Shown in pieces: positions 1 to 64,000 of a stretch of 64,000 nucleotides of DNA. How positions within the stretch are numbered: position 1 is the stretch's first letter; each line of letters starts with the position of its first letter. A program made the position numbers and the translations under genes. The DNA comes from a virus (taxonomy: Duplodnaviria > Caudoviricetes). The stretch covers positions 64,001 to 128,000 of the IMG/VR virus record IMGVR_UViG_3300032227_001172; one strand, given 5' to 3'. Below the pieces are notes generated by a model that saw nothing but the letters and a program-made list of their open reading frames with translations, was not told where the DNA came from and searched no databases.

Positions 1-3000
1 GTATTATAACAACCTATAGATGATTCGCAAGCTCCTTTATTATAAAATGGAGATGTTCTGATATATGTATTTGGTAATCCTATAAAAGAAAAATAACCAA
101 AATAACTAGTAACTCCTACTTTATAACTATCTGGGAAAGGATTAAATGTACAAGGAGCGATAGAGTTATTAGTTTTAACAGTTGGACTTACAAATGGTGT
201 TGGAGCAATTTCTATAACAGTATCACTAGTAGATGGATCAAAGGTTCCTGTCTGAGAACTTTGTGTGGTTGCCGTAGTTCTATACTTATATTTGATATAA
301 TGAACATCATAATATATAGTCATATTCTCAAAAGCGACACCACCATCAGCACGAGCTTGTGCTTTAGTAACATCTCTACTACTAGAATATTTATGTAAAG
401 TACAACTTCCTGGGATAACCCCTTCAAAAATATCATCATCGGCTATTTCAGGTTGTACTTGACATTCGTGCATTGGTCCACTATATGCCGATATAGAGGA
501 ATTGGTAGCATATGTTCTATCAAACATTCGCTTAATATTGTTTTCAAAAACTTTAGCTTGGGCTTCTGCTGTTGGTCCATGAGCAGATAAGCTAAAATCG
601 AACGGATCACACTCTACAACAGTAACCTTTCCACCATAATTATTACCCCAATAATAGTGGTGGTTACCCCCCCAAACTAATACAACGGGATTTTGACAAA
701 CTTTCCACGGAGCACCACTTCCATCACATAAGCTACTCAAATAACCATTATTGGCATAACAAGGAGGTAAACCTCTACCAAAATCATCACAACAGTCTCC
801 TTGTCTAACTCCTGTAGTAACAATATATTTATTGCCACCATTTACATTAGCATAGCTGAAAGTTCCCACAACACAAACTGCAGTAAAATCTTGCGTGGTA
901 TAATTGACTCTCTGAGAATCTATTAATATATCAGCATCATTCTGACAATTTGCATTACACGAAGAATTAATATTTTCTGATACAGAGTATTTTTGATTAC
1001 TGAAACTAACAAAAATTTCTGGACAATTATTTCCTATATCTAGAGGGACGCAATAACTTTTAGTTGTGACAGACTGTATTATCTGACCATTTTGGCTCAT
1101 AATCGCCTTAGAAGATGATACATATAAAGTTATTTGACCATTATTATAAGAGACCGATAGTATATCTACTGGGCATGGAGACGGAGTATAGGGAGCCACA
1201 TCTTTAGTAATAGTTCTTACATAAACTTTGCGTATTACTTGACGACCAGACTGTATAGAAACACCATCGCATCCCGGCGGCATTGTCGCCGAAAAACACA
1301 TTGTTGGCATACATCCAGATACAACATTTAGTGGTTCTGATAAAGGACAACTTTCTCCAGGAGCAGGATAGGTCACAGGATTACCATAACGGTCTCTTCT
1401 AGGATCATCTCCATGTAGACCACCACTATCTGGCGGAGGTTGATCAGGATTACTAATAATTGGAGTATTATCAGTAATAACATAACGATATCTATAGGAA
1501 TGACCATACAGAGTAAATTTATAAGAACAATCTTCGAATTCATATGTGAAATTTGGTGAACCAAAAGCATAATCAACACCCTCAAATTTATCACAAGTCT
1601 CACAACCTTCTTGAGTATCGTCCACTCTACAATAACCAAATGTAAAAGGATCATTAGGTTGTGTTCCTGGATGACATGGAGGATTCGAGATAACTGGTCG
1701 TACTACTCTAAACCAATCCATACCTACTCCAACCGTGCGAGTAGTAGTATCTGGATTAGTATTAACTGGCGTAGTTATAATGCCGTCGTCGGTTTTTCCT
1801 GTTGTTGTTGCAACAAGTTCTATAGTTTCTTGATCATTACTTGACTCAGGAGGGTCCGGAATATCATCATCAGTAAAATACTGTTGAGAAATTAAACTTT
1901 TTTGTTTATAAATACCTTGATATAAAATTGTACTAACTGTCTTATTTCCAATATTACCTTCTAACAATAAGCTATTAGTGGTGGTATCAAAAGCCATAGA
2001 TAAAGTAATATTTACATTACCAATAGTCATTACAATACCATCGCCTATTTCTTTAGTACCTCTAACATTTAAAGAACCAGCAACAGTCAGATTTGTATTG
2101 GCGTTTTTATCATAATTATATAGGATTTCATCGTAAATATTTCTCGGCTTTACTTCTGGATCAGAATAATTTAATAAATCATTTTTACTTAATGCTTTTT
2201 TATCTATAAATAATTGTTGTTTATTAATTACTTGTTTTTCACCATATAATATTCTAAACAACATTTCATTTGCATGTATGTCCATATTCTGAACATTAAT
2301 ACTGTGTGTTGTTGTGTTTCGATTTTCTTCTATAAAATCTTGATAAGAAGATAAAAATATTCTACTTTTGTGAGAAGGAATTGGAGTTGAAGAAGAACAG
2401 TCAATACTATTATTAATTGGATTATTAGCAGGTAGTTCGGTTCTAGTTATTGTAATATAATTATTATTTCCTAAAGTATTATATAATCCAGCATCATAGC
2501 TTAAATATCCTTCCACACTATCGTTTAGATCATCGAAAGTAATAGTTTTTGGTTTGCCTATAGCAAATTGAGATACTAAATCAATAGATCCAGCAGACCT
2601 AAAAATACATGAAGCTTTGACATTTTCTCTACTATATTGTGGTTGTTGACCACATTTATCCGGATTATCCATATCCGCATATACGGCTTGTCTATAAAAA
2701 GCATTAGATCTTTTTATTTTTTGAGTTATAAAATGTGAATCTGGAGTAATAGTATTAATATATGGATTCATATTATTTGGTTTAAATAATACTCTAGCAT
2801 TATCTATTGAACTACTCTTATCCTCTTTAATAGTTCTATCTAACCAAAAAATAGGATCGTCTAATCGTAAAGTTTCTGTATAAAAGTTTTTCGTTGAATC
2901 AGGAACAAAAGCACTTTCTAATTCATTTAGATCATTAACAATAAGCAGATCGTTCGTATCAGGATTAATACCAGAAATATCTATTGGATTATCATAAATA

Positions 3001-6000
3001 TTAACTAAAGCACTAGAATAAAAATCCCAATGAGTCTCATAATTATTATACCACGGAGGATCCAAATTCATACTGAAAAATCTGTCAAAGTCAAACTCAA
3101 AATTACCAGTAATATCTTGATTAAAAAATAAAATAGGTATATAATTTTCAAATTTATCAAGCGGTATACTCCATAAATCTTCAGTAATAAAATTATATTT
3201 TTGTAATAAAAAGAAGATAGGATTATTAATAGTGTATACGTCAATGGGATTTTCTTCTGCTAATGAATATTTAATTCCAAAAAGGAATTTTGAATAACCA
3301 TCATTTACTATTTGTTTATATAATAAATTTTCATATGGTGTAGGCGGCAGCTTACGACTTTGATAGTTGGAGATGTAAGGATTATTTAATAAAAAACCAT
3401 CATATTTAACTAAATCTCCCCATTTTGTGCTATATGCTTTGTTAGACAGCAGTACATCTTTATCAGTAGATTTTAATTGATCCCATATATAATTTATATT
3501 TCCAAAGTCTACATATATAGAGTTTCCTATTTCATCCTTGATAACAGTTTGAGTGGTCAGTTCTGTAAATAATTTAATTTTTTTAGTACCTGCATAGTCA
3601 CCATTGACTGTTTCATTTTTATCATTATAAATTTTAGCTATAAGTTTTTTACCAATAATCGTTACTGATATTGCAGGCTCTAACGAAATTTCACTACGGA
3701 AAATTGGACGAACACGAAATTGTTTTAGAAAATATGATAAATTGCTTGCGCATTTTTTATATGTATCATAAATATAGCCATTAGCTGATAGATTGTCATA
3801 ATCAATTTCTAGATTTGAGTGAGAGTCTAAAATGTTGGGATCATTTCCAATGAAAATATAATTTTTAAGATTGCTGCTAGAAATCCCTATATATAGAAAA
3901 TAATCTTTCTTGTTTCCATTATTTTGAATAGCTACTAAATTATTTGGTTCTATAGACGAACTAGAACTATTAGCTACATGAGTAATAATATCTGAGTATT
4001 GACTATCAATAATAGTACGTTTTTCTGGAATCATTGTATATGCTAACGATCCTTCTATACGAATAGTATTTGAATTTATGACGGTAGCTTTTTGAAAATA
4101 AGGATAATTATCAAGTTTTAAAGATATTGGTTTTTTTGGTACTGCAGGAATAACACAACCGATTTTTTTAGAATATAGTGGATTACGCACATATTCAAAT
4201 AGTTTTGGGCTACCAATATATTTCTTATCATCCCTAATAAATCCTCCACGATTACTAAATTTAGCAGTATACCATTTGTTCTCGTGTTTTATATAAAGTC
4301 GTGGTTTTCTATGTATAGAGAAAGAATCTATACTATTTAATATATTAATAGAATCGTCATTAAGTTGACCATACATAAGATTCTGGTTTGCCCAAGAGAG
4401 ATTATCAGAGTCATTAATAGTATATAAGATATTATCATATTTTATGATACCGTTAGTGTCTATAGCTTCTAGCGGCGACCGGCCTTCTAAATTTCCTCCA
4501 ATAAGGTCATCTATAGATGAGTATAGACCTTTATGAGGAATAAAATGTCCTTTAGTAAGAGTTATGGGTTCTACAATGGTCGTGCCGGTGCCGTTTTCTG
4601 GACTATTTAATGTAAAAGTTAATAGTTGTTGCCTAGGCTTTTGTAAAAAAGTCAAATTGACAGTCGATAGTTCGTCTCCTCTAACGCCATCTATAATTAA
4701 GTTAGCACCAGCTGATACGCTACACTGATCGCCGGTGGGTATAGCTAATTCTTGTTGACCAATAATTTTTTCTAAAAATGGATTAGTGACTTTGATAGAT
4801 ACAGACGATATACTAGTATTAGCTTCATATAGTATTTTTTTTTGTTTATTGTATAATACTAAGTCATTTACACGCACCCTATTTAAAAATCGTTTCCAAT
4901 TGTAATTAACGGTACTACTTTCTCCGTCCGACGAAAAAGAAACGGCCCTACCTAGGTAGTCAATATTCTCATTGACCGTCACATAAATATCTGCATGATC
5001 CGTTGAAAAATTTTGCAAATTAAGGCTATAACTACGATTAGTATAATTTAATATACTAATAGAATACGATTTATCGCATGAGTATGGGTCTTCTGGGTTT
5101 AATTTAAGCTGTATTTTGGGTAAATTCCCTGCCATAGAAGGCACAGTAATCCCAAATAATTCTTTTACTTCTTCTTCGGTATATCCTCCATAATATTTTA
5201 TATCTGGACTATTATTAGTAGATAAACTAGGAACATACAAGCTAGAAGATCGATAAGTAGAGTTGTCACTATTACATAACAAACTTCTAGCTCCATATTG
5301 AGATAAATTTAGTCCATAGCATTTACAAATATTATTCAAATCAGTTGGGAATCTCTTACAAAGATACGAATCTGAATCACTAGATTGTAATTTTTCTATA
5401 TACAAACTATAAAGTTTGATACCAACATCGTTAGTATTAAAATTAATACTAATCTTTGATGCATTATTATTAGTAATATTTCTGTCGAACACAACAGCAT
5501 TAGTTGCACCAAAAGTGGCAGAATTAAAATATACGCCTCCGTGCTCATGAAATGCCACTAAATCTAAATGAGGATTAAATGCTAGGGCCTTATATCTTCT
5601 ATAATCATAGAATGTTCCATCAACCATAGTTCTCAAAGGTCTTTTTCCATCTGGTCTGGGCCTACCCGTTGCTGGATCTGTACCTTCGCTATTATTTAGA
5701 AAATTAGCCAATAAACTATAGCAAAAGGTTTTGCTGTCATCCCTTACTCCGCCTATAATAGGAGGGGTACAGAGAGATTCAGCATCATCAGCTAAATAAA
5801 ATGAAGAATTTGCTCCACAACTAGTACAAGAAGCCGAGAACCCAGCAGAAGAAGATGTTGTAATTCTAGGATAAATATCAGTTAAAATGTAGGCACCGCT
5901 ATACGCCGGCACGCTGCTAAAGACCTTATTATTTAATAACAAATTACCATATATCGCAAAATCAAAACTTTCTAGGTCTCCATTGGTACAAGATTGTTGA

Positions 6001-7772
6001 TGCCTATAATTATCCGATAGTTTGGTAGAAACTATTGCGTCGCCAGCGGTAATACTTTGTTCATAACTAAAATTTTTAGATGTAGTACCAGCCAAAGTAT
6101 TACAGCTATTGATTTCTGATACTACATTTGAATTCTTAACAAGTTTGGTTCTGAATTTTTTTAATATATCTTGCTTGCGAATATTCATATCAAAATCTAA
6201 ATCAATATACATAGATTTTGCAGTTTCATTAAGATTTAATGATATAGATGCAGACTGGGTATTTGGTGGTATCCAAAGATAGCCACCATATTTATGGTAT
6301 AAGGTATTTACTAAATCATTTGTTGTTTGAATATAGTTTAAACCACGACTAGATCCATAAGTAGTACCTATCAACATGTCCCTATTAAGTTGTTGAATTT
6401 GTTTGTAGTTATTAAATTGAGTATATAGTTCTTGGCCGTCTGGATGCAGCAAATCAACTGTGTATCCATCATACAGCGGAGCGGTTGACATAATAGCTGC
6501 TAATCGTAAAGCTTCATTATGAGTTTCGCCAAGTATAATATATTTTTCATAAAAAGAATAAAATGTTGGATATATATTATTAGAAATATATAAACATTCT
6601 GAACCAGTAGGAACGATGCCTTTGAATGTAGCTCCGTCTACTACCTTTAAACCAGATGGACATTCTTTGATTGTGGAACCTGTAGAATCAAAAGTTCGAC
6701 TAAAATAATCTGTATTAGTAACTTCTGGTCCGTCTGTTTTAGCCCAAAAAACATCTCCATCTGAAATATATAAATCAATTCCGGCAATAGGTCTCTTGTC
6801 GTCTCTTCTGTCTTTATCGTAATATCTATACCATCCTAAAATTCCACTATTGTAATTCCATTTCCAGTGAGATGCTATTTTTTCACCACCAATAAATAAA
6901 TTATTATATGTGTTATTATTAAAACCATATGGTATAGTAAAATCTCCTGTTGATGGAATATCGTTAGAAGTGCCTACTCCAGAAAATATGGTATTATATG
7001 CATTTTTATATCCACTATTACTAACTGATAGTAGTAAAAAATTACCACATGTCCTACTAACTAAACCATCTTTTAATTTAGATTTAATGTGTGTATATTC
7101 ATTTAGATGATAAGATGTAAATGAATCATAGTCGATTTCTCCTATTTTTTCTTTTAATTTCCAATCTATACAAAATTGTGCATTAGAGATCGTTAAATCT
7201 GAAAATTCATTAAAAGATATAAATTGTTCAACACCTAATCCCGGATTAGAACAAGCAGGAAATTTTTCTTCTAGATGTTTAAAATCATAAAAACCAGATA
7301 GATATGTTTGGTTTAATAATGGTAGTTTGGGTAAGAAATCATCATTTTTGAATCTTACATCGCAAGCCCCTCCACAACAGTTAGCACTAAAAATACCATT
7401 TGGCCCTAATACCTGTTCTGAATTATTGTCTGTGGTATCGTATAGTTTCCATGTAGCAGTATAGTTTCCACAATATTCACAACTCAAATTAGCTGTTTTA
7501 GTATCATTATAAAAACCAACACCTTGTGACGTCACTTGATTACTATTACAATTACAAGGATCAAACTTATCAATTTTAGAAAGACCAGCCTGAACCAATG
7601 GCTCACAATATTCTGCTTTATTATTTTCCGATTTAATAACTATAGGTTGCCATAGTCCAGAATCTTGAGTAGAAAATGGTTCTAACAGACTTTGAATAAA
7701 ATTTAATTTAATAGTAGGACTATTTTTTGTATCTTGTTGAATAGATTTATTGAATAATGTACAACTATTCAT
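1..7772 (-). CDS. Giant Cys-rich virion/tail-tip protein, >2590 aa, 3' end beyond the window (absent from ORF track)
   Basis: ATG at 7770-7772, 3 nt after the stop of the 533-aa gene (MNSCTLFNKSIQQDTKNSPTIKLNF...). Frame is open wherever I translated it (N-terminal ~1000 codons, ~4200, ~3000, ~1900 to 3: ...RTSPFYNKGACESSIGCYN). The ORF track lists no stop-terminated ORF in this frame. Function inferred only from position after the hub genes. Confidence 0.88.
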   Translation of the reverse strand, partial: MNSCTLFNKSIQQDTKNSPTIKLNFIQSLLEPFSTQDSGLWQPIVIKSENNKAEYCEPLVQAGLSKIDKFDPCNCNSNQVTSQGVGFYNDTKTANLSCEYCGNYTATWKLYDTTDNNSEQVLGPNGIFSANCCGGACDVRFKNDDFLPKLPLLNQTYLSGFYDFKHLEEKFPACSNPGLGVEQFISFNEFSDLTISNAQFCIDWKLKEKIGEIDYDSFTSYHLNEYTHIKSKLKDGLVSRTCGNFLLLSVSNSGYKNAYNTIFSGVGTSNDIPSTGDFTIPYGFNNNTYNNLFIGGEKIASHWKWNYNSGILGWYRYYDKDRRDDKRPIAGIDLYISDGDVFWAKTDGPEVTNTDYFSRTFDSTGSTIKECPSGLKVVDGATFKGIVPTGSECLYISNNIYPTFYSFYEKYIILGETHNEALRLAAIMSTAPLYDGYTVDLLHPDGQELYTQFNNYKQIQQLNRDMLIGTTYGSSRGLNYIQTTNDLVNTLYHKYGGYLWIPPNTQSASISLNLNETAKSMYIDLDFDMNIRKQDILKKFRTKLVKNSNVVSEINSCNTLAGTTSKNFSYEQSITAGDAIVSTKLSDNYRHQQSCTNGDLESFDFAIYGNLLLNNKVFSSVPAYSGAYILTDIYPRITTSSSAGFSASCTSCGANSSFYLADDAESLCTPPIIGGVRDDSKTFCYSLLANFLNNSEGTDPATGRPRPDGKRPLRTMVDGTFYDYRRYKALAFNPHLDLVAFHEHGGVYFNSATFGATNAVVFDRNITNNNASKISINFNTNDVGIKLYSLYIEKLQSSDSDSYLCKRFPTDLNNICKCYGLNLSQYGARSLLCNSDNSTYRSSSLYVPSLSTNNSPDIKYYGGYTEEEVKELFGITVPSMAGNLPKIQLKLNPEDPYSCDKSYSISILNYTNRSYSLNLQNFSTDHADIYVTVNENIDYLGRAVSFSSDGESSTVNYNWKRFLNRVRVNDLVLYNKQKKILYEANTSISSVSIKVTNPFLEKIIGQQELAIPTGDQCSVSAGANLIIDGVRGDELSTVNLTFLQKPRQQLLTFTLNSPENGTGTTIVEPITLTKGHFIPHKGLYSSIDDLIGGNLEGRSPLEAIDTNGIIKYDNILYTINDSDNLSWANQNLMYGQLNDDSINILNSIDSFSIHRKPRLYIKHENKWYTAKFSNRGGFIRDDKKYIGSPKLFEYVRNPLYSKKIGCVIPAVPKKPISLKLDNYPYFQKATVINSNTIRIEGSLAYTMIPEKRTIIDSQYSDIITHVANSSSSSIEPNNLVAIQNNGNKKDYFLYIGISSSNLKNYIFIGNDPNILDSHSNLEIDYDNLSANGYIYDTYKKCASNLSYFLKQFRVRPIFRSEISLEPAISVTIIGKKLIAKIYNDKNETVNGDYAGTKKIKLFTELTTQTVIKDEIGNSIYVDFGNINYIWDQLKSTDKDVLLSNKAYSTKWGDLVKYDGFLLNNPYISNYQSRKLPPTPYENLLYKQIVNDGYSKFLFGIKYSLAEENPIDVYTINNPIFFLLQKYNFITEDLWSIPLDKFENYIPILFFNQDITGNFEFDFDRFFSMNLDPPWYNNYETHWDFYSSALVNIYDNPIDISGINPDTNDLLIVNDLNELESAFVPDSTKNFYTETLRLDDPIFWLDRTIKEDKSSSIDNARVLFKPNNMNPYINTITPDSHFITQKIKRSNAFYRQAVYADMDNPDKCGQQPQYSRENVKASCIFRSAGSIDLVSQFAIGKPKTITFDDLNDSVEGYLSYDAGLYNTLGNNNYITITRTELPANNPINNSIDCSSSTPIPSHKSRIFLSSYQDFIEENRNTTTHSINVQNMDIHANEMLFRILYGEKQVINKQQLFIDKKALSKNDLLNYSDPEVKPRNIYDEILYNYDKNANTNLTVAGSLNVRGTKEIGDGIVMTIGNVNITLSMAFDTTTNSLLLEGNIGNKTVSTILYQGIYKQKSLISQQYFTDDDIPDPPESSNDQETIELVATTTGKTDDGIITTPVNTNPDTTTRTVGVGMDWFRVVRPVISNPPCHPGTQPNDPFTFGYCRVDDTQEGCETCDKFEGVDYAFGSPNFTYEFEDCSYKFTLYGHSYRYRYVITDNTPIISNPDQPPPDSGGLHGDDPRRDRYGNPVTYPAPGESCPLSEPLNVVSGCMPTMCFSATMPPGCDGVSIQSGRQVIRKVYVRTITKDVAPYTPSPCPVDILSVSYNNGQITLYVSSSKAIMSQNGQIIQSVTTKSYCVPLDIGNNCPEIFVSFSNQKYSVSENINSSCNANCQNDADILIDSQRVNYTTQDFTAVCVVGTFSYANVNGGNKYIVTTGVRQGDCCDDFGRGLPPCYANNGYLSSLCDGSGAPWKVCQNPVVLVWGGNHHYYWGNNYGGKVTVVECDPFDFSLSAHGPTAEAQAKVFENNIKRMFDRTYATNSSISAYSGPMHECQVQPEIADDDIFEGVIPGSCTLHKYSSSRDVTKAQARADGGVAFENMTIYYDVHYIKYKYRTTATTQSSQTGTFDPSTSDTVIEIAPTPFVSPTVKTNNSIAPCTFNPFPDSYKVGVTSYFGYFSFIGLPNTYIRTSPFYNKGACESSIGCYN

Positions 7773-7775
7773 AGT

Positions 7776-9377
7776 TTATGCCACATTAGTTAAATTCCAT
7801 TTACCGCCTATAAAACTAAAAATACCTTTTTTTCCATTAATCGCCGGTAAACTTAAAGGATTAGCGAATATTTGACCCTCAAATACTTCTACAATATTAT
7901 ATTTACTATATTTAATAGTATAAGCATTATCTATATCAGCAACATTACTATTTTTAATAGTTCCAGTAGTAATAAATGGCTGATTATAAATAGGTTCATA
8001 AAAACCATTATCTGCATTGTATTTACAATATAAAGCTGCTCCTCGTGGAGCCTTAAATAAGCCTGTGGGATCTTTTACAAAAACTAGTCTGCGTTTTCCG
8101 TCAGGTAATGGAGTAGCATCAGAAACAGCATCTTCTATAATAGCCCGAACAGGAGTATCATTAAACATAGAATTTTCAATAGTTATCCATACCGGTTTAT
8201 AGTTAGATCCTACTGTCCAAACACCAGCATCTTCATCCCATCTAAGATCTAAAGGTCCAACAGGCCATGTAGCTGGTAATGATGCCCATCCTTTACGAAA
8301 AGTTCTTTCTTTATATGGTTTAGAATATGTTCCATCGCTTTGTAGTGTTTGATTTTTATATAATAAATTTCCTCTAGTATCCGTTATTGGTTCACTATCA
8401 TTAGTTAATAATAGTTCTCCAGAAGAATTGGGTACAGGATAGCCTTCTTTGTCGTATCCCCAAGCATGAATCATAATGGGGCCACGTAATGCAAAAAATC
8501 TTTGATTATTTTGATATCGTCCATTATCAAAGTCTAGGTCTTGTTCAGTAAAGTTTTTATTACTTTGGGACGAGACTATGGATCTGAGATTGCCTCCATA
8601 TTCAGGAGGATTCATACCAAAACCAACCACATCTATATTATGAACACAATTATCATTTGGTTGTTTTGAGCCAGAACAAGAAAATTCACCATTAGATAAA
8701 ACAATAGGATTTAATGTAAAATTGTTAATTCTGGTGGGTGATCCTTCTAATGATCGATCTCTGGTATCAATAATTTGATTATCTGGTCCTGAAGCTATAA
8801 GATATGGAGGAAATACTTCTCCTGGACTAACACTTTTTTCTAATGCTTTCTTTTTAACATCGTCTGCCACACAAAAATAACACGTAGATCTATAATTCAT
8901 AAATGAATTATTCTGAAAAGTAGAAAACGGCTGATTCAAAACTTCTGATACTAAAATGCTGGATAGTGCTCGTGGATTCGGTACCCTAGTATCTATAGTG
9001 CCAGCTCCTTTGCACCACGGACATTTACTTCTAGTATATTTAGTAATACTAAAAGTACTATTATATGGTGTTGGATAAAAAGAGATTGGAGATAAAAGAC
9101 CATCAAGACTCATAATAGACGCTCTCTTGTAAGAGAGTGGAGACATAAGAGAAGACATTTCTTGTGATTCTTCTGATACCAAATCAACACTTGTATGATT
9201 TCTTAAACTATTAAAAGAAAAACTAGTATCAGATCCAATATTAGGATTGAACATACCTTGAGGATCGATAATACCAGATGGAATTTCAGATAAATTAGTA
9301 AGACCATAAGATAATGGTACTAAATTATTATTTCTTCCTACTAAAACAAAACTATAATCAGAAAATCTTAATCCCAT
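7776..9377 (-). CDS. Tail-tip/baseplate-associated protein with CxxC...CxxC site (533 aa)
   Basis: SD AAGGA upstream; CPWCKG...CYFC pair; WPVGPLDLRWD motif; directly follows the hub-like gene. Function is inferred from synteny. Confidence 0.6.
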   Translation of the reverse strand: MGLRFSDYSFVLVGRNNNLVPLSYGLTNLSEIPSGIIDPQGMFNPNIGSDTSFSFNSLRNHTSVDLVSEESQEMSSLMSPLSYKRASIMSLDGLLSPISFYPTPYNSTFSITKYTRSKCPWCKGAGTIDTRVPNPRALSSILVSEVLNQPFSTFQNNSFMNYRSTCYFCVADDVKKKALEKSVSPGEVFPPYLIASGPDNQIIDTRDRSLEGSPTRINNFTLNPIVLSNGEFSCSGSKQPNDNCVHNIDVVGFGMNPPEYGGNLRSIVSSQSNKNFTEQDLDFDNGRYQNNQRFFALRGPIMIHAWGYDKEGYPVPNSSGELLLTNDSEPITDTRGNLLYKNQTLQSDGTYSKPYKERTFRKGWASLPATWPVGPLDLRWDEDAGVWTVGSNYKPVWITIENSMFNDTPVRAIIEDAVSDATPLPDGKRRLVFVKDPTGLFKAPRGAALYCKYNADNGFYEPIYNQPFITTGTIKNSNVADIDNAYTIKYSKYNIVEVFEGQIFANPLSLPAINGKKGIFSFIGGKWNLTNVA

Positions 9378-9396
9378 AATAAATAATCCTTAGATA

Positions 9397-12300
9397 CTAA
9401 GAAAATGTAAAAAGTTTAGTGCTTGGTTTACTATACATCAAAACCCTATTAAGTAATTTAGCTGAATTTTGATATGCTCTTTGATAATTTTTAATAAATT
9501 CACGACTTGTTTTCTGTATATTATCTGCTTGTTCTTTATTAAAGAAACCAAGTTTTCTACTAAATGCTCTCATCTCATATCTGGTTGTTATGCCGTTAGC
9601 CCCAATAGAAACATTAATACTAGTTACAATAGGAGAATAGTCTCCAGCAAATAATCTATAGCCTAATCTTGTATTACTTAATTGAATACCAGCCAAAGTT
9701 AAACTGCCATATTCTAAAACCTGTTGAAAATTATTATTCTCTGCCACTTTTTTAAGTGCGGCAGCATCTAGAGCCAACATTCCTCCATACTCCCATGGTA
9801 CTAAGCTATCATCAATTTGTACGTCAACACCACCAGCTAAATTATTAACCATAGCTATATCTAAATTATTTTCCCTTAATCCTGGAAAAACAATATTTTT
9901 AATAATTCCTGGATGAGATACCCATGGACCATAACACATTAAATTATTTTTAATAGGAATAGCAGCAAATACAGGCATAGCAGCTCTATTAGCTATAGAA
10001 GATGATGTTCCTAGATCTAAACGACTAGAATTCACTAAGTTCATATATAAATCTAATAATATTTGATTGGATCTACCACTAGAAGCTCTAGCAGAACCCA
10101 TTGTTCCTCCTAGTGGACTAACAACACTATCAAGTTCTGCAGGGCTTTCGTCTCCAAATAAAGCCCAACAAACTATTTCTTCTATATTAGCATTAAGATG
10201 TTGTTTAATTTGAACGGGGGATGGGGTTTTTAGTACTACTCTGGGCGTTCCTTCTACTAATAAAAGATGTGGATTATCTATATTGTCTGGATTTTCATTA
10301 GCTATAGAACTTTTAACATATAATTTATATTTTTGATCACTATTTGGAGAAAAGCCGTGGGCAGTTACACCAGCAGGAAATGGAGAAAAAACAATCTGTG
10401 ACATACCTTGAGGCATTGGAGATTGAAAAGAGGCATATGGAATCATAGCAAAGCTGTTTTCCGGCAGTTGATGCACTAGTGGGAAATACCAGTTATTTCT
10501 GCCAGCTGCAGTATCTAAGTTAGCTTGTATAGCCATATAGGATCTTTGTAAATTACTCAAGTCATTAAATTTTTGATAACCTACAGGTAAGTCTGTAAAT
10601 GGTTTAAAATATTCTGCCATATTATCAAAAGCCAACATTGGTCCAAATTTACCTTGTTCGTCAGCAAAAGATGTTGCTATCTGTGAACCGACTTGTACAG
10701 TATCATCTATGGTGTTACCGGCTTCCTCCCAAGCTCCATCACAAACTTCATAATTAAATCTTGTTTTACCAGTATTGTCTACATACCAATTAATTGATGG
10801 CATTCTAACAGCATATGCTTTTCCATAATATTGATCTCCCAAACTTTTAACAAATCCATGAATACTACGTAATAGTTTTTGACAATCACTATGTGCTTCA
10901 TAATATTGTTGAGATGTTAAATTATGGATTAACTGACCAGATGGATCGTCCCAACGACGATTGGGAAAAATCACACCCATATAACGCATAGTATTTACAA
11001 AACCAGCATAGTTTGCATATTTATCATACGCTAAACCTGTTTTAAAAATAGCTGCAGCAAAAGGAGGAAAAAAGGCGCGCGCCCAATAATCATAAATAAT
11101 TCTAGATAATGCTGTTGGATAATTATACGAAGCTCTAACAAGATGGTAATTCCACCATGTACTAAAAGGATCATCTCCTACTCCATCATCGGATCCCATA
11201 GCGTGTCTGATTTCACTCTCAGTAATAACAAATTTACCATATCCAACATCCCCTCCTGTTGGCGTACCAAGTAGATTCCATGGAGAAAAACTAATTTGCC
11301 CAGGATAATACATTTGAACCGATTGACCCGCAGAAGACCAATTTCCATTATTTATATCATATGATGTTGGAAATAGAGATTGTATATCTCTAAAATCTAT
11401 AACTAGTTGCATCTCTCTAGTTTTATTATCAAAATAAACCCTCCTTACTTCTCCATTATTGCTTTTGCCAAAATATGGAGAAATAATATCTTTATATAAT
11501 GGATAACTATTATTAAGATTAATTGAAGAACCAGTATTTAAGATTGGTTTTTTGATCTTGAAATATGAACCCCTATTAATATTCATTTGACCATATGGAC
11601 TTTGTTCAGTATAAGTCCAAAAATCCGAATTGGTCTGTGCTGTAACACTACCACTATAATCTGATTTCCATGTGGCTCCGTCGAATGGGCGTTGATTATT
11701 ATGATCCGGCATCCTATATGTATTATTACTATTACCAGCCCTCTGATATGCTTCATTCATAACGGATGCAGTATCAACAAAATGATTCAACATAGGCTCG
11801 AAGATTTTGGCGTGTCTAAATCTACTATAGGTGTGAGATGTAAATTGATGTAATCTTTGTTGTGGACCACCTACTAAAATAGATCTAGTCTTCGTATCAT
11901 TGTACTCCTCACCAAAATTATAATCAACTACTTTATCTGCTGCTGTAAAATTTAAGATAAAATCTTTAATTGTATTTGGTAATGCTTGTATTCTGCGAGA
12001 TATTGTTCTAACAATAATACAACCAGAGTAATTACTAGAAACAAGATCTGGTTCAAAATCAAGAACAAATTCATAGCCAGCATTTTCACAACAAAAATCT
12101 ATAAAAGAAATCAAATCCATGGTGTCATTATTTAAATACATATTATTTGGTGGCCTTGGAACATTACTTAAATCTAATCTTAGTAATGATCTTGGCAATT
12201 CATCAACAGCTATTGGACACCTAATTAGTCCTAGGGCAGTAAACGCTATCGCAGGACTGGTGGGTCTAGGCATACCGTTTGGTCCGGTAGTTTCAGCATA

Positions 12301-13320
12301 TATTGTCTGATAGGGATCGATTAATAAGCCAGTATCTCTACGCAAGGGCGTTTTAGCTACAATAGCTCCGTATGGATTAAATTGATTTTGTTGTCTATTT
12401 ATACTATTTAATAGAGTTACAATAGCATCATAAACTAATCCGGCAGAAATACCTCGATCTGGCACATATCCACTATTACCAAAACCTTGGCTTTCTAGCC
12501 AACCAAAAATATTAAATACATTAGGAATATTACCCTGATAAATACTACCTTTATAACTATCAGGATTATATAAATTATATGTTCTATCAACTGGTATATC
12601 AGTATCTCCATATGGAACAGCTAATGGTTGTCCATTCTCTAAAGCATCCTCTGTATTACCTATGACAGTACTAATACTTCCATAGTATTTTTGTAAAATT
12701 AATACACAGCCCTTAAGCAACGAACTAAAGCCATTGATTTCTACTGTATATTTACCATTATTATATTTCCAATTTTTGATCATGCCACCGAACCAAACAT
12801 CTGCATAACGAAAAAACGTAGGACATCCAATAATATCGAAATCGGCATCTCCTAAATAATGATTTTTATTACCTAAGAATCCAGGATCATAGCTCAACCA
12901 ATCTAAAGCATTGGCTGAGATATCAAAAGTTTTCCAGCATTTTTTACCAGTATTTTTTAAATTAGTATTATTTTGAGTCAAAATATCATCGTATCCTGAA
13001 TTTTGCCATTTTTGATATTCTTTTGACACAATAGTTCTTTGTAGATTCTTTCTTGTGTCATTGGTGCCCATAAATGCTCTAGATTGAGTATCCTGAGTTG
13101 CTCCATCATTGTTGTGTAAACTAGTGATGGACGTGTCCATAGTGTTAAATACTGGATCAGAAGGATGAGCCGAATAATCTGTTGCTAAATTTACAGTACA
13201 ACTACTAGTCTCTCCTCCCCAACCCATATTCATACTAAAATCTACAACACTACACCCTAAATATAATGTTTGAGAAAATGGTCCTACTGCTTGATAAGCA
13301 TAATTACATGGTGTAGTCAT
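9397..13320 (-). CDS. Probable tail tip/baseplate hub protein (1307 aa)
   Basis: SD AGGA. Hub-like N-terminus (LGCSVVDFSMNMGWGGETSSCTVNL; FGGMIKNW...YTVEI), central 'LISFIDFCCENAGYEF', C-terminal beta-hairpin SINVSIGANGITTRYEM followed by a helix; located downstream of TMP and distal-tail-like genes. Confidence 0.6.
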   Translation of the reverse strand: MTTPCNYAYQAVGPFSQTLYLGCSVVDFSMNMGWGGETSSCTVNLATDYSAHPSDPVFNTMDTSITSLHNNDGATQDTQSRAFMGTNDTRKNLQRTIVSKEYQKWQNSGYDDILTQNNTNLKNTGKKCWKTFDISANALDWLSYDPGFLGNKNHYLGDADFDIIGCPTFFRYADVWFGGMIKNWKYNNGKYTVEINGFSSLLKGCVLILQKYYGSISTVIGNTEDALENGQPLAVPYGDTDIPVDRTYNLYNPDSYKGSIYQGNIPNVFNIFGWLESQGFGNSGYVPDRGISAGLVYDAIVTLLNSINRQQNQFNPYGAIVAKTPLRRDTGLLIDPYQTIYAETTGPNGMPRPTSPAIAFTALGLIRCPIAVDELPRSLLRLDLSNVPRPPNNMYLNNDTMDLISFIDFCCENAGYEFVLDFEPDLVSSNYSGCIIVRTISRRIQALPNTIKDFILNFTAADKVVDYNFGEEYNDTKTRSILVGGPQQRLHQFTSHTYSRFRHAKIFEPMLNHFVDTASVMNEAYQRAGNSNNTYRMPDHNNQRPFDGATWKSDYSGSVTAQTNSDFWTYTEQSPYGQMNINRGSYFKIKKPILNTGSSINLNNSYPLYKDIISPYFGKSNNGEVRRVYFDNKTREMQLVIDFRDIQSLFPTSYDINNGNWSSAGQSVQMYYPGQISFSPWNLLGTPTGGDVGYGKFVITESEIRHAMGSDDGVGDDPFSTWWNYHLVRASYNYPTALSRIIYDYWARAFFPPFAAAIFKTGLAYDKYANYAGFVNTMRYMGVIFPNRRWDDPSGQLIHNLTSQQYYEAHSDCQKLLRSIHGFVKSLGDQYYGKAYAVRMPSINWYVDNTGKTRFNYEVCDGAWEEAGNTIDDTVQVGSQIATSFADEQGKFGPMLAFDNMAEYFKPFTDLPVGYQKFNDLSNLQRSYMAIQANLDTAAGRNNWYFPLVHQLPENSFAMIPYASFQSPMPQGMSQIVFSPFPAGVTAHGFSPNSDQKYKLYVKSSIANENPDNIDNPHLLLVEGTPRVVLKTPSPVQIKQHLNANIEEIVCWALFGDESPAELDSVVSPLGGTMGSARASSGRSNQILLDLYMNLVNSSRLDLGTSSSIANRAAMPVFAAIPIKNNLMCYGPWVSHPGIIKNIVFPGLRENNLDIAMVNNLAGGVDVQIDDSLVPWEYGGMLALDAAALKKVAENNNFQQVLEYGSLTLAGIQLSNTRLGYRLFAGDYSPIVTSINVSIGANGITTRYEMRAFSRKLGFFNKEQADNIQKTSREFIKNYQRAYQNSAKLLNRVLMYSKPSTKLFTFS

Positions 13321-13338
13321 AGTCTATCCTATAATATC

Positions 13339-14991
13339 TTAATAATCTGGACATTTAGTATAATTCCAACTTTTAGTACACACAATTTTATTCTCTGTTA
13401 AAAAAATTTGTTGACTATCTTCTTGAAGATTGCCAGTAAAAGGAGGTAATGGCTGATATGATAATAATGTATTATCTATAGCATTAATAATTCCTTGAGG
13501 AAAACTATAACCCTTTAAACCGGTTTCACGAGGAAAAACGGCCTCATAAGACACTGTCCTATTTCCTATACCACTGCTACCATAATATTCATACACTAAT
13601 GGACCCAATCTTCTGCCTAAAATTTGAATTTCTTGTACTCTTATAGACGGTAATTTTTCTGTAAAAGAAAACGTTTCTGATATTGCCCCTGTCATTATAG
13701 ATAATGGTCTAGAGTCGTATTCTGCTTGGTATGTGATTTTACCTTCAAATGGATATAAAGACTCTGTTAGAGATAATGGCAATGGATTTAATGGTCTAGT
13801 TTTATAATTACCGAAATAATTTTGTCCATCCCAATCAGAGGATATTAAATTAGTTGTGCTAGTATTATATGCTAATGCTCTATTAAATATATTAGAACGA
13901 ACTATATTATATCCACTAACAGCATTCATATATTTACTCTTTCCCATAGCCAGATTCGAACCCCCAATATTATAAGTAAATAAATTAGTTTTACCATTAT
14001 CTGCAGCATAACCATTTATTCCAGTAATTGCTGGATAAATATCTAATTTTCCACTAGTGCTATTAGGCACACCATTAGTAGTAGAAATATCAATATTTCT
14101 AGAATCATAAATACCAGTAGCCGGCTCTAAACCTTGTATAAAACCATTAATAGAAATTGTGCGATTAAATTGATAATCAATAGCAGTTGTAATAGAATAA
14201 TTATCTATCCACGGATATCCGCTTTTAGCAATAAAACTATCTGTAATAGTATAACTTCCTCCAGGTTCATCTACAGAAATTTCTCTTTCTTGGTTATACA
14301 ATAGGAAGTCGGACGTTCTAAACATACCAGTTAATGGTGCCGCTGCTTGTCTATCGATTACCCATTGTTTAGCATGATATAATGCTCCGCTAGTGGAAGT
14401 AATACGTTTTCCTACGGCGCCAATGGTTCTTGTTAATTTATAAACTGGAATATATTTATCTTGATATAAATATTTATCATTATCTATCAGCTGTAAATTA
14501 TATGTATCTGTAACACTAGTAACATAATGTCCACCATCTTTTGTTAAATAACTACCACTACCAGAAGAATAAACCTTTAAAACTATACTATAGTCTATAC
14601 TATTTCTCCAATTATTTTCATTTTCTTTAAAAGAAATAGAATCTATAATAGCAGTATCATTAATCAAATAATTATCAGATTGCCGGTTAATTAAATATAT
14701 TTTTAAACCACTATGATTATTTTGTAATATTTTGTCATGTAAACCACTAGCTAATAGAAATAATCCATTGACTGTAGTATCTTTTTGAGATGCTGTGGGC
14801 GCAGATGTTTGATTTTGCACCGTTTTTCTTGCAGCATAGCACATACCATCAAGAGTAATAGTCTTTTCAGACATTAAATAGTCGCCAGCTGGCGTGCGCA
14901 CCTGATTCGTGCTTACGGACAGATTAGGGGTGGGATAACCACTTGCCGATAAAAAGTCAAAATTGCCATAACTAATACGTATGTCTGCCAT
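13339..14991 (-). CDS. Distal-tail-like structural protein, paralog of 14993..16735 (550 aa)
   Basis: Colinear similarity with the upstream neighbour over the whole length; beta-rich; position between TMP and hub. Confidence 0.55.
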   Translation of the reverse strand: MADIRISYGNFDFLSASGYPTPNLSVSTNQVRTPAGDYLMSEKTITLDGMCYAARKTVQNQTSAPTASQKDTTVNGLFLLASGLHDKILQNNHSGLKIYLINRQSDNYLINDTAIIDSISFKENENNWRNSIDYSIVLKVYSSGSGSYLTKDGGHYVTSVTDTYNLQLIDNDKYLYQDKYIPVYKLTRTIGAVGKRITSTSGALYHAKQWVIDRQAAAPLTGMFRTSDFLLYNQEREISVDEPGGSYTITDSFIAKSGYPWIDNYSITTAIDYQFNRTISINGFIQGLEPATGIYDSRNIDISTTNGVPNSTSGKLDIYPAITGINGYAADNGKTNLFTYNIGGSNLAMGKSKYMNAVSGYNIVRSNIFNRALAYNTSTTNLISSDWDGQNYFGNYKTRPLNPLPLSLTESLYPFEGKITYQAEYDSRPLSIMTGAISETFSFTEKLPSIRVQEIQILGRRLGPLVYEYYGSSGIGNRTVSYEAVFPRETGLKGYSFPQGIINAIDNTLLSYQPLPPFTGNLQEDSQQIFLTENKIVCTKSWNYTKCPDY

Positions 14992-14992
14992 T

Positions 14993-16735
14993 TTAAAGCC
15001 TTGTTCTATGCCAGTATCTTAATTCATAATTCCATGTTAAGTTTTTTGTAAAAGATCCTCTAAGAGGATCGAAATTTTCCGTTTGATCTCTTATCCAACT
15101 ATAATAGTAGTATCTGCCTCTTAAGGCTAAGGGAACAGATGCTGGATTTAATTTATTAGGATTAAACTCTTCTATAATATCATTAATTTTATTAATAATA
15201 TTGATATTTAAATAAGAAAAAGATCCTTGAGGTATAAATGTTGCAGAGTACGTTACAGTTCTGCTGGGTAATGAGTATGTTCCTAAATCTTGTAATAATG
15301 GCATTCGGCCAAAAACTACTTGTGATGCATATTGTCTGGTAGCAAAATCATCTTTAACATCTAAACTTTCATTAAAAGCTCCAGGTATTAAATTTAATGG
15401 TCTGGCATCAAACGTAAAAGTATAGTCTATAGCACCTTCTGGGATTTTATGATCTATATTAACATTTATAGGCGTTGGATTTAACCATCCGCTTAGATTT
15501 CGAAATAAAGGCTGAGTAGAATTTTCTAGACTTAATCGATAAGTATTGATAAAACCACCACTAGGAAATATACTAGATACACAACGATGGTATGGTATTT
15601 TTTGAACCATAAATTGATCTAAAAATCCACTAGCAGCTCTGTAAGCAGCTAAACTATCTGATGTATATGTTGAAAATAAATATTTAGATTTCATATTAGT
15701 GTTGTCAGCATTAAAAATATCCCAATATAAACCACTATTAGTAGTATCCACAGTTTTTAATCCTTGGATACTTCCTTGTATGGTTACTGTTCTAGCAAAA
15801 TTATTATCTACAGAATTTTGAATATTAAAAACTTCACTAAAAGGTTGGGGTGGTCTACCGCTATATGCTGTGAATGTATCAGTAATACCATAACGACCAT
15901 CTATATCACTAGCATCAATAACTGTTGATCTATCATATATAGTTAGATTATTTAAAATAGTATAAATACTATTATCATAAAATAATAATCCAGTAACGAA
16001 CGATTTAGCATTTTGTAAAGCTGTGCTTCGTGGATTTGAGGTATTGGGCTTGGTAGCCCTACCAGTAGCCCCTAATCTTCTGGTAATAGTATAGCCAGGA
16101 TATCTGTCTCCTGTAGCATATGGAAAATACGTGCCACTAAAAGAATTACTAAAATTAGCACCAACACTAGTTGGATCTGACATGTAGTAATTATTATCTG
16201 TTAATGGCGTAATAGTATAATTATTTTCAATAGTAGATACATAATATGGTTCTCTAGCCAGTTTAGGTATATAGCCTATAGCTCCTGTGGTATCTACTTC
16301 TAAATCAATAGTATAATCAATAACCTGTGACCAATTATTATCGGAACCATTACTAAATTCTATTCTATTAACTCTACTACTTTTAGGATTTATATTATTG
16401 CTATGAAAATTCCAAATATCATTATTATTACATTGTATTTTAAGTTCTTCATAATCAGAACTAAAACCACTTTCAATAATTTTTATTTGTTGAATTAATG
16501 TATTCCAAGACGTATCAATATTTAGAGTTTGTAATTGAGATCTACTATAATTTGTATTATCATTTAATGGCTTATCTCCGGTAGCAATAATTCTACCATT
16601 TAATGAGATATTCAATGTATTACCCAGTAACGCACCAGCATCTGTGGTGGCCAAATTAGTATTAATAGATATTGTGGGTATACTTAAATTATTTGCCTGG
16701 AAACTAAAATTTCCATACTTAATATCCGTAGCCAT
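14993..16735 (-). CDS. Distal-tail-like structural protein, paralog of 13339..14991 (580 aa)
   Basis: SD AAGGA; MATDIKYGNFSF vs MADIRISYGNFDF; shared motifs throughout; 1-nt gap to the next gene. Confidence 0.55.
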   Translation of the reverse strand: MATDIKYGNFSFQANNLSIPTISINTNLATTDAGALLGNTLNISLNGRIIATGDKPLNDNTNYSRSQLQTLNIDTSWNTLIQQIKIIESGFSSDYEELKIQCNNNDIWNFHSNNINPKSSRVNRIEFSNGSDNNWSQVIDYTIDLEVDTTGAIGYIPKLAREPYYVSTIENNYTITPLTDNNYYMSDPTSVGANFSNSFSGTYFPYATGDRYPGYTITRRLGATGRATKPNTSNPRSTALQNAKSFVTGLLFYDNSIYTILNNLTIYDRSTVIDASDIDGRYGITDTFTAYSGRPPQPFSEVFNIQNSVDNNFARTVTIQGSIQGLKTVDTTNSGLYWDIFNADNTNMKSKYLFSTYTSDSLAAYRAASGFLDQFMVQKIPYHRCVSSIFPSGGFINTYRLSLENSTQPLFRNLSGWLNPTPINVNIDHKIPEGAIDYTFTFDARPLNLIPGAFNESLDVKDDFATRQYASQVVFGRMPLLQDLGTYSLPSRTVTYSATFIPQGSFSYLNINIINKINDIIEEFNPNKLNPASVPLALRGRYYYYSWIRDQTENFDPLRGSFTKNLTWNYELRYWHRTRL

Positions 16736-16748
16736 GTATATTCCTTAA

Positions 16749-19700
16749 TTATGTGTCAGAATTTCCAAAATTTACTCCAGAAGGCATAAACACTTGATTG
16801 ATATCAACTGTCACTGACCATAAGCCATTGTAAGAAGGTCTGCCGTTGGCGATAATGGCTAGTCTTTGAACATTAGCATTATCTCCAGCATTTTCTATCC
16901 TAACAGTAATAGGATCAGTAGAGCTATAATCTACCCCAGTATATCTCTTTTGTGGATGACTCTCAGAACCAAGCTTAGTAGTAGTACGACTACCATCACT
17001 ATTTCTATAGCTTAATACTGCTCCGTTTACTTCTCCAGCCACAGCACCAAAACCATTAGCGGTATTATTATTGAATATAGCACTATAATTAATAGTGTAA
17101 TTCCAAACCAAACTTCTATTATGATCAGTAGCCGCTCCACTATTGTCTTCTGTAGTATATTGCAAACTAATCGTATTATTAATAGCAGCAGTTGTTGATG
17201 TATCTTTATGCCAGTTAGATAATAATTCACTAGGATTATCTGCTAATGTTCTACCTCTAAGATAGAATTGATTCAATTGAGATGATCCTCTCATACGATC
17301 AAAATTAGCATTACCCGGACTAGCAAAACCGCCACCGCCAAATACATGATTATTGTAACACGAATTAAGACTAAGAGCATTTCCAAATTCTAAACCGGCA
17401 GTAGCATCGGTACTACCACCATCAGCTGGTTGTACTAAACGTACGCCTCTAGCCTGAACCCATTTAGAACCATCCCATGCTAGAATTAATCCATTATCAG
17501 TAGAACCTAAAGTAACCTGATTGGCATTCCTTGTATCCAAACGAACGGTAACTATTTCGTTTTGACTATCTGTTGTAACTCTGAGAGGATGAATACCACT
17601 AAATTGATATGACAAATCAATAGTGTCTAATCCAACATTACCAGCAGCATCTGTAATCTTTAAATATTTATTAACAGAATTATCACCAGCTAAATCTTTG
17701 CCTCCAGCCGATAATTGTAGCGAAGATATTCTGAGTTTACCATCCACCACTAATTTACCAGCTTCGTACCAATATTTTGTATCTGATGTAGAAGATACTT
17801 TCCAATTATTATCTACCGTATCTACATTAATACCGAATGACCCAGTATTAGCATCGTACTGCAAGCCCTTTTTTGTCCCAGCTTGTCCACTACTAACAAC
17901 AATAAATCGATTGCCTCCAATACCAGCATTATTAAATACAGTATTAACACCATTACTAGAACCAAGAATAATATTGTTGTATGTATTAGATGCGCCTTGC
18001 ACTAATGAAACATTGGCCTGTAATGGTGGTTCGCCAGTAGTGCCTATGGTAACGGCTTGAGAATCTGCATAATATCGTAAAGCATTATTTCCAGTAGAAG
18101 CATAATTACTGCTATTAAACAATAAAGAATGTCTATCAAAAGATTGACTCACTAAATTACCAATATTATTGACTCTTAATACTGTTCCTGTTAAATTCAC
18201 AGGTAAATTCACACCATCAACAATTTTCATCTGTTTGAAAATACCAGAAACACCAGTTACGTTATGAATACGAATAGCATTATCTTTAACTTCTGTCTTG
18301 ATCAAATAAATACTATTATCTCCATTTACTTCATCCTGAATACCACTTCCCTTTAATACAAACTGATACCCCCAATCACTAGCTACATTATTTAGATATA
18401 ATCCAGATTGATTGATAATTAAAGCTTTTTCTTCAACTGAGCCAGCAATCAAATTAAAATCATTCTGTAAATCTCTATCCGCTCTGAGATAAGAAAGTTC
18501 TTTTGTTCCAGTATTAAAGATTAATTCTCTAACACCGCTACCAACATCTTGATTCACCATAAACAACAAGCCACTATTTTGTCCAGACAGATTTACTGGT
18601 AAATCCCATGTGGCGTTACCATTAGCGTCAGCATGAAGTGTATAACCGGCAACTGTTCCAAGTCCAACTCTTAGATTACGTGTAGTTAATACTCCGCTAA
18701 CGTCTAATGTTGATCTTGGATTTGTAGTATTAATACCCACTTCATTATTAGATAAATCTAAATAAAGTACTCTACTATCATTACCATTACCAGGAGCAGC
18801 ACTATTGAAATATACATTTGTTTGATAAAGACCAGTATTAAAAATAATTGCATCATTATTAAATACTAATTTATTTCTGTTATTAGTACCAATTTGTACA
18901 GCGTTGTTAAAGTAACCACTGATATTATTGCCGATAACTAGATGATTAACGCCGGATATCGCGTTTCTATAACCAATGACCAACCCGCTACTATGAGTAT
19001 GCTTATTATTATCTCCTAAAATAATATTTGTATTACCATATCTAGGATTATTTACTAAATCGTCTTCGTCATTTCCATTTTGATATGCTAAAACATAACC
19101 TGATGAATATCCAGCAAACAAATTAGCAAAACATTCTGAACATGGATTTTGACCATGAATAATATCATCAAAAGTATTTTTAACATAATATTCAATAGTA
19201 TTAGTAGAAGATATTGTGCTATCTACTATTAGTGTAGTTGTAAAATTAGAACCTAAATTTTCTTTAATAACACCTAGTGGCTCTTCTGTAAGAGGATCTG
19301 TACCATCTAAAATAGATCTTATAAATACTGGCGTATCTTGTGAAGCAGGAGAGTATAGGCCTACTAAAACTCTATCTCCTCCATTAAAAGCTGTGATATC
19401 TCCTATTATTACAACATTAGTTCCAGACACCATACAAGGATATCTTACTAAACCAACAGTATTATTTTTACCATAAATTAAGTTATTAACACCATAAATT
19501 TCATTATCGAAACCTATACTCAAACCACTTACAACCACTTCATTATTACCTATAACAATATTGTTATTGCCAAAAATTTGATTGCGCTTAGTAGTAGAAG
19601 TATTAAAAGATATCGAAGAATTACCTAATATATCATTTTTAGCACCTATAGCGGTGTTGCTATCTCCAACAACAAAATTACTATTACCAAAATTTTGAAT

Positions 19701-21332
19701 ATCGTCTCCATTAAGGTTATTATAGGATCCTAAATTATTATTATCTAAACCTGATACTCTTATTTTATTACCAAAGACTAATGATCCACTAGCATTAGAA
19801 ACCCAGTTATTAATACCAAAAACTGTGGTATTAGCCATAGCAGTACCAGCAGTTTTTTGATCAGTACCGACAATGGTGCCATCTGTACTTATAACAATTC
19901 CGCTTGTATTGTTTAATACGCCTACTATAAGATTATTATTGCTGTTGGTTGGTACTCTATTTCTTGGGCCGATAACAATATTATTAGCTATAGTACCAGA
20001 TAGATTATTATCATTGCCTACAATTAAAGATTCTGTAATTTGCGATACGGTGTTATTTTGTCCAACAAGAACTAAACTATCTGGTGCAGCATTAAGGGTT
20101 GAATTATTAATACCAATTAGTATACTGTCGTTAAGTCCGCTTGTGGTTTTAACCCCTAAGCCAAGAATCATAGAATTTTTACTACCGGTTAAACTAATAG
20201 CATTACCAATATAAATACCAGTATTAATACTCTGTGGGTTATTATCTCTACCAATACTAATAACGCTGTTGCCACTCACATCAGAATTATTACCATATAC
20301 AATATTTTGTGAACCAGAAAGATTAATATTGGAACCTATGGCTATATCATTAGCTCCACTAATATTGATATTACTACCAATATATATATTATCACTTCCA
20401 ATAACAGATGCTCCAACACCGAAACCGATAACAGATTCGCCAGAAATATTAGCATCTGATGTTAAGCCAACAAAATTATTACCTTTAACTTTAGTATCTT
20501 GACCTATAATGATATTACGACTACCTGTTGTAGATATATCTGTACCAAATCCTATGTTGTATAAACCAGATATTTTAGAATCTAGTGCGAAAATAATATT
20601 ACGCATCCCAGACACTGTGGTACTATTAGCGAAAACTAAAATTTTGTCACCACTAGCTACAATATCATTACCAACAATAATTCCGGTATTATGAATAGTA
20701 TTATTACTATTGCCTAATATAATATAAGATAAACCGCTACTAGTATTATTGAATCCTAAAATATCATAAAAATGTCCGGTTGGACTATTTAAACCTCCCA
20801 ATACAGTATTAACTAAGCTAGACCTAAAAACTTCCTTATTAACACCAGTATGATCAACAGTAAAAATTAATTCGCCGCTAGTTTGTTGAGATGCTGGATT
20901 TAAAATTCTGCTTTTAATTTGTCCATAAGTAATTGTGCTATAATTAGTATCTCTTCCAGCTAAGTCTATAGTAACAGGATAACTACCAGTTTCTGGTGGA
21001 GTTTGTGAATTATGAACAAATAGAATTCTAACACCAGTAGCGCAATTACTTTCATTTTCAACTTTTAGTCCATCATATGCACAATCTGTAACAACATGCA
21101 GAGTAGCATCTGGATTGGTAACATTAATGCCTAGTCTGCCTTTGGAAGCATCAAAGTACATAACATCCCCAGCAACCATTCCAGATACAGCAAAGTCTAT
21201 ATTGGAACGATTTTGATTAAATATTGTAGGAGATCCAGAAGTATCTGATAGAATAATATCATATATATTTCCTGATCCTATATTTAGTGTTCCAGATACA
21301 ATATTATTGTTGTTATCAAATGTTGCTGACAT
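16749..21332 (-). CDS. Tail fibre with YadA-head-like beta-roll repeats (1527 aa)
   Basis: SD GGAGA. Dozens of ~14-aa N-x-I-I-G-x-N-N repeats (about aa 190-630). Fibre motifs RLGINVTNPDATLHV and VGINTTNPRSTLDVSG; GYTLHADANGNATW, KYLKITDAAGNV, GLILAWDGSKW shaft motifs. Confidence 0.8.
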   Translation of the reverse strand: MSATFDNNNNIVSGTLNIGSGNIYDIILSDTSGSPTIFNQNRSNIDFAVSGMVAGDVMYFDASKGRLGINVTNPDATLHVVTDCAYDGLKVENESNCATGVRILFVHNSQTPPETGSYPVTIDLAGRDTNYSTITYGQIKSRILNPASQQTSGELIFTVDHTGVNKEVFRSSLVNTVLGGLNSPTGHFYDILGFNNTSSGLSYIILGNSNNTIHNTGIIVGNDIVASGDKILVFANSTTVSGMRNIIFALDSKISGLYNIGFGTDISTTGSRNIIIGQDTKVKGNNFVGLTSDANISGESVIGFGVGASVIGSDNIYIGSNINISGANDIAIGSNINLSGSQNIVYGNNSDVSGNSVISIGRDNNPQSINTGIYIGNAISLTGSKNSMILGLGVKTTSGLNDSILIGINNSTLNAAPDSLVLVGQNNTVSQITESLIVGNDNNLSGTIANNIVIGPRNRVPTNSNNNLIVGVLNNTSGIVISTDGTIVGTDQKTAGTAMANTTVFGINNWVSNASGSLVFGNKIRVSGLDNNNLGSYNNLNGDDIQNFGNSNFVVGDSNTAIGAKNDILGNSSISFNTSTTKRNQIFGNNNIVIGNNEVVVSGLSIGFDNEIYGVNNLIYGKNNTVGLVRYPCMVSGTNVVIIGDITAFNGGDRVLVGLYSPASQDTPVFIRSILDGTDPLTEEPLGVIKENLGSNFTTTLIVDSTISSTNTIEYYVKNTFDDIIHGQNPCSECFANLFAGYSSGYVLAYQNGNDEDDLVNNPRYGNTNIILGDNNKHTHSSGLVIGYRNAISGVNHLVIGNNISGYFNNAVQIGTNNRNKLVFNNDAIIFNTGLYQTNVYFNSAAPGNGNDSRVLYLDLSNNEVGINTTNPRSTLDVSGVLTTRNLRVGLGTVAGYTLHADANGNATWDLPVNLSGQNSGLLFMVNQDVGSGVRELIFNTGTKELSYLRADRDLQNDFNLIAGSVEEKALIINQSGLYLNNVASDWGYQFVLKGSGIQDEVNGDNSIYLIKTEVKDNAIRIHNVTGVSGIFKQMKIVDGVNLPVNLTGTVLRVNNIGNLVSQSFDRHSLLFNSSNYASTGNNALRYYADSQAVTIGTTGEPPLQANVSLVQGASNTYNNIILGSSNGVNTVFNNAGIGGNRFIVVSSGQAGTKKGLQYDANTGSFGINVDTVDNNWKVSSTSDTKYWYEAGKLVVDGKLRISSLQLSAGGKDLAGDNSVNKYLKITDAAGNVGLDTIDLSYQFSGIHPLRVTTDSQNEIVTVRLDTRNANQVTLGSTDNGLILAWDGSKWVQARGVRLVQPADGGSTDATAGLEFGNALSLNSCYNNHVFGGGGFASPGNANFDRMRGSSQLNQFYLRGRTLADNPSELLSNWHKDTSTTAAINNTISLQYTTEDNSGAATDHNRSLVWNYTINYSAIFNNNTANGFGAVAGEVNGAVLSYRNSDGSRTTTKLGSESHPQKRYTGVDYSSTDPITVRIENAGDNANVQRLAIIANGRPSYNGLWSVTVDINQVFMPSGVNFGNSDT

Positions 21333-21359
21333 TTTAAAGAATCTCCATTAAGTTTTTAT

Positions 21360-24300
21360 TTAGATATCTATCGTACCGCCACCAAAATTAGGAGGTTCAA
21401 CACCTTCTAAATTATTAGCAACCCAATCCTTCATTGATGCATCAATATTCGCCATAATTACGCCTTGAATAGCTGGTTGTAGTGCTGCAAATAGCTGTGC
21501 TCCTGTAATATCTACTGTTATTCTAGCTGGTTGCATTGCCAAATTAATTTGTTGTGGTATATTAATACGCTGTAATTCTTTGATCAAATTACCAAATTGC
21601 AAGACAAAACCAGCTACTCCATTATTTACACCATTGGCATTATTACCTCCAGCTGCTGCAGGACCCATTGCTGGTTGCTGAAAGCCTTGTAATATAGTAC
21701 CAAATTGTACCAATGTTTGATTAACACCAGTAAGTAAAGTGCCAAATATTGTAAGTTGTTGATTAATATTGCCAAATGATTCAGGATTAAATGCTGCTTG
21801 GGATGCTTGGTTTACCCTATTGGCTAATACCATTTGTGCTTGTGGTTGCATTACAACAGGTCTTGGTGTCAGCATTTGCTGTTGTTGAGCTTGTTGAGCT
21901 TGTTGAGCTCGTTGAACTTCATCGATACGTCTTTCTCTGGGATTTCTATGTTGACCTCTCCTGACGAAAATACCATCGCTTGCATATACTATTCCTCCAT
22001 TTTGATAATAACCATCATTTATAGCGCGTAACACAGGAAGATGTCGTTGTGTAGCTTGACGATTAACAACAAATTCGCCGGGAGTTAGCATTGCGGGTAC
22101 TGTGTCGGTACCACGAGGCTGATAGTTTACTAATGTTCCTGTTGATGCATATATAGCTCCACCATGGCTTCTATAGTTTAACTTTGGTGGAGATGGAGGA
22201 AGTGGCGGTGGAGTCATTTTTACGCCTTCTCCACCCTTAGTTTCCATAAATCTTACTAAACTTTTAGATAGTTCTCTGGTTTGTTCATCTGTACCAGGGA
22301 AATCCTGGAAATTAGACGTAAGAAATTCTTGGCTCCCAGAATTTTCTGCAATATCTAAGTAGTTCTGAGAAGTAAAACCCCTATCCTTGCTAAGTCTTGT
22401 TATAGCATCCAAAACTCGATCATGAGCCGTTAAAGTTTTTGGACCCCTTACTCCAACCTCTGCCATGATATCAGGTTGTATAAGAGACGCATCTTCCCTT
22501 CCAAATGCTAGTCCTGCGTTTCCATAACTACCACCAGATCGACCACGAGTATAATTATCAGCCTCAGATCTTAATGTCGAATTGATCCTATCTTTATCGA
22601 TCACTACACCCATATTAATTAATGCATCATCTACTAGAGACATAAAACCATCTTCTCCCAACTCTGTTCTCATCTGTTCTATAGATCTCTTTTTATAATA
22701 GTCTGCGGTTCCTTCTAATATATCATTAACTCCATATCCCATATGGTTTCTTGGAGTTGCCATTTCATGATATTGAGAAGTTGTTCTTTTGAGGACTGAA
22801 TCGGCTACTTGATCTCTGTTGTTCTCCATCCAAACTTTTAATAGTTTTCCAGTAGGATCCTTCATTGTCTGATAATGATGAGCAGCCTCATGAGCCACTG
22901 TGCCAATCATCTGTTCTGGGGTAATCTTAGGAGATATTCTACTCAAACCTCCCTGATAATCGCCGAGAGCTCCAGGAACAGGTTCTGTAAATCTTGTTGT
23001 TAATGAATCAAATGTTTTAGGATCTGCTCCAGAATAATGAATACTTTCAGCCAAGTTGTCTCTGGCTTTATATACTAACTGATCAACACTTATTGGACCG
23101 TCAACATAGCGACCTCCAAATCCTTTCATTCCTACAAACGGAGTAATCGCTTCTGATATGGGTCTATTTAATGCTTTTTCAGCATATCTTATCTGTTTTG
23201 GTGTTAATCCTCCGGGACCAACCATTGAATCTCCAACCCTTGTTGGTGTGGGTATAGAAGGCAAAGCTAACGATAGTAACCCTCCTGTTGCAACATCTCC
23301 TGCTGTTGATCCTGCCATTGCTGATACGGGATTTTCATCCATTAGTTGATTAGCTATAGCGTTAGGCTTTGGAGCTCCCGTATTTAATGCTGTTTCTTGC
23401 ACCAACGATCCTACTCCAGCTCCAGTAATACCTCCAATCAAGCCTCCCGCAATAATTCCAGGAGGTCCTAATGGAGCAAGGGCAGCTGCCGCTATTATAG
23501 CACCAGAAGTAGCCCCCATTTGAGGAACAAAAGACTTAGCAGCTCCGGCAGCAAAAGCTGCTCTGCTACGCATGGCCGCATATTCTGGATGATTAAAAGA
23601 TGTTTCTGGTAAAAGTTTAAATTCATTTGCTGAAATTTCTCTGCCATTTTGATCCAAATAGGTTTTAGATCCACCACTCTGTGATATGTGCGGAATACCC
23701 ATTCGCTTTAAACTTCTAGAATACTCACTATCTCTTATAACAGAATTTTTATCGTGAACTCCTTCTTTAAAAGATCCTGATTGAACAGTTGGTGTTGGTA
23801 GTTTTGGTCTTGATGGATCAAATCCATCTTGAGCATAAACCACACCGCCCTTACTCAATACAATAGCTGCTCTAGCATAAAACTGATTATATAAACTATC
23901 TACATATTCTTGAGATAATAAACTTTTATTTTTTAAAGATTCTATAGTATCATAATAATGTTGTATTCCTGTTTGTATATCTAGGACACGCTCATTCTCA
24001 GGAACTGTTTTAACTCCACCTATAAATTCTGACCAGTTCGTTGGTGGTTTTACTTTTTTATTATCAATTAATGGTTTAAGTGTGCTACGCATAGCACCAA
24101 ACCTAACATCCATTTCTCTAGCTTTATAAAAATAATCAATCTCGTCTTCTGTTAAAGATCCGTCTTTTTGTAATGCATTATATAAAGGCTGCAGATATTG
24201 ATTTGTACTAATTGATGTTCTGTTATCTTTTGTTACAGCAGGGCTTGTGGTGTGTCTCTGTAAGTAATGTCTAAGTTCATGAGCTACTATAGCCCACCAT

Positions 24301-27300
24301 TCTTTATATTCTTGAGGATCCAATCTATTATTTTGGTTACCAACTCTGTTATCTTGATCAAAGGTTTGCCAAGGGGCGACAAAAACATTTTGTGGTCCAT
24401 TATCTTTTCCTATATTTTCTCCAAGTAAGCCTCCGCCAATAAGTTTGACATTAACAGGAACTTTTTTATCTAAAAGTTTATTTATAGGTGTTTTTTGACC
24501 ACCTAGTGATTGTAAGGCAGGAAATACTGATTCTGATTGCGGACCATTACCCATTTCTCTATTAGCCTGAATATTATCAGTATCCATATTTTGTCCAGAA
24601 CGCTCCATCGCATCTCTCAGCCTTGTTATTGTTCTATTGCCGATTTCCATTCCTTCTGTTGATATGTTTTGTTGTATTCTTTGTGCTTGTTGTGTTTGTT
24701 TTGTCGATCTTGACGCTGATTCGACTTGAACTCCATTTTGAGCATAAACTACACCGCCATTATTATAATAACCATCATTAATAGCATGGAGTAATGGTAA
24801 ATGTTTTTGTGTAGCCGCCCTATTAATTACAAATTCTCCTGGTGTTAACATGGCGGGAACAGTGTCTGTGCCTTTTGGTTGGTAATTAACCAGTGTGCCA
24901 TCGGCAGCATAAACCATACCCCCACGATACATTCCCATCGGTTGTCCAGGTTGTGGACCTTGGGGAGGTGCTGGTATTGGTTGTCCGGGCAATTGTGGTA
25001 TTACGCCACCTATTTGAGCAGCTATAGCTTGAATAGCATTATTCATCACAACACCAAAATCATCTAATACGTTCAAAATCTTGTCTGACGCTATAGCTTG
25101 AGCTTCACAGCATTGTTTTAGCATAGCAATAGTATAATCTAGTTTTTCTTGACTAGTAATATTATTTTGAGGAACTGCCTGAGTATTAGTTTGAATATTA
25201 TCTTTATTAATATATCCTAGTTTAGTACTTTCTTTAGCGTTCATCAAAACTTCATCGATACGTTTATCTGGAGCTGGTTCTATTTGTACTCCATCAACAT
25301 ATTTAGTTGGATCAGTAGTCATACTTGCGCCTCCGACACCACCATCCGCTAGATACTCTATTTTACCACCCCTGCTGCGATTGATACTTTGTAATAATGG
25401 TAAATGTTTTTGTGTTGCTGCTCTATTAACAACAAACTCTCCTGGCGTTAACATTGCTGGCACAGTATCTGTTCCTTGTGGCTGATATGGAACCAACATA
25501 CCAGTACTAGCATATATAATTCCGCCCCTACTCTTTGTTGCTACTTTATTAGATACTCTAATAGCTTCATTTTGTGTTTGTTGGGCAGGATATAAAAAGC
25601 CAGCTACATTTCCACCTCCCAGAGCATTCAGTCTTGCGATATTAAAGTCATTATTAGCTCGTGGATCAATAAGTCCTTGTTTTGCTGCTCTAGTATATAA
25701 ATTAGCTTGTGCCATTTTTTTCTGGCCAGGATTCAGCTTATCAAATCTTGATACTAATTTTTCGAATACTCCAATTTGTTTGGATGATCTAACGAAGGTG
25801 CTTTCAAACTGTTTGGTAATTTCTTTACGTTCTGCTGGAGAGGCCGAACTAATAATCTGTTGTAGTCTAGGATCATTCTCAACATTTTTGGATAAATTAT
25901 TTTGTTGTACTCTTAATGCTGCTACCACTTGAGAAGCTTTTGGACTTAGTGGCGCATTTTGAAGCATAGAGCTATATATTGATACTAATTCTTGTGAATT
26001 AAAAGGATTATATACGGCATCTATCATGTCTGGTGGTATACCAAGAGTTCCTAGAGCTTCTGGAGTTCTAGCACCGAATGGGAAATCTTTTTGTAGTTTT
26101 TTCTGTAGATTTTTTCTCCATGTTAAAAATACGCCAGGATTAGAAAATTTATCTGGAATAGGCATATTCATATACTTAGCAGTAGCACGTATCTGATCTC
26201 CTTGCTGTTTAGCTAATTTATCATTAGCTTTCTTTTCTTCTCTTTGCTGTGCTTTAGCTTGTACTAGTTGTCCAGATTTATATTGATCCCAAAGTTTTTG
26301 ACGACCCTCGGTATCTAGTTGATCATATTTTTTATCTTTATATTCTTGATTTATATTTTGATTGACTGTATTTAATTGACCATATAATGTATCTAGTCTA
26401 GCATTTTTTTCTTTTTCCCATTTGAGTTCATCACCAGCAAATGAATTATTTGGATCATATCTAGAAGCTTTTTCTTCTTGGATTTGCCTATATAATTCTT
26501 CACGGTCTGTGACAGACTTTTGGAATTCTGGACTAAACGCATTTGGTGGTAAACGCTTTATCCATGGAATAACACGGTTAGTGCTTTCGCTGGTTTCACG
26601 ATAAGACCCAAACTTTTGTTGTAAAAGTCTTTGTTCTGGAGTTAATGGCTTATCTAAACCAAAACCATCTAAAGACATTCTATTAGGATCAGTTGCATAA
26701 ATAGCATCGTCAATTCTACCTCTTTCTGCATCTATATTAGCTTGTCTTTGCATCTTAGCGTTTTGAGCAGCCTCAGCTTTCTCAAGATCTTCATTTGTGG
26801 CCCATTCCCTTAAACCAACAGCTTTTTTACGTTCAGTAAGTTTTGTTCTTTCACTCCATTGTTTATCAAAAAGAGCATCTGCATCTGCTTGTTCTCTAGC
26901 TTGTTGGTCAGCTTTTTGCACGGCGGCATCTTTATCCTCTGCTGCCATCTGACTTCTAGCCTCACTAGTTCGTCTTTGATAAGATGCTTCTTTTTGAATT
27001 TCTTCATTCAAAGTAGCATCATCAAATGTAGAACTGTTGAAGAATGATCCGGTTCTAACGAATAACTGTTCTTCATTTCTTGTGGCGCTAGCTCTTTTTT
27101 GATCTTGGTAAGCTTGAGCTTTACGAGCTTCTAAATCTGCAACTAGTCTATCTCCTGCTTGAGTACGAGGTTTTGCTTTTAAATCCTCAATTTTATTCTG
27201 CAATTTAGCTTGTTGTTCAATAAATAAAATCTCAGCAACAGATCGTCCTTCATAAGTTTCTCTTCCTCCGGCTCTTCTGGCAACTTCGGCTTCTCTGCTA

Positions 27301-30300
27301 TCTTCTAGATTAGATCTACCAGCATTTTCCATTCTGCGAGTAGTTTCTCTGCTAGTAGATAAGTTTTGTCTATCATTATAAAGACCAGTAGTTTCTCTTC
27401 CTACTGAACCTACAATTTGTGCACCTCCAGCGATCGAAGCCCCGATTAAAGCTCCAGGAGGACCAAAAACTCGTCCAGCTATTGCTCCTTCGCCTATGGC
27501 AAAACCGAACTCTGTTAAATTACCAGCAGCAAGGTCTGTATAGCCACCCCGCTCAACACCTAAAGCACCACCAATCATACTCCTTTCTGCTCCAACATCT
27601 CCTCCACCACTAACACTTCCAGTTAAAGCTCCTGTAATACCTCCTCCTTCATAAGCAACATACGCTCTTTGTGCTAATGTTAATATTGGACCTAGTACAC
27701 TAAAAGTCTTTCCTAAAAATTCTCTAGTAGCAGGACTAGTGGCGAGTTTAAATAAATCTAACTTTAATAAATTTGGTATATTCATTCCTTTAAGTTTTGG
27801 AATTTTTTCACCGATATAACTTAACAAATTTGAAAGACTTTGAAAATATTTCTCAGCAATAAAACCTTTAGCTGCATTTCCACCGGTTTGTACCGCAGAC
27901 CCACCCTTTTTACCGGCATTAAATAATACCTGAGTTTGAGCATCTATATCTGCTAATAAAGCCGTCGGATCAAGACCACCAGCAGCATAAACCACACCGC
28001 CACGACTAAATGTTTTACTATTTCCAGCACTACCATTAATAGCACTTAATAATCCTAAATTATTTTTAGTAGCTTGAGCATTAACTACAAATTCTCCAGG
28101 ACTTAACATAGCAGGGATAGTATCAGTACCTCGTGGCTGGTAATTTACATATGTTCCATCACTAGCATATACGATACCTCCACCAGATAATCTTTGAGTA
28201 TTAGTAGCTTGACCCGGAGTTCCTACTCCAAAACCAGCACCACGTAATTGTTCGGTGTCAAATTTTACTCTAACTTCACTTAATGCTTTTATAAATGTTT
28301 GATTAGCACTATCTAATATGTCTTTTTGTTTAGCTAATATTCCTTCATTTAGTGCTTGTGTGCTTGTAGCAAGTTCTGCTTGTTGTGCTTTTAACATTCC
28401 TTGTAAAGCTTGGATTTCTGGACTTTGTTCTGGAGGCTGTCTTAGTAACTCAATCATTTTTTGGAACATAGGATTATTCTGAAGTCCCATTCCTTGAGCT
28501 TTAGCAAAATTCTCTAATAAATCAGCTCTCATATTATTAATTTGTGGTCCCTCTAGACCACTCATTTGAGATAACTGATTAAACAACCCTAAAGCGCTCT
28601 TAGTTTGTCCAGCAAAAGCCTGTTGAGCAGCGGCGTATGCTTCTTGTTGTGTTGATCCATTTTGTAGCGCCTGAAAATAAGCTTGTTGAGCAGCTTGAGA
28701 CTGATTGATGGTTGTAATTTGACCATTCAATGTATTATTAAGTAAATTAAATGTGGAATTTAATTCTCCTAATTCTTGCGGGGTGCTTCCTACTAGTTGT
28801 TCGGCAAATGATCCTGCTGCTTGTTGGCGACCACTTAATTCTTGTTGTATTCTACCAATTTCGCCGATAATATCATTAATATTTCCTTCGATAGCTCCGG
28901 GTAAACTTTCTAATCCTTGTTCTGTTGCTTTTAGGGCGCTCTCAGTTTCTGCTAATTTTTTAGTCAGCGCTGTGAATCTAGCGTCTGCTTTAGGAATAGT
29001 AGAATCAAAAGTATTAGCAGTATTTTGTAAAGCTGATCTGATAGCATTTACTTCTTTTTGTAATGTATCTTTACGAGAAGCTAAATCTGTAGCATTTAAT
29101 TGTTCGGGAGCTACGCCAGCTCTAGTAGCGGCGACATTTCTTCTAGATTGAAGTCTTTCTCCTATGCCGACTCTTTGACCCAAAGCTTCTTTTAATGCTA
29201 TATTAGATTGTGTTAGGGTGTTTTGATAATTTGCTTGATTTTCTCTTAGATTTTGTTGTAGTTTACCATATTCATTAGCAGCATTGGCCGCAAAATTCAT
29301 AGCCTCTTGTACAAGCTTTAAACTATTCTGTAAAGCTTCAAAAGCTTGCTTGCTTGCTTGTAATTGATTGCTTAAGCCAGATTCTTCCAATAGTTTTTGA
29401 ATATCTATTTCCTCGCCACGTTTTAAAGATTCTTCAATTTTATCTTTAAATTCATTTCTCAATCTATCCCCAAGATCATTTCTGCCAAATACAGCATCTA
29501 TTTTTTGTGTTAATTGATTTATAATATTTGTTGCTACTACGGCCTGATTAGCTCCTGTTTGTTGTGCTCTAGCGGCTCCACCAGCCACGATATCTTCTGC
29601 GTCTAAACTGAATCTAGCTAATTGTTCAATAAATCCTCGATCTCTACCAGCAAATTGAGATGCTTGACCGATAGCAGTATTTTGTTGTTCTCTACCAAAT
29701 GCTCTTGGATTTTGTAAAACATTTAAAGCATCAAGATTCGCAGTAAATCCAGTTGCTCCAGATACTATTTTTTGCAAATCATCACTGGCCTGTTTTAAAC
29801 TTGCTGATGACGCATTGATGGCCTGATTAAGATTATCAAAAGTTCTTGTCATACTAGCAGATACTACATTTATTTTTTGCGTAAGCTTTTGTGCAGCTTT
29901 AGCTCTAGCAGAATCGGCAAATTCAGCATTAGCTAATGTTCTGGCTTGATCAACATATTTTCGTTTAACTCCTTGAATAGCTCTTTCCTTTAGTTGCTCT
30001 GCCATATTAGATTTTTGTATGGTAGTTACTTCTGCTTGGTATTCAGGATTAGCTTCTGCGATAGCCGTATATAAATCCGATAAAGCAACTCCTTGTTGTT
30101 GTAAAATATTAGTTACTTGATCGTAACTTTTACCCGCAGCAATCATACTACTAATTAAAGCTTGAGCCTCTTGCGCTGCTGCTTGTTGCTCCGCTGTTCT
30201 TGCTCCAGAAATTTCCGCTGATGATCTTTTATCTCCTCCTAAGTAACCAAAAGTAGCTGTGCTCAATGCTCTACTAACCATTCCTGGTTGTTCAGCCTTA

Positions 30301-33300
30301 AGATTGGAAGCCATCCGTTTTTCTTCTAAGGCTTGAATTTTTTGAAAATTAGTAACTAATGTTCCAGCATCTTCGGATCGTCCAGTTTTAACAAATCTTT
30401 CTCTCACTTGGGCAGATTGTTCTACTGCTTTATCTAGTTGTATGGTGGCTAGTTCAGATTCTTTTTGGGCTACAGCGGATGCGAATCCATCCACAGCAGC
30501 AACAGCGCCGACTAATGCTCCCGCAATAGCCCCAATGCCACCAAACTGAGCACCTATAGATGTGTATGTTGAAAAAGCAGTGGCTCCTCCAGCAATACCA
30601 GCACCCGTAGTTCCTCCGATACTGTCTCCAATTTGTTGTGCCAGCATTGGACCAGTGAAAGCTAAAGCCGTACCTAAATTAGATAAATTTAAACCTCCTG
30701 TTCTTCCGCCTCCACCAGCCATGTCTCCGTCATCCTGTGCTTGAGCAGAATTATTCTGTGCTGTAGTTAGTTGTTGTGTAGATGTATTAAGTTGCTGTTG
30801 TGATTGAGCGGTTTGCTTTACCTTTTGTATCAGTCCACCCCAAGCCTGTGACACTCTTTGTTCCGCAGCTGCTCTTGCATCTGCAACAGAAACACTATTG
30901 TTAGTAGCTCGAATTTGTCTTGTTAATGCATTAACTTGCTGCCTTTGCTGTTGATACACGAGTTCTGCGGCTCTCTGGTCTCCTGTCTCTGCTGCTTGTT
31001 TAGCACCAAACAACACTTGAGATTCAGGCAAAACCCTACCAGATGCTTCAGCATATGCATCATCAAAAGACATAGTAGGATTAGCTTTTGCTATTTGGCT
31101 TACCACTTTTGCCATCATGTTTTCAACTGCTTGTTCTAATGCTTTAGCTGCGTCTTCTCCAACTCTAGATGCAGTAGACGAGAATTCAAAAACATCTCCA
31201 CCATTATTAAATTTCTGTACTCCAACTCTTCCTCCTCTATTGAAACCAAGAGCTTTTGTTGCCTTGGCACGTAGGATAAAACTGCCTTCTGGCAAGCTGG
31301 TGCGAATACTATCGCTCGTACCGCTACCTGGACCTTTAAATACGCTAATACCACCCTTACTAAACCGTCCCATACCATTACGATCAGCCTGATTCATACG
31401 TTTTAAGTTACCATAGCCAATGCTCTTAGCTGTTTTGGGTGGCACATAGGCTTCGCCATTACTAACTAGAGCAGGTACAGATCCTCCGTCAGCAAACTGC
31501 TGAACATCAGCCCATAGGTTATGTCTACCCATCAAGTCTACATATTTAGCTTTATCTACTCTGAATCTAGAACGAGGAGAAAGGATAAATTCATTTTCTT
31601 CACTAGGCTGTTTCATGAAGAATGTTTCCATCTGGCCTGTTCTTGGATTGATATCTTTTTTAGTTACATTAATTTTACGATCTTTAAATTGTTCAGCGAC
31701 ATCTACTCCTTGACCATTTTTCTTAGTCCTAACAGTAAGCATAGCTGCCCAATTATCTTCAGATCTTGGGGCGTTATCTAAAAAAGATTTAGCAACTGCA
31801 TAATTTTTACTCGTAGAAACAAAACCTGGAAGACTAAAGGCTTTACCAACAATTTTAGCTACTTCTTGAGCATAGTAGGTTTGTCTATTATTATATTTTG
31901 TATCTTTTGGAATATCTGGACTTTTATTTAAACCAGTATCCATAGCAAATTTATCAAAGGCATTACGAGATAATGAACTATATAGTTCCTCTGGTGCTGG
32001 TGTTCGTAGCTGTCGTAAATTCTTCACGTCCGAAGCTAACCCTCTTCTCTCATTCTTACTTAATGATTTACTATTAGATAGACCGAGATTAATTGGAGCA
32101 GCGTCTGTGAAATATTTTTCTAGTGTATCTTTTGGTTGTGATGATCCTCCAGCTGCAAACTTTACTCTACCACCGTTATTAAATTTATTAGGATTTTCAG
32201 TAAAATATCTCTCGAACTCAGTTCTTGCTTTTTCAAAAGAACTACCATCTAGTGTTCTTTTAACTTCTGTTTCTATATTAGGTGGAAGATGAAATAAAGA
32301 AGATGCGTTTCCGAGTCCATCAGGAAAATCTATGGCCCTATTACTTTCCAAAGTATCAATATTTAATCGATATCCTAATTTTTGAGCTAATGCCTGCTCT
32401 AATAAGGCCCCCTCAATATTGCCTTCTCCAGTTTTAGTATACATTTTTGTATCGTCAAAAGATTCTGGTTCTTTATATCGATATGTATCAATTCCTCTTT
32501 TTTTTGCTACTTTAATATTGTCTTCATTATCATCAATAAATCTTTCAAAAGCTGCTAAATTATCTGCTTTTGCTTTAGCAATATTAGTTCCTAATCCTTG
32601 ACTAACCCCGGTAACATCTGAAGTTTGATATGGTAGTCCGAATCTATTTAATGTTGTAGCAACTAGATCAGCTGTGCTCTGTGGTCTGGCTGTTAATACT
32701 CTAGTAAATCTTCTAACGATTCCAGGATTTTTTTTCTCGACCTCGGCTAATCTTTGTGCAAGTCTTGTCGGTTTGGCTTGAGCTAAGCTATCCGCTACTT
32801 TATCTCTTATAGAATAACTAGGAAGATCCTCTGCTCCGGTCTTATCAACCATTTTTGTACCAAATGCTAATGTTTCATCAAAATCTATAGCTAATGGTCT
32901 AAAAGGTCCAACTATTTGTTTGTCTGTCTGACCAAGTGGCCCCAAAGCTTCAGTAGCAGTAGTATCTTTAGCAAAATCTAAACTGGTTTGCCTTTGTTTT
33001 TCTCTTAGCCTTTGAACGTCTGATAAATATTCTTGACCAAACCCACGAATCATAGCAACATATTTTTGACCATCAAGTGGGCTATCTGGTCCAGTACTTA
33101 GTGTCCATTCCTTATCTTTTGCATAGCCTATTGGCTGTAATCCTGCTATAGCAACTTTCCTTATGCCTCTTATGCGATCTTCTTCATTTTTTGCTGCTGC
33201 TTTAGCTTTATTAAGAATACCAGCAACAACCAATGAATCAAGTTTACCAGAAATAATACTGTCTTTTCTAATTTTTCTTTGTAAATTTCCTGGAATACTA

Positions 33301-36300
33301 ATACCACGGCTTTTTATACCAGCTTCACCACCAAGATCCGACAATGTTTTTACCATAGCATCAGCTATAGCTTGTTCGATAGACTGATCTTGTTTTTTAT
33401 TTCTTAAAGCAATCTGACCAATCTCTCCATATAGTCCGACACTTGTTGTATCAGACTCTACCAAGTCTCCGTCCATGAATTTTTGAATAATTCCTCCTGT
33501 GGCTTTATTTTTAGGACGAATTGGTTTGCCTAACCCTTCTATTATTTTTTGATCATATACAACTGCCATTTGTTCATCTAAGTCTTTACCAGCTATTTTT
33601 TTGGCGCCACGTATATTCCTTTTAACCATTTCTTCTCTTATTGCTTGAGATGCTCTTTCTAGTGCTTTGTATTGAGGATCAACCTCTCCCTTCTTGCGAA
33701 GTTCAGGTTCCATTTTTTCTGCTAAATGTGCAGTCATAAATTCTACAACACTGCCGAAAGGCGCTGTCTTTAAATTTATTCCACTAGTCGGTATCTTTTT
33801 GGTTTTAAAAATATCTTGAATAGCCGGTAGAACTTTTTTAGATATTGGTGCAGATGCTTCTGGAAAACCAGATATTCCATCTTTAATTTTTACAGGATAA
33901 ATACCGCCCTTACCTCCAGTTCGCCGCATACCTCTTCTTGCATAGTCAGCAGCAAGACCTTCTTTATTTAATCCAAAATAAGCTCCAGCGCCTAGTAATC
34001 CACCGGGACTTTTAGTTACATCTAATTCCTCTAAATCATGACCGGTACCATGATAAAGTGTTTGATCAGTTACTTTACCACCCCTAGGGAATCTTTGAAC
34101 TTGTCCTCCCATTAATGTGTCTGCTATCTGATTTGGCACAAAATCTCTAGATTGTGTCCCACCAGTACCTGTCGCAGAACGAGAACTAATCTCTACAGGC
34201 CTAGGAGACCATAGTTTTTCTCTAGTCAGTATACTTTTAGCTATGTCCGCAAATCTATAAATTTGTTCATCTCTAGAAATATATCCTGGTGGCTTGGGAG
34301 GATCTGCTTTTCGCCCTACCTCTTCTTTAAAAGCTTTTCTAATTTCATTTTCTACTTTAGTAGGTATATTGGCTATGCCTTGTCTTTTGACTCTACTACT
34401 AATTTTATCAGCATTGGTTCCATATAATAAAAAAGGACTATTCAATGCTTGCTGAAAATCTGGTAATGTTATATGCCCAGAACCTTTTCTGCGCATAGCA
34501 TTATTAAAAGACTGTGGTAATGCTATAGTAAAATTAGGTAAAACTTGTATATCTTCACCATTTAAAATACTTCTAATTCTTGTACCAATCACTCTTTGTC
34601 CAGATACTCGCTCGTATTCTTGTGGGGTTACTGGCCTACCATACCTTGTAGGATCTATAGCATGCGCTCTAACAGTAGGTTCTTGCGGATCATATCTTAT
34701 AGCTGTAGCATCTTTTACTGCCCGTTGTTTTTCTTCGTCTGTACGATTATCTTGAACTATAGGATACAATCCATCTTCTGGCCTTGAGTTTCTTATGCGT
34801 GCTCTTCTACTAACGCCAGCTGCTGTATTGCTGCTTCCCGCCATAAATTTTTGAATAGACCCACCACCATTATTCATTCTAACAAGATTACCAGCACCAT
34901 ACTTTTGTACAGCGCTCTTTCTCATGACAAACTCACCAGGAGTTAGCATAGCAGGAACACTGTCAGTATTTCCGGCACCGGGTACACTGCCACCTTTTGC
35001 AAAATGACGAACATAGCCACCACTACTTAATCTTTGATTTTGTGCTCCTGTTCTAATACCACCAGCAAAACCTCTACCAAACTGTGTTAATGCTTGAAAA
35101 CCTTTAATAGCAAAAATAGCAGTTAGTGCCGGTAAGGCTCCTTTAACAGCATCGGCAACCGATATGAACGCGCTTGCTAAATCTAATCCTAATCTGACTA
35201 AATCTTGAAAACCTTGAGATTGTCCAATACTACGAACTAAAGCACTAAATTCTTCACGAACTTTAGCCATCTGATTAGCTAAACTAAGTTGTGCTGTAGC
35301 AGCATCTTTAGCTAATGATCCTTGTCCCTGTTGAGCAACATTTAATGCTTGTTGTGCTGTTGTAAATTGTTGAATAAGCGGAATAACTTTACCGATCTGT
35401 CTAAAACCACCAAGCTCTTCAACGATTCTGCTAAATCTGATGTCTCTAGGATCTAATGAGGATAAACCTGCTGCTAGTCTTCTAACAGCCTCATATGGTC
35501 CTACGAATTTACCTTCAAGATCTGTTAATGCTACTCCATAAGATTTAAGAGCATTAATAGTGTCTTCTCTTTGAATACGAGTAAAAATAGTTCTTAAGCC
35601 AGTAGCAATAGTTTCGGCGCTTTCACGAGTAGTAGCTCTAACGCTTGTAAATACAGCAATAAATTCATTTAGTGCGTCTGTTCCTTGGCTTACTCCCTTA
35701 CTAGCAGCAGCAAACACACCACCAGTTCTTGAAATGGCCGTAACAATATCACTAGCTTCAACAGCAAACTTAGCAGCAACAGCATTGATACTGCCCAAAG
35801 CTCCTTCTAATTGACTTGCACTAATACCAAACTGTCTCATTAATGCAATACTGCCTTCTACAGTACTATTTAGATCATCAAACGATGGAGCTAATGCCGA
35901 TCTAGCCAAAGCCTGTAAGGCTATCGATGTATCTCTAGCACTCAAACCGGCCTGCGCCAAGGTTTGTGCCACATTAATCAAATCCTGTGACGCAACACCG
36001 AGACCCGTGGATAGTTTGGTGATATTACTAACCAAAAATCCAAGACTTTGTACTGGAGTATCTGTAACCTGAGAAACTTTTACTAGCTGTTGATTAAATT
36101 GAATAAAGTCTTGAGTAGCATTAGTAATAGCATTAGATGCTTTATATATTATACCAGTAACAGTAGCAAATGCGGCAAAACGTCTAACAGCCAAGGCTGA
36201 CTGTCTACCAAACTCAGTAAATTCTGACGTAGCACCACGAGTAGCCGTTGCAGCTCTGTTATTGGCTTGTGTAGCTTGGTTAGCTCCTTGAGCAACCTGA

Positions 36301-36596
36301 TTCATGGTTTGCGGAATATTTTGTAAATTATTCGATAATAATCTTGCAGCGTTACCTAGTTGAGTAATAGATCTCGATGTAGTATCTGCTAAGGTTCTTG
36401 TTTGTTGCAGTGTTCTATTGAAGTCTTGAAAAGATCTACTAATAGTATTAATTTGTCTATTTGTCTGTTGATTGATCTGAACAGTAACATTAGTGTTTAT
36501 GCTACCTAGCTGGCGACGTAAATCACTAACGACCTGTCTAATATTAGACGGTCCTCGTAGATTAATTTCAGCAGTAAGATTAAATCCTCTAGCCAT
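21360..36596 (-). CDS. Tape measure protein (TP901-type core) carrying multiple enzymatic cargo domains, 5078 aa
   Basis: SD GAGGA. N-terminal TMP core (...INVAQTLAQAGL...INAVAAKFAVEASDIVTAISRTG...RESAETIATGLRTIFTRI), long Ala/Gln/Leu coiled coils, hydrophobic Gly/Ala segments, TMP-type PAMLTPGEFV modules, canonical position after tube and chaperone genes. Confidence 0.93.
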   Translation of the reverse strand: MARGFNLTAEINLRGPSNIRQVVSDLRRQLGSINTNVTVQINQQTNRQINTISRSFQDFNRTLQQTRTLADTTSRSITQLGNAARLLSNNLQNIPQTMNQVAQGANQATQANNRAATATRGATSEFTEFGRQSALAVRRFAAFATVTGIIYKASNAITNATQDFIQFNQQLVKVSQVTDTPVQSLGFLVSNITKLSTGLGVASQDLINVAQTLAQAGLSARDTSIALQALARSALAPSFDDLNSTVEGSIALMRQFGISASQLEGALGSINAVAAKFAVEASDIVTAISRTGGVFAAASKGVSQGTDALNEFIAVFTSVRATTRESAETIATGLRTIFTRIQREDTINALKSYGVALTDLEGKFVGPYEAVRRLAAGLSSLDPRDIRFSRIVEELGGFRQIGKVIPLIQQFTTAQQALNVAQQGQGSLAKDAATAQLSLANQMAKVREEFSALVRSIGQSQGFQDLVRLGLDLASAFISVADAVKGALPALTAIFAIKGFQALTQFGRGFAGGIRTGAQNQRLSSGGYVRHFAKGGSVPGAGNTDSVPAMLTPGEFVMRKSAVQKYGAGNLVRMNNGGGSIQKFMAGSSNTAAGVSRRARIRNSRPEDGLYPIVQDNRTDEEKQRAVKDATAIRYDPQEPTVRAHAIDPTRYGRPVTPQEYERVSGQRVIGTRIRSILNGEDIQVLPNFTIALPQSFNNAMRRKGSGHITLPDFQQALNSPFLLYGTNADKISSRVKRQGIANIPTKVENEIRKAFKEEVGRKADPPKPPGYISRDEQIYRFADIAKSILTREKLWSPRPVEISSRSATGTGGTQSRDFVPNQIADTLMGGQVQRFPRGGKVTDQTLYHGTGHDLEELDVTKSPGGLLGAGAYFGLNKEGLAADYARRGMRRTGGKGGIYPVKIKDGISGFPEASAPISKKVLPAIQDIFKTKKIPTSGINLKTAPFGSVVEFMTAHLAEKMEPELRKKGEVDPQYKALERASQAIREEMVKRNIRGAKKIAGKDLDEQMAVVYDQKIIEGLGKPIRPKNKATGGIIQKFMDGDLVESDTTSVGLYGEIGQIALRNKKQDQSIEQAIADAMVKTLSDLGGEAGIKSRGISIPGNLQRKIRKDSIISGKLDSLVVAGILNKAKAAAKNEEDRIRGIRKVAIAGLQPIGYAKDKEWTLSTGPDSPLDGQKYVAMIRGFGQEYLSDVQRLREKQRQTSLDFAKDTTATEALGPLGQTDKQIVGPFRPLAIDFDETLAFGTKMVDKTGAEDLPSYSIRDKVADSLAQAKPTRLAQRLAEVEKKNPGIVRRFTRVLTARPQSTADLVATTLNRFGLPYQTSDVTGVSQGLGTNIAKAKADNLAAFERFIDDNEDNIKVAKKRGIDTYRYKEPESFDDTKMYTKTGEGNIEGALLEQALAQKLGYRLNIDTLESNRAIDFPDGLGNASSLFHLPPNIETEVKRTLDGSSFEKARTEFERYFTENPNKFNNGGRVKFAAGGSSQPKDTLEKYFTDAAPINLGLSNSKSLSKNERRGLASDVKNLRQLRTPAPEELYSSLSRNAFDKFAMDTGLNKSPDIPKDTKYNNRQTYYAQEVAKIVGKAFSLPGFVSTSKNYAVAKSFLDNAPRSEDNWAAMLTVRTKKNGQGVDVAEQFKDRKINVTKKDINPRTGQMETFFMKQPSEENEFILSPRSRFRVDKAKYVDLMGRHNLWADVQQFADGGSVPALVSNGEAYVPPKTAKSIGYGNLKRMNQADRNGMGRFSKGGISVFKGPGSGTSDSIRTSLPEGSFILRAKATKALGFNRGGRVGVQKFNNGGDVFEFSSTASRVGEDAAKALEQAVENMMAKVVSQIAKANPTMSFDDAYAEASGRVLPESQVLFGAKQAAETGDQRAAELVYQQQRQQVNALTRQIRATNNSVSVADARAAAEQRVSQAWGGLIQKVKQTAQSQQQLNTSTQQLTTAQNNSAQAQDDGDMAGGGGRTGGLNLSNLGTALAFTGPMLAQQIGDSIGGTTGAGIAGGATAFSTYTSIGAQFGGIGAIAGALVGAVAAVDGFASAVAQKESELATIQLDKAVEQSAQVRERFVKTGRSEDAGTLVTNFQKIQALEEKRMASNLKAEQPGMVSRALSTATFGYLGGDKRSSAEISGARTAEQQAAAQEAQALISSMIAAGKSYDQVTNILQQQGVALSDLYTAIAEANPEYQAEVTTIQKSNMAEQLKERAIQGVKRKYVDQARTLANAEFADSARAKAAQKLTQKINVVSASMTRTFDNLNQAINASSASLKQASDDLQKIVSGATGFTANLDALNVLQNPRAFGREQQNTAIGQASQFAGRDRGFIEQLARFSLDAEDIVAGGAARAQQTGANQAVVATNIINQLTQKIDAVFGRNDLGDRLRNEFKDKIEESLKRGEEIDIQKLLEESGLSNQLQASKQAFEALQNSLKLVQEAMNFAANAANEYGKLQQNLRENQANYQNTLTQSNIALKEALGQRVGIGERLQSRRNVAATRAGVAPEQLNATDLASRKDTLQKEVNAIRSALQNTANTFDSTIPKADARFTALTKKLAETESALKATEQGLESLPGAIEGNINDIIGEIGRIQQELSGRQQAAGSFAEQLVGSTPQELGELNSTFNLLNNTLNGQITTINQSQAAQQAYFQALQNGSTQQEAYAAAQQAFAGQTKSALGLFNQLSQMSGLEGPQINNMRADLLENFAKAQGMGLQNNPMFQKMIELLRQPPEQSPEIQALQGMLKAQQAELATSTQALNEGILAKQKDILDSANQTFIKALSEVRVKFDTEQLRGAGFGVGTPGQATNTQRLSGGGIVYASDGTYVNYQPRGTDTIPAMLSPGEFVVNAQATKNNLGLLSAINGSAGNSKTFSRGGVVYAAGGLDPTALLADIDAQTQVLFNAGKKGGSAVQTGGNAAKGFIAEKYFQSLSNLLSYIGEKIPKLKGMNIPNLLKLDLFKLATSPATREFLGKTFSVLGPILTLAQRAYVAYEGGGITGALTGSVSGGGDVGAERSMIGGALGVERGGYTDLAAGNLTEFGFAIGEGAIAGRVFGPPGALIGASIAGGAQIVGSVGRETTGLYNDRQNLSTSRETTRRMENAGRSNLEDSREAEVARRAGGRETYEGRSVAEILFIEQQAKLQNKIEDLKAKPRTQAGDRLVADLEARKAQAYQDQKRASATRNEEQLFVRTGSFFNSSTFDDATLNEEIQKEASYQRRTSEARSQMAAEDKDAAVQKADQQAREQADADALFDKQWSERTKLTERKKAVGLREWATNEDLEKAEAAQNAKMQRQANIDAERGRIDDAIYATDPNRMSLDGFGLDKPLTPEQRLLQQKFGSYRETSESTNRVIPWIKRLPPNAFSPEFQKSVTDREELYRQIQEEKASRYDPNNSFAGDELKWEKEKNARLDTLYGQLNTVNQNINQEYKDKKYDQLDTEGRQKLWDQYKSGQLVQAKAQQREEKKANDKLAKQQGDQIRATAKYMNMPIPDKFSNPGVFLTWRKNLQKKLQKDFPFGARTPEALGTLGIPPDMIDAVYNPFNSQELVSIYSSMLQNAPLSPKASQVVAALRVQQNNLSKNVENDPRLQQIISSASPAERKEITKQFESTFVRSSKQIGVFEKLVSRFDKLNPGQKKMAQANLYTRAAKQGLIDPRANNDFNIARLNALGGGNVAGFLYPAQQTQNEAIRVSNKVATKSRGGIIYASTGMLVPYQPQGTDTVPAMLTPGEFVVNRAATQKHLPLLQSINRSRGGKIEYLADGGVGGASMTTDPTKYVDGVQIEPAPDKRIDEVLMNAKESTKLGYINKDNIQTNTQAVPQNNITSQEKLDYTIAMLKQCCEAQAIASDKILNVLDDFGVVMNNAIQAIAAQIGGVIPQLPGQPIPAPPQGPQPGQPMGMYRGGMVYAADGTLVNYQPKGTDTVPAMLTPGEFVINRAATQKHLPLLHAINDGYYNNGGVVYAQNGVQVESASRSTKQTQQAQRIQQNISTEGMEIGNRTITRLRDAMERSGQNMDTDNIQANREMGNGPQSESVFPALQSLGGQKTPINKLLDKKVPVNVKLIGGGLLGENIGKDNGPQNVFVAPWQTFDQDNRVGNQNNRLDPQEYKEWWAIVAHELRHYLQRHTTSPAVTKDNRTSISTNQYLQPLYNALQKDGSLTEDEIDYFYKAREMDVRFGAMRSTLKPLIDNKKVKPPTNWSEFIGGVKTVPENERVLDIQTGIQHYYDTIESLKNKSLLSQEYVDSLYNQFYARAAIVLSKGGVVYAQDGFDPSRPKLPTPTVQSGSFKEGVHDKNSVIRDSEYSRSLKRMGIPHISQSGGSKTYLDQNGREISANEFKLLPETSFNHPEYAAMRSRAAFAAGAAKSFVPQMGATSGAIIAAAALAPLGPPGIIAGGLIGGITGAGVGSLVQETALNTGAPKPNAIANQLMDENPVSAMAGSTAGDVATGGLLSLALPSIPTPTRVGDSMVGPGGLTPKQIRYAEKALNRPISEAITPFVGMKGFGGRYVDGPISVDQLVYKARDNLAESIHYSGADPKTFDSLTTRFTEPVPGALGDYQGGLSRISPKITPEQMIGTVAHEAAHHYQTMKDPTGKLLKVWMENNRDQVADSVLKRTTSQYHEMATPRNHMGYGVNDILEGTADYYKKRSIEQMRTELGEDGFMSLVDDALINMGVVIDKDRINSTLRSEADNYTRGRSGGSYGNAGLAFGREDASLIQPDIMAEVGVRGPKTLTAHDRVLDAITRLSKDRGFTSQNYLDIAENSGSQEFLTSNFQDFPGTDEQTRELSKSLVRFMETKGGEGVKMTPPPLPPSPPKLNYRSHGGAIYASTGTLVNYQPRGTDTVPAMLTPGEFVVNRQATQRHLPVLRAINDGYYQNGGIVYASDGIFVRRGQHRNPRERRIDEVQRAQQAQQAQQQQMLTPRPVVMQPQAQMVLANRVNQASQAAFNPESFGNINQQLTIFGTLLTGVNQTLVQFGTILQGFQQPAMGPAAAGGNNANGVNNGVAGFVLQFGNLIKELQRINIPQQINLAMQPARITVDITGAQLFAALQPAIQGVIMANIDASMKDWVANNLEGVEPPNFGGGTIDI
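21972..22176 (-). repeat. TMP linker module copy 6 (YRSHGG-AI-YASTG...GTDTVPAMLTPGEFVVN...YYQNGG-IV-YASDG)
   Basis: Direct translation; near-identical peptide to copies 3-5. Confidence 0.95.
24732..24934 (-). repeat. TMP linker module copy 5 (MYRGG-MV-YAADG...GTDTVPAMLTPGEFVIN...YYNNGG-VV-YAQNG)
   Basis: Direct translation. Confidence 0.95.
25340..25537 (-). repeat. TMP linker module copy 4 (KSRGG-II-YASTG...GTDTVPAMLTPGEFVVN...RSRGG-KIE-YLADGG)
   Basis: Direct translation; shares an exact 21-nt stretch (taatggtaaatgtttttgtgt) with copy 5. Confidence 0.95.
27975..28193 (-). repeat. TMP linker module copy 3 (RLSGGG-IV-YASDG...GTDTIPAMLSPGEFVVN...FSRGG-VV-YAAGG)
   Basis: Direct translation. 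Confidence 0.95.
31199..31500 (-). repeat. TMP linker module copy 2, divergent double/permuted form (VPALVSNGEAYV...GPGSGTSDSIRTSLPEGSFIL)
   Basis: Two degenerate copies of the module bounded by FADGG, FSKGG, FNRGG and FNNGG. Confidence 0.8.
34861..35033 (-). repeat. TMP linker module copy 1 (RLSSGG-YVRH-FAKGG...GNTDSVPAMLTPGEFVM...RMNNGG)
   Basis: Direct translation. Confidence 0.95.
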
Positions 36597-36604
36597 ATAT
36601 TATA

Positions 36605-36609
36605 TCCTC
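36605..36609 (-). promoter_or_regulatory. Shine-Dalgarno site of the TMP gene
   Basis: GAGGA 8 nt upstream of the ATG at 36596. Confidence 0.8.
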
Positions 36610-36648
36610 AAAAAAATAACGCCATACCGAAATACAGCATGGCGCTAT
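36610..36648 (-). terminator. Rho-independent terminator between the chaperone-like gene and the TMP gene
   Basis: Minus strand ATAGCGCCATGCTG-TATTT-CGGTATGGCGTTAT-TTTTTT: 14-bp stem with three G-U pairs, 5-nt loop, 7-U run, immediately followed by the TMP SD GAGGA. Confidence 0.85.
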
Positions 36649-36680
36649 GAAAAGAAATGAATATTGTCTTAGGAATAAGA

Positions 36681-37550
36681 TCAACTGGATGGTTCAGCCT
36701 CTTGCTTGACAGCCTCTGGTTTTGGTACTTCATTTTCTTTGGTTTCTACCTTGTCTTCAAGAACTATTGGATTACCACTATCGTCTAAAAACGGCTGACT
36801 ATCAACTACGTACTCACCATCTTTATCCACCCTGTTTCCGTCTCTATCGACAAAGTTTCCTTCTTCATCAATAAAGCGACCATTCTCATCAACCAACCGG
36901 CCTTCTGAATCAATGGTTCTACCTTTCTTGTCAATAAATCGTAAATCATCATTAACAAACTTATATTTCTTCAAAAATTTATTTTCTGGTAGATTCTTTT
37001 CAAAATTATTATCTAAACCATAAATCATATTAGCTAATTTTTGAGCACCAGCCAACGCAACAGGATCATCTATCCTGTCCATATAATCTGCCAAGTCTTT
37101 AAAGTAAGGCTTTTCAGTATCTTTATACACCACACAAGCGCTAACTAAATAATTAAATCTAGCATTATCGGCTTGTCCTTCGGCACTATGATTATCTAAA
37201 CTGGTTCTTACACTAATTAAATCTCTAATATCCAAACGGACAGACTTCATTTTTAAAGCAATTTTTTTAGCTTCTGACAGCTGAATACCGCCTTTTGCCA
37301 ATTGTTTTTCACCATCTGATAATTCTTTTTGGAGATTTTCATATTTGACTTGTTTATCTTTATTCCAAAGTCCTTGTTCTTCAAGAACGTCTTCCATCTT
37401 TGCTCTCACCACACTATTACTTTTAATAGCATCAGTAAAAGCCGTATTATAGACTTTTTGAGCTTCTCTCTGATCAGACAAGGATGGTGAACGCACCATA
37501 AATGTCTTTTCTTCTCCATTAACTTCTACTTGAAAATCCTGAGTTTTCAT
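36681..37550 (-). CDS. Probable tail assembly chaperone with C-terminal DxxG heptad repeats (289 aa)
   Basis: Immediately upstream of TMP; chaperone-like N-terminus (VEVNGEEKTFMVRSPSLSDQREA) and 'YLVSACVVYKDTEKPYF'; acidic tail. Confidence 0.6.
   Translation of the reverse strand: MKTQDFQVEVNGEEKTFMVRSPSLSDQREAQKVYNTAFTDAIKSNSVVRAKMEDVLEEQGLWNKDKQVKYENLQKELSDGEKQLAKGGIQLSEAKKIALKMKSVRLDIRDLISVRTSLDNHSAEGQADNARFNYLVSACVVYKDTEKPYFKDLADYMDRIDDPVALAGAQKLANMIYGLDNNFEKNLPENKFLKKYKFVNDDLRFIDKKGRTIDSEGRLVDENGRFIDEEGNFVDRDGNRVDKDGEYVVDSQPFLDDSGNPIVLEDKVETKENEVPKPEAVKQEAEPSS
36766..36945 (-). repeat. 7-aa D-x-x-G-x-x-[IV] tandem repeat
   Basis: IDKKGRT-IDSEGRL-VDENGRF-IDEEGNF-VDRDGNR-VDKDGEY...LDDSGNP. 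Confidence 0.9.
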
Positions 37551-37569
37551 ATAATACTAACCCTTTCTT

Positions 37570-37863
37570 TTAAGTCTCTTTAGGTTTACCTAAGTTATAG
37601 TAATATCTTTGTTTAACAATACCATTTCCATATTTAGAAAAATCATCTTTGAGATTCCTAATCTGTGCATTACCCTGATTCAAAATCTGATTGCGTGTAA
37701 AATCCCACATATCTGCAAAATCTTCTTCTTGTTGTGTTAATGGTCCATCTTTAAAATGACCCCATAAATTTCCAAAGTTTTTTTCAAACTTATCTAGAGC
37801 ACCAATCATTGTGGTTTGTATTCTTTTTTCCATTTGAAATTGTAACTTATCTATATTAGACAT
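37570..37863 (-). CDS. Hypothetical protein in the tail-assembly cluster (97 aa)
   Basis: TAATG overlap with the upstream gene; SD AGGA inside the upstream 3' end. Confidence 0.75.
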   Translation of the reverse strand: MSNIDKLQFQMEKRIQTTMIGALDKFEKNFGNLWGHFKDGPLTQQEEDFADMWDFTRNQILNQGNAQIRNLKDDFSKYGNGIVKQRYYYNLGKPKET

Positions 37864-38906
37864 TATTTTTTCCTATTTAATTCTTGTAATCGTGCCCTTA
37901 ATTCTTGTCTGACATCAGTCAACTCATGTTCTTGTACAGATTGATTATTTTGAACAGCATCTGCTCTGGTCTTAATCTTTTGTAATCCTGCAGAAGAATT
38001 CAATTCCAATATTTCTTTAGTTTGTTCCTTATCATTGCCAGATATAAAAAATACTTCTTTACTATTTTTTATTTTCTCGCTTACCATATTATCTACACCC
38101 TTTTCCTTTTTTTGTTTCAAATTTTGTCGTTTTTGTACAATCATCCATCCATCTAGAGCATCATCATCGGAGATGATATTATCATCTGGACATTCTGGAT
38201 GTTCATAAATTTTATCATACATACTACTAATATTTAATAATGCCTTCTGTTCTTCCGAATAGTATATAGAAGGATATGGAAATAAATTATGTTTACTATT
38301 AACATACATATTACGCCAATATTCACTACGAGCTATGGTTTTATATGTTGTCATATCAATACTATTTTTAGCAATTTCCTGTACAATATTATTAAATAAT
38401 ATAGAATCAATATCAGAATCTTTAAATGCTAAGTTGTCACTTTTATAATTATATAATGTGTTTTTAATAAGAAATTCATATTTAGCATTTTCAGCAAAAT
38501 TTTCTAACACTAAAAAAGAAATAGAATGAAAATCATTATTCAGCTTAGATAGGGTATGCCTAATACTCGATATGCTATTTTTATTATTTCTAATTTTTTT
38601 ACTATCTAGATATTCAGAAAATAATTTTACTTTAGCATTCTCTAATCTCAACTCATTATCTTTAACTATTTCAGTATGTAGAGAAGATATGATCTTAAAA
38701 TTGATAAGATAATGTTTTAGATCTTCTATTAGAATAAAGTCCTTATATAGATTATCTTCATAGACTTCATTATAAACCAAATCCGCCTCTAGTTTCAGGT
38801 CTAGAGACGGGGTTCTGAGTTCATACAGACTATCTTCGTATTTGATAATCTGTTTACCACTAATAATTCTATGAACTAATTGTTCTATGCTTTTGTCTTC
38901 GTTCAC
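37863..38906 (-). CDS. Hypothetical helical protein, possible tail assembly chaperone (347 aa)
   Basis: GTG start; lies between tube and TMP; YDKIYEHPECP...DDDALDGW motif; overall layout resembles the 289-aa neighbour (x-R-x-P-S-L near the N-terminus, central coiled coil, ENAKYEFLI vs DNARFNYLV). Confidence 0.6.
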   Translation of the reverse strand: MNEDKSIEQLVHRIISGKQIIKYEDSLYELRTPSLDLKLEADLVYNEVYEDNLYKDFILIEDLKHYLINFKIISSLHTEIVKDNELRLENAKVKLFSEYLDSKKIRNNKNSISSIRHTLSKLNNDFHSISFLVLENFAENAKYEFLIKNTLYNYKSDNLAFKDSDIDSILFNNIVQEIAKNSIDMTTYKTIARSEYWRNMYVNSKHNLFPYPSIYYSEEQKALLNISSMYDKIYEHPECPDDNIISDDDALDGWMIVQKRQNLKQKKEKGVDNMVSEKIKNSKEVFFISGNDKEQTKEILELNSSAGLQKIKTRADAVQNNQSVQEHELTDVRQELRARLQELNRKK

Positions 38907-38980
38907 TTATCAATATAATCCATCCTTTTCTTCCCACAATAATTTCTTAAACTATACCTAGCCTATCATCTCCATTAAAC

Positions 38981-40078
38981 TTAGTTTAATGGGAATGTAG
39001 TAGTAGAGACAACAGAACTATATTCGATAGCATCGTCTCTAACATTACTAGCATTTAGAGCATCGTTTGGCCCGATGTATGTAAATGTATTATAGGTAAG
39101 ATAACTATAAGTAGCAGTAGCATTACCACCACCTGTATCTCCACCGGTATAGTTAACGCTTTGTAACTTGTTCTTACTGCCTAGATCCATTACTGTGCCG
39201 TCGCAAAGAACAATCTTGATTTGTTTATCAAGAAGTGCCTTTGGATTGTCACATGAAACGTTTGTTTCACTAGCACCCACCATGTCACCAGTAGCAGCAA
39301 TAACTTCAACTTCGGTAGTAATTTCAACTGGGAAATTAACATAACGAGTATATGGAGTTCTGTCTCCAAGATTATAAATGGCTTCACGACCAAGATCCAT
39401 ACTCACAGTAATACTTTGTATCTTACTAACATTTGGAATACCACCACTAGCTGATGTTGTAGCTGGATCAGTTAGAGCGGTAACAATGGGTAGTACAGAT
39501 TCTGAGTCATTAAACATTTGTCTACGCATAATACCAGCACCACTATTTGGATTATCAGCTTGTGGTCTCTGACCAACAGAACCTAAAGCAGCCGTTGGTG
39601 CTGTTGTTAGCCATCTCTTGCTATTAGCAACTAGAGTAACCTCTTCTGTAAAATTACCTTCTGCAGGCAAGGTATATGTTACGCTACTTAGATAGGCTGG
39701 CATAATTTCACAAGCAGCAATAGCTGTGCCAGTAGCAGAGATATCTGTATCTGAATGAATTGTTAGTCTTACGCCACATCTGTGATTAGCTAGACTAGCA
39801 AGTGTGCCAGTTCCCATGGTCATAGAATATAGGGTTGGCTGACCATCTAATACTTTATTTAGGGTTACCTCAACGTCGGGAATATCTTCATAGTTATCAT
39901 ATAGATCAAGCTGACCTAGCTGATATACTGGATCGAGATTAAAATTGGTATTAATACCAACACTTTGTAAACCCTGAACAACATTAAATGCTGTATTTTC
40001 TGAGGTTCCGGTTAAACCAGATGGTCCGTTGAGCTGAACAGACTGACAAGCGTAATAAACTCTATTATTGTTGGCCAT
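38981..40078 (-). CDS. Major tail tube protein with two tandem tube domains (365 aa)
   Basis: SD GGAGA; Thr/Gly/Val-rich; two tube-type repeats (LQSVGINTNFNLDPVYQLG / IQSITVSMDLGREAIYNLG); position between terminator-like protein and chaperones. Confidence 0.8.
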   Translation of the reverse strand: MANNNRVYYACQSVQLNGPSGLTGTSENTAFNVVQGLQSVGINTNFNLDPVYQLGQLDLYDNYEDIPDVEVTLNKVLDGQPTLYSMTMGTGTLASLANHRCGVRLTIHSDTDISATGTAIAACEIMPAYLSSVTYTLPAEGNFTEEVTLVANSKRWLTTAPTAALGSVGQRPQADNPNSGAGIMRRQMFNDSESVLPIVTALTDPATTSASGGIPNVSKIQSITVSMDLGREAIYNLGDRTPYTRYVNFPVEITTEVEVIAATGDMVGASETNVSCDNPKALLDKQIKIVLCDGTVMDLGSKNKLQSVNYTGGDTGGGNATATYSYLTYNTFTYIGPNDALNASNVRDDAIEYSSVVSTTTFPLN

Positions 40079-40130
40079 ATGAAATCTCCGAAATGAGTGG
40101 TAAAACTATGTTTTATGAGAGATAAAAATT

Positions 40131-41102
40131 TTATATTATTGTTTCCGACGTTAATCTAATTGTACACCAATATAAATTTTTATTTAGGCTTTCCATGTTC
40201 AAAATATCTACATTCTTGATATAGGTCTTATTCCAAAAATATTGTTTAATTAAATTATCATATAATAATCCACTAATATTGACTGATCCACGATAATCTA
40301 TTGGATAAACTCCACTTTTGACAACTTTATTTAAATCATAAAGCTCTAGGGTTCGTTCTTTCTGTAATCTAATAATATCGGCTAGTCTATTTTTATCCGA
40401 AGCACTTTCAGCCAATACATGTAACATAAAATCTTGTCCAACAATCATAGAATCGCTACCTAATTGCCATGGATTAGAATAGCTATTAGAAGCTGGCTCT
40501 ATAATAATACACGGCATTTGTGCTCTATGATTAGCTCCAAGATTATAATCTCCTTTATCTATTTGATTGATTTGGGGAGATGGCTGATAAGCTAATTCTT
40601 GTAGTTGTTTGATATATGGATCAGAACTGAACTTATAAACCTGACACCATCTATAGGCATAATTTAATTCTAATTTTGTGGTTTTTGGTAAGGGTTTATC
40701 AAAAATAATCTGACCTAATGGATAATTAATATAATAACCGGTTGTTGCTATGCCTGTTGGTCCAGGTACAAATACACTGTTGATAAATACTCCTGAGATA
40801 TTTTTAGGACTATAATTATTAGTCCCGTCATTATATACGCATCCACTTTCCCATACCCAATCCTTTTTTGGTCCTTGCCAAACCTGTCCTGCTCGATATC
40901 CTTGTACTTCGACAGTTTTCAATTGATGAAAAGTACCACCATATAAACCACTGGTTGGAATATTTACATTAATAAAACCGCCAATATTTAAAAATCCCCA
41001 ATCTAAATATGCTTTTAGATTTTCTTCGACTTCGTTGATTAGATTATTTTCAGTTAATTGAGAAACACCTTTGAATGCGGTGTATTGAGAGCAGCTGCTC
41101 AT
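40131..41102 (-). CDS. Probable tail terminator/completion protein (323 aa)
   Basis: Directly upstream of tube; C-terminal MPCIIIE...WQLGS...QDFMLHVLAE...RLADII pattern typical of tail-terminator folds; ATGA overlap with the upstream gene. Confidence 0.55.
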   Translation of the reverse strand: MSSCSQYTAFKGVSQLTENNLINEVEENLKAYLDWGFLNIGGFINVNIPTSGLYGGTFHQLKTVEVQGYRAGQVWQGPKKDWVWESGCVYNDGTNNYSPKNISGVFINSVFVPGPTGIATTGYYINYPLGQIIFDKPLPKTTKLELNYAYRWCQVYKFSSDPYIKQLQELAYQPSPQINQIDKGDYNLGANHRAQMPCIIIEPASNSYSNPWQLGSDSMIVGQDFMLHVLAESASDKNRLADIIRLQKERTLELYDLNKVVKSGVYPIDYRGSVNISGLLYDNLIKQYFWNKTYIKNVDILNMESLNKNLYWCTIRLTSETII

Positions 41103-41752
41103 AGAGCTTTCTCCAATTCTGTTTGTAATATATTTTCTATCTGAGAATCTAATTTGCTAATAGCTCTATACACCCAATTATTATTGGTAGTACCAGCATA
41201 TTGTGGTGGCATACGCCAATTCTCTGTGGAGCTAACCATAATAGCGTTGCCTGATCTAGAATTAGGATGCGAACCCATTTTGACAACATAATTACGTATT
41301 AAAATATCTCCACCGGCCAATAATAACCAATAAAGCCATGGTATAACTGAACCAGTATTTTGATCAACAATAGAAGCACTATCTTTAGATAGAACATCCG
41401 AATAATCTTCTTTGATCATGCTTATAGCAATACCACCCATTAATCTAGAACCAGTAATCTGAATAGGTTGAATATTTACGTCTATATTGGAAATCCAGGT
41501 ATCAACTATATCCGCTATTTTTAAATTACTGTCTATACCTAGTTCATACTTTAATTGACCAGACATCAATGATTGATATTCAGGTTCTGTAATAATAGCA
41601 TCTCTAACCAACTGCTGTATTTTATTAACTAAATTAGGTCGCATTTTTATAAAAGCTTCATCCATAACAGAAGCCAATATATCTAAAATACTACGCTCTA
41701 TAGTAGAATTATTTTCAACAATATTTAAGCTTAATCTCATGCTTTTTTCCAC
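41099..41752 (-). CDS. Neck/tail-completion protein (217 aa)
   Basis: Position in the neck cluster; IPWLYWLL...SRSG...GTTNNNWVYRAI...IENILQTEL resembles HK97-gp10-like neck proteins. True start may be the second Met (MRLSL), which overlaps the upstream TGA. Confidence 0.5.
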   Translation of the reverse strand: MEKSMRLSLNIVENNSTIERSILDILASVMDEAFIKMRPNLVNKIQQLVRDAIITEPEYQSLMSGQLKYELGIDSNLKIADIVDTWISNIDVNIQPIQITGSRLMGGIAISMIKEDYSDVLSKDSASIVDQNTGSVIPWLYWLLLAGGDILIRNYVVKMGSHPNSRSGNAIMVSSTENWRMPPQYAGTTNNNWVYRAISKLDSQIENILQTELEKAL

Positions 41753-42255
41753 ATTGTAATTATATAATCATTAGATCCTAATCCAACAGGTTGTGGTTCT
41801 CCAGCTCTAGTATATGTAAAGTGCGCATAGTTACTTAGTGTATTATCCATAACTAATTGTTTAGCTTCTCTAAGTTTAGGCAGTAAAGAGATGCTACATA
41901 AACTTTGAACCATGCCATCAGGAATATTAACAGTATTCGATCCCCAATTTAGAAAATATTTACTATCAAAAATAATAGCTAAATGAACAACTTCGTCTGT
42001 AGCCGTATCAATAAATCCAAAACCATTACACACAGGACAAATAGTATTAGATGGAAAATTAACAGCTGCGGTTGTTTTTGGTCTATTAGCAGATCGTTGA
42101 TTAATCGGATCAAATTCACAATTATAGCATGTGTTTCGTTTTGTATTTTCATATTTTATGGTACATGGTACTGTCAAAGAATTTTGAGCTAATAAAGTAT
42201 CTATAGAGTCTCTGAATATCTGTTTGAATTCTGGAGTAATTAAATTATTAAACAT
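41737..42255 (-). CDS. Probable head-closure/adaptor protein with zinc-finger insertion (172 aa)
   Basis: SD AAGAGG; CYNC...CPVCNGFG; beta-rich C-terminus ending YIITMWKK; first gene of the neck cluster. Confidence 0.5.
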   Translation of the reverse strand: MFNNLITPEFKQIFRDSIDTLLAQNSLTVPCTIKYENTKRNTCYNCEFDPINQRSANRPKTTAAVNFPSNTICPVCNGFGFIDTATDEVVHLAIIFDSKYFLNWGSNTVNIPDGMVQSLCSISLLPKLREAKQLVMDNTLSNYAHFTYTRAGEPQPVGLGSNDYIITMWKKA

Positions 42256-42268
42256 TTATACCTCTTAT

Positions 42269-45200
42269 TTATAAAGAACTACAATTATAATTGCCATAAT
42301 TAGTATCTGGTAAACCGTTTGGTATCCAGTACTGTGAAGAACCGATGGATCGTAAATGAGATGTTCCATTACCGCTCGGATGTCTATTAGCATCATACAT
42401 AGAATAATATAATGGATAATATCCGCTTAAACACTTTGCTGTTTCAGAATGATCTAAAACAAAAGAACTCATAGCCGTTAAAGTACTAAAAGCACTAATA
42501 GATTTTACAACTACGCTTATATTGATAGTCTCATCATTTCTATTATTAATATTTTGACCAGATACTGCAAGATACGATGATACTAAACCATTCAAACCAG
42601 ATATGTATGGACTACCATTTAGTGACCAACTATACGTCAGATCTGTGGCTGTTCCCTGTGTTAGTGTGCCAAAAATATTCTGATTGCCAGCGACTAGAGA
42701 CGAAACACCAGATACAATATTTAAACTTGTAAGAATAGTTTCTGGTAGCACATTAATGGTAAATGTTTTTTCAAAAAATCTAGATGTTTGATCTGTGGTT
42801 CTTATTCTAATATTGTGTGTAGGTTGAATATCATTACTTAATAGCTGTTTAACTCTTAGTTCATTATTAGCTATAGTGAATTTAATATTGTCAGTATCTC
42901 CAGTACCAGTAGCAAAAGCATATGTATGAGTATCTCCTATATTTGCATCTGTTGTAGATAAAATGCCTATAATTGAATTAATACTGGCTTTTTCACTAAC
43001 TTTATTCTCCGATAACAGTAAATTAGTGGGGGCGTATGGGAATTTTTGTAATACTCCGTTAGGCATGTAATACGTAACGCTATTAATAGCATATGATGTA
43101 TACGAACCATTCCCACCATTTAGTAATCCGTATTGTGTTGCTGAAGTAGGATTTGTAAATAATGGATAGTGCCCGTCTACTGTTAAAGGAGATAACGATG
43201 GAGATAATTCTTGAGAAATTTTTTGTTGTTTTGAATAATTACCAATAATATATGGATAAGTAGGAATTAATAAACTATTACTAGTGAATGTTAAATAATA
43301 TGCATAAGTACCCTCTGGATATTCTGGGGTTACAGCATACCTACCATTGTATTGGTCTAGAATTCCAGATCCTTCACCATAATAAAAATCTTCTACAAAT
43401 GCACCACCAGTTAAATTATAGGTAATGTCATTAACAGAAACAGCGTTGGTAAATTTCCAATTAGCTGGCCTATGGTCGTCATTGGTTTTAACTACATATG
43501 AACTAGTCATTAATGATACACCGCTGTCTGGTGTCTCAGAATCAGTATATCCGAAAGGTCCATATATTGGATAGCCATCATAACAAAAGCCCAACATCTT
43601 GGAATGTCCATCGCTATGACGAAAATAATCATTGTTATAATTACTGCCACTATAATAAATATTGCTATTATATACCTTTTCATCATTCCAACATCTATTC
43701 AAAAATTTACCATTATAGTAAGAATATTTTCTATCAAAATCGACATAGCCGCCGCAATCATCTAGTTTAAAAAAGGTATTGAAAAAAGTTCTGTTGTAAT
43801 GGAATCCGCTTGGTGGAGCATATAATCCAACAGCTTCTGAACCAGCTGATGGACTTGCTACAAGAACACCGTTATTCAATATTCCGTTAAAGCCACTAGT
43901 AGCTAATTCTGGGGCAGAAGTATTGGTGCCTCCACGATATCTAAAAATTATATGATAAATTTGATCTACAATTTCATAATTATTAAAAAATGCTGATCGT
44001 AAACTTATTCCGTCATTGACTAAATTATCTCCAGCTTTGGCTGGGTATGGATCTCCGTCGCTATCCACTACTAGATATGATCCAGAAAAAGAGATGTTTG
44101 TTATACTCGGATAATTACCAGTACTATTGGAAATAGATAAACTGTCTGCTGCAAACCATGGGTCGGTTGGTAGCTTGATTCTTTTCCAGCTATTGGGACT
44201 TACACATAAATATACATAATTATCATCATAAAATACTTCTCCTGGTCTACCAATCGAAGATGGACTATATAAAGTACCAGTATTGAACGGCGTAAATACT
44301 TGATCTAAATCAAATATAACAGCATTATATGCATCACTATAAGACAAATCAATACCCCTACCACCAACAAGATTTAATTTTTCATTATTAGATAAGTTCA
44401 AATTAATTCTAGGATTATCCAAATTTGTAGAGGAATCACCTATGGTTAATCTGATATCGGGAGGATCTGGAAAATCTATAGTATTATTATCTATTTTAAG
44501 ATATTCCAAATCATTCCATTCGGAAGTATTGTCTCCGATTTTCATTCTTTTTGTATCTGTTTCATAACCGGGTTCGCCTATGGCCAAAATTGGATTAACT
44601 CCACTCCAATTAGTAGACGTGTCTCTTCTTAGTCTTATCCGCGTATAGTTAGCGCTATTAAAATTAAAAGATGTAACAGTTTTGGGTTCTTCTGGTGTTA
44701 CAATAGCAGACTCTATAGAGTAGGATCCTTTACCAACTAAATTCAGTGCTGCTACCCTAAAAATATAATCATGATCATTAATTAAGTTTAATACATTAAT
44801 ACCAGTAGTTGGAGTATTAATAGTATACGGTGTCCATGATACTTCATTATTAGTTAAATCCAAAAATTGAACATTATATCCTGTTACTGGACTTCCTCCA
44901 TCGTCTGATGGAGAATTCCAAAAAACAGCTGCAGATTTGTCTGCTCCAGAAGCTACTACATTAACAGGTCTTCCTGGGATACGAGCATAATAGCTAACAT
45001 TAACATAATTAAATGACATATCTCTTAAACCAGTAGATATATCAGAAGGCTTAAATGCTAAAGTAAGATATGAATTAGTATTCCATCCTGGTGATTTATT
45101 AAGTTCGGACACGCCACTAGTAATATCTAAATTTACAATATAATCAGGATCTTGTGGGAATGGTTTACTACTAACAAAACCTGAAAGATTAATTGGATTA

Positions 45201-45577
45201 CTAGGAAAAGCATTAAAATTTTCAGATAAAAAAGAGGCTTGGTTATAATCATTAAAATTATTAAAATTACATGCTAAATTAGCACTAATATTTCTAGGAT
45301 ATCCAGAAACATCAAACAAACCAAAATTAACACTAATAGACCGTAAAGTATTTCTATGAATATTTAATGGTAATAATAAAACAGTGGCATAGTTGCCTGC
45401 GTCTGCTGACTTAAAAGTAGTCATACCTCCAGAATAATAACCAATCATAGAATATAGATCAAGACCTGTAGGATTACCTAGAAAATCTATTCTGGTTTCA
45501 TTACTAGTATTAATCTGATATACTCGATATAATTTATTTATATCTGGATATAAAATCTTATTTAGTATAACACTCAT
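42269..45577 (-). CDS. Multidomain virion surface protein: FN3, Mtd_N, YHYH-like, cadherin-like (1102 aa)
   Basis: FN3 (PGRPVNV...WNSPSDDGGSPVTGY...YIFRVAALNLVGKG); Mtd_N (RIRLRRDTSTNWSGVNPILAIGEPGYETDTKRMKIGD); YHYH-family core (HSKMLGFCYDGYPIYGPFG...LDQYNGR...TPEYPEGTYAY); cadherin (PTNLLLSENKVSE...DTDNIKFTI...IRIRTTDQ...FEKTFTINV). Confidence 0.85.
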   Translation of the reverse strand: MSVILNKILYPDINKLYRVYQINTSNETRIDFLGNPTGLDLYSMIGYYSGGMTTFKSADAGNYATVLLLPLNIHRNTLRSISVNFGLFDVSGYPRNISANLACNFNNFNDYNQASFLSENFNAFPSNPINLSGFVSSKPFPQDPDYIVNLDITSGVSELNKSPGWNTNSYLTLAFKPSDISTGLRDMSFNYVNVSYYARIPGRPVNVVASGADKSAAVFWNSPSDDGGSPVTGYNVQFLDLTNNEVSWTPYTINTPTTGINVLNLINDHDYIFRVAALNLVGKGSYSIESAIVTPEEPKTVTSFNFNSANYTRIRLRRDTSTNWSGVNPILAIGEPGYETDTKRMKIGDNTSEWNDLEYLKIDNNTIDFPDPPDIRLTIGDSSTNLDNPRINLNLSNNEKLNLVGGRGIDLSYSDAYNAVIFDLDQVFTPFNTGTLYSPSSIGRPGEVFYDDNYVYLCVSPNSWKRIKLPTDPWFAADSLSISNSTGNYPSITNISFSGSYLVVDSDGDPYPAKAGDNLVNDGISLRSAFFNNYEIVDQIYHIIFRYRGGTNTSAPELATSGFNGILNNGVLVASPSAGSEAVGLYAPPSGFHYNRTFFNTFFKLDDCGGYVDFDRKYSYYNGKFLNRCWNDEKVYNSNIYYSGSNYNNDYFRHSDGHSKMLGFCYDGYPIYGPFGYTDSETPDSGVSLMTSSYVVKTNDDHRPANWKFTNAVSVNDITYNLTGGAFVEDFYYGEGSGILDQYNGRYAVTPEYPEGTYAYYLTFTSNSLLIPTYPYIIGNYSKQQKISQELSPSLSPLTVDGHYPLFTNPTSATQYGLLNGGNGSYTSYAINSVTYYMPNGVLQKFPYAPTNLLLSENKVSEKASINSIIGILSTTDANIGDTHTYAFATGTGDTDNIKFTIANNELRVKQLLSNDIQPTHNIRIRTTDQTSRFFEKTFTINVLPETILTSLNIVSGVSSLVAGNQNIFGTLTQGTATDLTYSWSLNGSPYISGLNGLVSSYLAVSGQNINNRNDETINISVVVKSISAFSTLTAMSSFVLDHSETAKCLSGYYPLYYSMYDANRHPSGNGTSHLRSIGSSQYWIPNGLPDTNYGNYNCSSL

Positions 45578-48036
45578 ACTTTTTTAACTCCTAGAATTAA
45601 TCCATTTGGATTATTGATTAATCCAGTTGTCCACGGCTGATCAGATATTGGATCGTTGTACTCATAAAACTGTACTATTTTTCCATATCTTGTTTTAGTC
45701 AGATTTTGAACATCCCCTAAACGAATATAATCATCTTGAATAACATTAAGACTATTTGGAGGGAAAAAATTACCTGTATATCTTGGAGCAAATGTTATGC
45801 GATAGTCATCTATGAAGCCATTGCCTTGTATTCTAGTAGGTATTCTATTAGTAGGATATCCCCAAAAAGCATTGAAGGTTTTAATATAATTATTATTAAT
45901 AGAATTACTAGGCCAATAATATAATGTATTAGTAAATGAACCCGACCATGGTCCAGTTGGAGTAGAGTTGTTAGCAAATAATTGCGAATCATATTCATAT
46001 GGACCATTTTGCCAATATCTGTATGATGTTCCTGATACTCCATCTAAGAACGCTATGAGGGTATTGCTAGTACTTACCAGTGCTACATGATGCCACTCAT
46101 CATCTTGAATTGATCCACTAAAATATAAATCAAGATATCCATTATAAGTATTGTTTTGATAAGAACTATAATATCTTATGCCTCCTGTTCCAACAGATAA
46201 ATTAAAGTCTTGGTAAAAATTAATACTTTGTGTTGGAATATTAGTAAAATTTTTAGAGAATAGAACAATTCTATCATTTAAACCAGTAAATTTTATCCAT
46301 GTTTCTAGTGTAAAGTCTGTGCGAGTTGGATTAGAAATATTACCATCGTTGCCATAATTTAATTCGATATTATAGTTTGTATCTAAATTATTGTTTTGAA
46401 TATATTGACCACTTGTAAGTTTTAAACTTTTGCTACCATATTTCACAATGTCGGTGGATAATTCGATGCTAGGAGTAGACTTACTAAATATAAAACGATT
46501 AATAGTAGCATCAGTAATAGTTGCTGAATCATTATTAAAATTTAATAAAAGTTTATTCGAACCCGCTAAGTTATCTCTTATACCTGTTCTAAGCACAACT
46601 TCGTATGAAGTATCTAAAAATTCTTTTTTACCTTGAGTATATAGTTTTAAACCACCAATACCATCTTCAACTGTTCCCCAAACATTAATAGCGTTATTAT
46701 CTGGGCCGTTATATTGAGTTAACATTGGCCGATATGGTACAGCAGTTATCAGGCCAGAAGCTGATGTACTAATTTTTCCATCATCACCATCAGCATTTTT
46801 AAATACTACCCTATATGAAGCTATATTTTTCTCCCATTGTGTTAAGCCATCAGGAGATACGCCGTTGTTGCTTACGTTACCACCAATACCGGGAGAAAAT
46901 GGTACTACTTTTGCATTTTTTCCTAAAAATGTAGTTGTAGATCCAGAACTATCAGATAAAATCACATCGTCTATAAGGGTCACAGCGCCTTTCATATAAT
47001 ATCTACTAACTAATAGTAAATCATCTCTAGTTCCATAATAAGGACTTGTCTGATCACTAAATTGAAAACTAGCATTATATGTACGATTAAAAAATCTAAT
47101 ATTATCATAATAAACACCACTAATATAAACTCTATCATCCCATAAGTCTTTATCTATAATCAGATCGTCGGATGGTATACTCAATAAATCTATATCTTCT
47201 AGTTTTATTTGTACATAATGATCTGTACCAGTATTAATAATTCCAAATTGAAAATGACACCATCTAGATAGAGGACTAGACCAATTGCTGGTAGTATCTG
47301 TGTCTATCGTTAAAATTCTACCACCAACATCCGCTAAAGTATAATTAGCAACAGCATTATCATAAACCGATTTAACTCTATAGTTAATTAAATCTTCATT
47401 AATATTTAAATCAAAAACACCACTAATTCCGTCTGGTTGTTCAACTTCCAGACCAATGGTCATTTTTTGATTTTCTAGAACAGAAATATGGTTGCCTGTA
47501 ACTTTAACAATACTTAAAATTAAACCAGTAGTATTACCACTACAAAAAGCTACTAATGGATGTTTCGATCCAAATCGACCGGGCTTATCTGAAGAACTAT
47601 AACTAGTATCTTTTGTTTCTATTCCTAAAAATCTTGTTGTTAAAAAACTAGTTTGTCCAGAAGGTAATTGAAATCCACTTAATTGAATATATGTTATTGG
47701 TGCTAACAAATTAGAATTTGATATATCTAAGTTTGTTAAGGCCAAAAACCCAGGAGGACTACTAAATCCTGGAAAAGCATTACCTATCACATAAATACCA
47801 TAATAGCTATTGAAAGCCGTATCAACATATCTACCCGTCGGTAGTATTCCATTATTAGGAGAATAATAGGCATAATTTGCATTATTATAGTCTGCGACAG
47901 AATGATTATATACATATCCTCCAAAGGCATATTTTTTATATTCCACAGGATGTTGTGGCTCGAAGGACCAGTAATTTGGATCAAGATCCTTAAGTAAGTT
48001 GCAGCGGTCAAAACCGTCAAAAAATAAAACGGCCAT
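45574..48036 (-). CDS. Virion protein of the 'M-x-x-L-F-x-D-G-F-D' type with an inserted LamG/concanavalin domain (820 aa)
   Basis: SD AAGGAG; LamG motifs KYGSKSL, DFTLETWIK, WHHVALV, FLDG, GFIDDYRIT; C-terminus DPISDQPWT...LILGV. Confidence 0.75.
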   Translation of the reverse strand: MAVLFFDGFDRCNLLKDLDPNYWSFEPQHPVEYKKYAFGGYVYNHSVADYNNANYAYYSPNNGILPTGRYVDTAFNSYYGIYVIGNAFPGFSSPPGFLALTNLDISNSNLLAPITYIQLSGFQLPSGQTSFLTTRFLGIETKDTSYSSSDKPGRFGSKHPLVAFCSGNTTGLILSIVKVTGNHISVLENQKMTIGLEVEQPDGISGVFDLNINEDLINYRVKSVYDNAVANYTLADVGGRILTIDTDTTSNWSSPLSRWCHFQFGIINTGTDHYVQIKLEDIDLLSIPSDDLIIDKDLWDDRVYISGVYYDNIRFFNRTYNASFQFSDQTSPYYGTRDDLLLVSRYYMKGAVTLIDDVILSDSSGSTTTFLGKNAKVVPFSPGIGGNVSNNGVSPDGLTQWEKNIASYRVVFKNADGDDGKISTSASGLITAVPYRPMLTQYNGPDNNAINVWGTVEDGIGGLKLYTQGKKEFLDTSYEVVLRTGIRDNLAGSNKLLLNFNNDSATITDATINRFIFSKSTPSIELSTDIVKYGSKSLKLTSGQYIQNNNLDTNYNIELNYGNDGNISNPTRTDFTLETWIKFTGLNDRIVLFSKNFTNIPTQSINFYQDFNLSVGTGGIRYYSSYQNNTYNGYLDLYFSGSIQDDEWHHVALVSTSNTLIAFLDGVSGTSYRYWQNGPYEYDSQLFANNSTPTGPWSGSFTNTLYYWPSNSINNNYIKTFNAFWGYPTNRIPTRIQGNGFIDDYRITFAPRYTGNFFPPNSLNVIQDDYIRLGDVQNLTKTRYGKIVQFYEYNDPISDQPWTTGLINNPNGLILGVKKV

Positions 48037-48073
48037 ATTTTCTCCTTATTCTGAATATTATTCTTATACCCCT

Positions 48074-49672
48074 TTATGGAATAAAATCGTTATCAATAGT
48101 TGTCAATGATGCTGATAAAATATAACTACCACAATCTTTACAATCTGGTGGTTCTTCATATTTTACTGGTACAAAATTTTTACCATATCTAGCCGCTTTG
48201 CTGATCATAAAATCGTCTATACGGCCAATAAATGGTTCGTTAACAGCACCTCTACCAGTATTAAATTCATCAGAATATAAATAAGAATCTGTTTGTGAAG
48301 CACCAATAATCATATAGGGGTTATTATTATAAGGAATAATAATGTCTTTATCAAAATATTTTCTATCATATCTTTGACCATTAATAAATAACCTGATATA
48401 ATTATTAAAACGACAAACAGCTATATGAGTAAATTCTGATGTTGGTAAAGCCATATTAGCAACAAGTTGCACCGAACCAAAATCATATTCTCCGTTTTGT
48501 GGATCATAATTTTCAGTATATGTGTCAAATCTTATAGTATTTGCATAAATATAAAGCTTCCAGTATCTATTTTGATAATTTTCATAGGTATTATAATTAT
48601 TTTGATAATAACAAGAAACTAAAGTTTGATTAGTGTACACTGGCACAGTGTTTGGCTTAATCCATAACTCTATCGTAAAATCATCTACCAAAGACCAATT
48701 GTCTAGTGAAATACTATGATTGTGATTTATTTGTAAATGAGAGTAAGTTGATGGCGTTGGACTAGATTCATAAACACCATCAAAATATAAACTTCCAGGA
48801 CCAAACTTGGATTGAGAGGAAACCGTCACCCCAGCAATATGATTAATGGTTTTTTCTCTACATGAATGTTCTGTTAGAGAAGCATAAATGTCAGTTGTTG
48901 AGTCAGGCTGCATAAAAGCTAATATGTCGCAATATTGATGTTCTGGTCCCAAAGGAGTAAAAATACCACTATATCCGAACTCTCCTGTACCAACACAGTT
49001 TACTGCTGCAATCCTAAATAAATAAGAGTGACCATTAGATAATTCATCTACAATAACAAAATTTCTTAAACCAACACCGCTAGATTGTTCAGTCATGATC
49101 AGATTATCATTGTCGCTTGAAATCCTATATAAATCTTGAGATAAAAGTCTTGCTTTATTAAATTCTTGATAATTACAATTTAATCTAAAATATTCTTCAA
49201 TTACATTCTCTATTAATTCAGTAGATATACTATAATTATTTTCTGTTAATAAATTACTTAAAAAACAATCACTATATTCTAATACATAATTTGTAATATC
49301 ACATCTATTATTATATGGGGTGCTCCATGTTAATTCTACAGAAGAATCCTCTACTAAACTGCTAAGAAAAATAGTTATTTCTGGAAGCTGAGGAGGCGGA
49401 TCATAAGTACATATATCAGCAATACCGTATGTCACATGAGCTATGTTTGAGAGGCTCTTTAGTGTTACAGCATCGAGGGATAGGAAGGTTAGAGATGCCA
49501 CAGATATAGGCCTATCAAAAGTTGCACTATCCATAGATAAAAATGTGACATTAGCTGCCGAAGAAGCTAAATCGTACGTTGCCGAATCTGCAACTAGATA
49601 TGATATAATAGCTTGACGTACAGATTGTTCGTCATAATGAGACGATATACCAAAAAAAGGAGGTAAAATCAT
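48074..49672 (-). CDS. FN3 + LamG virion protein (532 aa)
   Basis: FN3 halves (VELTWSTPYNN...ITNYVLEY / LSNGHSYLFRIAAVNCVGTG); LamG (SKFGPGSLYFDG, DFTIELWIK, FTHIAVCR, LFING, GRIDDFMISKAARY). Confidence 0.8.
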   Translation of the reverse strand: MILPPFFGISSHYDEQSVRQAIISYLVADSATYDLASSAANVTFLSMDSATFDRPISVASLTFLSLDAVTLKSLSNIAHVTYGIADICTYDPPPQLPEITIFLSSLVEDSSVELTWSTPYNNRCDITNYVLEYSDCFLSNLLTENNYSISTELIENVIEEYFRLNCNYQEFNKARLLSQDLYRISSDNDNLIMTEQSSGVGLRNFVIVDELSNGHSYLFRIAAVNCVGTGEFGYSGIFTPLGPEHQYCDILAFMQPDSTTDIYASLTEHSCREKTINHIAGVTVSSQSKFGPGSLYFDGVYESSPTPSTYSHLQINHNHSISLDNWSLVDDFTIELWIKPNTVPVYTNQTLVSCYYQNNYNTYENYQNRYWKLYIYANTIRFDTYTENYDPQNGEYDFGSVQLVANMALPTSEFTHIAVCRFNNYIRLFINGQRYDRKYFDKDIIIPYNNNPYMIIGASQTDSYLYSDEFNTGRGAVNEPFIGRIDDFMISKAARYGKNFVPVKYEEPPDCKDCGSYILSASLTTIDNDFIP

Positions 49673-49680
49673 TGGCTGTC

Positions 49681-50823
49681 CTATGGTCCAGAATTAAGGT
49701 CGGTAGTATCTCCAGACAGAAGTATTACAGATTCAGCCACCTTAACTAATGTTGCTATAGAATATTGTCCAACTAATTTGGTATGGTTATATCTGTTTTG
49801 TACAGAATCGGTTATTCTTACTTGCCCCGATCCCAATTGTACAATTAAACAATTAAATCCTGGCTCAAGACTATCGTTAAATGTGAGACTAATAGCACTA
49901 GTATTATGATTAAAGGTTACTACTTTACCATTGTCAGACTGTAAAATCTCATAATTGCTAACAGTTTGGTTATTTAGTGTTGCAGAAAACCTGTTTATAG
50001 CGCCGTCGCCAAAAGATTGATTTCCTGTAAAATTATTTCCACCATTAACTTTAGCAAATACACCAGAATTATATATTGATGCTGTTCCTAAGCCCAAAGT
50101 AGCTCTTTGTTCTTCTGTACTAGTATCATTCAAAAGATTTTTTGCAGTATTAGATAGGGTGATTAATTCAAAATCATTATTAGCATTAGAATATAAAATT
50201 TTCCCAGACTCAAGAGTAAGACTAGCTATATCTTGTAGATTAGGATGATATGCTTGTACGTTTTGGCCAATTGTAAGTCCAGTAACAGAAATAGTTAGAC
50301 TATTAAAGTCTGGATCTTTATAATTAAGACCAATATTATTTCCAGGTATCAACAATTCATTAACTCTATCGTCTACAGATTCATTAAAATTAATAATATC
50401 TGCGGCTATGTGTTGATGTCCTACCAAATCATTTGAGATAGTAATACTTTGCTCTGTATCGTTAAGAGATATCGATGTTCCAGCGCCTTCGACAAACTTA
50501 ATTGTTGATGCTGTTGTATCTATTGTAAAACTATTAGTGGCATCAGAAATATTAAATGACTTAATACCACTACCCGGTGGTCCGGGTTCACCAGACGGTC
50601 CTGCTATACCGACATCTCCCTTTAATCCTTGTGGACCCATCGGACCCGGTTCTCCAGACCCCGGAGGACCTTGTGGGCCTTGCACACCAACACCGGCTAC
50701 AATAGAGGCAACAGGGGCTTCATTAACACTAATTATTAAATTAGTGCCAATTCCGTTGGATGATGGATCATTTAAAACACTAATATTATGAAGTATTTGT
50801 GGAAGAATATTAATTGTAGCCAT
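49681..50823 (-). CDS. Short tail fibre with collagen-like repeat (380 aa)
   Basis: Gly-X-Y run GVQGPQGPPGSGEPGPMGPQGLKGDVGIAGPSGEPGPPG; HQHIAADIINF and RATLGLGTA fibre motifs; C-terminal tip domain (SDNGK...GFNCLIVQLGSGQV...GQYSIATLVK). Confidence 0.82.
   Translation of the reverse strand: MATINILPQILHNISVLNDPSSNGIGTNLIISVNEAPVASIVAGVGVQGPQGPPGSGEPGPMGPQGLKGDVGIAGPSGEPGPPGSGIKSFNISDATNSFTIDTTASTIKFVEGAGTSISLNDTEQSITISNDLVGHQHIAADIINFNESVDDRVNELLIPGNNIGLNYKDPDFNSLTISVTGLTIGQNVQAYHPNLQDIASLTLESGKILYSNANNDFELITLSNTAKNLLNDTSTEEQRATLGLGTASIYNSGVFAKVNGGNNFTGNQSFGDGAINRFSATLNNQTVSNYEILQSDNGKVVTFNHNTSAISLTFNDSLEPGFNCLIVQLGSGQVRITDSVQNRYNHTKLVGQYSIATLVKVAESVILLSGDTTDLNSGP
50565..50690 (-). repeat. 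Collagen-like Gly-X-Y repeat (GC-rich island)
   Basis: About 13 G-X-Y triplets with one interruption. Confidence 0.9.
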
Positions 50824-50834
50824 AATATTTTATC

Positions 50835-53800
50835 TTAAAAAGTATACATATAGGTATCGACACCTGTTTCATCAGCAATTCTGATTTTAATAGTATCTTG
50901 CGTAGACCAATTAAAACCATAATCAGGACTTAATATAAGTTTTACATTCAGTCTATCATTTACTGAATCGTACTCATCTTTGATAAATGTACTTTCTTCG
51001 GTTGTTTGTCTCCAGAAACCACAATAACCATAATCTCCATTAATACCTGGTGCTAGCTGAATATCTACAATATTAGATCTAAGAGGACGTTTACCTCCTT
51101 CAATACTAAATGTTAAAAGATTACCAGTTTTATTAACCGTAGATGTATTAATTTTTATTGGCTTATTAATATATAAAGGATAATTTTGAAAGTGTTTTTT
51201 AGGTAATATACCAACAGATGGATAGTTTCCAGTATCAAATACCGGCATATTTGGATTTTCCATTGTTGCAATTTTATAAATCAAATCTTCATTTTCTCTT
51301 GTGTTAGACCTACCAGTAATTTGGAAAGCATACTTACCTTCTGTAAGATAACTAATATTATACGGCATTATCTTAATATTGTCATCAATATTTTTATAAA
51401 CACTCACTAAATTACCACTACTAAAATGTTTCAGCCATCCGGTTGAAGGATTAGTATTGCTCAAATAAACTCTATTGTTATTAGAAGTAGTAACTGTTAC
51501 GTATCCATTTTCTTCTAATAAATTAAGTTCGCTAGACACAAAATTATTAAGATCTACACCAATAGAATCGCCAATACTATATGTAAAATTATCTCTTAAA
51601 ATTAATTGGTTATTTACTAAATCTACATTTTCGATCACAGCCTTAAAATCAATATGAGCAGTACAATTAAGAGGAGATGGCCCTAAATTAATAGGAAATA
51701 CAAAGTTATTACCAACAATATTGTCTATAGAAACACCCACAAAAGAATTATAAATTAAAGTAGTTATACCATTACTTGTGGTATAAAGTTTTAAGTCCAT
51801 AGTATCATTAGCTGATATATTAGTATTAGACATAACAATACTTCCACTGCCATTAGTGATAGTATAGGATGCGTTACGTCCAAGTATAGAATTTTTTAGT
51901 AATGGTTGTTGAATAATACCACTAATAATTGGTAAATAATCTTCTGTGGTCCATGCTCCAGACACAGCATTATTTCCAGACCAATTGTATGGTATGCTAT
52001 TACCAATGCCTGCGTCATCCGGAATATATCCACCAACAGCTAAGCCCATTAATGGTTCCATAACAATACCATTAGGATCCTGATCTGTAAGACTATTTAT
52101 AACAGATATACTATTAAATCCATCGGTTAAAATTGGAGCAAATGTGGTGTTGGTTGGGACAGTTAATAAGTTGTCTCCTTTATGTGGCCATATATAAGAA
52201 TTTTCTGCCCCTGGTAGAGCATTAACATTATATGTTGGAAATGTGTCAGAATCTTTAATAATATTAATTTTATAAATTGTACCAGATGCTCTAGAGAGAA
52301 TATTAGTATCAAAACTACTACCAGCACCAACAGAACCTTGTTGTAAAATAGAATTTGACATTAGATCGAGTAGCTGGTATCTTAAAGATCCATATCTTTC
52401 GTTTTCTGGTATTAATCTTTGAGTAGCATTATCTCCAAAAGCTAATTTAGTTGCTAAGGCGAATCTTACGCCATTAAAAGAAAAATAATAATCTTGTGCT
52501 GGTGGTGGGTCAACTATTTCTACTGTAATTTTTGGTAATACTATACCACTTATATATAAATTACCTGTCTGCCAACAATCTGACCAAGATACTGCAGATA
52601 CTATATTAACTTGATTATTAATACGATTTAATACTAAGTTACTAAGTTTAGAATCAGATTGACTAAATGGTTGAGACCCTGTCAATGAAGCTTGATGAGA
52701 TGGAACCAATAAACCTAACAATCCTCTGTTATTACCATTAGGAACAGATTGGTCATATGAGGCTCTTCCTGCTCCCAGTAAACATGCAGTAGTATTATTG
52801 TTAATATTACCAGCAGCAAAAAAATTATCAAAATTATCTAATCCTATAGTACGATAATCAGAAATAACAACTCTAGCATATCCTGTTATCGGAGCTGTTT
52901 GACCAGGATTCTGTAAAGATTCTTTTCCATTAATATATTTACCTTTTTGATCACTATATATTTGATATGTTCCATCGTTTCCATTGTTGTCTTGATCAAA
53001 CCCAATGTATATAATATCATTAGTGTTGATTAATTTATTAGTATCAGATTGTCCTGGTTGAGAAAGATATATAGTTAGACTATTTGTTTGTTCTGTTCCA
53101 GAAAATAGTACATCTGAACTAACACATTTATTATGTGGTAAAATACTTCTACATACTAAAGACTCTGGTAGTGCTGGGGGTATCCAAGCATTAGCAGCAC
53201 TGCTTAAGATGGGCTTCAATCCTGATTTAGGAGTTAGAGTAGGAATATCTGTTGAAAAATAAACCGTAATACCAACATCAGGATCAAATGAACTAGAAGA
53301 ATCTGTAAATGTAACAGTTTGCTGTACTGTACGATCCCTAGCATCTGTAACAGTTAACAATAACTGCTCGCTGTATTGTCCACCATTAGCAAATTCTGTC
53401 GGATATCCTTCTATTCTCACATAGCCACTACCAAGATTCGAATATGGTGCAACTGGCTGATTGGCCTCCTCTGGAAAGTATATGGAATAACTCAAACCAG
53501 ATGGGACGGACCCAGATACTGAAAAAGATTTGATTCCGGTTGGTATACTACATAAGGCGGCGGTTCCTGGACCAAAATCTAATTGCTTAGTATAGTATGT
53601 TGTATTACACAAAGGTTTAATGGTGGTCATGGCGGAGTAATCTGGGTTATCGACAATAGATGGAGGATTACCTATAAATACTCCTTGATTATAATTAAAA
53701 GCAAAACTTACCTGATCTGTATCTGGTAAATATGGAGATAGAGGCAAAAGGCTAGTATCGGTATCTATGGCAGTGATAGAGAATTCTTTTCTACCAAGCA

Positions 53801-56800
53801 ATATACAAGACGGTATACCAACAAAACGATAACTCCAAGATCCTCCTTGATCAAGAGGATTCCACACAGGTGGGCCTATTAGACATTGTAATCGAGTATC
53901 TTCTAAAGGATTAAACCCAGTACAAAAAGTAGGCATATTATCCAATATAATAGTTGGTGGATAATTAGCATGGGCTAAACCACCAATAGTTTTAAACTGT
54001 AATTCCCATGCAGCATTACCTTGGGATACTTGTATAGCTGCTGTTGGATCTGAACTATAGCTCGTTATGCCTGTAATTTTTAATGGTATACCAGCCAGTT
54101 CATTACTTTCAATCTCCATAGTACTTAATTTACCAACAGCCATAATTTTATCTTTACCAACACCTTTACATTCTACCGAGACAGTACTACCCTCAACAAC
54201 CAATCTTGCATCATACTTATCTGTCATTTTAGTGGATATATAAGAGTTTGTCCATATATTTAAATCTGTATCATATTTACGATTAATGTTAATATTTGGT
54301 AGCGATATGCTAGATTCTTTAAGGATAGCGGGAAAAGAAATTTTATCTGGAGCATTACTATTCAAATCCAGCATATCAACCTTAGTAAAAAATTCATTAT
54401 TGGGTGTTGTATAGACTGTTGAAGAGATATTCTTCATTTTAGTAATAGGATTATATCTAATACTATAGTCTTTATTAATAACATTACCAGAATATTCATC
54501 TTCAATAAAAATTGTTAACGGATATAGTCCTGTACTGCCTATAAATCTACCTAAAGAGTCTTTAGTAGCAACAGCTTGCACTTTCCATTTTTTTAGAATA
54601 CTATCATATTGATAATCCAATGAGTACTGTGGAATATCTGTTTCATATGTGCCTAAATTTGGAGCATTTATAATTTTTGCATTAGGTCTATTATTTTGAT
54701 CATGTTCTGTTATTCCACTTGAAATATAGAACTCGATACTCCAAGGTTCATCGATATCGAAATCTAAAATATTTTGTTGTGGAATACCTTCAAAAATTAA
54801 TGGCTTATAAAATACTATATTAAAACCAGCATTTTTATTATATGTCTGATATATATAATTACCAAAAATATCATAAATAGGCTGCTTTAAAGAAACACTA
54901 ACAGACTGATTAATGAATCTTCCGGAAGTATCTTTATATACTGGATTTTGACCAGTTGTTTTTGGTATGGCAATGACTCTGAATCTTTCTGTATCATAGT
55001 CATAACTGGACGAACTAATAGCTAAACTATATTGATTACTAGTATTAAAAGTAAGATTAAAGCTATTAATTACCTCATTTGGTAATGGCCCTAATTCTGC
55101 TGGTATATCAAATATTACATTGTCCTGATCAATCAGATTAATATAATAAGTAGATGTTAAATTATTAAATTGAAGATTATGATCAGGCCTACTTGATATA
55201 TGATTTAGCACTTTAATAAATCCAGTTGCCACGCCAAGAGTAACATACGGTGTTGAAGTTATGTCCTTGGCAGTAAGCACTATTGGGTAAAGTCCTGTCT
55301 GTACACCTCTTGTATCCCCAGAGTACATCACAGACCTATCATCTGCATAATATAAACTATAATGATTAGAATCTGGAACATTAGTAAGTTCTAAAAATAA
55401 TTCATTAGCAATAAGCTTACTATCAACATCTATCTTAGAAAGATCAAATCCCATTTTCCACATATTGCCACTTCCAACATATCCAGTGGGATAAAAAGGA
55501 GTTATATTAGGTAATTGTCTTTGACTAATAGTAAAATTATAGTCATCTCGACCAGTTAAATCCGATACATATAGTTGTAGTTCTCTATTAGCATAGTACT
55601 CGACTGGGGGATTCCATCTGAGTCCTATATTCCAACCAGAACCGTTCCAGCCAAAATATCCTGGCTCATTAAATTCTAATTGATATATGCCAACCCCAGA
55701 CATTCCAATTTTTGGAATACTAAATCTTTGTATATCAAATAAACTGAGATCTCCATCTTTTGTAGTTATTTTAAAAATAACTTCTTTAATATTATCTGGT
55801 ATAATCAAATGATTATCTAGACTATTAAAATTATTTAAATTACCAAAACTATACTGAATTTTATCTATCTTAATGGTATTGGGATTAATAGAATAAAATT
55901 TACTAGGTGTTGACGATAACGAAATATTATAACCAGTAAATGGAGGTTGATTTCCACGTAAATGTGCTGTGTGTTTCCATGTCTTGCTATCATAATCATA
56001 GTAATCGAATACTTTAGGATTTATTGGCAAGCCCTGAAGAGATCCGTTCGATTGAATAAGACCATTATCAATATTGGGGTTTAGATGACTTTTAATATTT
56101 TGAACACTGTCTATGATGTAAACTATACCAGACTTACCAATATGATTACTATTATATGGTATATTGATAGATAATGTATTAATCTGTAATAAATCATTAA
56201 TTGTATATTGTTGTGTTAATTCTGGTGCCCCATCATTAAAATCAAAAAATAAAGTTTTTCCTGGATATACACCAGTAAATCTGGGAGTATTATATCCTGT
56301 GATATGTACACAAAGAGTGCCAGATGTACAAAGAGAACTGTCAAATGAAATGCTAAATCTTCCAGTTTGTGGAGGTTGTACAAACTTACCAGTAGTATCT
56401 AAAGGATAGTATGAACTAATACCTCCATATGTATTATAATATAAATTATTGTAATTTAAAACATTGATTTGGCCAGAAGTAGCTTTTATTACAGAGATAT
56501 TTCCTCTTGATGGTAAAAATAGATTATGACTAATACCTAGAGGACTATTATATCTAATAGTATTTTCTTTAACTAAATCAAAACGATAACTATTTATGCC
56601 AGTTGGTTTAGGAGGAATAGATAGATTACCATTTATGCTGATACCACTAATAATATTAAATTCACTAGTAACATTAAATTTACTAATATGTTTAACAACT
56701 CCTGTTGAGGATATGCTACTTCCATTCAAGCTTGTAATTAAAAATTCATCATTTTCTTGTGAAAACGACTTTATTGTATCTAGTTCATTGATTCTAATTA

Positions 56801-59800
56801 TGTTACCATTAAAAAATACTTGTTGATTCTTTTTATAAGTATCACCACAATATAAATTATTTGTTCTAATATATGGTAAAATATACCAATTATGTGGCTC
56901 AATACTACTATAGGATGGATCTTCAGATACAATATATTGAGGTAATAATGTAGCACAATCTATACAATTATTAGCATCCAAACTTGGTAGTGGAGTATAC
57001 ACAAGAGAAACATCTTCTGGATTAATATATGGATAATAATCTTTAGTACTATTTAATGATATTGGACTTTCTAATAGGTATGGTTTTACCAAAACATCTG
57101 AAATAACATATGTCGATAGCTCCAAATCATTTACAAAATCTGTACTATTAGTACTATTGGTCAGTATCTCGATTCTAATTTTATCAAATCTTTTGATATT
57201 TAATGTAAGATCCAAAAACTTTTGTACGCTATTACCAGTTGTAAATATAAGAGTATTTGTAACAGGAACTTCTCTATTAACTAAATTTCTATAACGTTCT
57301 ACTTGTTCTTCAAAAGTAGTATGATAAATCTGTAAGCCACTATGATTACCGGATATATTATACAGGCCTTCTAGTTTTAGAGTATTATTATTGTGTCCTA
57401 AATATAAAAACTCTATATATTTTTTAGGAGTACTGCCAGAAACACTTAAATAGTTTCGATACGGCGAAGATGCTGAACCGATACCATTTATTGATAATGG
57501 AGTAAGGGGAACAGCAACAATTTGAGGACCAGTCTGGTACCATTGAGGCGGTACTACAGTATTTACTGTAGAGTTAGAATCAATTAAATAATAATCGACA
57601 TAGCCAATATCGGTAGGTGTAGCTTGTTTTAATATTCTAAGCCCACTCTGTATGATACTATTTCCTGTGCCAAAAATTGATGCATGTGTTATGTGTTCAT
57701 CTTGGATTAATCCAGTAATATTTGTTGAGATAATATTATGATTTTTGGGAATAATACCAGTAAAAGTAAATCCATCAACAATAGAATTAATTTCATATCC
57801 GTAAATAGAACTATGATTATGATTAATTAATAAACCAGACTGTAACCTATTAGTTAAATTGTTATTAATAATACAAGAACCGATAACGTCTTGGCTAACA
57901 GATAGTAATCCTGTAATTTTGATAATTTGTACAGTTGCTGTTGAGTCTAAGGACTTTGATGTTTCTAATAACAAAGAGTCTTTATAGGGCTCTAAGTCTA
58001 TCATAGAAGCAATACTACCTATATTAGTATCCTCTAATAAAGCATATAGTCGATCACTACTGTATGGTGTACCACTTGGGAATGTTACAACTATACTATC
58101 GAATGGCTGCAACATACCAGACTCTATAGAAAACGATAATTCTTTAGCGCTATGATTATATTGAAAATTGATATTTCTATATTGATCTATAAAACGATTA
58201 AAATTATATCTAATATCATATATGTTGGCATGATTATTAAATAAAGAACCAGTAAAAGCGATACCGTTAGTTAAGTATTTACCTTTAATATTTTGATCAT
58301 AATAATCTGGTCTACTAGTTTCTTTTAAGAAATAATTTTTAGAATCTGTAGTATATATTTTATTACCACTAATATTAATAATATCAAAAGTATAATCTTT
58401 AGGTTTAAGATTAACAGTATTGTTTATACCTTGTAAAGTAGTGGTAGTATTAAGAAACTCCACAGGCACTCTATTGATTATAGTTGAAGGAAGTTCTATA
58501 TATCCATGATTTTCATCTAATACAGCCTCAAAGGATCCGGTTCTACTACTACTAGAAGAGAACTGCACACCCATATTTGGCATCAAAAATGAATTATAAA
58601 TCTTAATATGATTAGAATCAACAATATCGATATCATTATATTGACCAATCTCAGGTAAAGCCAGTGATGGATTATTAGAATTTACAGCCCGTAAATAAAT
58701 ACTATTTTGATCCCTATTATCCAGATTGATATCTTTATTGAAATATAGATTGATGGTGCCAGTACCTGGTTCTGTATATATATCTACAAAACCAGTAATA
58801 TATCCACCACTGCCAATATGCGAAGATTCGAAACCTATATAACCAGATTTGTAAGTTGGTAAGCAAGTAATACTCGGAGGCTGTATGAAATTAGCAGATT
58901 TTAAACCACTAATAGGATAATTATTATCGTCAATAGAATCATAATATGTAATATTAGTAGTAGTAGTATTACCTAGAAAAGTGTCATTAATACGAATAAA
59001 TGATTTAGAGTTAATAAATGTAAATGGAATTAATTTACCCCAATTATAGTAATAACTATAGATAATATCTGATAGATCGATATCTGCTTCGTATATGAGT
59101 TTAAATTCCCCATACCTATTACCCGGATAAAGAATACATACATCTCCAGATCTAGCAGCAATTGCGTAATCGTGAACTATTGGTTCATTATTTTCTGCTA
59201 TAAAACCATCAAAAGTTGTAGCCATCAAACGACCATTGTCTTTAACTACATTATATTTATCCAATAATTCATAAGTAGTACTCAAAACAATACGCGTTCC
59301 ATGATGATTTTCTTGTGTAGATATAATTCTATTATTATTCTCTTCGTCAAGAATAAAATCATTTTCTGTTTTAATACGACAAAATTCTCCAGAACCAATA
59401 CCATATGCAGCAAAAACTGGGTTGTCAATAGGATCTCTAAATGACCAACTATCATAATTGTATTTAATATTACTGAATTGAAGATTTGTTTCTGTCGAGT
59501 TGTTGATATTATCTAAATTTGCAGCAGTATCTACATTGGGGGTTTCAGGTTTGTCTCTGGGAGTAAAAGATACTAAAGTATTTCCAATTAGAGCACCAAA
59601 ATGTCTGCTCACAAGATTTTTATTATTCTCGGTAATAATAAATTTTGGATCTGAGATATTTTCTGTCATCAATATATCTGGATATGGCCTAGCCCATAAA
59701 ATATTTTCTGTAAATGCATCAGCAACAATCAACCTGTCCTCTTCGCCATCTCCGGGTTCGTCTGTCTGAATGACAATACCTGTTGGCTCTGTCTCCATTT

Positions 59801-62800
59801 GCTCGGTAGCCATCCACATTGGAGTAAATAATGAATGTTTAATTACAATATCGTAACCTGTTTCAGTATTAATAGTATCTGGATAAACATCCGCTTCAAC
59901 TAGAAGAGCCTCTCTACCTCCAACAAACCATGCATAGTCATTATGAGATAAAATAGTAAATGTTCTTGGTAAAGAAATATGGCCCGATGTATTGATAGAC
60001 ATACCACTAAAAATATGGTTATCATAATTTTGATAGCCATCAGTTAAATATAAGTTCCCATCTATAAGACCTGGAGTACCAGACATCATAAAAGGTTTAT
60101 AGATATTTAAGGCTGTAAGATCTGTATTTAGATTTAAAAATGATGGAACACGTATCCGAGAAAACTGTTCAAGTAGATTGGATGTTCCAGATATGGTCGT
60201 GGTTGGGTATACTCTTTGTGTTGGTGTACACATTACAATATCAGAATTGGTAGTAAATAACCCATTAAATGTGTTGCTACCAGTAATGAATTCTAAATAA
60301 GGATCATAACCACCAACAGCACCTAAATAACTAATAATAGCTCCAGACGGAAGATTTTCATCTATAGTCGTAGAATTTAAAATAATATCAGTAATATTTG
60401 TATTATTACCATCAAAATATTCTAATGTTTGATAGTTTCTGTCTGTAATAGTTAGATAAAAATCTCTATAGATTGACCCAGAATTATTATTAGCAGTAGC
60501 TCTGATATTATACGTACCTAAATCATAGCCTTGTGGAGAACCACTAAAATTTAATGTACTACTATTAAAAAGTAACCAAGACGGTAGTGGTTTATTATTT
60601 TGTAAATTAGCAGAATATGATAACGGTCCTCCATTTTCCTCTACCCTAAATGTTTCAGAAGAAATATTAAAGTCACAAATATCATTAATATCTATCGTTT
60701 GATGAGGTATCTGTATCCAGCCATACGGCAAATTACTATTATTAACTGTGATAGTAAAGTTTTTTTCATAAAATTTATCTGATAGTTGATCTGTAGCTTT
60801 AATTCTGATATTAAAAATATTTTTATTTTCATAATTAAAAGCATATTTACTTTGTAAACGATATCTATCATTATGATTAATAATTTCAAAAACAGTATTA
60901 TCGTCGTCTCCATATCCAGAAGTTAGCTCGTATTTTATCGGAGAATAAGATAGATTTATTTGTTTCTCTAAACCAGTATGATAAATAATAATCTGGTCAT
61001 CTCCAAGACTATTTTTATACCTTGTATATATACATCGATATTTATTAAATAGGGTCTTATCAATTTCGAATGAACCATTAATAGATTGTTGATGTGTAAA
61101 AAATACAGAACCAGAATTATCTATCAAAGGTAAAACCTGAACTGGTCTGCCAGATGGATAGCTGCTTCTTTTAGGAATAGCCAAGTTGATAATAGATGTT
61201 GATGATAAATGACTATAATCATTATCAACAATAGTATTAGTATTATTAATGGAACCTAGGAGATAGTTTCCTGTTGTATATAGTAGACTATTATTAGGAA
61301 TATCTACGATATTTTGTGCATATGGTGTTTTGCCCTGAAATAGAGCATATATGCCCGTAAAGCTGGTTGTTAAAAATTGCTCTCCGTCTTGTTCAGTATC
61401 TATAAAAATTTTAGAACTGCGAGCAAATAGATTATGAGAAAAATCAATAGCATAAATATTAACTGGTCCAGTTAAGATTACTGTTGGTTGAGGTAGTCCT
61501 GTGCCTGTTGCAATCGGCGAGTTGGTAGAGATATGACTACTACTGAAAGATGTAACAAATCTACTAAATAAATAATCCCCAGACTGAATTAAAATAGGGC
61601 TTTCTCTACGTAAATATTTTAATATTGAGGTATCTGATAAACTACTAATATAACCATCACTATTAATAGTGGCACTAGTGCCAGAAACCATTAATAATTT
61701 ATCAACTTGACCTAAACTGTTCTGAGAAAGTTTGATATGAGCATAGTCTAGAGTTGTACCAGATGAATATGCAATATATCCACTATAGTATGGACGCTCT
61801 ACAAAAAAGGTGTCTTCGTTAGGAACAGAGTATACCTTATATCTGCTGTCAGGAATCGGCCAACCTGTTATATTCGTAAAAGATAAATCAACTACTGAAC
61901 CAACTTTAACTCCGTGATTCTTAGAAATAATCTGAATACCACGATTAGTAGTATTCATAGTAAAATTACCTGAATAGATTGGCTTATTTAAATCTAAAAC
62001 TAAATCACCATTATTGGTTTTGTAATAAGTGCCGGATAATGATTTATTAGTTTTTTCATATAAATAATAAGGTTCTGTATTTTGTGTTTGTAAAGTATTA
62101 AATTTAATTGGAGGATGTGTTACTGCAACATCCTGAAGTTGTCGTTGTCCATTAGTATGTTCAAAAGTATGATAATGATTTTTAAATTGTGAATTATTGA
62201 AAATTTCTAATTTTTTAGATACTTGTGGTTGTGTAGTTAAATTCACTACATTAGTTATATTATTTGAATCTCTAAAAGTAGCATTCTTGAAAATACCACT
62301 TTCAAATTTATATTGAGCCACTCCTGTACCAAAAGCTTTTGTAACTAATAGATCTAAATTATATGCAAAAGTTTTATTATCAGGAATAGTAATTGAGGGT
62401 TGTAGTCTGACCCAAGAATTTCCAGCTTCTGTTCCTGCCAAGTGCATACTAATCGTAGTATATTGTCCATGTTCTAGTCTTTGATTAGTTGCATTATCAT
62501 TAACATTAAAAACTCCATGAGCTATCTGCTTATTGGTATAAGCATAACCATAATCGCCTAAAGCAATAGAGTTGTTAGCATTAACTTTAGAATTACTATT
62601 AAATACCACAGAATTATTACCGGTGATAGCATTGTTGATTCCAACAATTAGATTATTATCTCCAACAACTACATGATTACTTCCTATAGAAACTGTTGCT
62701 TCGGCCTCGCTAATATTAGCATCACCTATAATTAAATTTTGATTATTATCTATAACAATATTATCAGCATTATTTTGATAAAGAACAGAATCATCAATTT

Positions 62801-64000
62801 TACCTGCTGGATCTCTGGTGTCATTAAATTTTGCAATATATCTGTTTGTTCCTTGTATATGATCAAACGTTACGTTTTGATAACTAAAAGATCCTGTAAT
62901 ATTTGCTGCATTACGATAGTATGATCCATGTTGATCATCTAAAAGATCGCTATTAAGATTAATAACTTTATTTGTATTACTACTAATAAAAAATGGAGGC
63001 TGAGTATTCCCAGCAGGATCATCTATACGAATCTGTTTACGAAAAGTGATTGTGTCTACAAAGACTTTTTGTCCATTGATATCTTCGTCACCTTGTTTTT
63101 TGACATACAACCCATCAGCTATGCTACGCAATAATATGGTCGATGAATTACCGTCTAAATTTTGTAAAATATAAACTGACTCAGCATTTCCTCCATTAAG
63201 ATCATCTTGATTACCTCCAGCATCCGTATCTGCTCCTGAAGCAAAAACATTGGTAACTAATCTTAGTTCATCAGATGCTGGGTAATAGGCCAGTATGCCG
63301 GTTTTTGTAGAATATAAACCACCATAAATAAAACTGACACCCCTAGGAGTATCTGGTAAAATTTGACTATTATTAGTAGCTAAAATTGGTAAATTATCAT
63401 ATATATTTAATTCACCATTTAAAAATATATCACCGTCTAACGTGGTTGTTCCCGCTATTGTCTTAAATCCCGTACTCGGTACCGGAGTATAACCCAAGGA
63501 AGAAATTATATCATTTTGATCAGCATAAAAAACTCCTGATATTAATCCATTTGCTCCTACACCCACTTTAGTATAAAGACCAGGAACAACAGATGATGGC
63601 AATATATTTGGGTTTAAAAATCCAGTTAGATTAGCAGCATTGCTATAATAGTTACTATGATATCCATCTAATAAATCTGCATCTAAATTAGAGCCAGCTC
63701 CATCATTACCAGGATGAAATGGTGTATAACCTAAAATTTCTATAATATCACTTGTTGTTAGACTTGTACCACTAACTACTCTACCTTTATCATCTGTTAA
63801 GATTTTAGAATATAAACCAGGAGTCCCTGTTGTGCTTAGTTTGATCAGATCATCTTCTACTATTATGTCTGCTGAAGAGGGTATATTGATTGCGACCGTA
63901 CCGTTAGGGATCTGTAAATTGCCGCCGCCAACTAAACCAGAACCAGCTACAATATTAACAGATACGCCGCTAAATAAAAAATTACCAGTTGCTATAGGAA
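50835..64000 (-). CDS. Giant tail fibre/adhesin, >=4388 aa, 5' end beyond the window
   Basis: The frame stays open from the track's TTG 'start' (63602) to the window edge: ...GLYSKILTDDKGRVVSGT...ILGYTPFHPGNDGAGSNLDADLLDGYHSNYY..., repeated as GLYTKVGVGANGLISG...SLGYTP and LNSDLLDDQHGSYY (classic fibre repeats). Then beta-roll repeats, cadherin/CADG and many Ig-like units. Confidence 0.88.
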   Translation of the reverse strand, partial: PIATGNFLFSGVSVNIVAGSGLVGGGNLQIPNGTVAINIPSSADIIVEDDLIKLSTTGTPGLYSKILTDDKGRVVSGTSLTTSDIIEILGYTPFHPGNDGAGSNLDADLLDGYHSNYYSNAANLTGFLNPNILPSSVVPGLYTKVGVGANGLISGVFYADQNDIISSLGYTPVPSTGFKTIAGTTTLDGDIFLNGELNIYDNLPILATNNSQILPDTPRGVSFIYGGLYSTKTGILAYYPASDELRLVTNVFASGADTDAGGNQDDLNGGNAESVYILQNLDGNSSTILLRSIADGLYVKKQGDEDINGQKVFVDTITFRKQIRIDDPAGNTQPPFFISSNTNKVINLNSDLLDDQHGSYYRNAANITGSFSYQNVTFDHIQGTNRYIAKFNDTRDPAGKIDDSVLYQNNADNIVIDNNQNLIIGDANISEAEATVSIGSNHVVVGDNNLIVGINNAITGNNSVVFNSNSKVNANNSIALGDYGYAYTNKQIAHGVFNVNDNATNQRLEHGQYTTISMHLAGTEAGNSWVRLQPSITIPDNKTFAYNLDLLVTKAFGTGVAQYKFESGIFKNATFRDSNNITNVVNLTTQPQVSKKLEIFNNSQFKNHYHTFEHTNGQRQLQDVAVTHPPIKFNTLQTQNTEPYYLYEKTNKSLSGTYYKTNNGDLVLDLNKPIYSGNFTMNTTNRGIQIISKNHGVKVGSVVDLSFTNITGWPIPDSRYKVYSVPNEDTFFVERPYYSGYIAYSSGTTLDYAHIKLSQNSLGQVDKLLMVSGTSATINSDGYISSLSDTSILKYLRRESPILIQSGDYLFSRFVTSFSSSHISTNSPIATGTGLPQPTVILTGPVNIYAIDFSHNLFARSSKIFIDTEQDGEQFLTTSFTGIYALFQGKTPYAQNIVDIPNNSLLYTTGNYLLGSINNTNTIVDNDYSHLSSTSIINLAIPKRSSYPSGRPVQVLPLIDNSGSVFFTHQQSINGSFEIDKTLFNKYRCIYTRYKNSLGDDQIIIYHTGLEKQINLSYSPIKYELTSGYGDDDNTVFEIINHNDRYRLQSKYAFNYENKNIFNIRIKATDQLSDKFYEKNFTITVNNSNLPYGWIQIPHQTIDINDICDFNISSETFRVEENGGPLSYSANLQNNKPLPSWLLFNSSTLNFSGSPQGYDLGTYNIRATANNNSGSIYRDFYLTITDRNYQTLEYFDGNNTNITDIILNSTTIDENLPSGAIISYLGAVGGYDPYLEFITGSNTFNGLFTTNSDIVMCTPTQRVYPTTTISGTSNLLEQFSRIRVPSFLNLNTDLTALNIYKPFMMSGTPGLIDGNLYLTDGYQNYDNHIFSGMSINTSGHISLPRTFTILSHNDYAWFVGGREALLVEADVYPDTINTETGYDIVIKHSLFTPMWMATEQMETEPTGIVIQTDEPGDGEEDRLIVADAFTENILWARPYPDILMTENISDPKFIITENNKNLVSRHFGALIGNTLVSFTPRDKPETPNVDTAANLDNINNSTETNLQFSNIKYNYDSWSFRDPIDNPVFAAYGIGSGEFCRIKTENDFILDEENNNRIISTQENHHGTRIVLSTTYELLDKYNVVKDNGRLMATTFDGFIAENNEPIVHDYAIAARSGDVCILYPGNRYGEFKLIYEADIDLSDIIYSYYYNWGKLIPFTFINSKSFIRINDTFLGNTTTTNITYYDSIDDNNYPISGLKSANFIQPPSITCLPTYKSGYIGFESSHIGSGGYITGFVDIYTEPGTGTINLYFNKDINLDNRDQNSIYLRAVNSNNPSLALPEIGQYNDIDIVDSNHIKIYNSFLMPNMGVQFSSSSSRTGSFEAVLDENHGYIELPSTIINRVPVEFLNTTTTLQGINNTVNLKPKDYTFDIINISGNKIYTTDSKNYFLKETSRPDYYDQNIKGKYLTNGIAFTGSLFNNHANIYDIRYNFNRFIDQYRNINFQYNHSAKELSFSIESGMLQPFDSIVVTFPSGTPYSSDRLYALLEDTNIGSIASMIDLEPYKDSLLLETSKSLDSTATVQIIKITGLLSVSQDVIGSCIINNNLTNRLQSGLLINHNHSSIYGYEINSIVDGFTFTGIIPKNHNIISTNITGLIQDEHITHASIFGTGNSIIQSGLRILKQATPTDIGYVDYYLIDSNSTVNTVVPPQWYQTGPQIVAVPLTPLSINGIGSASSPYRNYLSVSGSTPKKYIEFLYLGHNNNTLKLEGLYNISGNHSGLQIYHTTFEEQVERYRNLVNREVPVTNTLIFTTGNSVQKFLDLTLNIKRFDKIRIEILTNSTNSTDFVNDLELSTYVISDVLVKPYLLESPISLNSTKDYYPYINPEDVSLVYTPLPSLDANNCIDCATLLPQYIVSEDPSYSSIEPHNWYILPYIRTNNLYCGDTYKKNQQVFFNGNIIRINELDTIKSFSQENDEFLITSLNGSSISSTGVVKHISKFNVTSEFNIISGISINGNLSIPPKPTGINSYRFDLVKENTIRYNSPLGISHNLFLPSRGNISVIKATSGQINVLNYNNLYYNTYGGISSYYPLDTTGKFVQPPQTGRFSISFDSSLCTSGTLCVHITGYNTPRFTGVYPGKTLFFDFNDGAPELTQQYTINDLLQINTLSINIPYNSNHIGKSGIVYIIDSVQNIKSHLNPNIDNGLIQSNGSLQGLPINPKVFDYYDYDSKTWKHTAHLRGNQPPFTGYNISLSSTPSKFYSINPNTIKIDKIQYSFGNLNNFNSLDNHLIIPDNIKEVIFKITTKDGDLSLFDIQRFSIPKIGMSGVGIYQLEFNEPGYFGWNGSGWNIGLRWNPPVEYYANRELQLYVSDLTGRDDYNFTISQRQLPNITPFYPTGYVGSGNMWKMGFDLSKIDVDSKLIANELFLELTNVPDSNHYSLYYADDRSVMYSGDTRGVQTGLYPIVLTAKDITSTPYVTLGVATGFIKVLNHISSRPDHNLQFNNLTSTYYINLIDQDNVIFDIPAELGPLPNEVINSFNLTFNTSNQYSLAISSSSYDYDTERFRVIAIPKTTGQNPVYKDTSGRFINQSVSVSLKQPIYDIFGNYIYQTYNKNAGFNIVFYKPLIFEGIPQQNILDFDIDEPWSIEFYISSGITEHDQNNRPNAKIINAPNLGTYETDIPQYSLDYQYDSILKKWKVQAVATKDSLGRFIGSTGLYPLTIFIEDEYSGNVINKDYSIRYNPITKMKNISSTVYTTPNNEFFTKVDMLDLNSNAPDKISFPAILKESSISLPNININRKYDTDLNIWTNSYISTKMTDKYDARLVVEGSTVSVECKGVGKDKIMAVGKLSTMEIESNELAGIPLKITGITSYSSDPTAAIQVSQGNAAWELQFKTIGGLAHANYPPTIILDNMPTFCTGFNPLEDTRLQCLIGPPVWNPLDQGGSWSYRFVGIPSCILLGRKEFSITAIDTDTSLLPLSPYLPDTDQVSFAFNYNQGVFIGNPPSIVDNPDYSAMTTIKPLCNTTYYTKQLDFGPGTAALCSIPTGIKSFSVSGSVPSGLSYSIYFPEEANQPVAPYSNLGSGYVRIEGYPTEFANGGQYSEQLLLTVTDARDRTVQQTVTFTDSSSSFDPDVGITVYFSTDIPTLTPKSGLKPILSSAANAWIPPALPESLVCRSILPHNKCVSSDVLFSGTEQTNSLTIYLSQPGQSDTNKLINTNDIIYIGFDQDNNGNDGTYQIYSDQKGKYINGKESLQNPGQTAPITGYARVVISDYRTIGLDNFDNFFAAGNINNNTTACLLGAGRASYDQSVPNGNNRGLLGLLVPSHQASLTGSQPFSQSDSKLSNLVLNRINNQVNIVSAVSWSDCWQTGNLYISGIVLPKITVEIVDPPPAQDYYFSFNGVRFALATKLAFGDNATQRLIPENERYGSLRYQLLDLMSNSILQQGSVGAGSSFDTNILSRASGTIYKINIIKDSDTFPTYNVNALPGAENSYIWPHKGDNLLTVPTNTTFAPILTDGFNSISVINSLTDQDPNGIVMEPLMGLAVGGYIPDDAGIGNSIPYNWSGNNAVSGAWTTEDYLPIISGIIQQPLLKNSILGRNASYTITNGSGSIVMSNTNISANDTMDLKLYTTSNGITTLIYNSFVGVSIDNIVGNNFVFPINLGPSPLNCTAHIDFKAVIENVDLVNNQLILRDNFTYSIGDSIGVDLNNFVSSELNLLEENGYVTVTTSNNNRVYLSNTNPSTGWLKHFSSGNLVSVYKNIDDNIKIMPYNISYLTEGKYAFQITGRSNTRENEDLIYKIATMENPNMPVFDTGNYPSVGILPKKHFQNYPLYINKPIKINTSTVNKTGNLLTFSIEGGKRPLRSNIVDIQLAPGINGDYGYCGFWRQTTEESTFIKDEYDSVNDRLNVKLILSPDYGFNWSTQDTIKIRIADETGVDTYMYTF

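Follow-up and report, generated by a model that had tools for sequence, protein, structure and literature searches.

Within the window, by which we mean the whole 64,000-nt stretch of DNA that was analysed, one minus-strand frame is open over 15,237 nt and encodes P0001, the 5,078-aa query protein; coordinates are given as positions in the window and amino acid numbers as those of P0001 (Table 1). P0001 is the tail tape measure protein (TMP) of an uncultured 231-kb aquatic long-tailed phage, and the genome that holds its gene is complete (230,691 bp, with direct terminal repeats). PF10145 is found in the N-terminal core (E 6e-22, 78.9 bits vs a cut-off of 33.2) and several TMP PHROGs match the protein (best E 1e-21), so that by profile matches P0001 is of the TP901 / PhageMin_Tail type. 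The first-pass annotation of this DNA had already described a 5,078-aa TMP and the order of its parts, and had both right. P0001 belongs to a family of giant TMPs with at least 331 members of 2.8-7.9 k aa, and its homologues come from independent sources, on contigs as long as 238 kb. Since the frame is uninterrupted, the genome record is complete and such homologues exist, the chance that the giant ORF is an artefact, created by mis-assembly or by a read-through fusion of several genes, is practically negligible.

The context of the gene is only loosely tail-like, because none of its neighbours matches a PHROG or Pfam family and chaperone, tail tube or distal tail families cannot be recognised among them; fibre and baseplate-like domains are encoded a few genes away. 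The tail sheath family PF04984 has no match in the 230,691-bp genome. The "moraphage" lineage (PMC12619734) was considered as a match for this phage and rejected, as it is a separate group with contractile tails. A phmmer search of the whole P0001 against PDB sequences gave no match at E <= 1, and an NCBIfam search with ten pieces of the protein returned noise only.

Table 1. Parts of the giant TMP gene, with positions in the 64,000-nt window and residues of P0001.
Feature	Residues (aa)	Window position	Strand	Remarks
Whole TMP gene, P0001	5,078 aa	21360..36596	-	single open frame
N-terminal TMP core	1-520	35037..36596	-	PF10145 at 192-383; hydrophobic 475-500; in 117/119 relatives
Module 1	525-588	34833..35024	-	module HMM, E 5e-24
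Cassette A	600-828	34113..34799	-	found in 7/119 relatives
GG motif	830-841	34074..34109	-	left breakpoint of P0002 cassette swap
Cassette ART1	842-1031	33504..34073	-	weak ART-PolyVal-like match; H and Y invariant
GG motif	1034-1045	33462..33497	-	right swap breakpoint; HAD cassette start in many relatives
Pre-HAD domain	1046-1228	32913..33461	-	alpha/beta unit, model of high confidence, no family assigned; accompanies HAD in 40 relatives
HAD phosphatase domain (predicted)	1229-1379	32460..32912	-	T4 Pnkp 3'-phosphatase-like; motifs I-IV conserved
Post-HAD subdomain	1380-1474	32175..32459	-	mostly helical, single strand
GG motif	1475-1484	32145..32174	-	between post-HAD and ART2
Cassette ART2	1485-1702	31491..32144	-	predicted C3/VIP2-type ADP-ribosyltransferase; R / STS / ExE
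Degenerate double module	1702-1808	31173..31493	-	module HMM; about 100/119 relatives
Hydrophobic Gly-zipper segment	1960-2045	30462..30719	-	hydrophobicity peak
Long helical scaffold	2120-2800	28197..30239	-	in 115-116/119 relatives; heptad periodicity 3-7x background
Module 2	2806-2875	27972..28181	-	module HMM
Gly-zipper segment	2981-3060	27417..27656	-	hydrophobicity
Charged helix-rich block	3110-3685	25542..27269	-	in 34/119 relatives
Module 3	3690-3754	25335..25529	-	module HMM
Small unit	3760-3885	24942..25319	-	the only two Cys of P0001; in 70/119 relatives
Module 4	3891-3956	24729..24926	-	module HMM
Cassette Zn1	3985-4249	23850..24644	-	HExxH; found in 3/119 relatives
Lone GG motif	4250-4261	23814..23849	-	full module in P0002; Zn2 cassette start in all copies
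Gly-zipper within Zn2 cassette	4365-4400	23397..23504	-	hydrophobicity
Zn2 catalytic part (predicted)	4450-4800	22197..23249	-	AHExxHH invariant in 7 copies
Module 5	4811-4876	21969..22166	-	module HMM
C-terminal region	4880-5078	21363..21959	-	expected tail-tip end of TMP

Scaffold and modules

Scaffold and cassettes were told apart by conservation across 119 relatives of P0001. As far as these alignments tell, the protein is a near-universal scaffold broken by cassettes which among relatives come and go, change their order and are exchanged for others. The scaffold consists of the N-terminal core, a hydrophobic Gly-zipper, a helical stretch of ~700 aa, seven modules of ~70 aa and the C-terminal end, which is expected to lie at the tail tip by analogy with lambda gpH, T5 pb2 and Douge gp16 (PMC10721106, 10.1101/2022.09.20.507954, PMC13033339). 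Heptad periodicity reaches 3-30x background across the TMP core and the helical stretch; for the proposed coiled coil of ~750 aa the support is modest (3-7x). The hydrophobic or Gly-zipper segments that had been described were recovered, as was the double module at 1702-1808, both halves of which are found by the module HMM (E 8e-7 and 6e-11).

Seven copies of the module are found by the HMM in P0001, five of them strong, and no other ORF of the genome carries one. The module profile matches mycobacteriophage Douge gp16 twice (E 1e-12), lambda gpH at 749-784 (E 0.0055, on the whole PDB sequence set) and the 8rk3 TMP, and the listed matches in cultured phages all fall under annotated TMP genes, so that on profile evidence the ~70-aa module is a generic TMP element. 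Prediction of a module homotrimer (3 copies, 94-row alignment) gave a score of 0.01, which speaks neither for nor against it.

Cassette exchange at the Gly-Gly motifs

The short GG motif has 16 regex matches in P0001 vs 0.94 expected, and the maximum in 2000 shuffles was 5. It had been claimed that cargo boundaries coincide with this motif, and the comparison with relatives bears this out: 53% of 1,162 homology breakpoints (vs the 119 relatives) lie <=15 aa from a GG motif, vs 15% of all positions, and breakpoints are 3.4-fold enriched there. The check proposed with that claim, namely that relatives should have a constant scaffold with cargos that differ at the same junctions, found both. One and the same cassette can occupy different positions among relatives, and the order of cassettes differs too. 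In the closest relative, P0002, which is 95-98% identical to P0001 along the scaffold, an unrelated 366 aa stands where P0001 has ART1, with both breakpoints inside GG motifs; this replacement cassette was not found in viral or metagenome contigs. The copies of the GG motif use different codons (longest shared word 18 nt, mostly <=12 nt), and the motif is thus kept as protein.

The cassettes also follow a positional rule, as HAD (72/72) and ART2 (33/33) always stand before the helical stretch and zincins (9/9) after it. In the 119 proteins 157 insert clusters were counted, almost none with a Pfam family; for 148 clusters of the family, the number with no Pfam match is more than 140, therefore "enzyme cargo" is a description which fits a minority only. 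Where at least seven named domains had been announced for P0001, at least two are bona fide enzyme folds with their catalytic residues intact, and two of the names (RAH nuclease and PD-(D/E)xK) have no support.

N-terminal cassettes

The label "RAH nuclease-like" for aa 600-830, the region of cassette A, was rejected, since none of the searches (NCBIfam, Pfam, atlas look-ups) gave a match for it. The atlas look-up of aa 595-830 returned nothing, and no homologues of aa 590-1040 were found among proteins of 248-790 aa.

ART1, which sits near the C-terminus in P0030 and P0062, had been read as an ADP-ribosyltransferase (ART) of the HYE type, and of this the motif-level H and Y remain. "YHG" and "GAGxY" are invariant. 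At the position where the catalytic Glu is expected most copies have Q, so that this residue may be missing from ART1, although Glu is invariant at other positions. The match to ART-PolyVal scores 23.4 bits, below the cut-off of 31.2, and covers profile positions 8-57 of 140 only; 2/6 copies of ART1 match the family at E <= 0.01. The model is of low confidence in its N-terminal half (pLDDT <50 over aa 835-915), and the ART1 profile has no relative among PDB sequences.

The claimed HAD domain is well founded. Its model matches the Pnkp phosphatase domain with Z 11.0 (T4 Pnkp 3'-phosphatase, 5uj0_B, rmsd 3.2, 126 aligned), 10.4 (1ltq) and 9.8 (4xrp), motifs I-IV (DxDxT; S/T; K; DD) are each >=80% conserved over about 78 copies, and there is a weak match to PHROG 415 (polynucleotide kinase). 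By fold and catalytic residues, aa 1229-1379 is a T4-Pnkp-like HAD phosphatase, with activity predicted from the model. A partner kinase or RNA ligase for Pnkp-like repair (AAA_33, RNA_lig_T4_1, RNA_ligase) had no match in the genome; the PF09511 genome search is uninformative, as the control genomes gave no match either. The PD-(D/E)xK nuclease proposed next to the HAD domain did not survive, since aa 1380-1474 are confidently modelled as helices with one strand, the alpha-beta-beta-beta-alpha-beta core is absent from the model, and in the putative ExK conservation fails at the acidic residue, in a subdomain where "DFP" and "KRT" are conserved.

The reading of ART2 as a VIP2-like ART is confirmed. 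PF03496 matches above its cut-off (29.1 bits vs 23.4), the model has pLDDT mostly of 80-94 and a Foldseek probability of 1.0, and the similarity to C3/VIP2/iota-type toxins reaches Z 15.0 for CPILE-a (rmsd 2.9, 167 aligned), 13.5 for VIP2 and 13.4 for C3bot2. The motifs "ISR", "STS" and "E-x-E" are kept in >=75% of 24 family copies. Fold and catalytic residues thus identify aa 1485-1702 as a C3/VIP2-type ART, whose activity is a prediction from the model. When proteins of 262-835 aa were searched with aa 1229-1705, all homologues were TMP fragments on contigs of 1-3.5 kb, so that this search gave no HAD or ART2 gene that stands alone.

C-terminal cassettes

Two HExxH motifs occur in P0001 vs 0.009 expected by chance. 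The motif in Zn1 is invariant in 4 copies, which also share an invariant Glu 55 aa downstream. The two HExxH units that had been claimed are therefore real and invariant as motifs, and their identity as zincins stands at the motif level only, as the AF2 model of aa 3886-4880 (13-row alignment) has a mean pLDDT of 41. Zn1 and Zn2 profiles gave no meaningful match to PDB sequences, and Pfam DUF6782 and M13 match the zincin units at E 0.03-0.15 only. An exhaustive search of representatives with aa 3950-4815 found P0014 and two weak matches only, and the alignment is shallow.

Discussion

As this TMP carries exchangeable enzyme cassettes fenced by a conserved motif, the tail probably delivers ready-made enzymes together with the DNA. 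It is known that TMPs are expelled and that they make a trans-envelope channel (PMC12617516, PMC13033339), and that glycine zippers of TMPs and of the T6SS effector Tde1 mediate membrane translocation (PMC10240207). By analogy we infer that the cassettes are ejected at infection. Each cassette would be fenced by the ~70-aa TMP module or by its Gly-Gly half-motif, and the GG modules would act as standard joints, kept at the protein level, where cassettes recombine in and out. On infection the TMP would be expelled with its C-terminus leading; the zincin units of the C-terminal slot, which with their Gly-zipper would be of a kind known from T5 pb2 and P23-45 gp96, would work in the envelope, the hydrophobic and helical middle would build a conduit, and the N-terminal enzymes would exit last, just before the DNA, and would be active in the cytoplasm ahead of all phage gene expression. 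The N-terminal slot would accordingly be that of enzymes in need of cytoplasmic substrates (ART2, the HAD phosphatase and the weaker ART-PolyVal-like unit). C3-type ARTs require NAD+, and substrates of Pnkp-like phosphatases are phosphorylated nucleic acids or small molecules. We estimate the lumen of the tail tube at ~4 nm, in which folded domains of 20-50 kDa, each present in three copies, would not fit side by side, and the cassettes would therefore be stored unfolded or staggered and refold afterwards. A role of the cassettes in host takeover or against host defence is putative. The reading as a whole, that is, a giant modular TMP with exchangeable cassettes which is ejected at infection and whose enzymes act in the host, appears to us fairly probable.

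The closest known system is gp96 of Thermus phage P23-45, a 5,002-aa TMP whose N-terminal portion includes a functional virion RNA polymerase (Chaban et al. 2024, PMC10770324) and which has counterparts in phages P74-26, G20c and TSP4; the enzyme is proposed to work at the TMP pore, or through it, during DNA entry (PMC10770324). Compared by description, both proteins are giant TMPs of similar size with a cytoplasm-acting enzyme on the N-terminal side and transmembrane and metallopeptidase parts further along. However, gp96 has one fixed enzyme, conserved in relatives, and the paper describes neither an array of exchangeable cassettes nor a repeated junction module, while P0001 has ARTs and a phosphatase in place of the RNA polymerase. 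The T5 TMP pb2 is cleaved to pb2* and pb2C between a hydrophobic stretch and a muralytic metallopeptidase, and the released pb2C is proposed to act in the periplasm, possibly following refolding (Linares et al., 10.1101/2022.09.20.507954). The hydrophobic stretch followed by a metallopeptidase near the C-terminal end of pb2 is mirrored by the second Gly-zipper and Zn2 of P0001; pb2 differs from P0001 in that it has just one enzyme, which is C-terminal, and one cut, which has been mapped, and it is absent from the matches of the module search.

Lambda gpH, which is processed to gpH* and gpHC (PMC12617516, PMC10721106), and Douge gp16 (PMC13033339) share with P0001 the module itself, made of an aromatic-A-x-GG strand, a GEFV core and a GG-Y-V strand, and in gpH a hydrophobic Gly-rich stretch precedes the module, which adjoins the cut region. 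They differ in that gpH has one module and gp16 two, with no enzyme cassettes between them, and the module is not resolved in their structures. Polyvalent proteins (Iyer, Burroughs, Anand, de Souza, Aravind 2017, PMC5512222) are likewise very large, fast-shuffling multi-enzyme proteins with ART and zincin domains and are thought to enter the host alongside the DNA (PMC5512222), but they are not TMPs (the word "tape" is absent from the main text of PMC5512222), whereas the junction element of P0001 is a TMP module. None of the polyvalent-specific Pfam families (LPD families, MPTase-PolyVal, ART-PolyVal) reaches its cut-off in P0001; atlas leads to LPD23 and LPD1 scored 0.81-0.88, below 0.9, and were not confirmed by Pfam. 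Tme (PMC11126660) and Sle1 (PMC13277306) are TMP-like carriers, in which transmembrane and coiled-coil parts are combined with a functional domain that can be exchanged. A tail-like tube is loaded with them and ejects them, and their authors call them reconfigurable platforms (PMC11126660, PMC13277306). They belong to bacterial contractile injection systems, have one C-terminal functional domain and are not reported to have GG-module junctions, whereas P0001 is a phage tail protein with several cassettes in a row, placed to either side of the ruler. It follows that "candidate new delivery system", as the first-pass annotation put it, is an overstatement, because TMP-fused enzymes and TMP-like effector carriers, namely the gp96 TMP-RNA polymerase fusion, T5 pb2C and the injection-system effectors, are already known.

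An alternative is that the inserts serve to breach the envelope, to insert into membranes, to assist assembly or to space the length, P0001 being an inflated ordinary TMP with no host-takeover effectors. Metallopeptidase and transmembrane domains are indeed typical of many TMPs (PMC10770324), T5 pb2C is muralytic (10.1101/2022.09.20.507954) and Zn2 couples a Gly-zipper with HExxH as T5 does; moreover, most inserts have no recognisable enzyme family and several blocks are helix-rich. However, the substrates of a C3-type ART and of a Pnkp-like phosphatase point to the cytoplasm, the catalytic residues of ART2 and HAD are under clear purifying selection in dozens of diverged copies, and both domains keep to the N-terminal slot, the side on which P23-45 has its virion RNA polymerase (PMC10770324). 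We therefore regard this alternative as quite improbable.

Whether the enzymes act while still joined or as separate proteins is a further point on which readings divide. In a punctuated polyprotein, as the first-pass annotation reads P0001, all GG junctions or modules would be cut by a protease, either while the tail matures or once the protein has been ejected, and each cassette would become a free enzyme. The shared module is in favour of this: in lambda gpH "FATGG" (about 733-737) and then the GEFV core come after the hydrophobic Gly-rich stretch (691-712), and the size of gpH* implies a cut near residue 725 (PMC12617516). The cut in T5 pb2 likewise falls immediately before the enzyme domain (10.1101/2022.09.20.507954), and polyvalent proteins are proposed to be processed by their own zincin domains (PMC5512222), of which the two HExxH units of P0001 would be equivalents. 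On the other hand, the lambda cut site is known to within about 20 residues only, T5 pb2 did not come up in the module search, the genome has no match to the prohead protease Peptidase_S78, and ordinary TMPs mostly hold one or two modules which are not known as cut sites. Cutting all junctions before tail assembly ends would also make the ruler fall apart. Processing at junctions of P0001 is plausible, because the module adjoins the cut region of gpH, but cleavage at every junction seems to us possible and on balance doubtful. Somewhat less probable still, and in our opinion speculative, is the broader proposal that the GG/GEFV module is a general processing or docking unit of TMPs, the cleavage determinant of lambda gpH, here multiplied into a magazine of enzymes, which cleavage at the standard joints would release and which would reach the host ahead of phage gene expression. 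If it were true, this phage would offer a natural modular protein-delivery platform with freely swappable cassettes.

To return to the delivery of exchangeable cassettes by the tail, if it occurs, host-modifying enzymes would be pre-loaded in the lumen of the tail and not in the head, and the load would include a toxin-type ADP-ribosyltransferase and a phosphatase of the nucleic-acid-end type, which the phages would trade from genome to genome through a standard joint. The P23-45 TMP-RNA polymerase fusion, the one case in print, would thus be extended to a general, evolvable delivery strategy, and the insert clusters would represent a large pool of candidate effectors or anti-defence proteins. 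The homology of the module, for its part, gives a testable hypothesis for the old question of where and how lambda gpH is cut.

Scaffold, Junctions and Cassette Exchange

The first-pass annotation had proposed that the tape measure protein (TMP) is a punctuated polyprotein with cargo boundaries at short Gly-Gly (GG) motifs, where the cargos would be released. The architecture and the placing of boundaries at GG motifs are borne out by the breakpoints of homology within the family and by a swap in the closest relative, P0002. A search restricted to proteins of 2,792-8,887 aa gave at least 331 homologues from several sources, on contigs of up to 238 kb; the best 119 of 331 were mapped onto the query, and the conservation counts below are taken from those 119.

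Features of the TMP and of neighbouring genes, with conservation among the 119 mapped homologues
Feature	TMP residues	Window positions	Strand	Remark
TMP gene		21360-36596	minus	one unbroken 15,237-nt frame, 5,078 aa
Near-universal	1-600			114-118/119 up to residue 550; 88/119 in 551-600
Near-universal	1700-1800			about 100/119
Near-universal	2100-2850			100-117/119
Near-universal, module cores	3701-3750, 3901-3950			117/119 each
Near-universal, last module	4801-4900			100-110/119
Intermediate, HAD block	1050-1500			35-83/119
Intermediate, ART2	1500-1700			33-40/119
Intermediate	2900-3650			14-47/119
Rare	600-1000			4-14/119
Rare	4050-4700			3-8/119
Cassette A	600-828
ART1	842-1031
HAD	1229-1379
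ART2	1485-1702
Zn1 (HExxH cassette)	3985-4249
Zn2 (HExxH cassette)	4450-4800			catalytic part
Degenerate double module	1702-1808
Gly-zipper stretches	~1960-2045, 2981-3060, 4365-4400			hydrophobic
Small conserved unit	3760-3885	24942-25319		between modules 3 and 4
1,527-aa protein		16749-21332		directly downstream of TMP
1,102-aa protein		42269-45577		upstream of TMP
Second giant gene		50835-64000		ORF runs to ~64604, past the window; 4,589 aa in the whole genome
Third giant ORF		3-7772		exits at the low end; 2,631 aa in the whole genome

A GG motif is no more than 15 aa away for 53% of the 1,162 homology breakpoints vs. 15% of all positions. Part of this enrichment is a by-product of the modules (~70-aa units carrying the motif) being conserved islands, an effect that does not account for the peaks at motifs 1034, 1475 and 1704, which are lone GG motifs. 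The scaffold of P0002 is 95-98% identical to that of the query, and the cleanest swap is that of ART1 for an unrelated stretch of 366 aa, where identity ends within GG motif 830 and restarts within GG motif 1034; P0002 also carries additional cassettes after the GG motif at 4250. The replacing stretch (P0002:842-1207) matches no Pfam family and has an internal GG motif, so it consists of two small cassettes. Cassettes are also found at other places: two relatives carry ART1 near residue 5,400, HAD lies at 2241, 2622 or 3337 in others, ART2 immediately after the first module in several, and in the family member P0036 the ART2/HAD order is reversed.

When the non-scaffold parts of the family TMPs were cut at GG motifs, 406 pieces forming 157 clusters were obtained, among which Pfam recognises only ADPrib_exo_Tox (3 clusters), EF-hand, SHD1 and YidB; the repertoire is therefore large and mostly without a known family. 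EF-hand calcium-binding domains occur within some family TMPs, and SHD1 or PF28597 in others (P0014, P0037, P0048, P0075).

The module consensus is GG-x-I-Y-A-x-x-G, P-x-G-T-D-T-V-P-A-M-L-T-P-G-E-F-V-V-N, I-N and GG-x-V-x-Y. An HMM trained on 94 diverse copies detects the module seven times in the TMP (five strong copies plus the double module) and in no other ORF of the genome. The GG motif is the flanking strand of this module, and the lone motif at query residue 4250 corresponds to a complete module in P0002. By regular expression, 16 GG motifs are present in the TMP, where 0.94 would be expected and none of 2000 shuffles gave more than 5; since the copies use different codons, the motif is kept at the protein level and not as a DNA repeat. 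Two dialects can be seen (window 21969-35024), GG-x-[IV]-[QR]-[KR]-F in the N-terminal third and GG-h-h-Y-A-x-x-G in the C-terminal half. Cysteine occurs just twice in the whole protein, as two neighbouring residues of the small conserved unit.

Identity of the Cassettes

Seven enzyme-type domains had been named beforehand; two (VIP2-like ART and HAD) are supported by both fold and catalytic residues, three (the HYE ART, here ART1, and two HExxH units) at motif level only, and two (RAH nuclease-like and PD-(D/E)xK) are unsupported. With an alignment of 100 rows, AlphaFold2 modelled residues 835-1710 at a mean pLDDT of 77.5. ART2 is, as predicted from sequence and model, a C3/VIP2-type ADP-ribosyltransferase: its Pfam score is 29.1 bits (cut-off 23.4), its best 50 Foldseek matches are all C3/VIP2-type toxins, structural comparison with CPILE-a, Vis, VIP2 and C3 gives Z values of 13-15, and of 24 copies at least 75% keep the Arg, STS and ExE. 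HAD is likewise a predicted HAD phosphatase, with motifs I-IV conserved across about 78 copies; in structure it best matches the 3'-phosphatase domain of T4 Pnkp (Z 11.0) and end-healing enzymes related to it. A search of the genome found no kinase or RNA ligase partner. The segment following HAD is mostly helical in the model and shows no resemblance to a PD-(D/E)xK nuclease, so that name was rejected.

ART1 gave a partial, below-threshold ART-PolyVal match and a low-confidence fold; its His and Tyr are invariant, and the expected Glu position is Q in most copies. HExxH is invariant in all copies of both putative zincin cassettes, with an invariant downstream Glu in Zn1, and profile searches with Zn1 and Zn2 returned no match backing a particular zincin family, the fold model being too poor to use. 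Cassette A, to which the RAH name had been given, had no match by any method applied.

The Module in Known Phages

All module matches listed in cultured phages fall under annotated TMP genes, usually as one or two copies. Against PDB sequences the profile matched three TMP chains, namely mycobacteriophage Douge gp16 (twice, E 1e-12), lambda gpH (residues 749-784, E 0.0055) and the 8rk3 TMP. In gpH, a hydrophobic Gly-rich stretch (691-712) is followed by an aromatic-A-T-G-G strand (~733-737), the GEFV core and G-G-Y-V, which is the layout of the first module of the query. The module is not resolved in the lambda and Douge structures, where only gpH 818-849 (PMC10721106) and gp16 1658-1699 (PMC13033339) were modelled. 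According to the literature, gpH is cut in a glycine-rich region near its C-terminus into gpH* (about residues 1-710) and the ~14-kDa gpHC (PMC12617516); going by approximate masses, a 14-kDa fragment would put the cut near residue 725, adjoining the GG strand.

Proposed Delivery Order and Relation to Known Systems

Inside the tube TMPs are trimeric, their C-terminus lying in the tip, and upon infection they are expelled and form a trans-envelope conduit (PMC12617516, PMC13033339, 10.1101/2022.09.20.507954). In T5 pb2 the cut separates the hydrophobic stretch from a muralytic metallopeptidase, and the latter is set free towards the periplasm (10.1101/2022.09.20.507954). The N-terminal portion of P23-45 gp96, a TMP of 5,002 aa, contains a functional virion RNA polymerase, and the protein also has transmembrane and metallopeptidase parts (PMC10770324). 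Glycine zippers of TMPs and of T6SS Tde1 support membrane translocation (PMC10240207). Because of such precedents, delivery of the cassettes via the tail is plausible.

In relation to the helical stretch (~aa 2120-2800), HAD (72/72) and ART2 (33/33) are always N-terminal and the zincin cassettes (9/9) C-terminal. To hypothesize, cassette order would reflect when each part is delivered and to which compartment: the zincin and Gly-zipper units at the C-terminal end would exit first and act in the envelope, and the N-terminal NAD- and phosphoester-using enzymes would exit last, just ahead of the DNA, as was also proposed for the P23-45 polymerase. By our own estimate, folded domains of 20-50 kDa in three copies cannot fit side by side in a lumen of ~4 nm, so the cassettes would have to be packed in unfolded or staggered form and refold later, which the T5 authors likewise suggested for pb2C (10.1101/2022.09.20.507954).

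TMPs with a single embedded enzyme (T5, TM4, SPbeta-type, P23-45) are already published, as are, from contractile injection systems, TMP-like carriers whose functional domains can be exchanged (PMC11126660, PMC13277306), and the general concept of 'polyvalent' proteins that are injected and carry several enzymes (PMC5512222, whose main text does not contain the word 'tape'). In the literature searched, no paper combined 'tape measure protein' with 'ADP-ribosyltransferase domain'. What appears to be new is a family-wide system in which each TMP bears many cassettes, placed on either side of the ruler and exchanged at a standard joint derived from the module, with toxin-fold enzymes of cytoplasm type as cargo.

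Genome and Neighbourhood

The window sits in a single contig of 230,691 bp; GC content is ~32%. This virus record has direct terminal repeats, and its completeness is estimated at 100%. TMP residues 192-383 match PhageMin_Tail (PF10145, E 6e-22), and several tape-measure PHROGs match the first ~600 residues. Since a family search of the genome gave no tail-sheath family, the tail is likely non-contractile. The genes flanking the TMP showed no recognisable family, and fibre and baseplate-like domains are found on genes a few positions away.

At the place of the 1,527-aa protein a distal-tail/hub protein would be expected; its only match is to a beta-roll (LbR_Ice_bind, just below cut-off), with no PHROG. 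The 1,102-aa protein has strong baseplate-wedge, tail-fibre and virion-structural PHROG matches (E down to 3e-65), an unusual location for a baseplate/fibre-type gene relative to the TMP. The third giant ORF has no Pfam match, and the second, in the same strand block as the TMP, has a single He_PIG Ig-like domain as its sole Pfam match. Together, six ORFs of 900 aa or more occupy 21% of the genome.

Follow-up and report, generated by a model that had tools for sequence, protein, structure and literature searches.

A repeated junction module with Gly-Gly flanks delimits the cassettes of a giant phage tape measure protein

The analysed window, a 64,000-nt stretch of a complete 230.7-kb phage genome, carries a 5,078-codon ORF on its minus strand, whose product (P0001) we identified as a tail tape measure protein (TMP). 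Residues 192-383 matched PF10145 PhageMin_Tail (E 6e-22, 78.9 bits against a cut-off of 33.2), the protein also matched TIGR01760 tape_meas_TP901 (E 3.8e-20, 72.2 bits against a cut-off of 28.8), and further matches were obtained to PHROG TMP families. The gene belongs to a run of large virion-type ORFs that share its orientation and include PHROG tail-fibre matches at 42269-45577 and 49681-50823. Its immediate neighbours gave no family matches; downstream of it, gene sizes equal those in a relative. The features of the locus are listed in Table 1. The C-terminal region (aa 4877-5078) is presumably a tail-tip plug, judging from its position and from the C-terminal TMP structures that have been solved for T5, JBD30, Douge and lambda.

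An initial annotation, made from the letters alone, had noted 17 Gly-Gly strings in this ORF and read them as domain boundaries. All 17 were recovered in the translation with matching coordinates, from RLSSGG at aa 522 (nt 35033) to YASDG at aa 4875 (nt 21972), as were three Pro-rich linkers (aa 1025-1030, 3873-3886 and 4794-4804). The pattern GG-x(2,6)-[FY]-x-x-[GDNT]?G occurred 17 times with overlaps and 15 times without, whereas 500 residue shuffles of the protein averaged 1.25 (maximum 6); [FYLMKR]xxGG occurred 31 times (11.5 in shuffles), and the pattern [ST]D[ST]x[PR]xxLxxG[ES]F six times (0 in shuffles). Searched across the proteome, the strict motif was concentrated in the TMP, at 3.35 per 1,000 aa versus 0.27 in the 229 other ORFs (12-fold), but was not absent elsewhere.

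The strings had been described as mostly tandem doublets. The motifs exist, but the pairs at aa 526/577, 2805/2866, 3691/3743, 3892/3947 and 4812/4867 each represent the N-flank and the C-flank of a single module of ~70 aa, GG-hh-YAxxG … GTDTVPAMLTPGEFVVN … IN-G … [FY]xxGG. The flanks follow the consensus [KR][AS]xGG-hh-[YF]AxxG on the N-side and [FY]xxGG-hh-Y on the C-side; between them lies a strongly conserved 30-residue core, GTDTVPAMLTPGEFVVN…ATxxxLPLLxxIN, which had been overlooked. The TMP contains six full modules (module HMM i-E 1e-27 to 1e-37), besides a half copy and four flanks that stand alone; when every ORF of 50 aa or longer in the genome was searched with the HMM, the full module turned up in the TMP only. 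Across 863 copies, conservation reaches at least 85% at ~14 core positions, and ~100% for D, L and G. A self-cleaving fold of the S24/S26 type (LexA, signal peptidase) was considered for the module and rejected: weak LexA matches (E 0.7-0.9) obtained with a 6-sequence profile were gone with a 143-sequence profile, and 143 copies gave no S24 or S26 Pfam match. The module also has no conserved Lys for a Ser/Thr-Lys dyad, and spans ~70 aa versus a beta fold of ~130 aa.

This module is uncatalogued, and it is ancient in tape measure proteins. Its profile matched 19,245 cluster representatives (50% identity clusters). Matches in cultured phages were TMP genes or unannotated records and included Fionnbharth gp22 (i-E 4e-16) and Douge gp16 (i-E 1e-11). 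At least 377 giant metagenomic TMPs carry the module, with 3-10 copies each in the 120 listed.

Modules and lone flanks delimit every cassette of the TMP: two ADP-ribosyltransferase (ART)-like, one phosphatase-like, two zincin-like, and two long helical or hydrophobic 'tape' segments. The alignment of the ART cassette at aa 1485-1698 has invariant R53, STS and ExE columns. An AlphaFold (AF2) model of aa 1465-1740 showed a folded domain at aa 1486-1702 (pLDDT 80-94) with the motif stretches on both sides below 50, and Foldseek returned C3-like/VIP2 ARTs as best matches (E 6e-10, prob 1.0). The other ART-like cassette matched ART-PolyVal (PF18760) at 18.4 bits, below the curated cut-off of 31.2. 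The phosphatase-like stretch, with a DxDxT-like AIDFDET, is enclosed in a cassette (aa 1044-1474) found in 69 of 217 giant relatives. ESM-atlas comparisons gave no more than leads: LPD23, SprT-like and DUF6782 (0.84-0.91) for the HELRH cassette, and LPD23/LPD1 (0.89) for the HEAAH cassette. A central segment (aa 1811-2795) containing a Gly-rich hydrophobic stretch is conserved in 102 of the 217.

Table 1. Features of the TMP gene, with positions in the protein and in the window.
Feature	Position (aa)	Position in window (nt)	Strand	Evidence
TMP gene		21360-36596	-	Single ORF; PF10145, TIGR01760, PHROG
Conserved TMP N-terminal region	1-515	35052-36596	-	phmmer: 195/217 giant relatives
Hydrophobic stretch, directly ahead of module 1	466-497	35106-35201	-	Hydropathy scan
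Module 1 (RLSSGG-YVRH-FAKGG … TDSVPAMLTPGEFV … RMNNGG-GSIQK-FMAG)	516-596	34809-35051	-	HMM i-E 3e-27 and alignment
Lone flank (LMGG-QVQR-FPRGG)	827-840	34077-34118	-	Regex; 98%-identity block with P0002 ends at aa 841
Variable cassette, weak ART-PolyVal match	846-902	33891-34061	-	PF18760 E 0.0038; 5/217 relatives
Lone flank (KATGG-IIQK-FMDG), KPIRPK ahead	1031-1043	33468-33506	-	Regex; P0002 homology restarts at aa 1032
HAD/polynucleotide-kinase-phosphatase-like stretch	~1300-1395	32412-32699	-	phrog_415 E 6e-4
Lone tandem flank (KFNNGG-RVK-FAAGG)	1472-1484	32145-32183	-	Regex; model pLDDT ~30
ADP-ribosyltransferase cassette, R…STS…ExE intact	1485-1698	31503-32144	-	PF03496 E 3e-5
Degenerate half-module (QFADGG-SVPALVSNGEAYV) and module 2	1700-1730 and 1731-1810	31167-31499	-	HMM i-E 7.5e-27 and alignment
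Gly-rich hydrophobic stretch	2013-2044	30465-30560	-	Hydropathy scan
Module 3	2796-2875	27972-28211	-	HMM i-E 4e-36
Second hydrophobic stretch	3048-3066	27399-27455	-	Hydropathy scan
Module 4	3682-3761	25314-25553	-	HMM i-E 5e-37
Module 5, Pro-rich linker ahead	3887-3956	24729-24938	-	HMM i-E 5e-35
HExxH cassette (HELRH at aa 4106), zincin-like lead		23859-24719	-	Motif; 1/217 relatives
Lone flank (LSKGG-VV-YAQDG)	4247-4258	23823-23858	-	Regex and PSSM 24.9 bits; 94%-identity block with P0002 ends at aa 4265
Gly-rich hydrophobic stretch, ahead of HEAAH cassette	4356-4400	23397-23531	-	Hydropathy
Second HExxH cassette (HEAAH at aa 4569)		22197-23234	-	PF20573 DUF6782 E 0.0036, below cut-off
Module 6, TPPPLPPSPPK ahead	4804-4876	21969-22187	-	HMM i-E 1.2e-36; P0002 homology block begins at aa 4804
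C-terminal region	4877-5078	21363-21968	-	38/217 relatives

The closest relative (P0002, 94-98% identity) showed homology breaks at aa 841, 1032, 4265 and 4804, each at a motif. Among 83 giant TMPs, 69% of 186 block ends lay no more than 15 aa away from a motif or module; for random positions the figure was 14.6%. The ART cassette was edged by [FY]AxGG in 20 different contexts, and the GG at its N-edge was invariant across 20 relatives. Cassettes are thus exchanged among relatives at modules and flanks. Together with the low-confidence linkers in the AlphaFold model, these data bear out the reading of the motifs as domain boundaries. In one relative the TMP is divided over three genes; the breaks there are in-frame TAA codons within domains, not at modules, a point against the reading favoured below.

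Since breakpoints coincide with motifs, the motifs might be recombination scars, persisting as microhomology for cassette shuffling with no biochemical role. However, copies of the module share just 63-79% DNA identity and no long exact matches, and in a 15-codon stretch of the core 78 of 97 differing codon pairs were synonymous (80%), which therefore indicates selection on the peptide. The module copies are maintained by purifying selection at the protein level, not by DNA homogenisation. Small TMPs such as lambda gpH also keep a single copy without shuffling. Mere scars are accordingly a most improbable explanation.

Two TMPs known to be cut carry the module, or a flank-like peptide, at the cut region. 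Lambda gpH has one module with both flanks (FATGG … VHRGEFVF … YATGG, aa ~733-785; profile match aa 751-787, domain i-E 6e-6), outside the Pfam Tape_meas_lam_C match at aa 627-701. The protein is cleaved in a Gly-rich region to give gpH* and a ~14-kDa gpHC, and the C-fragment remains at the tail tip (PMC12617516). The size of gpHC therefore places the cut at ~aa 710-725, to within about ±20 aa, directly N-terminal of the module. As in P0001, the gpH module is preceded by a Gly-rich hydrophobic stretch. By contrast, gpH is only 853 aa long, has one module, lacks cargo cassettes and does not retain several residues of the core (TDT, N44) in which the giant family shows no variation.

In T5 pb2, the cut after R1127 that yields pb2* and pb2C was mapped by mass spectrometry; on one side of it lies a hydrophobic part that forms a channel, on the other a small piece with reported muralytic activity (PMC10038345). 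The top match of our 8-residue flank profile in pb2, RAEGGMMY, begins at position 1127 (15.5 bits; 0.4% of shuffles scored at least as high), this window having been picked after a 12-residue profile failed. HMM searches of pb2 did not detect the full module, nor was the N-half profile significant. The likeness is thus confined to 8 residues at one site, versus many sites in P0001, but the order around the cut, flank then cargo, is the same.

We favour, at a probability of roughly 0.4, a reading in which the GG motifs are flanks of a junction module separating cassettes, with the flank as a limited-proteolysis hinge and the core as a docking element. The flank would be exposed and disordered, with the scissile bond a few residues ahead of GG-hh-Y on the N-terminal side; T5 pb2 is cut in this manner, and lambda gpH probably is too. 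Cleavage would follow either assembly of the tail tube around the uncut ruler or ejection. Cutting at the flanks would thus divide the giant TMP into separate proteins that leave the tail one behind another, beginning at the C-terminus: the pieces acting on the envelope would be expelled at the start, hydrophobic segments that form a channel would come next, and NAD-using enzymes last, just before the DNA. The site would be positioned by the core, which probably binds a tail partner that is itself conserved (chaperone, tube lumen or hub). The core is conserved far beyond what is usual for protease sites, and hence fits partner binding as well or better. By analogy with lambda and T5, proteolytic cutting at the modules of P0001 is plausible.

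The responsible protease would not be a phage-encoded enzyme of the C39, C48 or C5 type. Hydrophobic-x-x-G-G signatures characterise GG-specific proteases, and the motifs had initially been taken for sites of this kind, at which a cysteine protease of the phage (C39, adenain C5, Ulp C48, pS273R or JAB) would cut directly after Gly-Gly. The C-flank consensus [YFL][AS]xGG loosely resembles such sites. However, P4 of the N-flank is K/R, not a hydrophobic residue, in about half of the copies, and T5 pb2 is cut three residues before GG (R|AEGG), not after it. Moreover, the proposed cognate protease failed to appear: sequence profiles for PF03412 (C39), PF02902 (C48), PF00770 (C5, adenain), PF14464 (Prok-JAB) and NlpC/P60, each additionally run on 14 control genomes, found no match at E ≤ 1 in the complete 230.7-kb genome. 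Dedicated GG cleavage is accordingly a very poor candidate; the link to TMP maturation retains its plausibility through gpH and pb2, but the analogy with GG-specific Cys proteases finds no support. C39 double-glycine leader processing was rejected because PF03412 had no match and the motifs are internal, lying as far as 4,800 aa into the protein. GG-X processing of the adenain/Ulp/JAB kind was set aside because sequence profiles found no cognate protease, a divergent fold being possible; in favour of such processing, lambda encodes a JAB-domain tail assembly protein, gpK. HExxH cassettes occur in just 1-7 of the 217 relatives and are therefore not a general processing enzyme.

It is also conceivable, and only somewhat less probable, that the joints are never cut. 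The flanks would then be flexible hinges and the core a repeated docking element for the tail assembly chaperone, tube lumen or hub, keeping three or six chains in register and holding unfolded cargo in the tube, and the cargo would act tethered to the ejected TMP. This corresponds to the chaperone-binding tags that the initial annotation offered as an alternative. The conservation of the core across its 863 copies is consistent with it, and the isolated module is predicted to have a single short helix and otherwise to be largely unstructured (pLDDT 65), as would suit a peptide that folds upon binding its partner. In JBD30, a predicted hook at residues 1022-1066 that may bind the baseplate (PMC11445458) lies inside the module match at aa 1015-1087. 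Uncut joints agree as well with gp96 of Thermus phage P23-45, a 5,002-aa TMP fused to a virion RNA polymerase, which is the published precedent for a cargo-bearing TMP of this size and the sole giant TMP for which full-size protein has been demonstrated in virions (PMC10770324). Like P0001, gp96 is a giant TMP that carries an enzyme into the host. However, it has one N-terminal cargo instead of a string of cassettes, and our search of it found neither the junction module nor flank motifs; an uncut giant TMP devoid of modules agrees with the favoured reading as well, and gp96 is uninformative on module function. Docking by the core would also leave lone flanks unexplained, which are still conserved delimiters without a core, and the cut regions of gpH and pb2 speak against uncut joints.

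The cassette string also invites comparison with systems outside tails. Polymorphic toxins carry pre-toxin motifs (VENN in CdiA, DPxGL in Rhs) that mark cassette-swap points, the Rhs motif being also an autoproteolytic site; these differ from the TMP in sequence and delivery machine, and have one junction each versus at least 10. Polyvalent proteins (Iyer et al. 2017) are single polypeptides with several enzymes, and their delivery is presumed to accompany that of the DNA; they typically include ART domains and zincin-like peptidases, and it has been proposed that embedded metallopeptidases process them (PMC5512222). Tape measure proteins go unmentioned in that paper ('tape' occurs 0 times), as does any delimiter module present in repeated copies. 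The TMP carries several effector-type cassettes and gave weak ART-PolyVal and LPD23/LPD1 leads, the polyvalent-specific matches being below threshold.

Our analysis confirmed the annotated Gly-Gly (GG) motifs and showed them to form the edges of a junction module, conserved but uncatalogued, which separates exchangeable cassettes within a tail tape measure protein (TMP). All of them lie in a single ORF of 5,078 codons (P0001), which belongs to a virus record of 230,691 bp that bears direct terminal repeats and has an estimated completeness of 100%; the window covers bases 64001-128000. P0001 is assigned as a TMP by its sequence, as PF10145 matched aa 192-383 (E 6e-22), TIGR01760 also matched (E 3.8e-20), and several PHROG TMP families hit the protein. 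No sheath family was detected in the family search, which is consistent with a non-contractile tail without proving one. The tail module around P0001 is very poorly charted: the TMP neighbours had almost no PHROG or Pfam match, and neither the chaperone nor the hub could be named thereby. Across the genome, ~200 ORFs are unannotated. Two more giant ORFs flank the tail block; neither carries the module. The genome's other giant ORFs (4,589, 2,631, 1,527, and 1,307 aa) showed no GG-motif enrichment.

Features of P0001 and its surroundings (amino acid positions refer to P0001)
Feature	Window position (strand)	aa	Remark
TMP ORF (P0001)	21360-36596 (-)		5,078 codons
Full modules (six)		516, 1731, 2796, 3682, 3887, 4804	
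Degenerate half-module (one)		1700	
Lone flank motifs (four)		827, 1031, 1472, 4247	GG motif without core
ADP-ribosyltransferase cassette	31503-32144 (-)	1485-1698	C3/VIP2-like predicted fold; in ~20 related giant TMPs
HAD/polynucleotide-kinase-phosphatase-like stretch	32412-32699 (-)	~1300-1395	AIDFDET; phrog_415, E 6e-4
Two HExxH cassettes	22197-24719 (-)	3960-4800	HELRH at aa 4106, HEAAH at aa 4569
N-terminal 515 aa			195/217 relatives
Central segment		1811-2795	102/217 relatives
Cargo cassettes			1-69 of 217 relatives each
Gly-rich hydrophobic stretches		466-497, 2013-2044, 3048-3066, 4356-4400	
TMP neighbours	7776-21332, 36681-42255 (-)		almost no PHROG/Pfam match
TMP-adjacent ORFs, chaperone position	(-)		289 and 97 aa (36681-37550, 37570-37863); no PHROG/Pfam match
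TMP-adjacent ORFs, downstream	(-)		580, 550, 1,307, and 533 aa; no PHROG/Pfam match
Downstream 1,527-aa ORF	(-)		sole match: beta-roll (LbR_Ice_bind); hub position (16749-21332)
Giant ORFs flanking tail block	50835-63998 (-), 3-7772 (-)		4,589 and 2,631 aa in whole genome

The initial annotation had listed 17 GG strings, some next to Pro-rich linkers, as marks of domain boundaries. All 17 strings were found in P0001, from aa 522 to 4875 in agreement with their nucleotide limits, as were all three linkers. The pattern GG-x(2,6)-[FY]xx[GDNT]?G occurred at 15 distinct sites versus 1.25 expected (maximum 6), and the loose [FYLMKR]xxGG 31 times versus 11.5 expected, each from 500 residue shuffles. 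When the phage proteome was scanned, the TMP contained the strict motif at 12 times the density of the remaining proteins (3.35 versus 0.27 per 1000 aa). Five of the annotated "pairs" turned out to be the two flanks of one module of ~70 aa, a point missed in the first reading. From 863 copies in 232 proteins, we derived a consensus consisting of an N-flank, [KR][AS]xGG-[MIV][IV]-Y-A-x-x-G, followed by ~8 residues; a core, P-x-G-T-D-T-V-P-A-M-L-T-P-G-E-F-V-V-N-x-x-A-T-x-x-x-L-P-L-L-x-x-I-N-x-G, conserved at 85-100% in many positions; and, a few residues past the core, a C-flank, [YF][YF]xxGG-h-V-Y. Among all genome ORFs of ≥50 aa, the module profile had no match outside the TMP. No family in Pfam or NCBIfam spans the module, lambda copy included, and a literature search found no description of the motif in TMPs.

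The proposed role as domain boundaries was borne out by breaks against the closest relative, family-wide breakpoints, a recurring cassette, and a structure model. The closest relative, P0002 (6,542 aa), shares blocks with P0001 that are 94-98% identical. Homology between the two breaks at aa 841, 1032, 4265, and 4804, each on a lone flank or module, and the cassettes in between differ. In 83 giant TMPs, blocks of ≥85% identity and ≥200 aa yielded 186 internal ends, 69% of which were ≤15 aa from a motif or module, versus 14.6% of random positions (maximum 21.5% in 200 draws); the median distance was 0 aa versus 153 aa at random. The cassette at aa 1485-1700 was present in 20 relatives in varied neighbourhoods, always with [FY]AxGG on both sides and with invariant or nearly invariant GG at both edges. 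Wherever its adjoining segment differed, similarity ended at once past the motif. AlphaFold modelling of aa 1465-1740 gave a confident domain at aa 1486-1702 (pLDDT 80-94), with both motif stretches below 50.

Foldseek identified this domain as a C3/VIP2-like ADP-ribosyltransferase (E 6e-10, prob 1.0), and the catalytic signature R…STS…ExE is preserved intact. The cassette with the HAD/polynucleotide-kinase-phosphatase-like stretch was common to 69 of the 217 giant relatives against which segments were compared by single-sequence searches. The two HExxH cassettes may be akin to LPD23/LPD1 polyvalent-protein domains and SprT/DUF6782-type zincins; these ESM-atlas likenesses are leads only, below proof. 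No other element of the family is as conserved as the modules, of which the first 120 relatives have on average 6 per protein (range 3-10). Taken together, the N-terminal 600 aa (N-domain, hydrophobic stretch, and module) and the C-terminal 275 aa (module and C-terminal region) resemble a small TMP, and we infer that cassettes and additional "tape" totalling ~4,200 aa were apparently inserted between duplicated modules.

In one relative (L004; ENA ERZ1283841 k141_475596), the homologous TMP frame of 6,614 codons is broken by TAA at 6375-6377 and 7956-7958, and is thus called as three genes (2,611 + 512 + 3,948 aa). Read-through is one possible explanation of these codons; a defective variant and an error of assembly are others. 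Natural gene fission at modules was rejected: the in-frame TAA codons of L004 lie inside conserved domains, away from modules, and the TMP of another relative, P0042, is ended by the contig end.

Module copies share just 63-79% DNA identity, and long exact repeats are absent. The repeats are not recent and have not been homogenised; this disfavours a purely DNA-level (recombination) role. When the 15-codon core was compared among five copies, codon pairs differed in 97 of 150 cases, 78 of them synonymously, indicating that the peptide is under purifying selection. At least 377 proteins of 2,800-7,900 aa matched the C-terminal half of P0001, most of them bearing PF10145 and encoded on 100-235-kb contigs. 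In an exhaustive profile search, 19,245 representatives of 50%-identity clusters contained the module, and 799 of these matched at E ≤ 1e-30. This profile-detectable module, found in ~19,000 protein clusters, is in neither Pfam nor NCBIfam. Among cultured phages, 130 records matched, with hosts including Gordonia, Mycobacterium, Nodularia, Brevundimonas, Ralstonia, Burkholderia, and Shewanella. Nodularia phage vB_NspS-kac65v151 and Brevundimonas phage vB_BpoS-Marchewka were among those matching. Among the matches listed, every annotated one lies in a TMP gene, with one bearing the label "endolysin"; two records have no annotation. In ordinary TMPs, the module is located near the C-terminus (PHROG coordinates).

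TMP cutting is known in lambda and T5. Lambda gpH has one module (FATGG … VHRGEFVF … YATGG) and is cut into gpH* and the C-terminal fragment gpHC, at a site that has resisted mapping for 50 years (PMC12617516). A fragment of 13.4-14.6 kDa would correspond to cutting at aa 710-725, immediately ahead of the module, and the module offers a concrete target for mutation. In T5 pb2, the cut falls after R1127 (PMC10038345), at the sequence R|AEGGMMYPG. An ungapped 8-position flank profile had its best match in all of pb2 at 1127 (15.5 bits, reached by 0.4% of shuffles); this likeness is suggestive only, as the 8-position window was chosen afterwards. Homology of pb2C to the module past these 8 residues was rejected, since neither a 12-position profile (PSSM) nor an HMM of the module N-half was significant. 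The pb2 stretch past the cut (L003; aa 1128-1160, GGMMYPGVSYQMGEHGTEVVTPM) contains a peptide described as a metallopeptidase motif, and by eye it is similar to the module start (GG-hh-Y … YQ … GT[DE]xV.P.M), with no statistical support. Thermus phage P23-45 gp96, a 5,002-aa cargo-bearing TMP, is full-size in virions (PMC10770324), and neither module nor flank motif was found in it. Thus, of the three TMPs compared, the cut ones have the element whereas the uncut one lacks it; as a test case, gp96 was set aside, because with the module absent its uncut state is uninformative on the module.

In the best reading, with a probability of about 0.4, the flanks would be hinges for limited proteolysis, like those of T5 and lambda, and the core would dock; such a TMP would amount to a cargo train resembling a polyprotein. 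Simple protease sites, as first proposed, are disfavoured by a core conserved far above what a cleavage signal needs and by the predicted disorder of the module alone, which suits a docking element. Gene content likewise lent no support to the analogy with GG proteases: C39, C48, C5, Prok-JAB, NlpC/P60, S78, S77, and S49 had no match in the complete genome. The sole protease-family match was a ClpP-family ORF (G000:C1:14923-15402 (+), 226 aa, PF00574 E 1e-17), which lies ~49 kb ahead of the window and well away from the tail block; it may serve in head maturation or in another role. The HExxH cassettes occur in just 1-7 of 217 relatives, and therefore do not represent a general processing enzyme. 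A self-cleaving S24/S26 fold, considered because GTDTVPAML..GEFVV is similar to the GDSMxP…GDxVxV box, was rejected: LexA matches were lost with a deeper profile, a Pfam match was absent, and no Lys was conserved.

An AlphaFold monomer of the module had a mean pLDDT of 65, with one helix and no usable fold. Among solved structures, the sole sequence matches were Douge gp16 and JBD30 gp46, in both of which the module region was left out of the model. Douge gp16 has modules at aa ~957-1038 and ~1412-1467. For JBD30, residues 1022-1066, which fall within the module match found here, had independently been predicted by its authors to form a "hook". A hinge-and-docking joint that stays uncut is nearly as likely as the proteolytic hinge, and would still explain both the organisation of long cargo-laden rulers and the gain of cargo by exchange at fixed junctions. 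We consider it rather unlikely that the module is a general TMP maturation signal specifying the gpH and pb2 cuts, multiplied in giant TMPs to turn the ruler into a polyprotein. Once the tube was built, the giant TMP would be cut into at least 10 separate proteins stored in the tail lumen, and these pieces would precede the DNA on injection, in a fixed order. If so, the tail would be a distinct route of phage-effector delivery, separate from the head.

Hundreds of uncultured phages of 100-235 kb have giant TMPs (3,000-7,900 aa) in which this module bounds enzyme cassettes that are freely exchanged, here including the intact C3-like ADP-ribosyltransferase, suggesting that long phage tails double as magazines of pre-made host-manipulating enzymes. 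In Mycobacterium phage Fionnbharth gp22 (L002), a TMP of 1,391 aa in which Pfam found no hydrolase, a single module at aa 872-943 is directly followed by a YKWGG…DCSG stretch that resembles a cell-wall hydrolase motif; the gene is annotated 'endolysin'.
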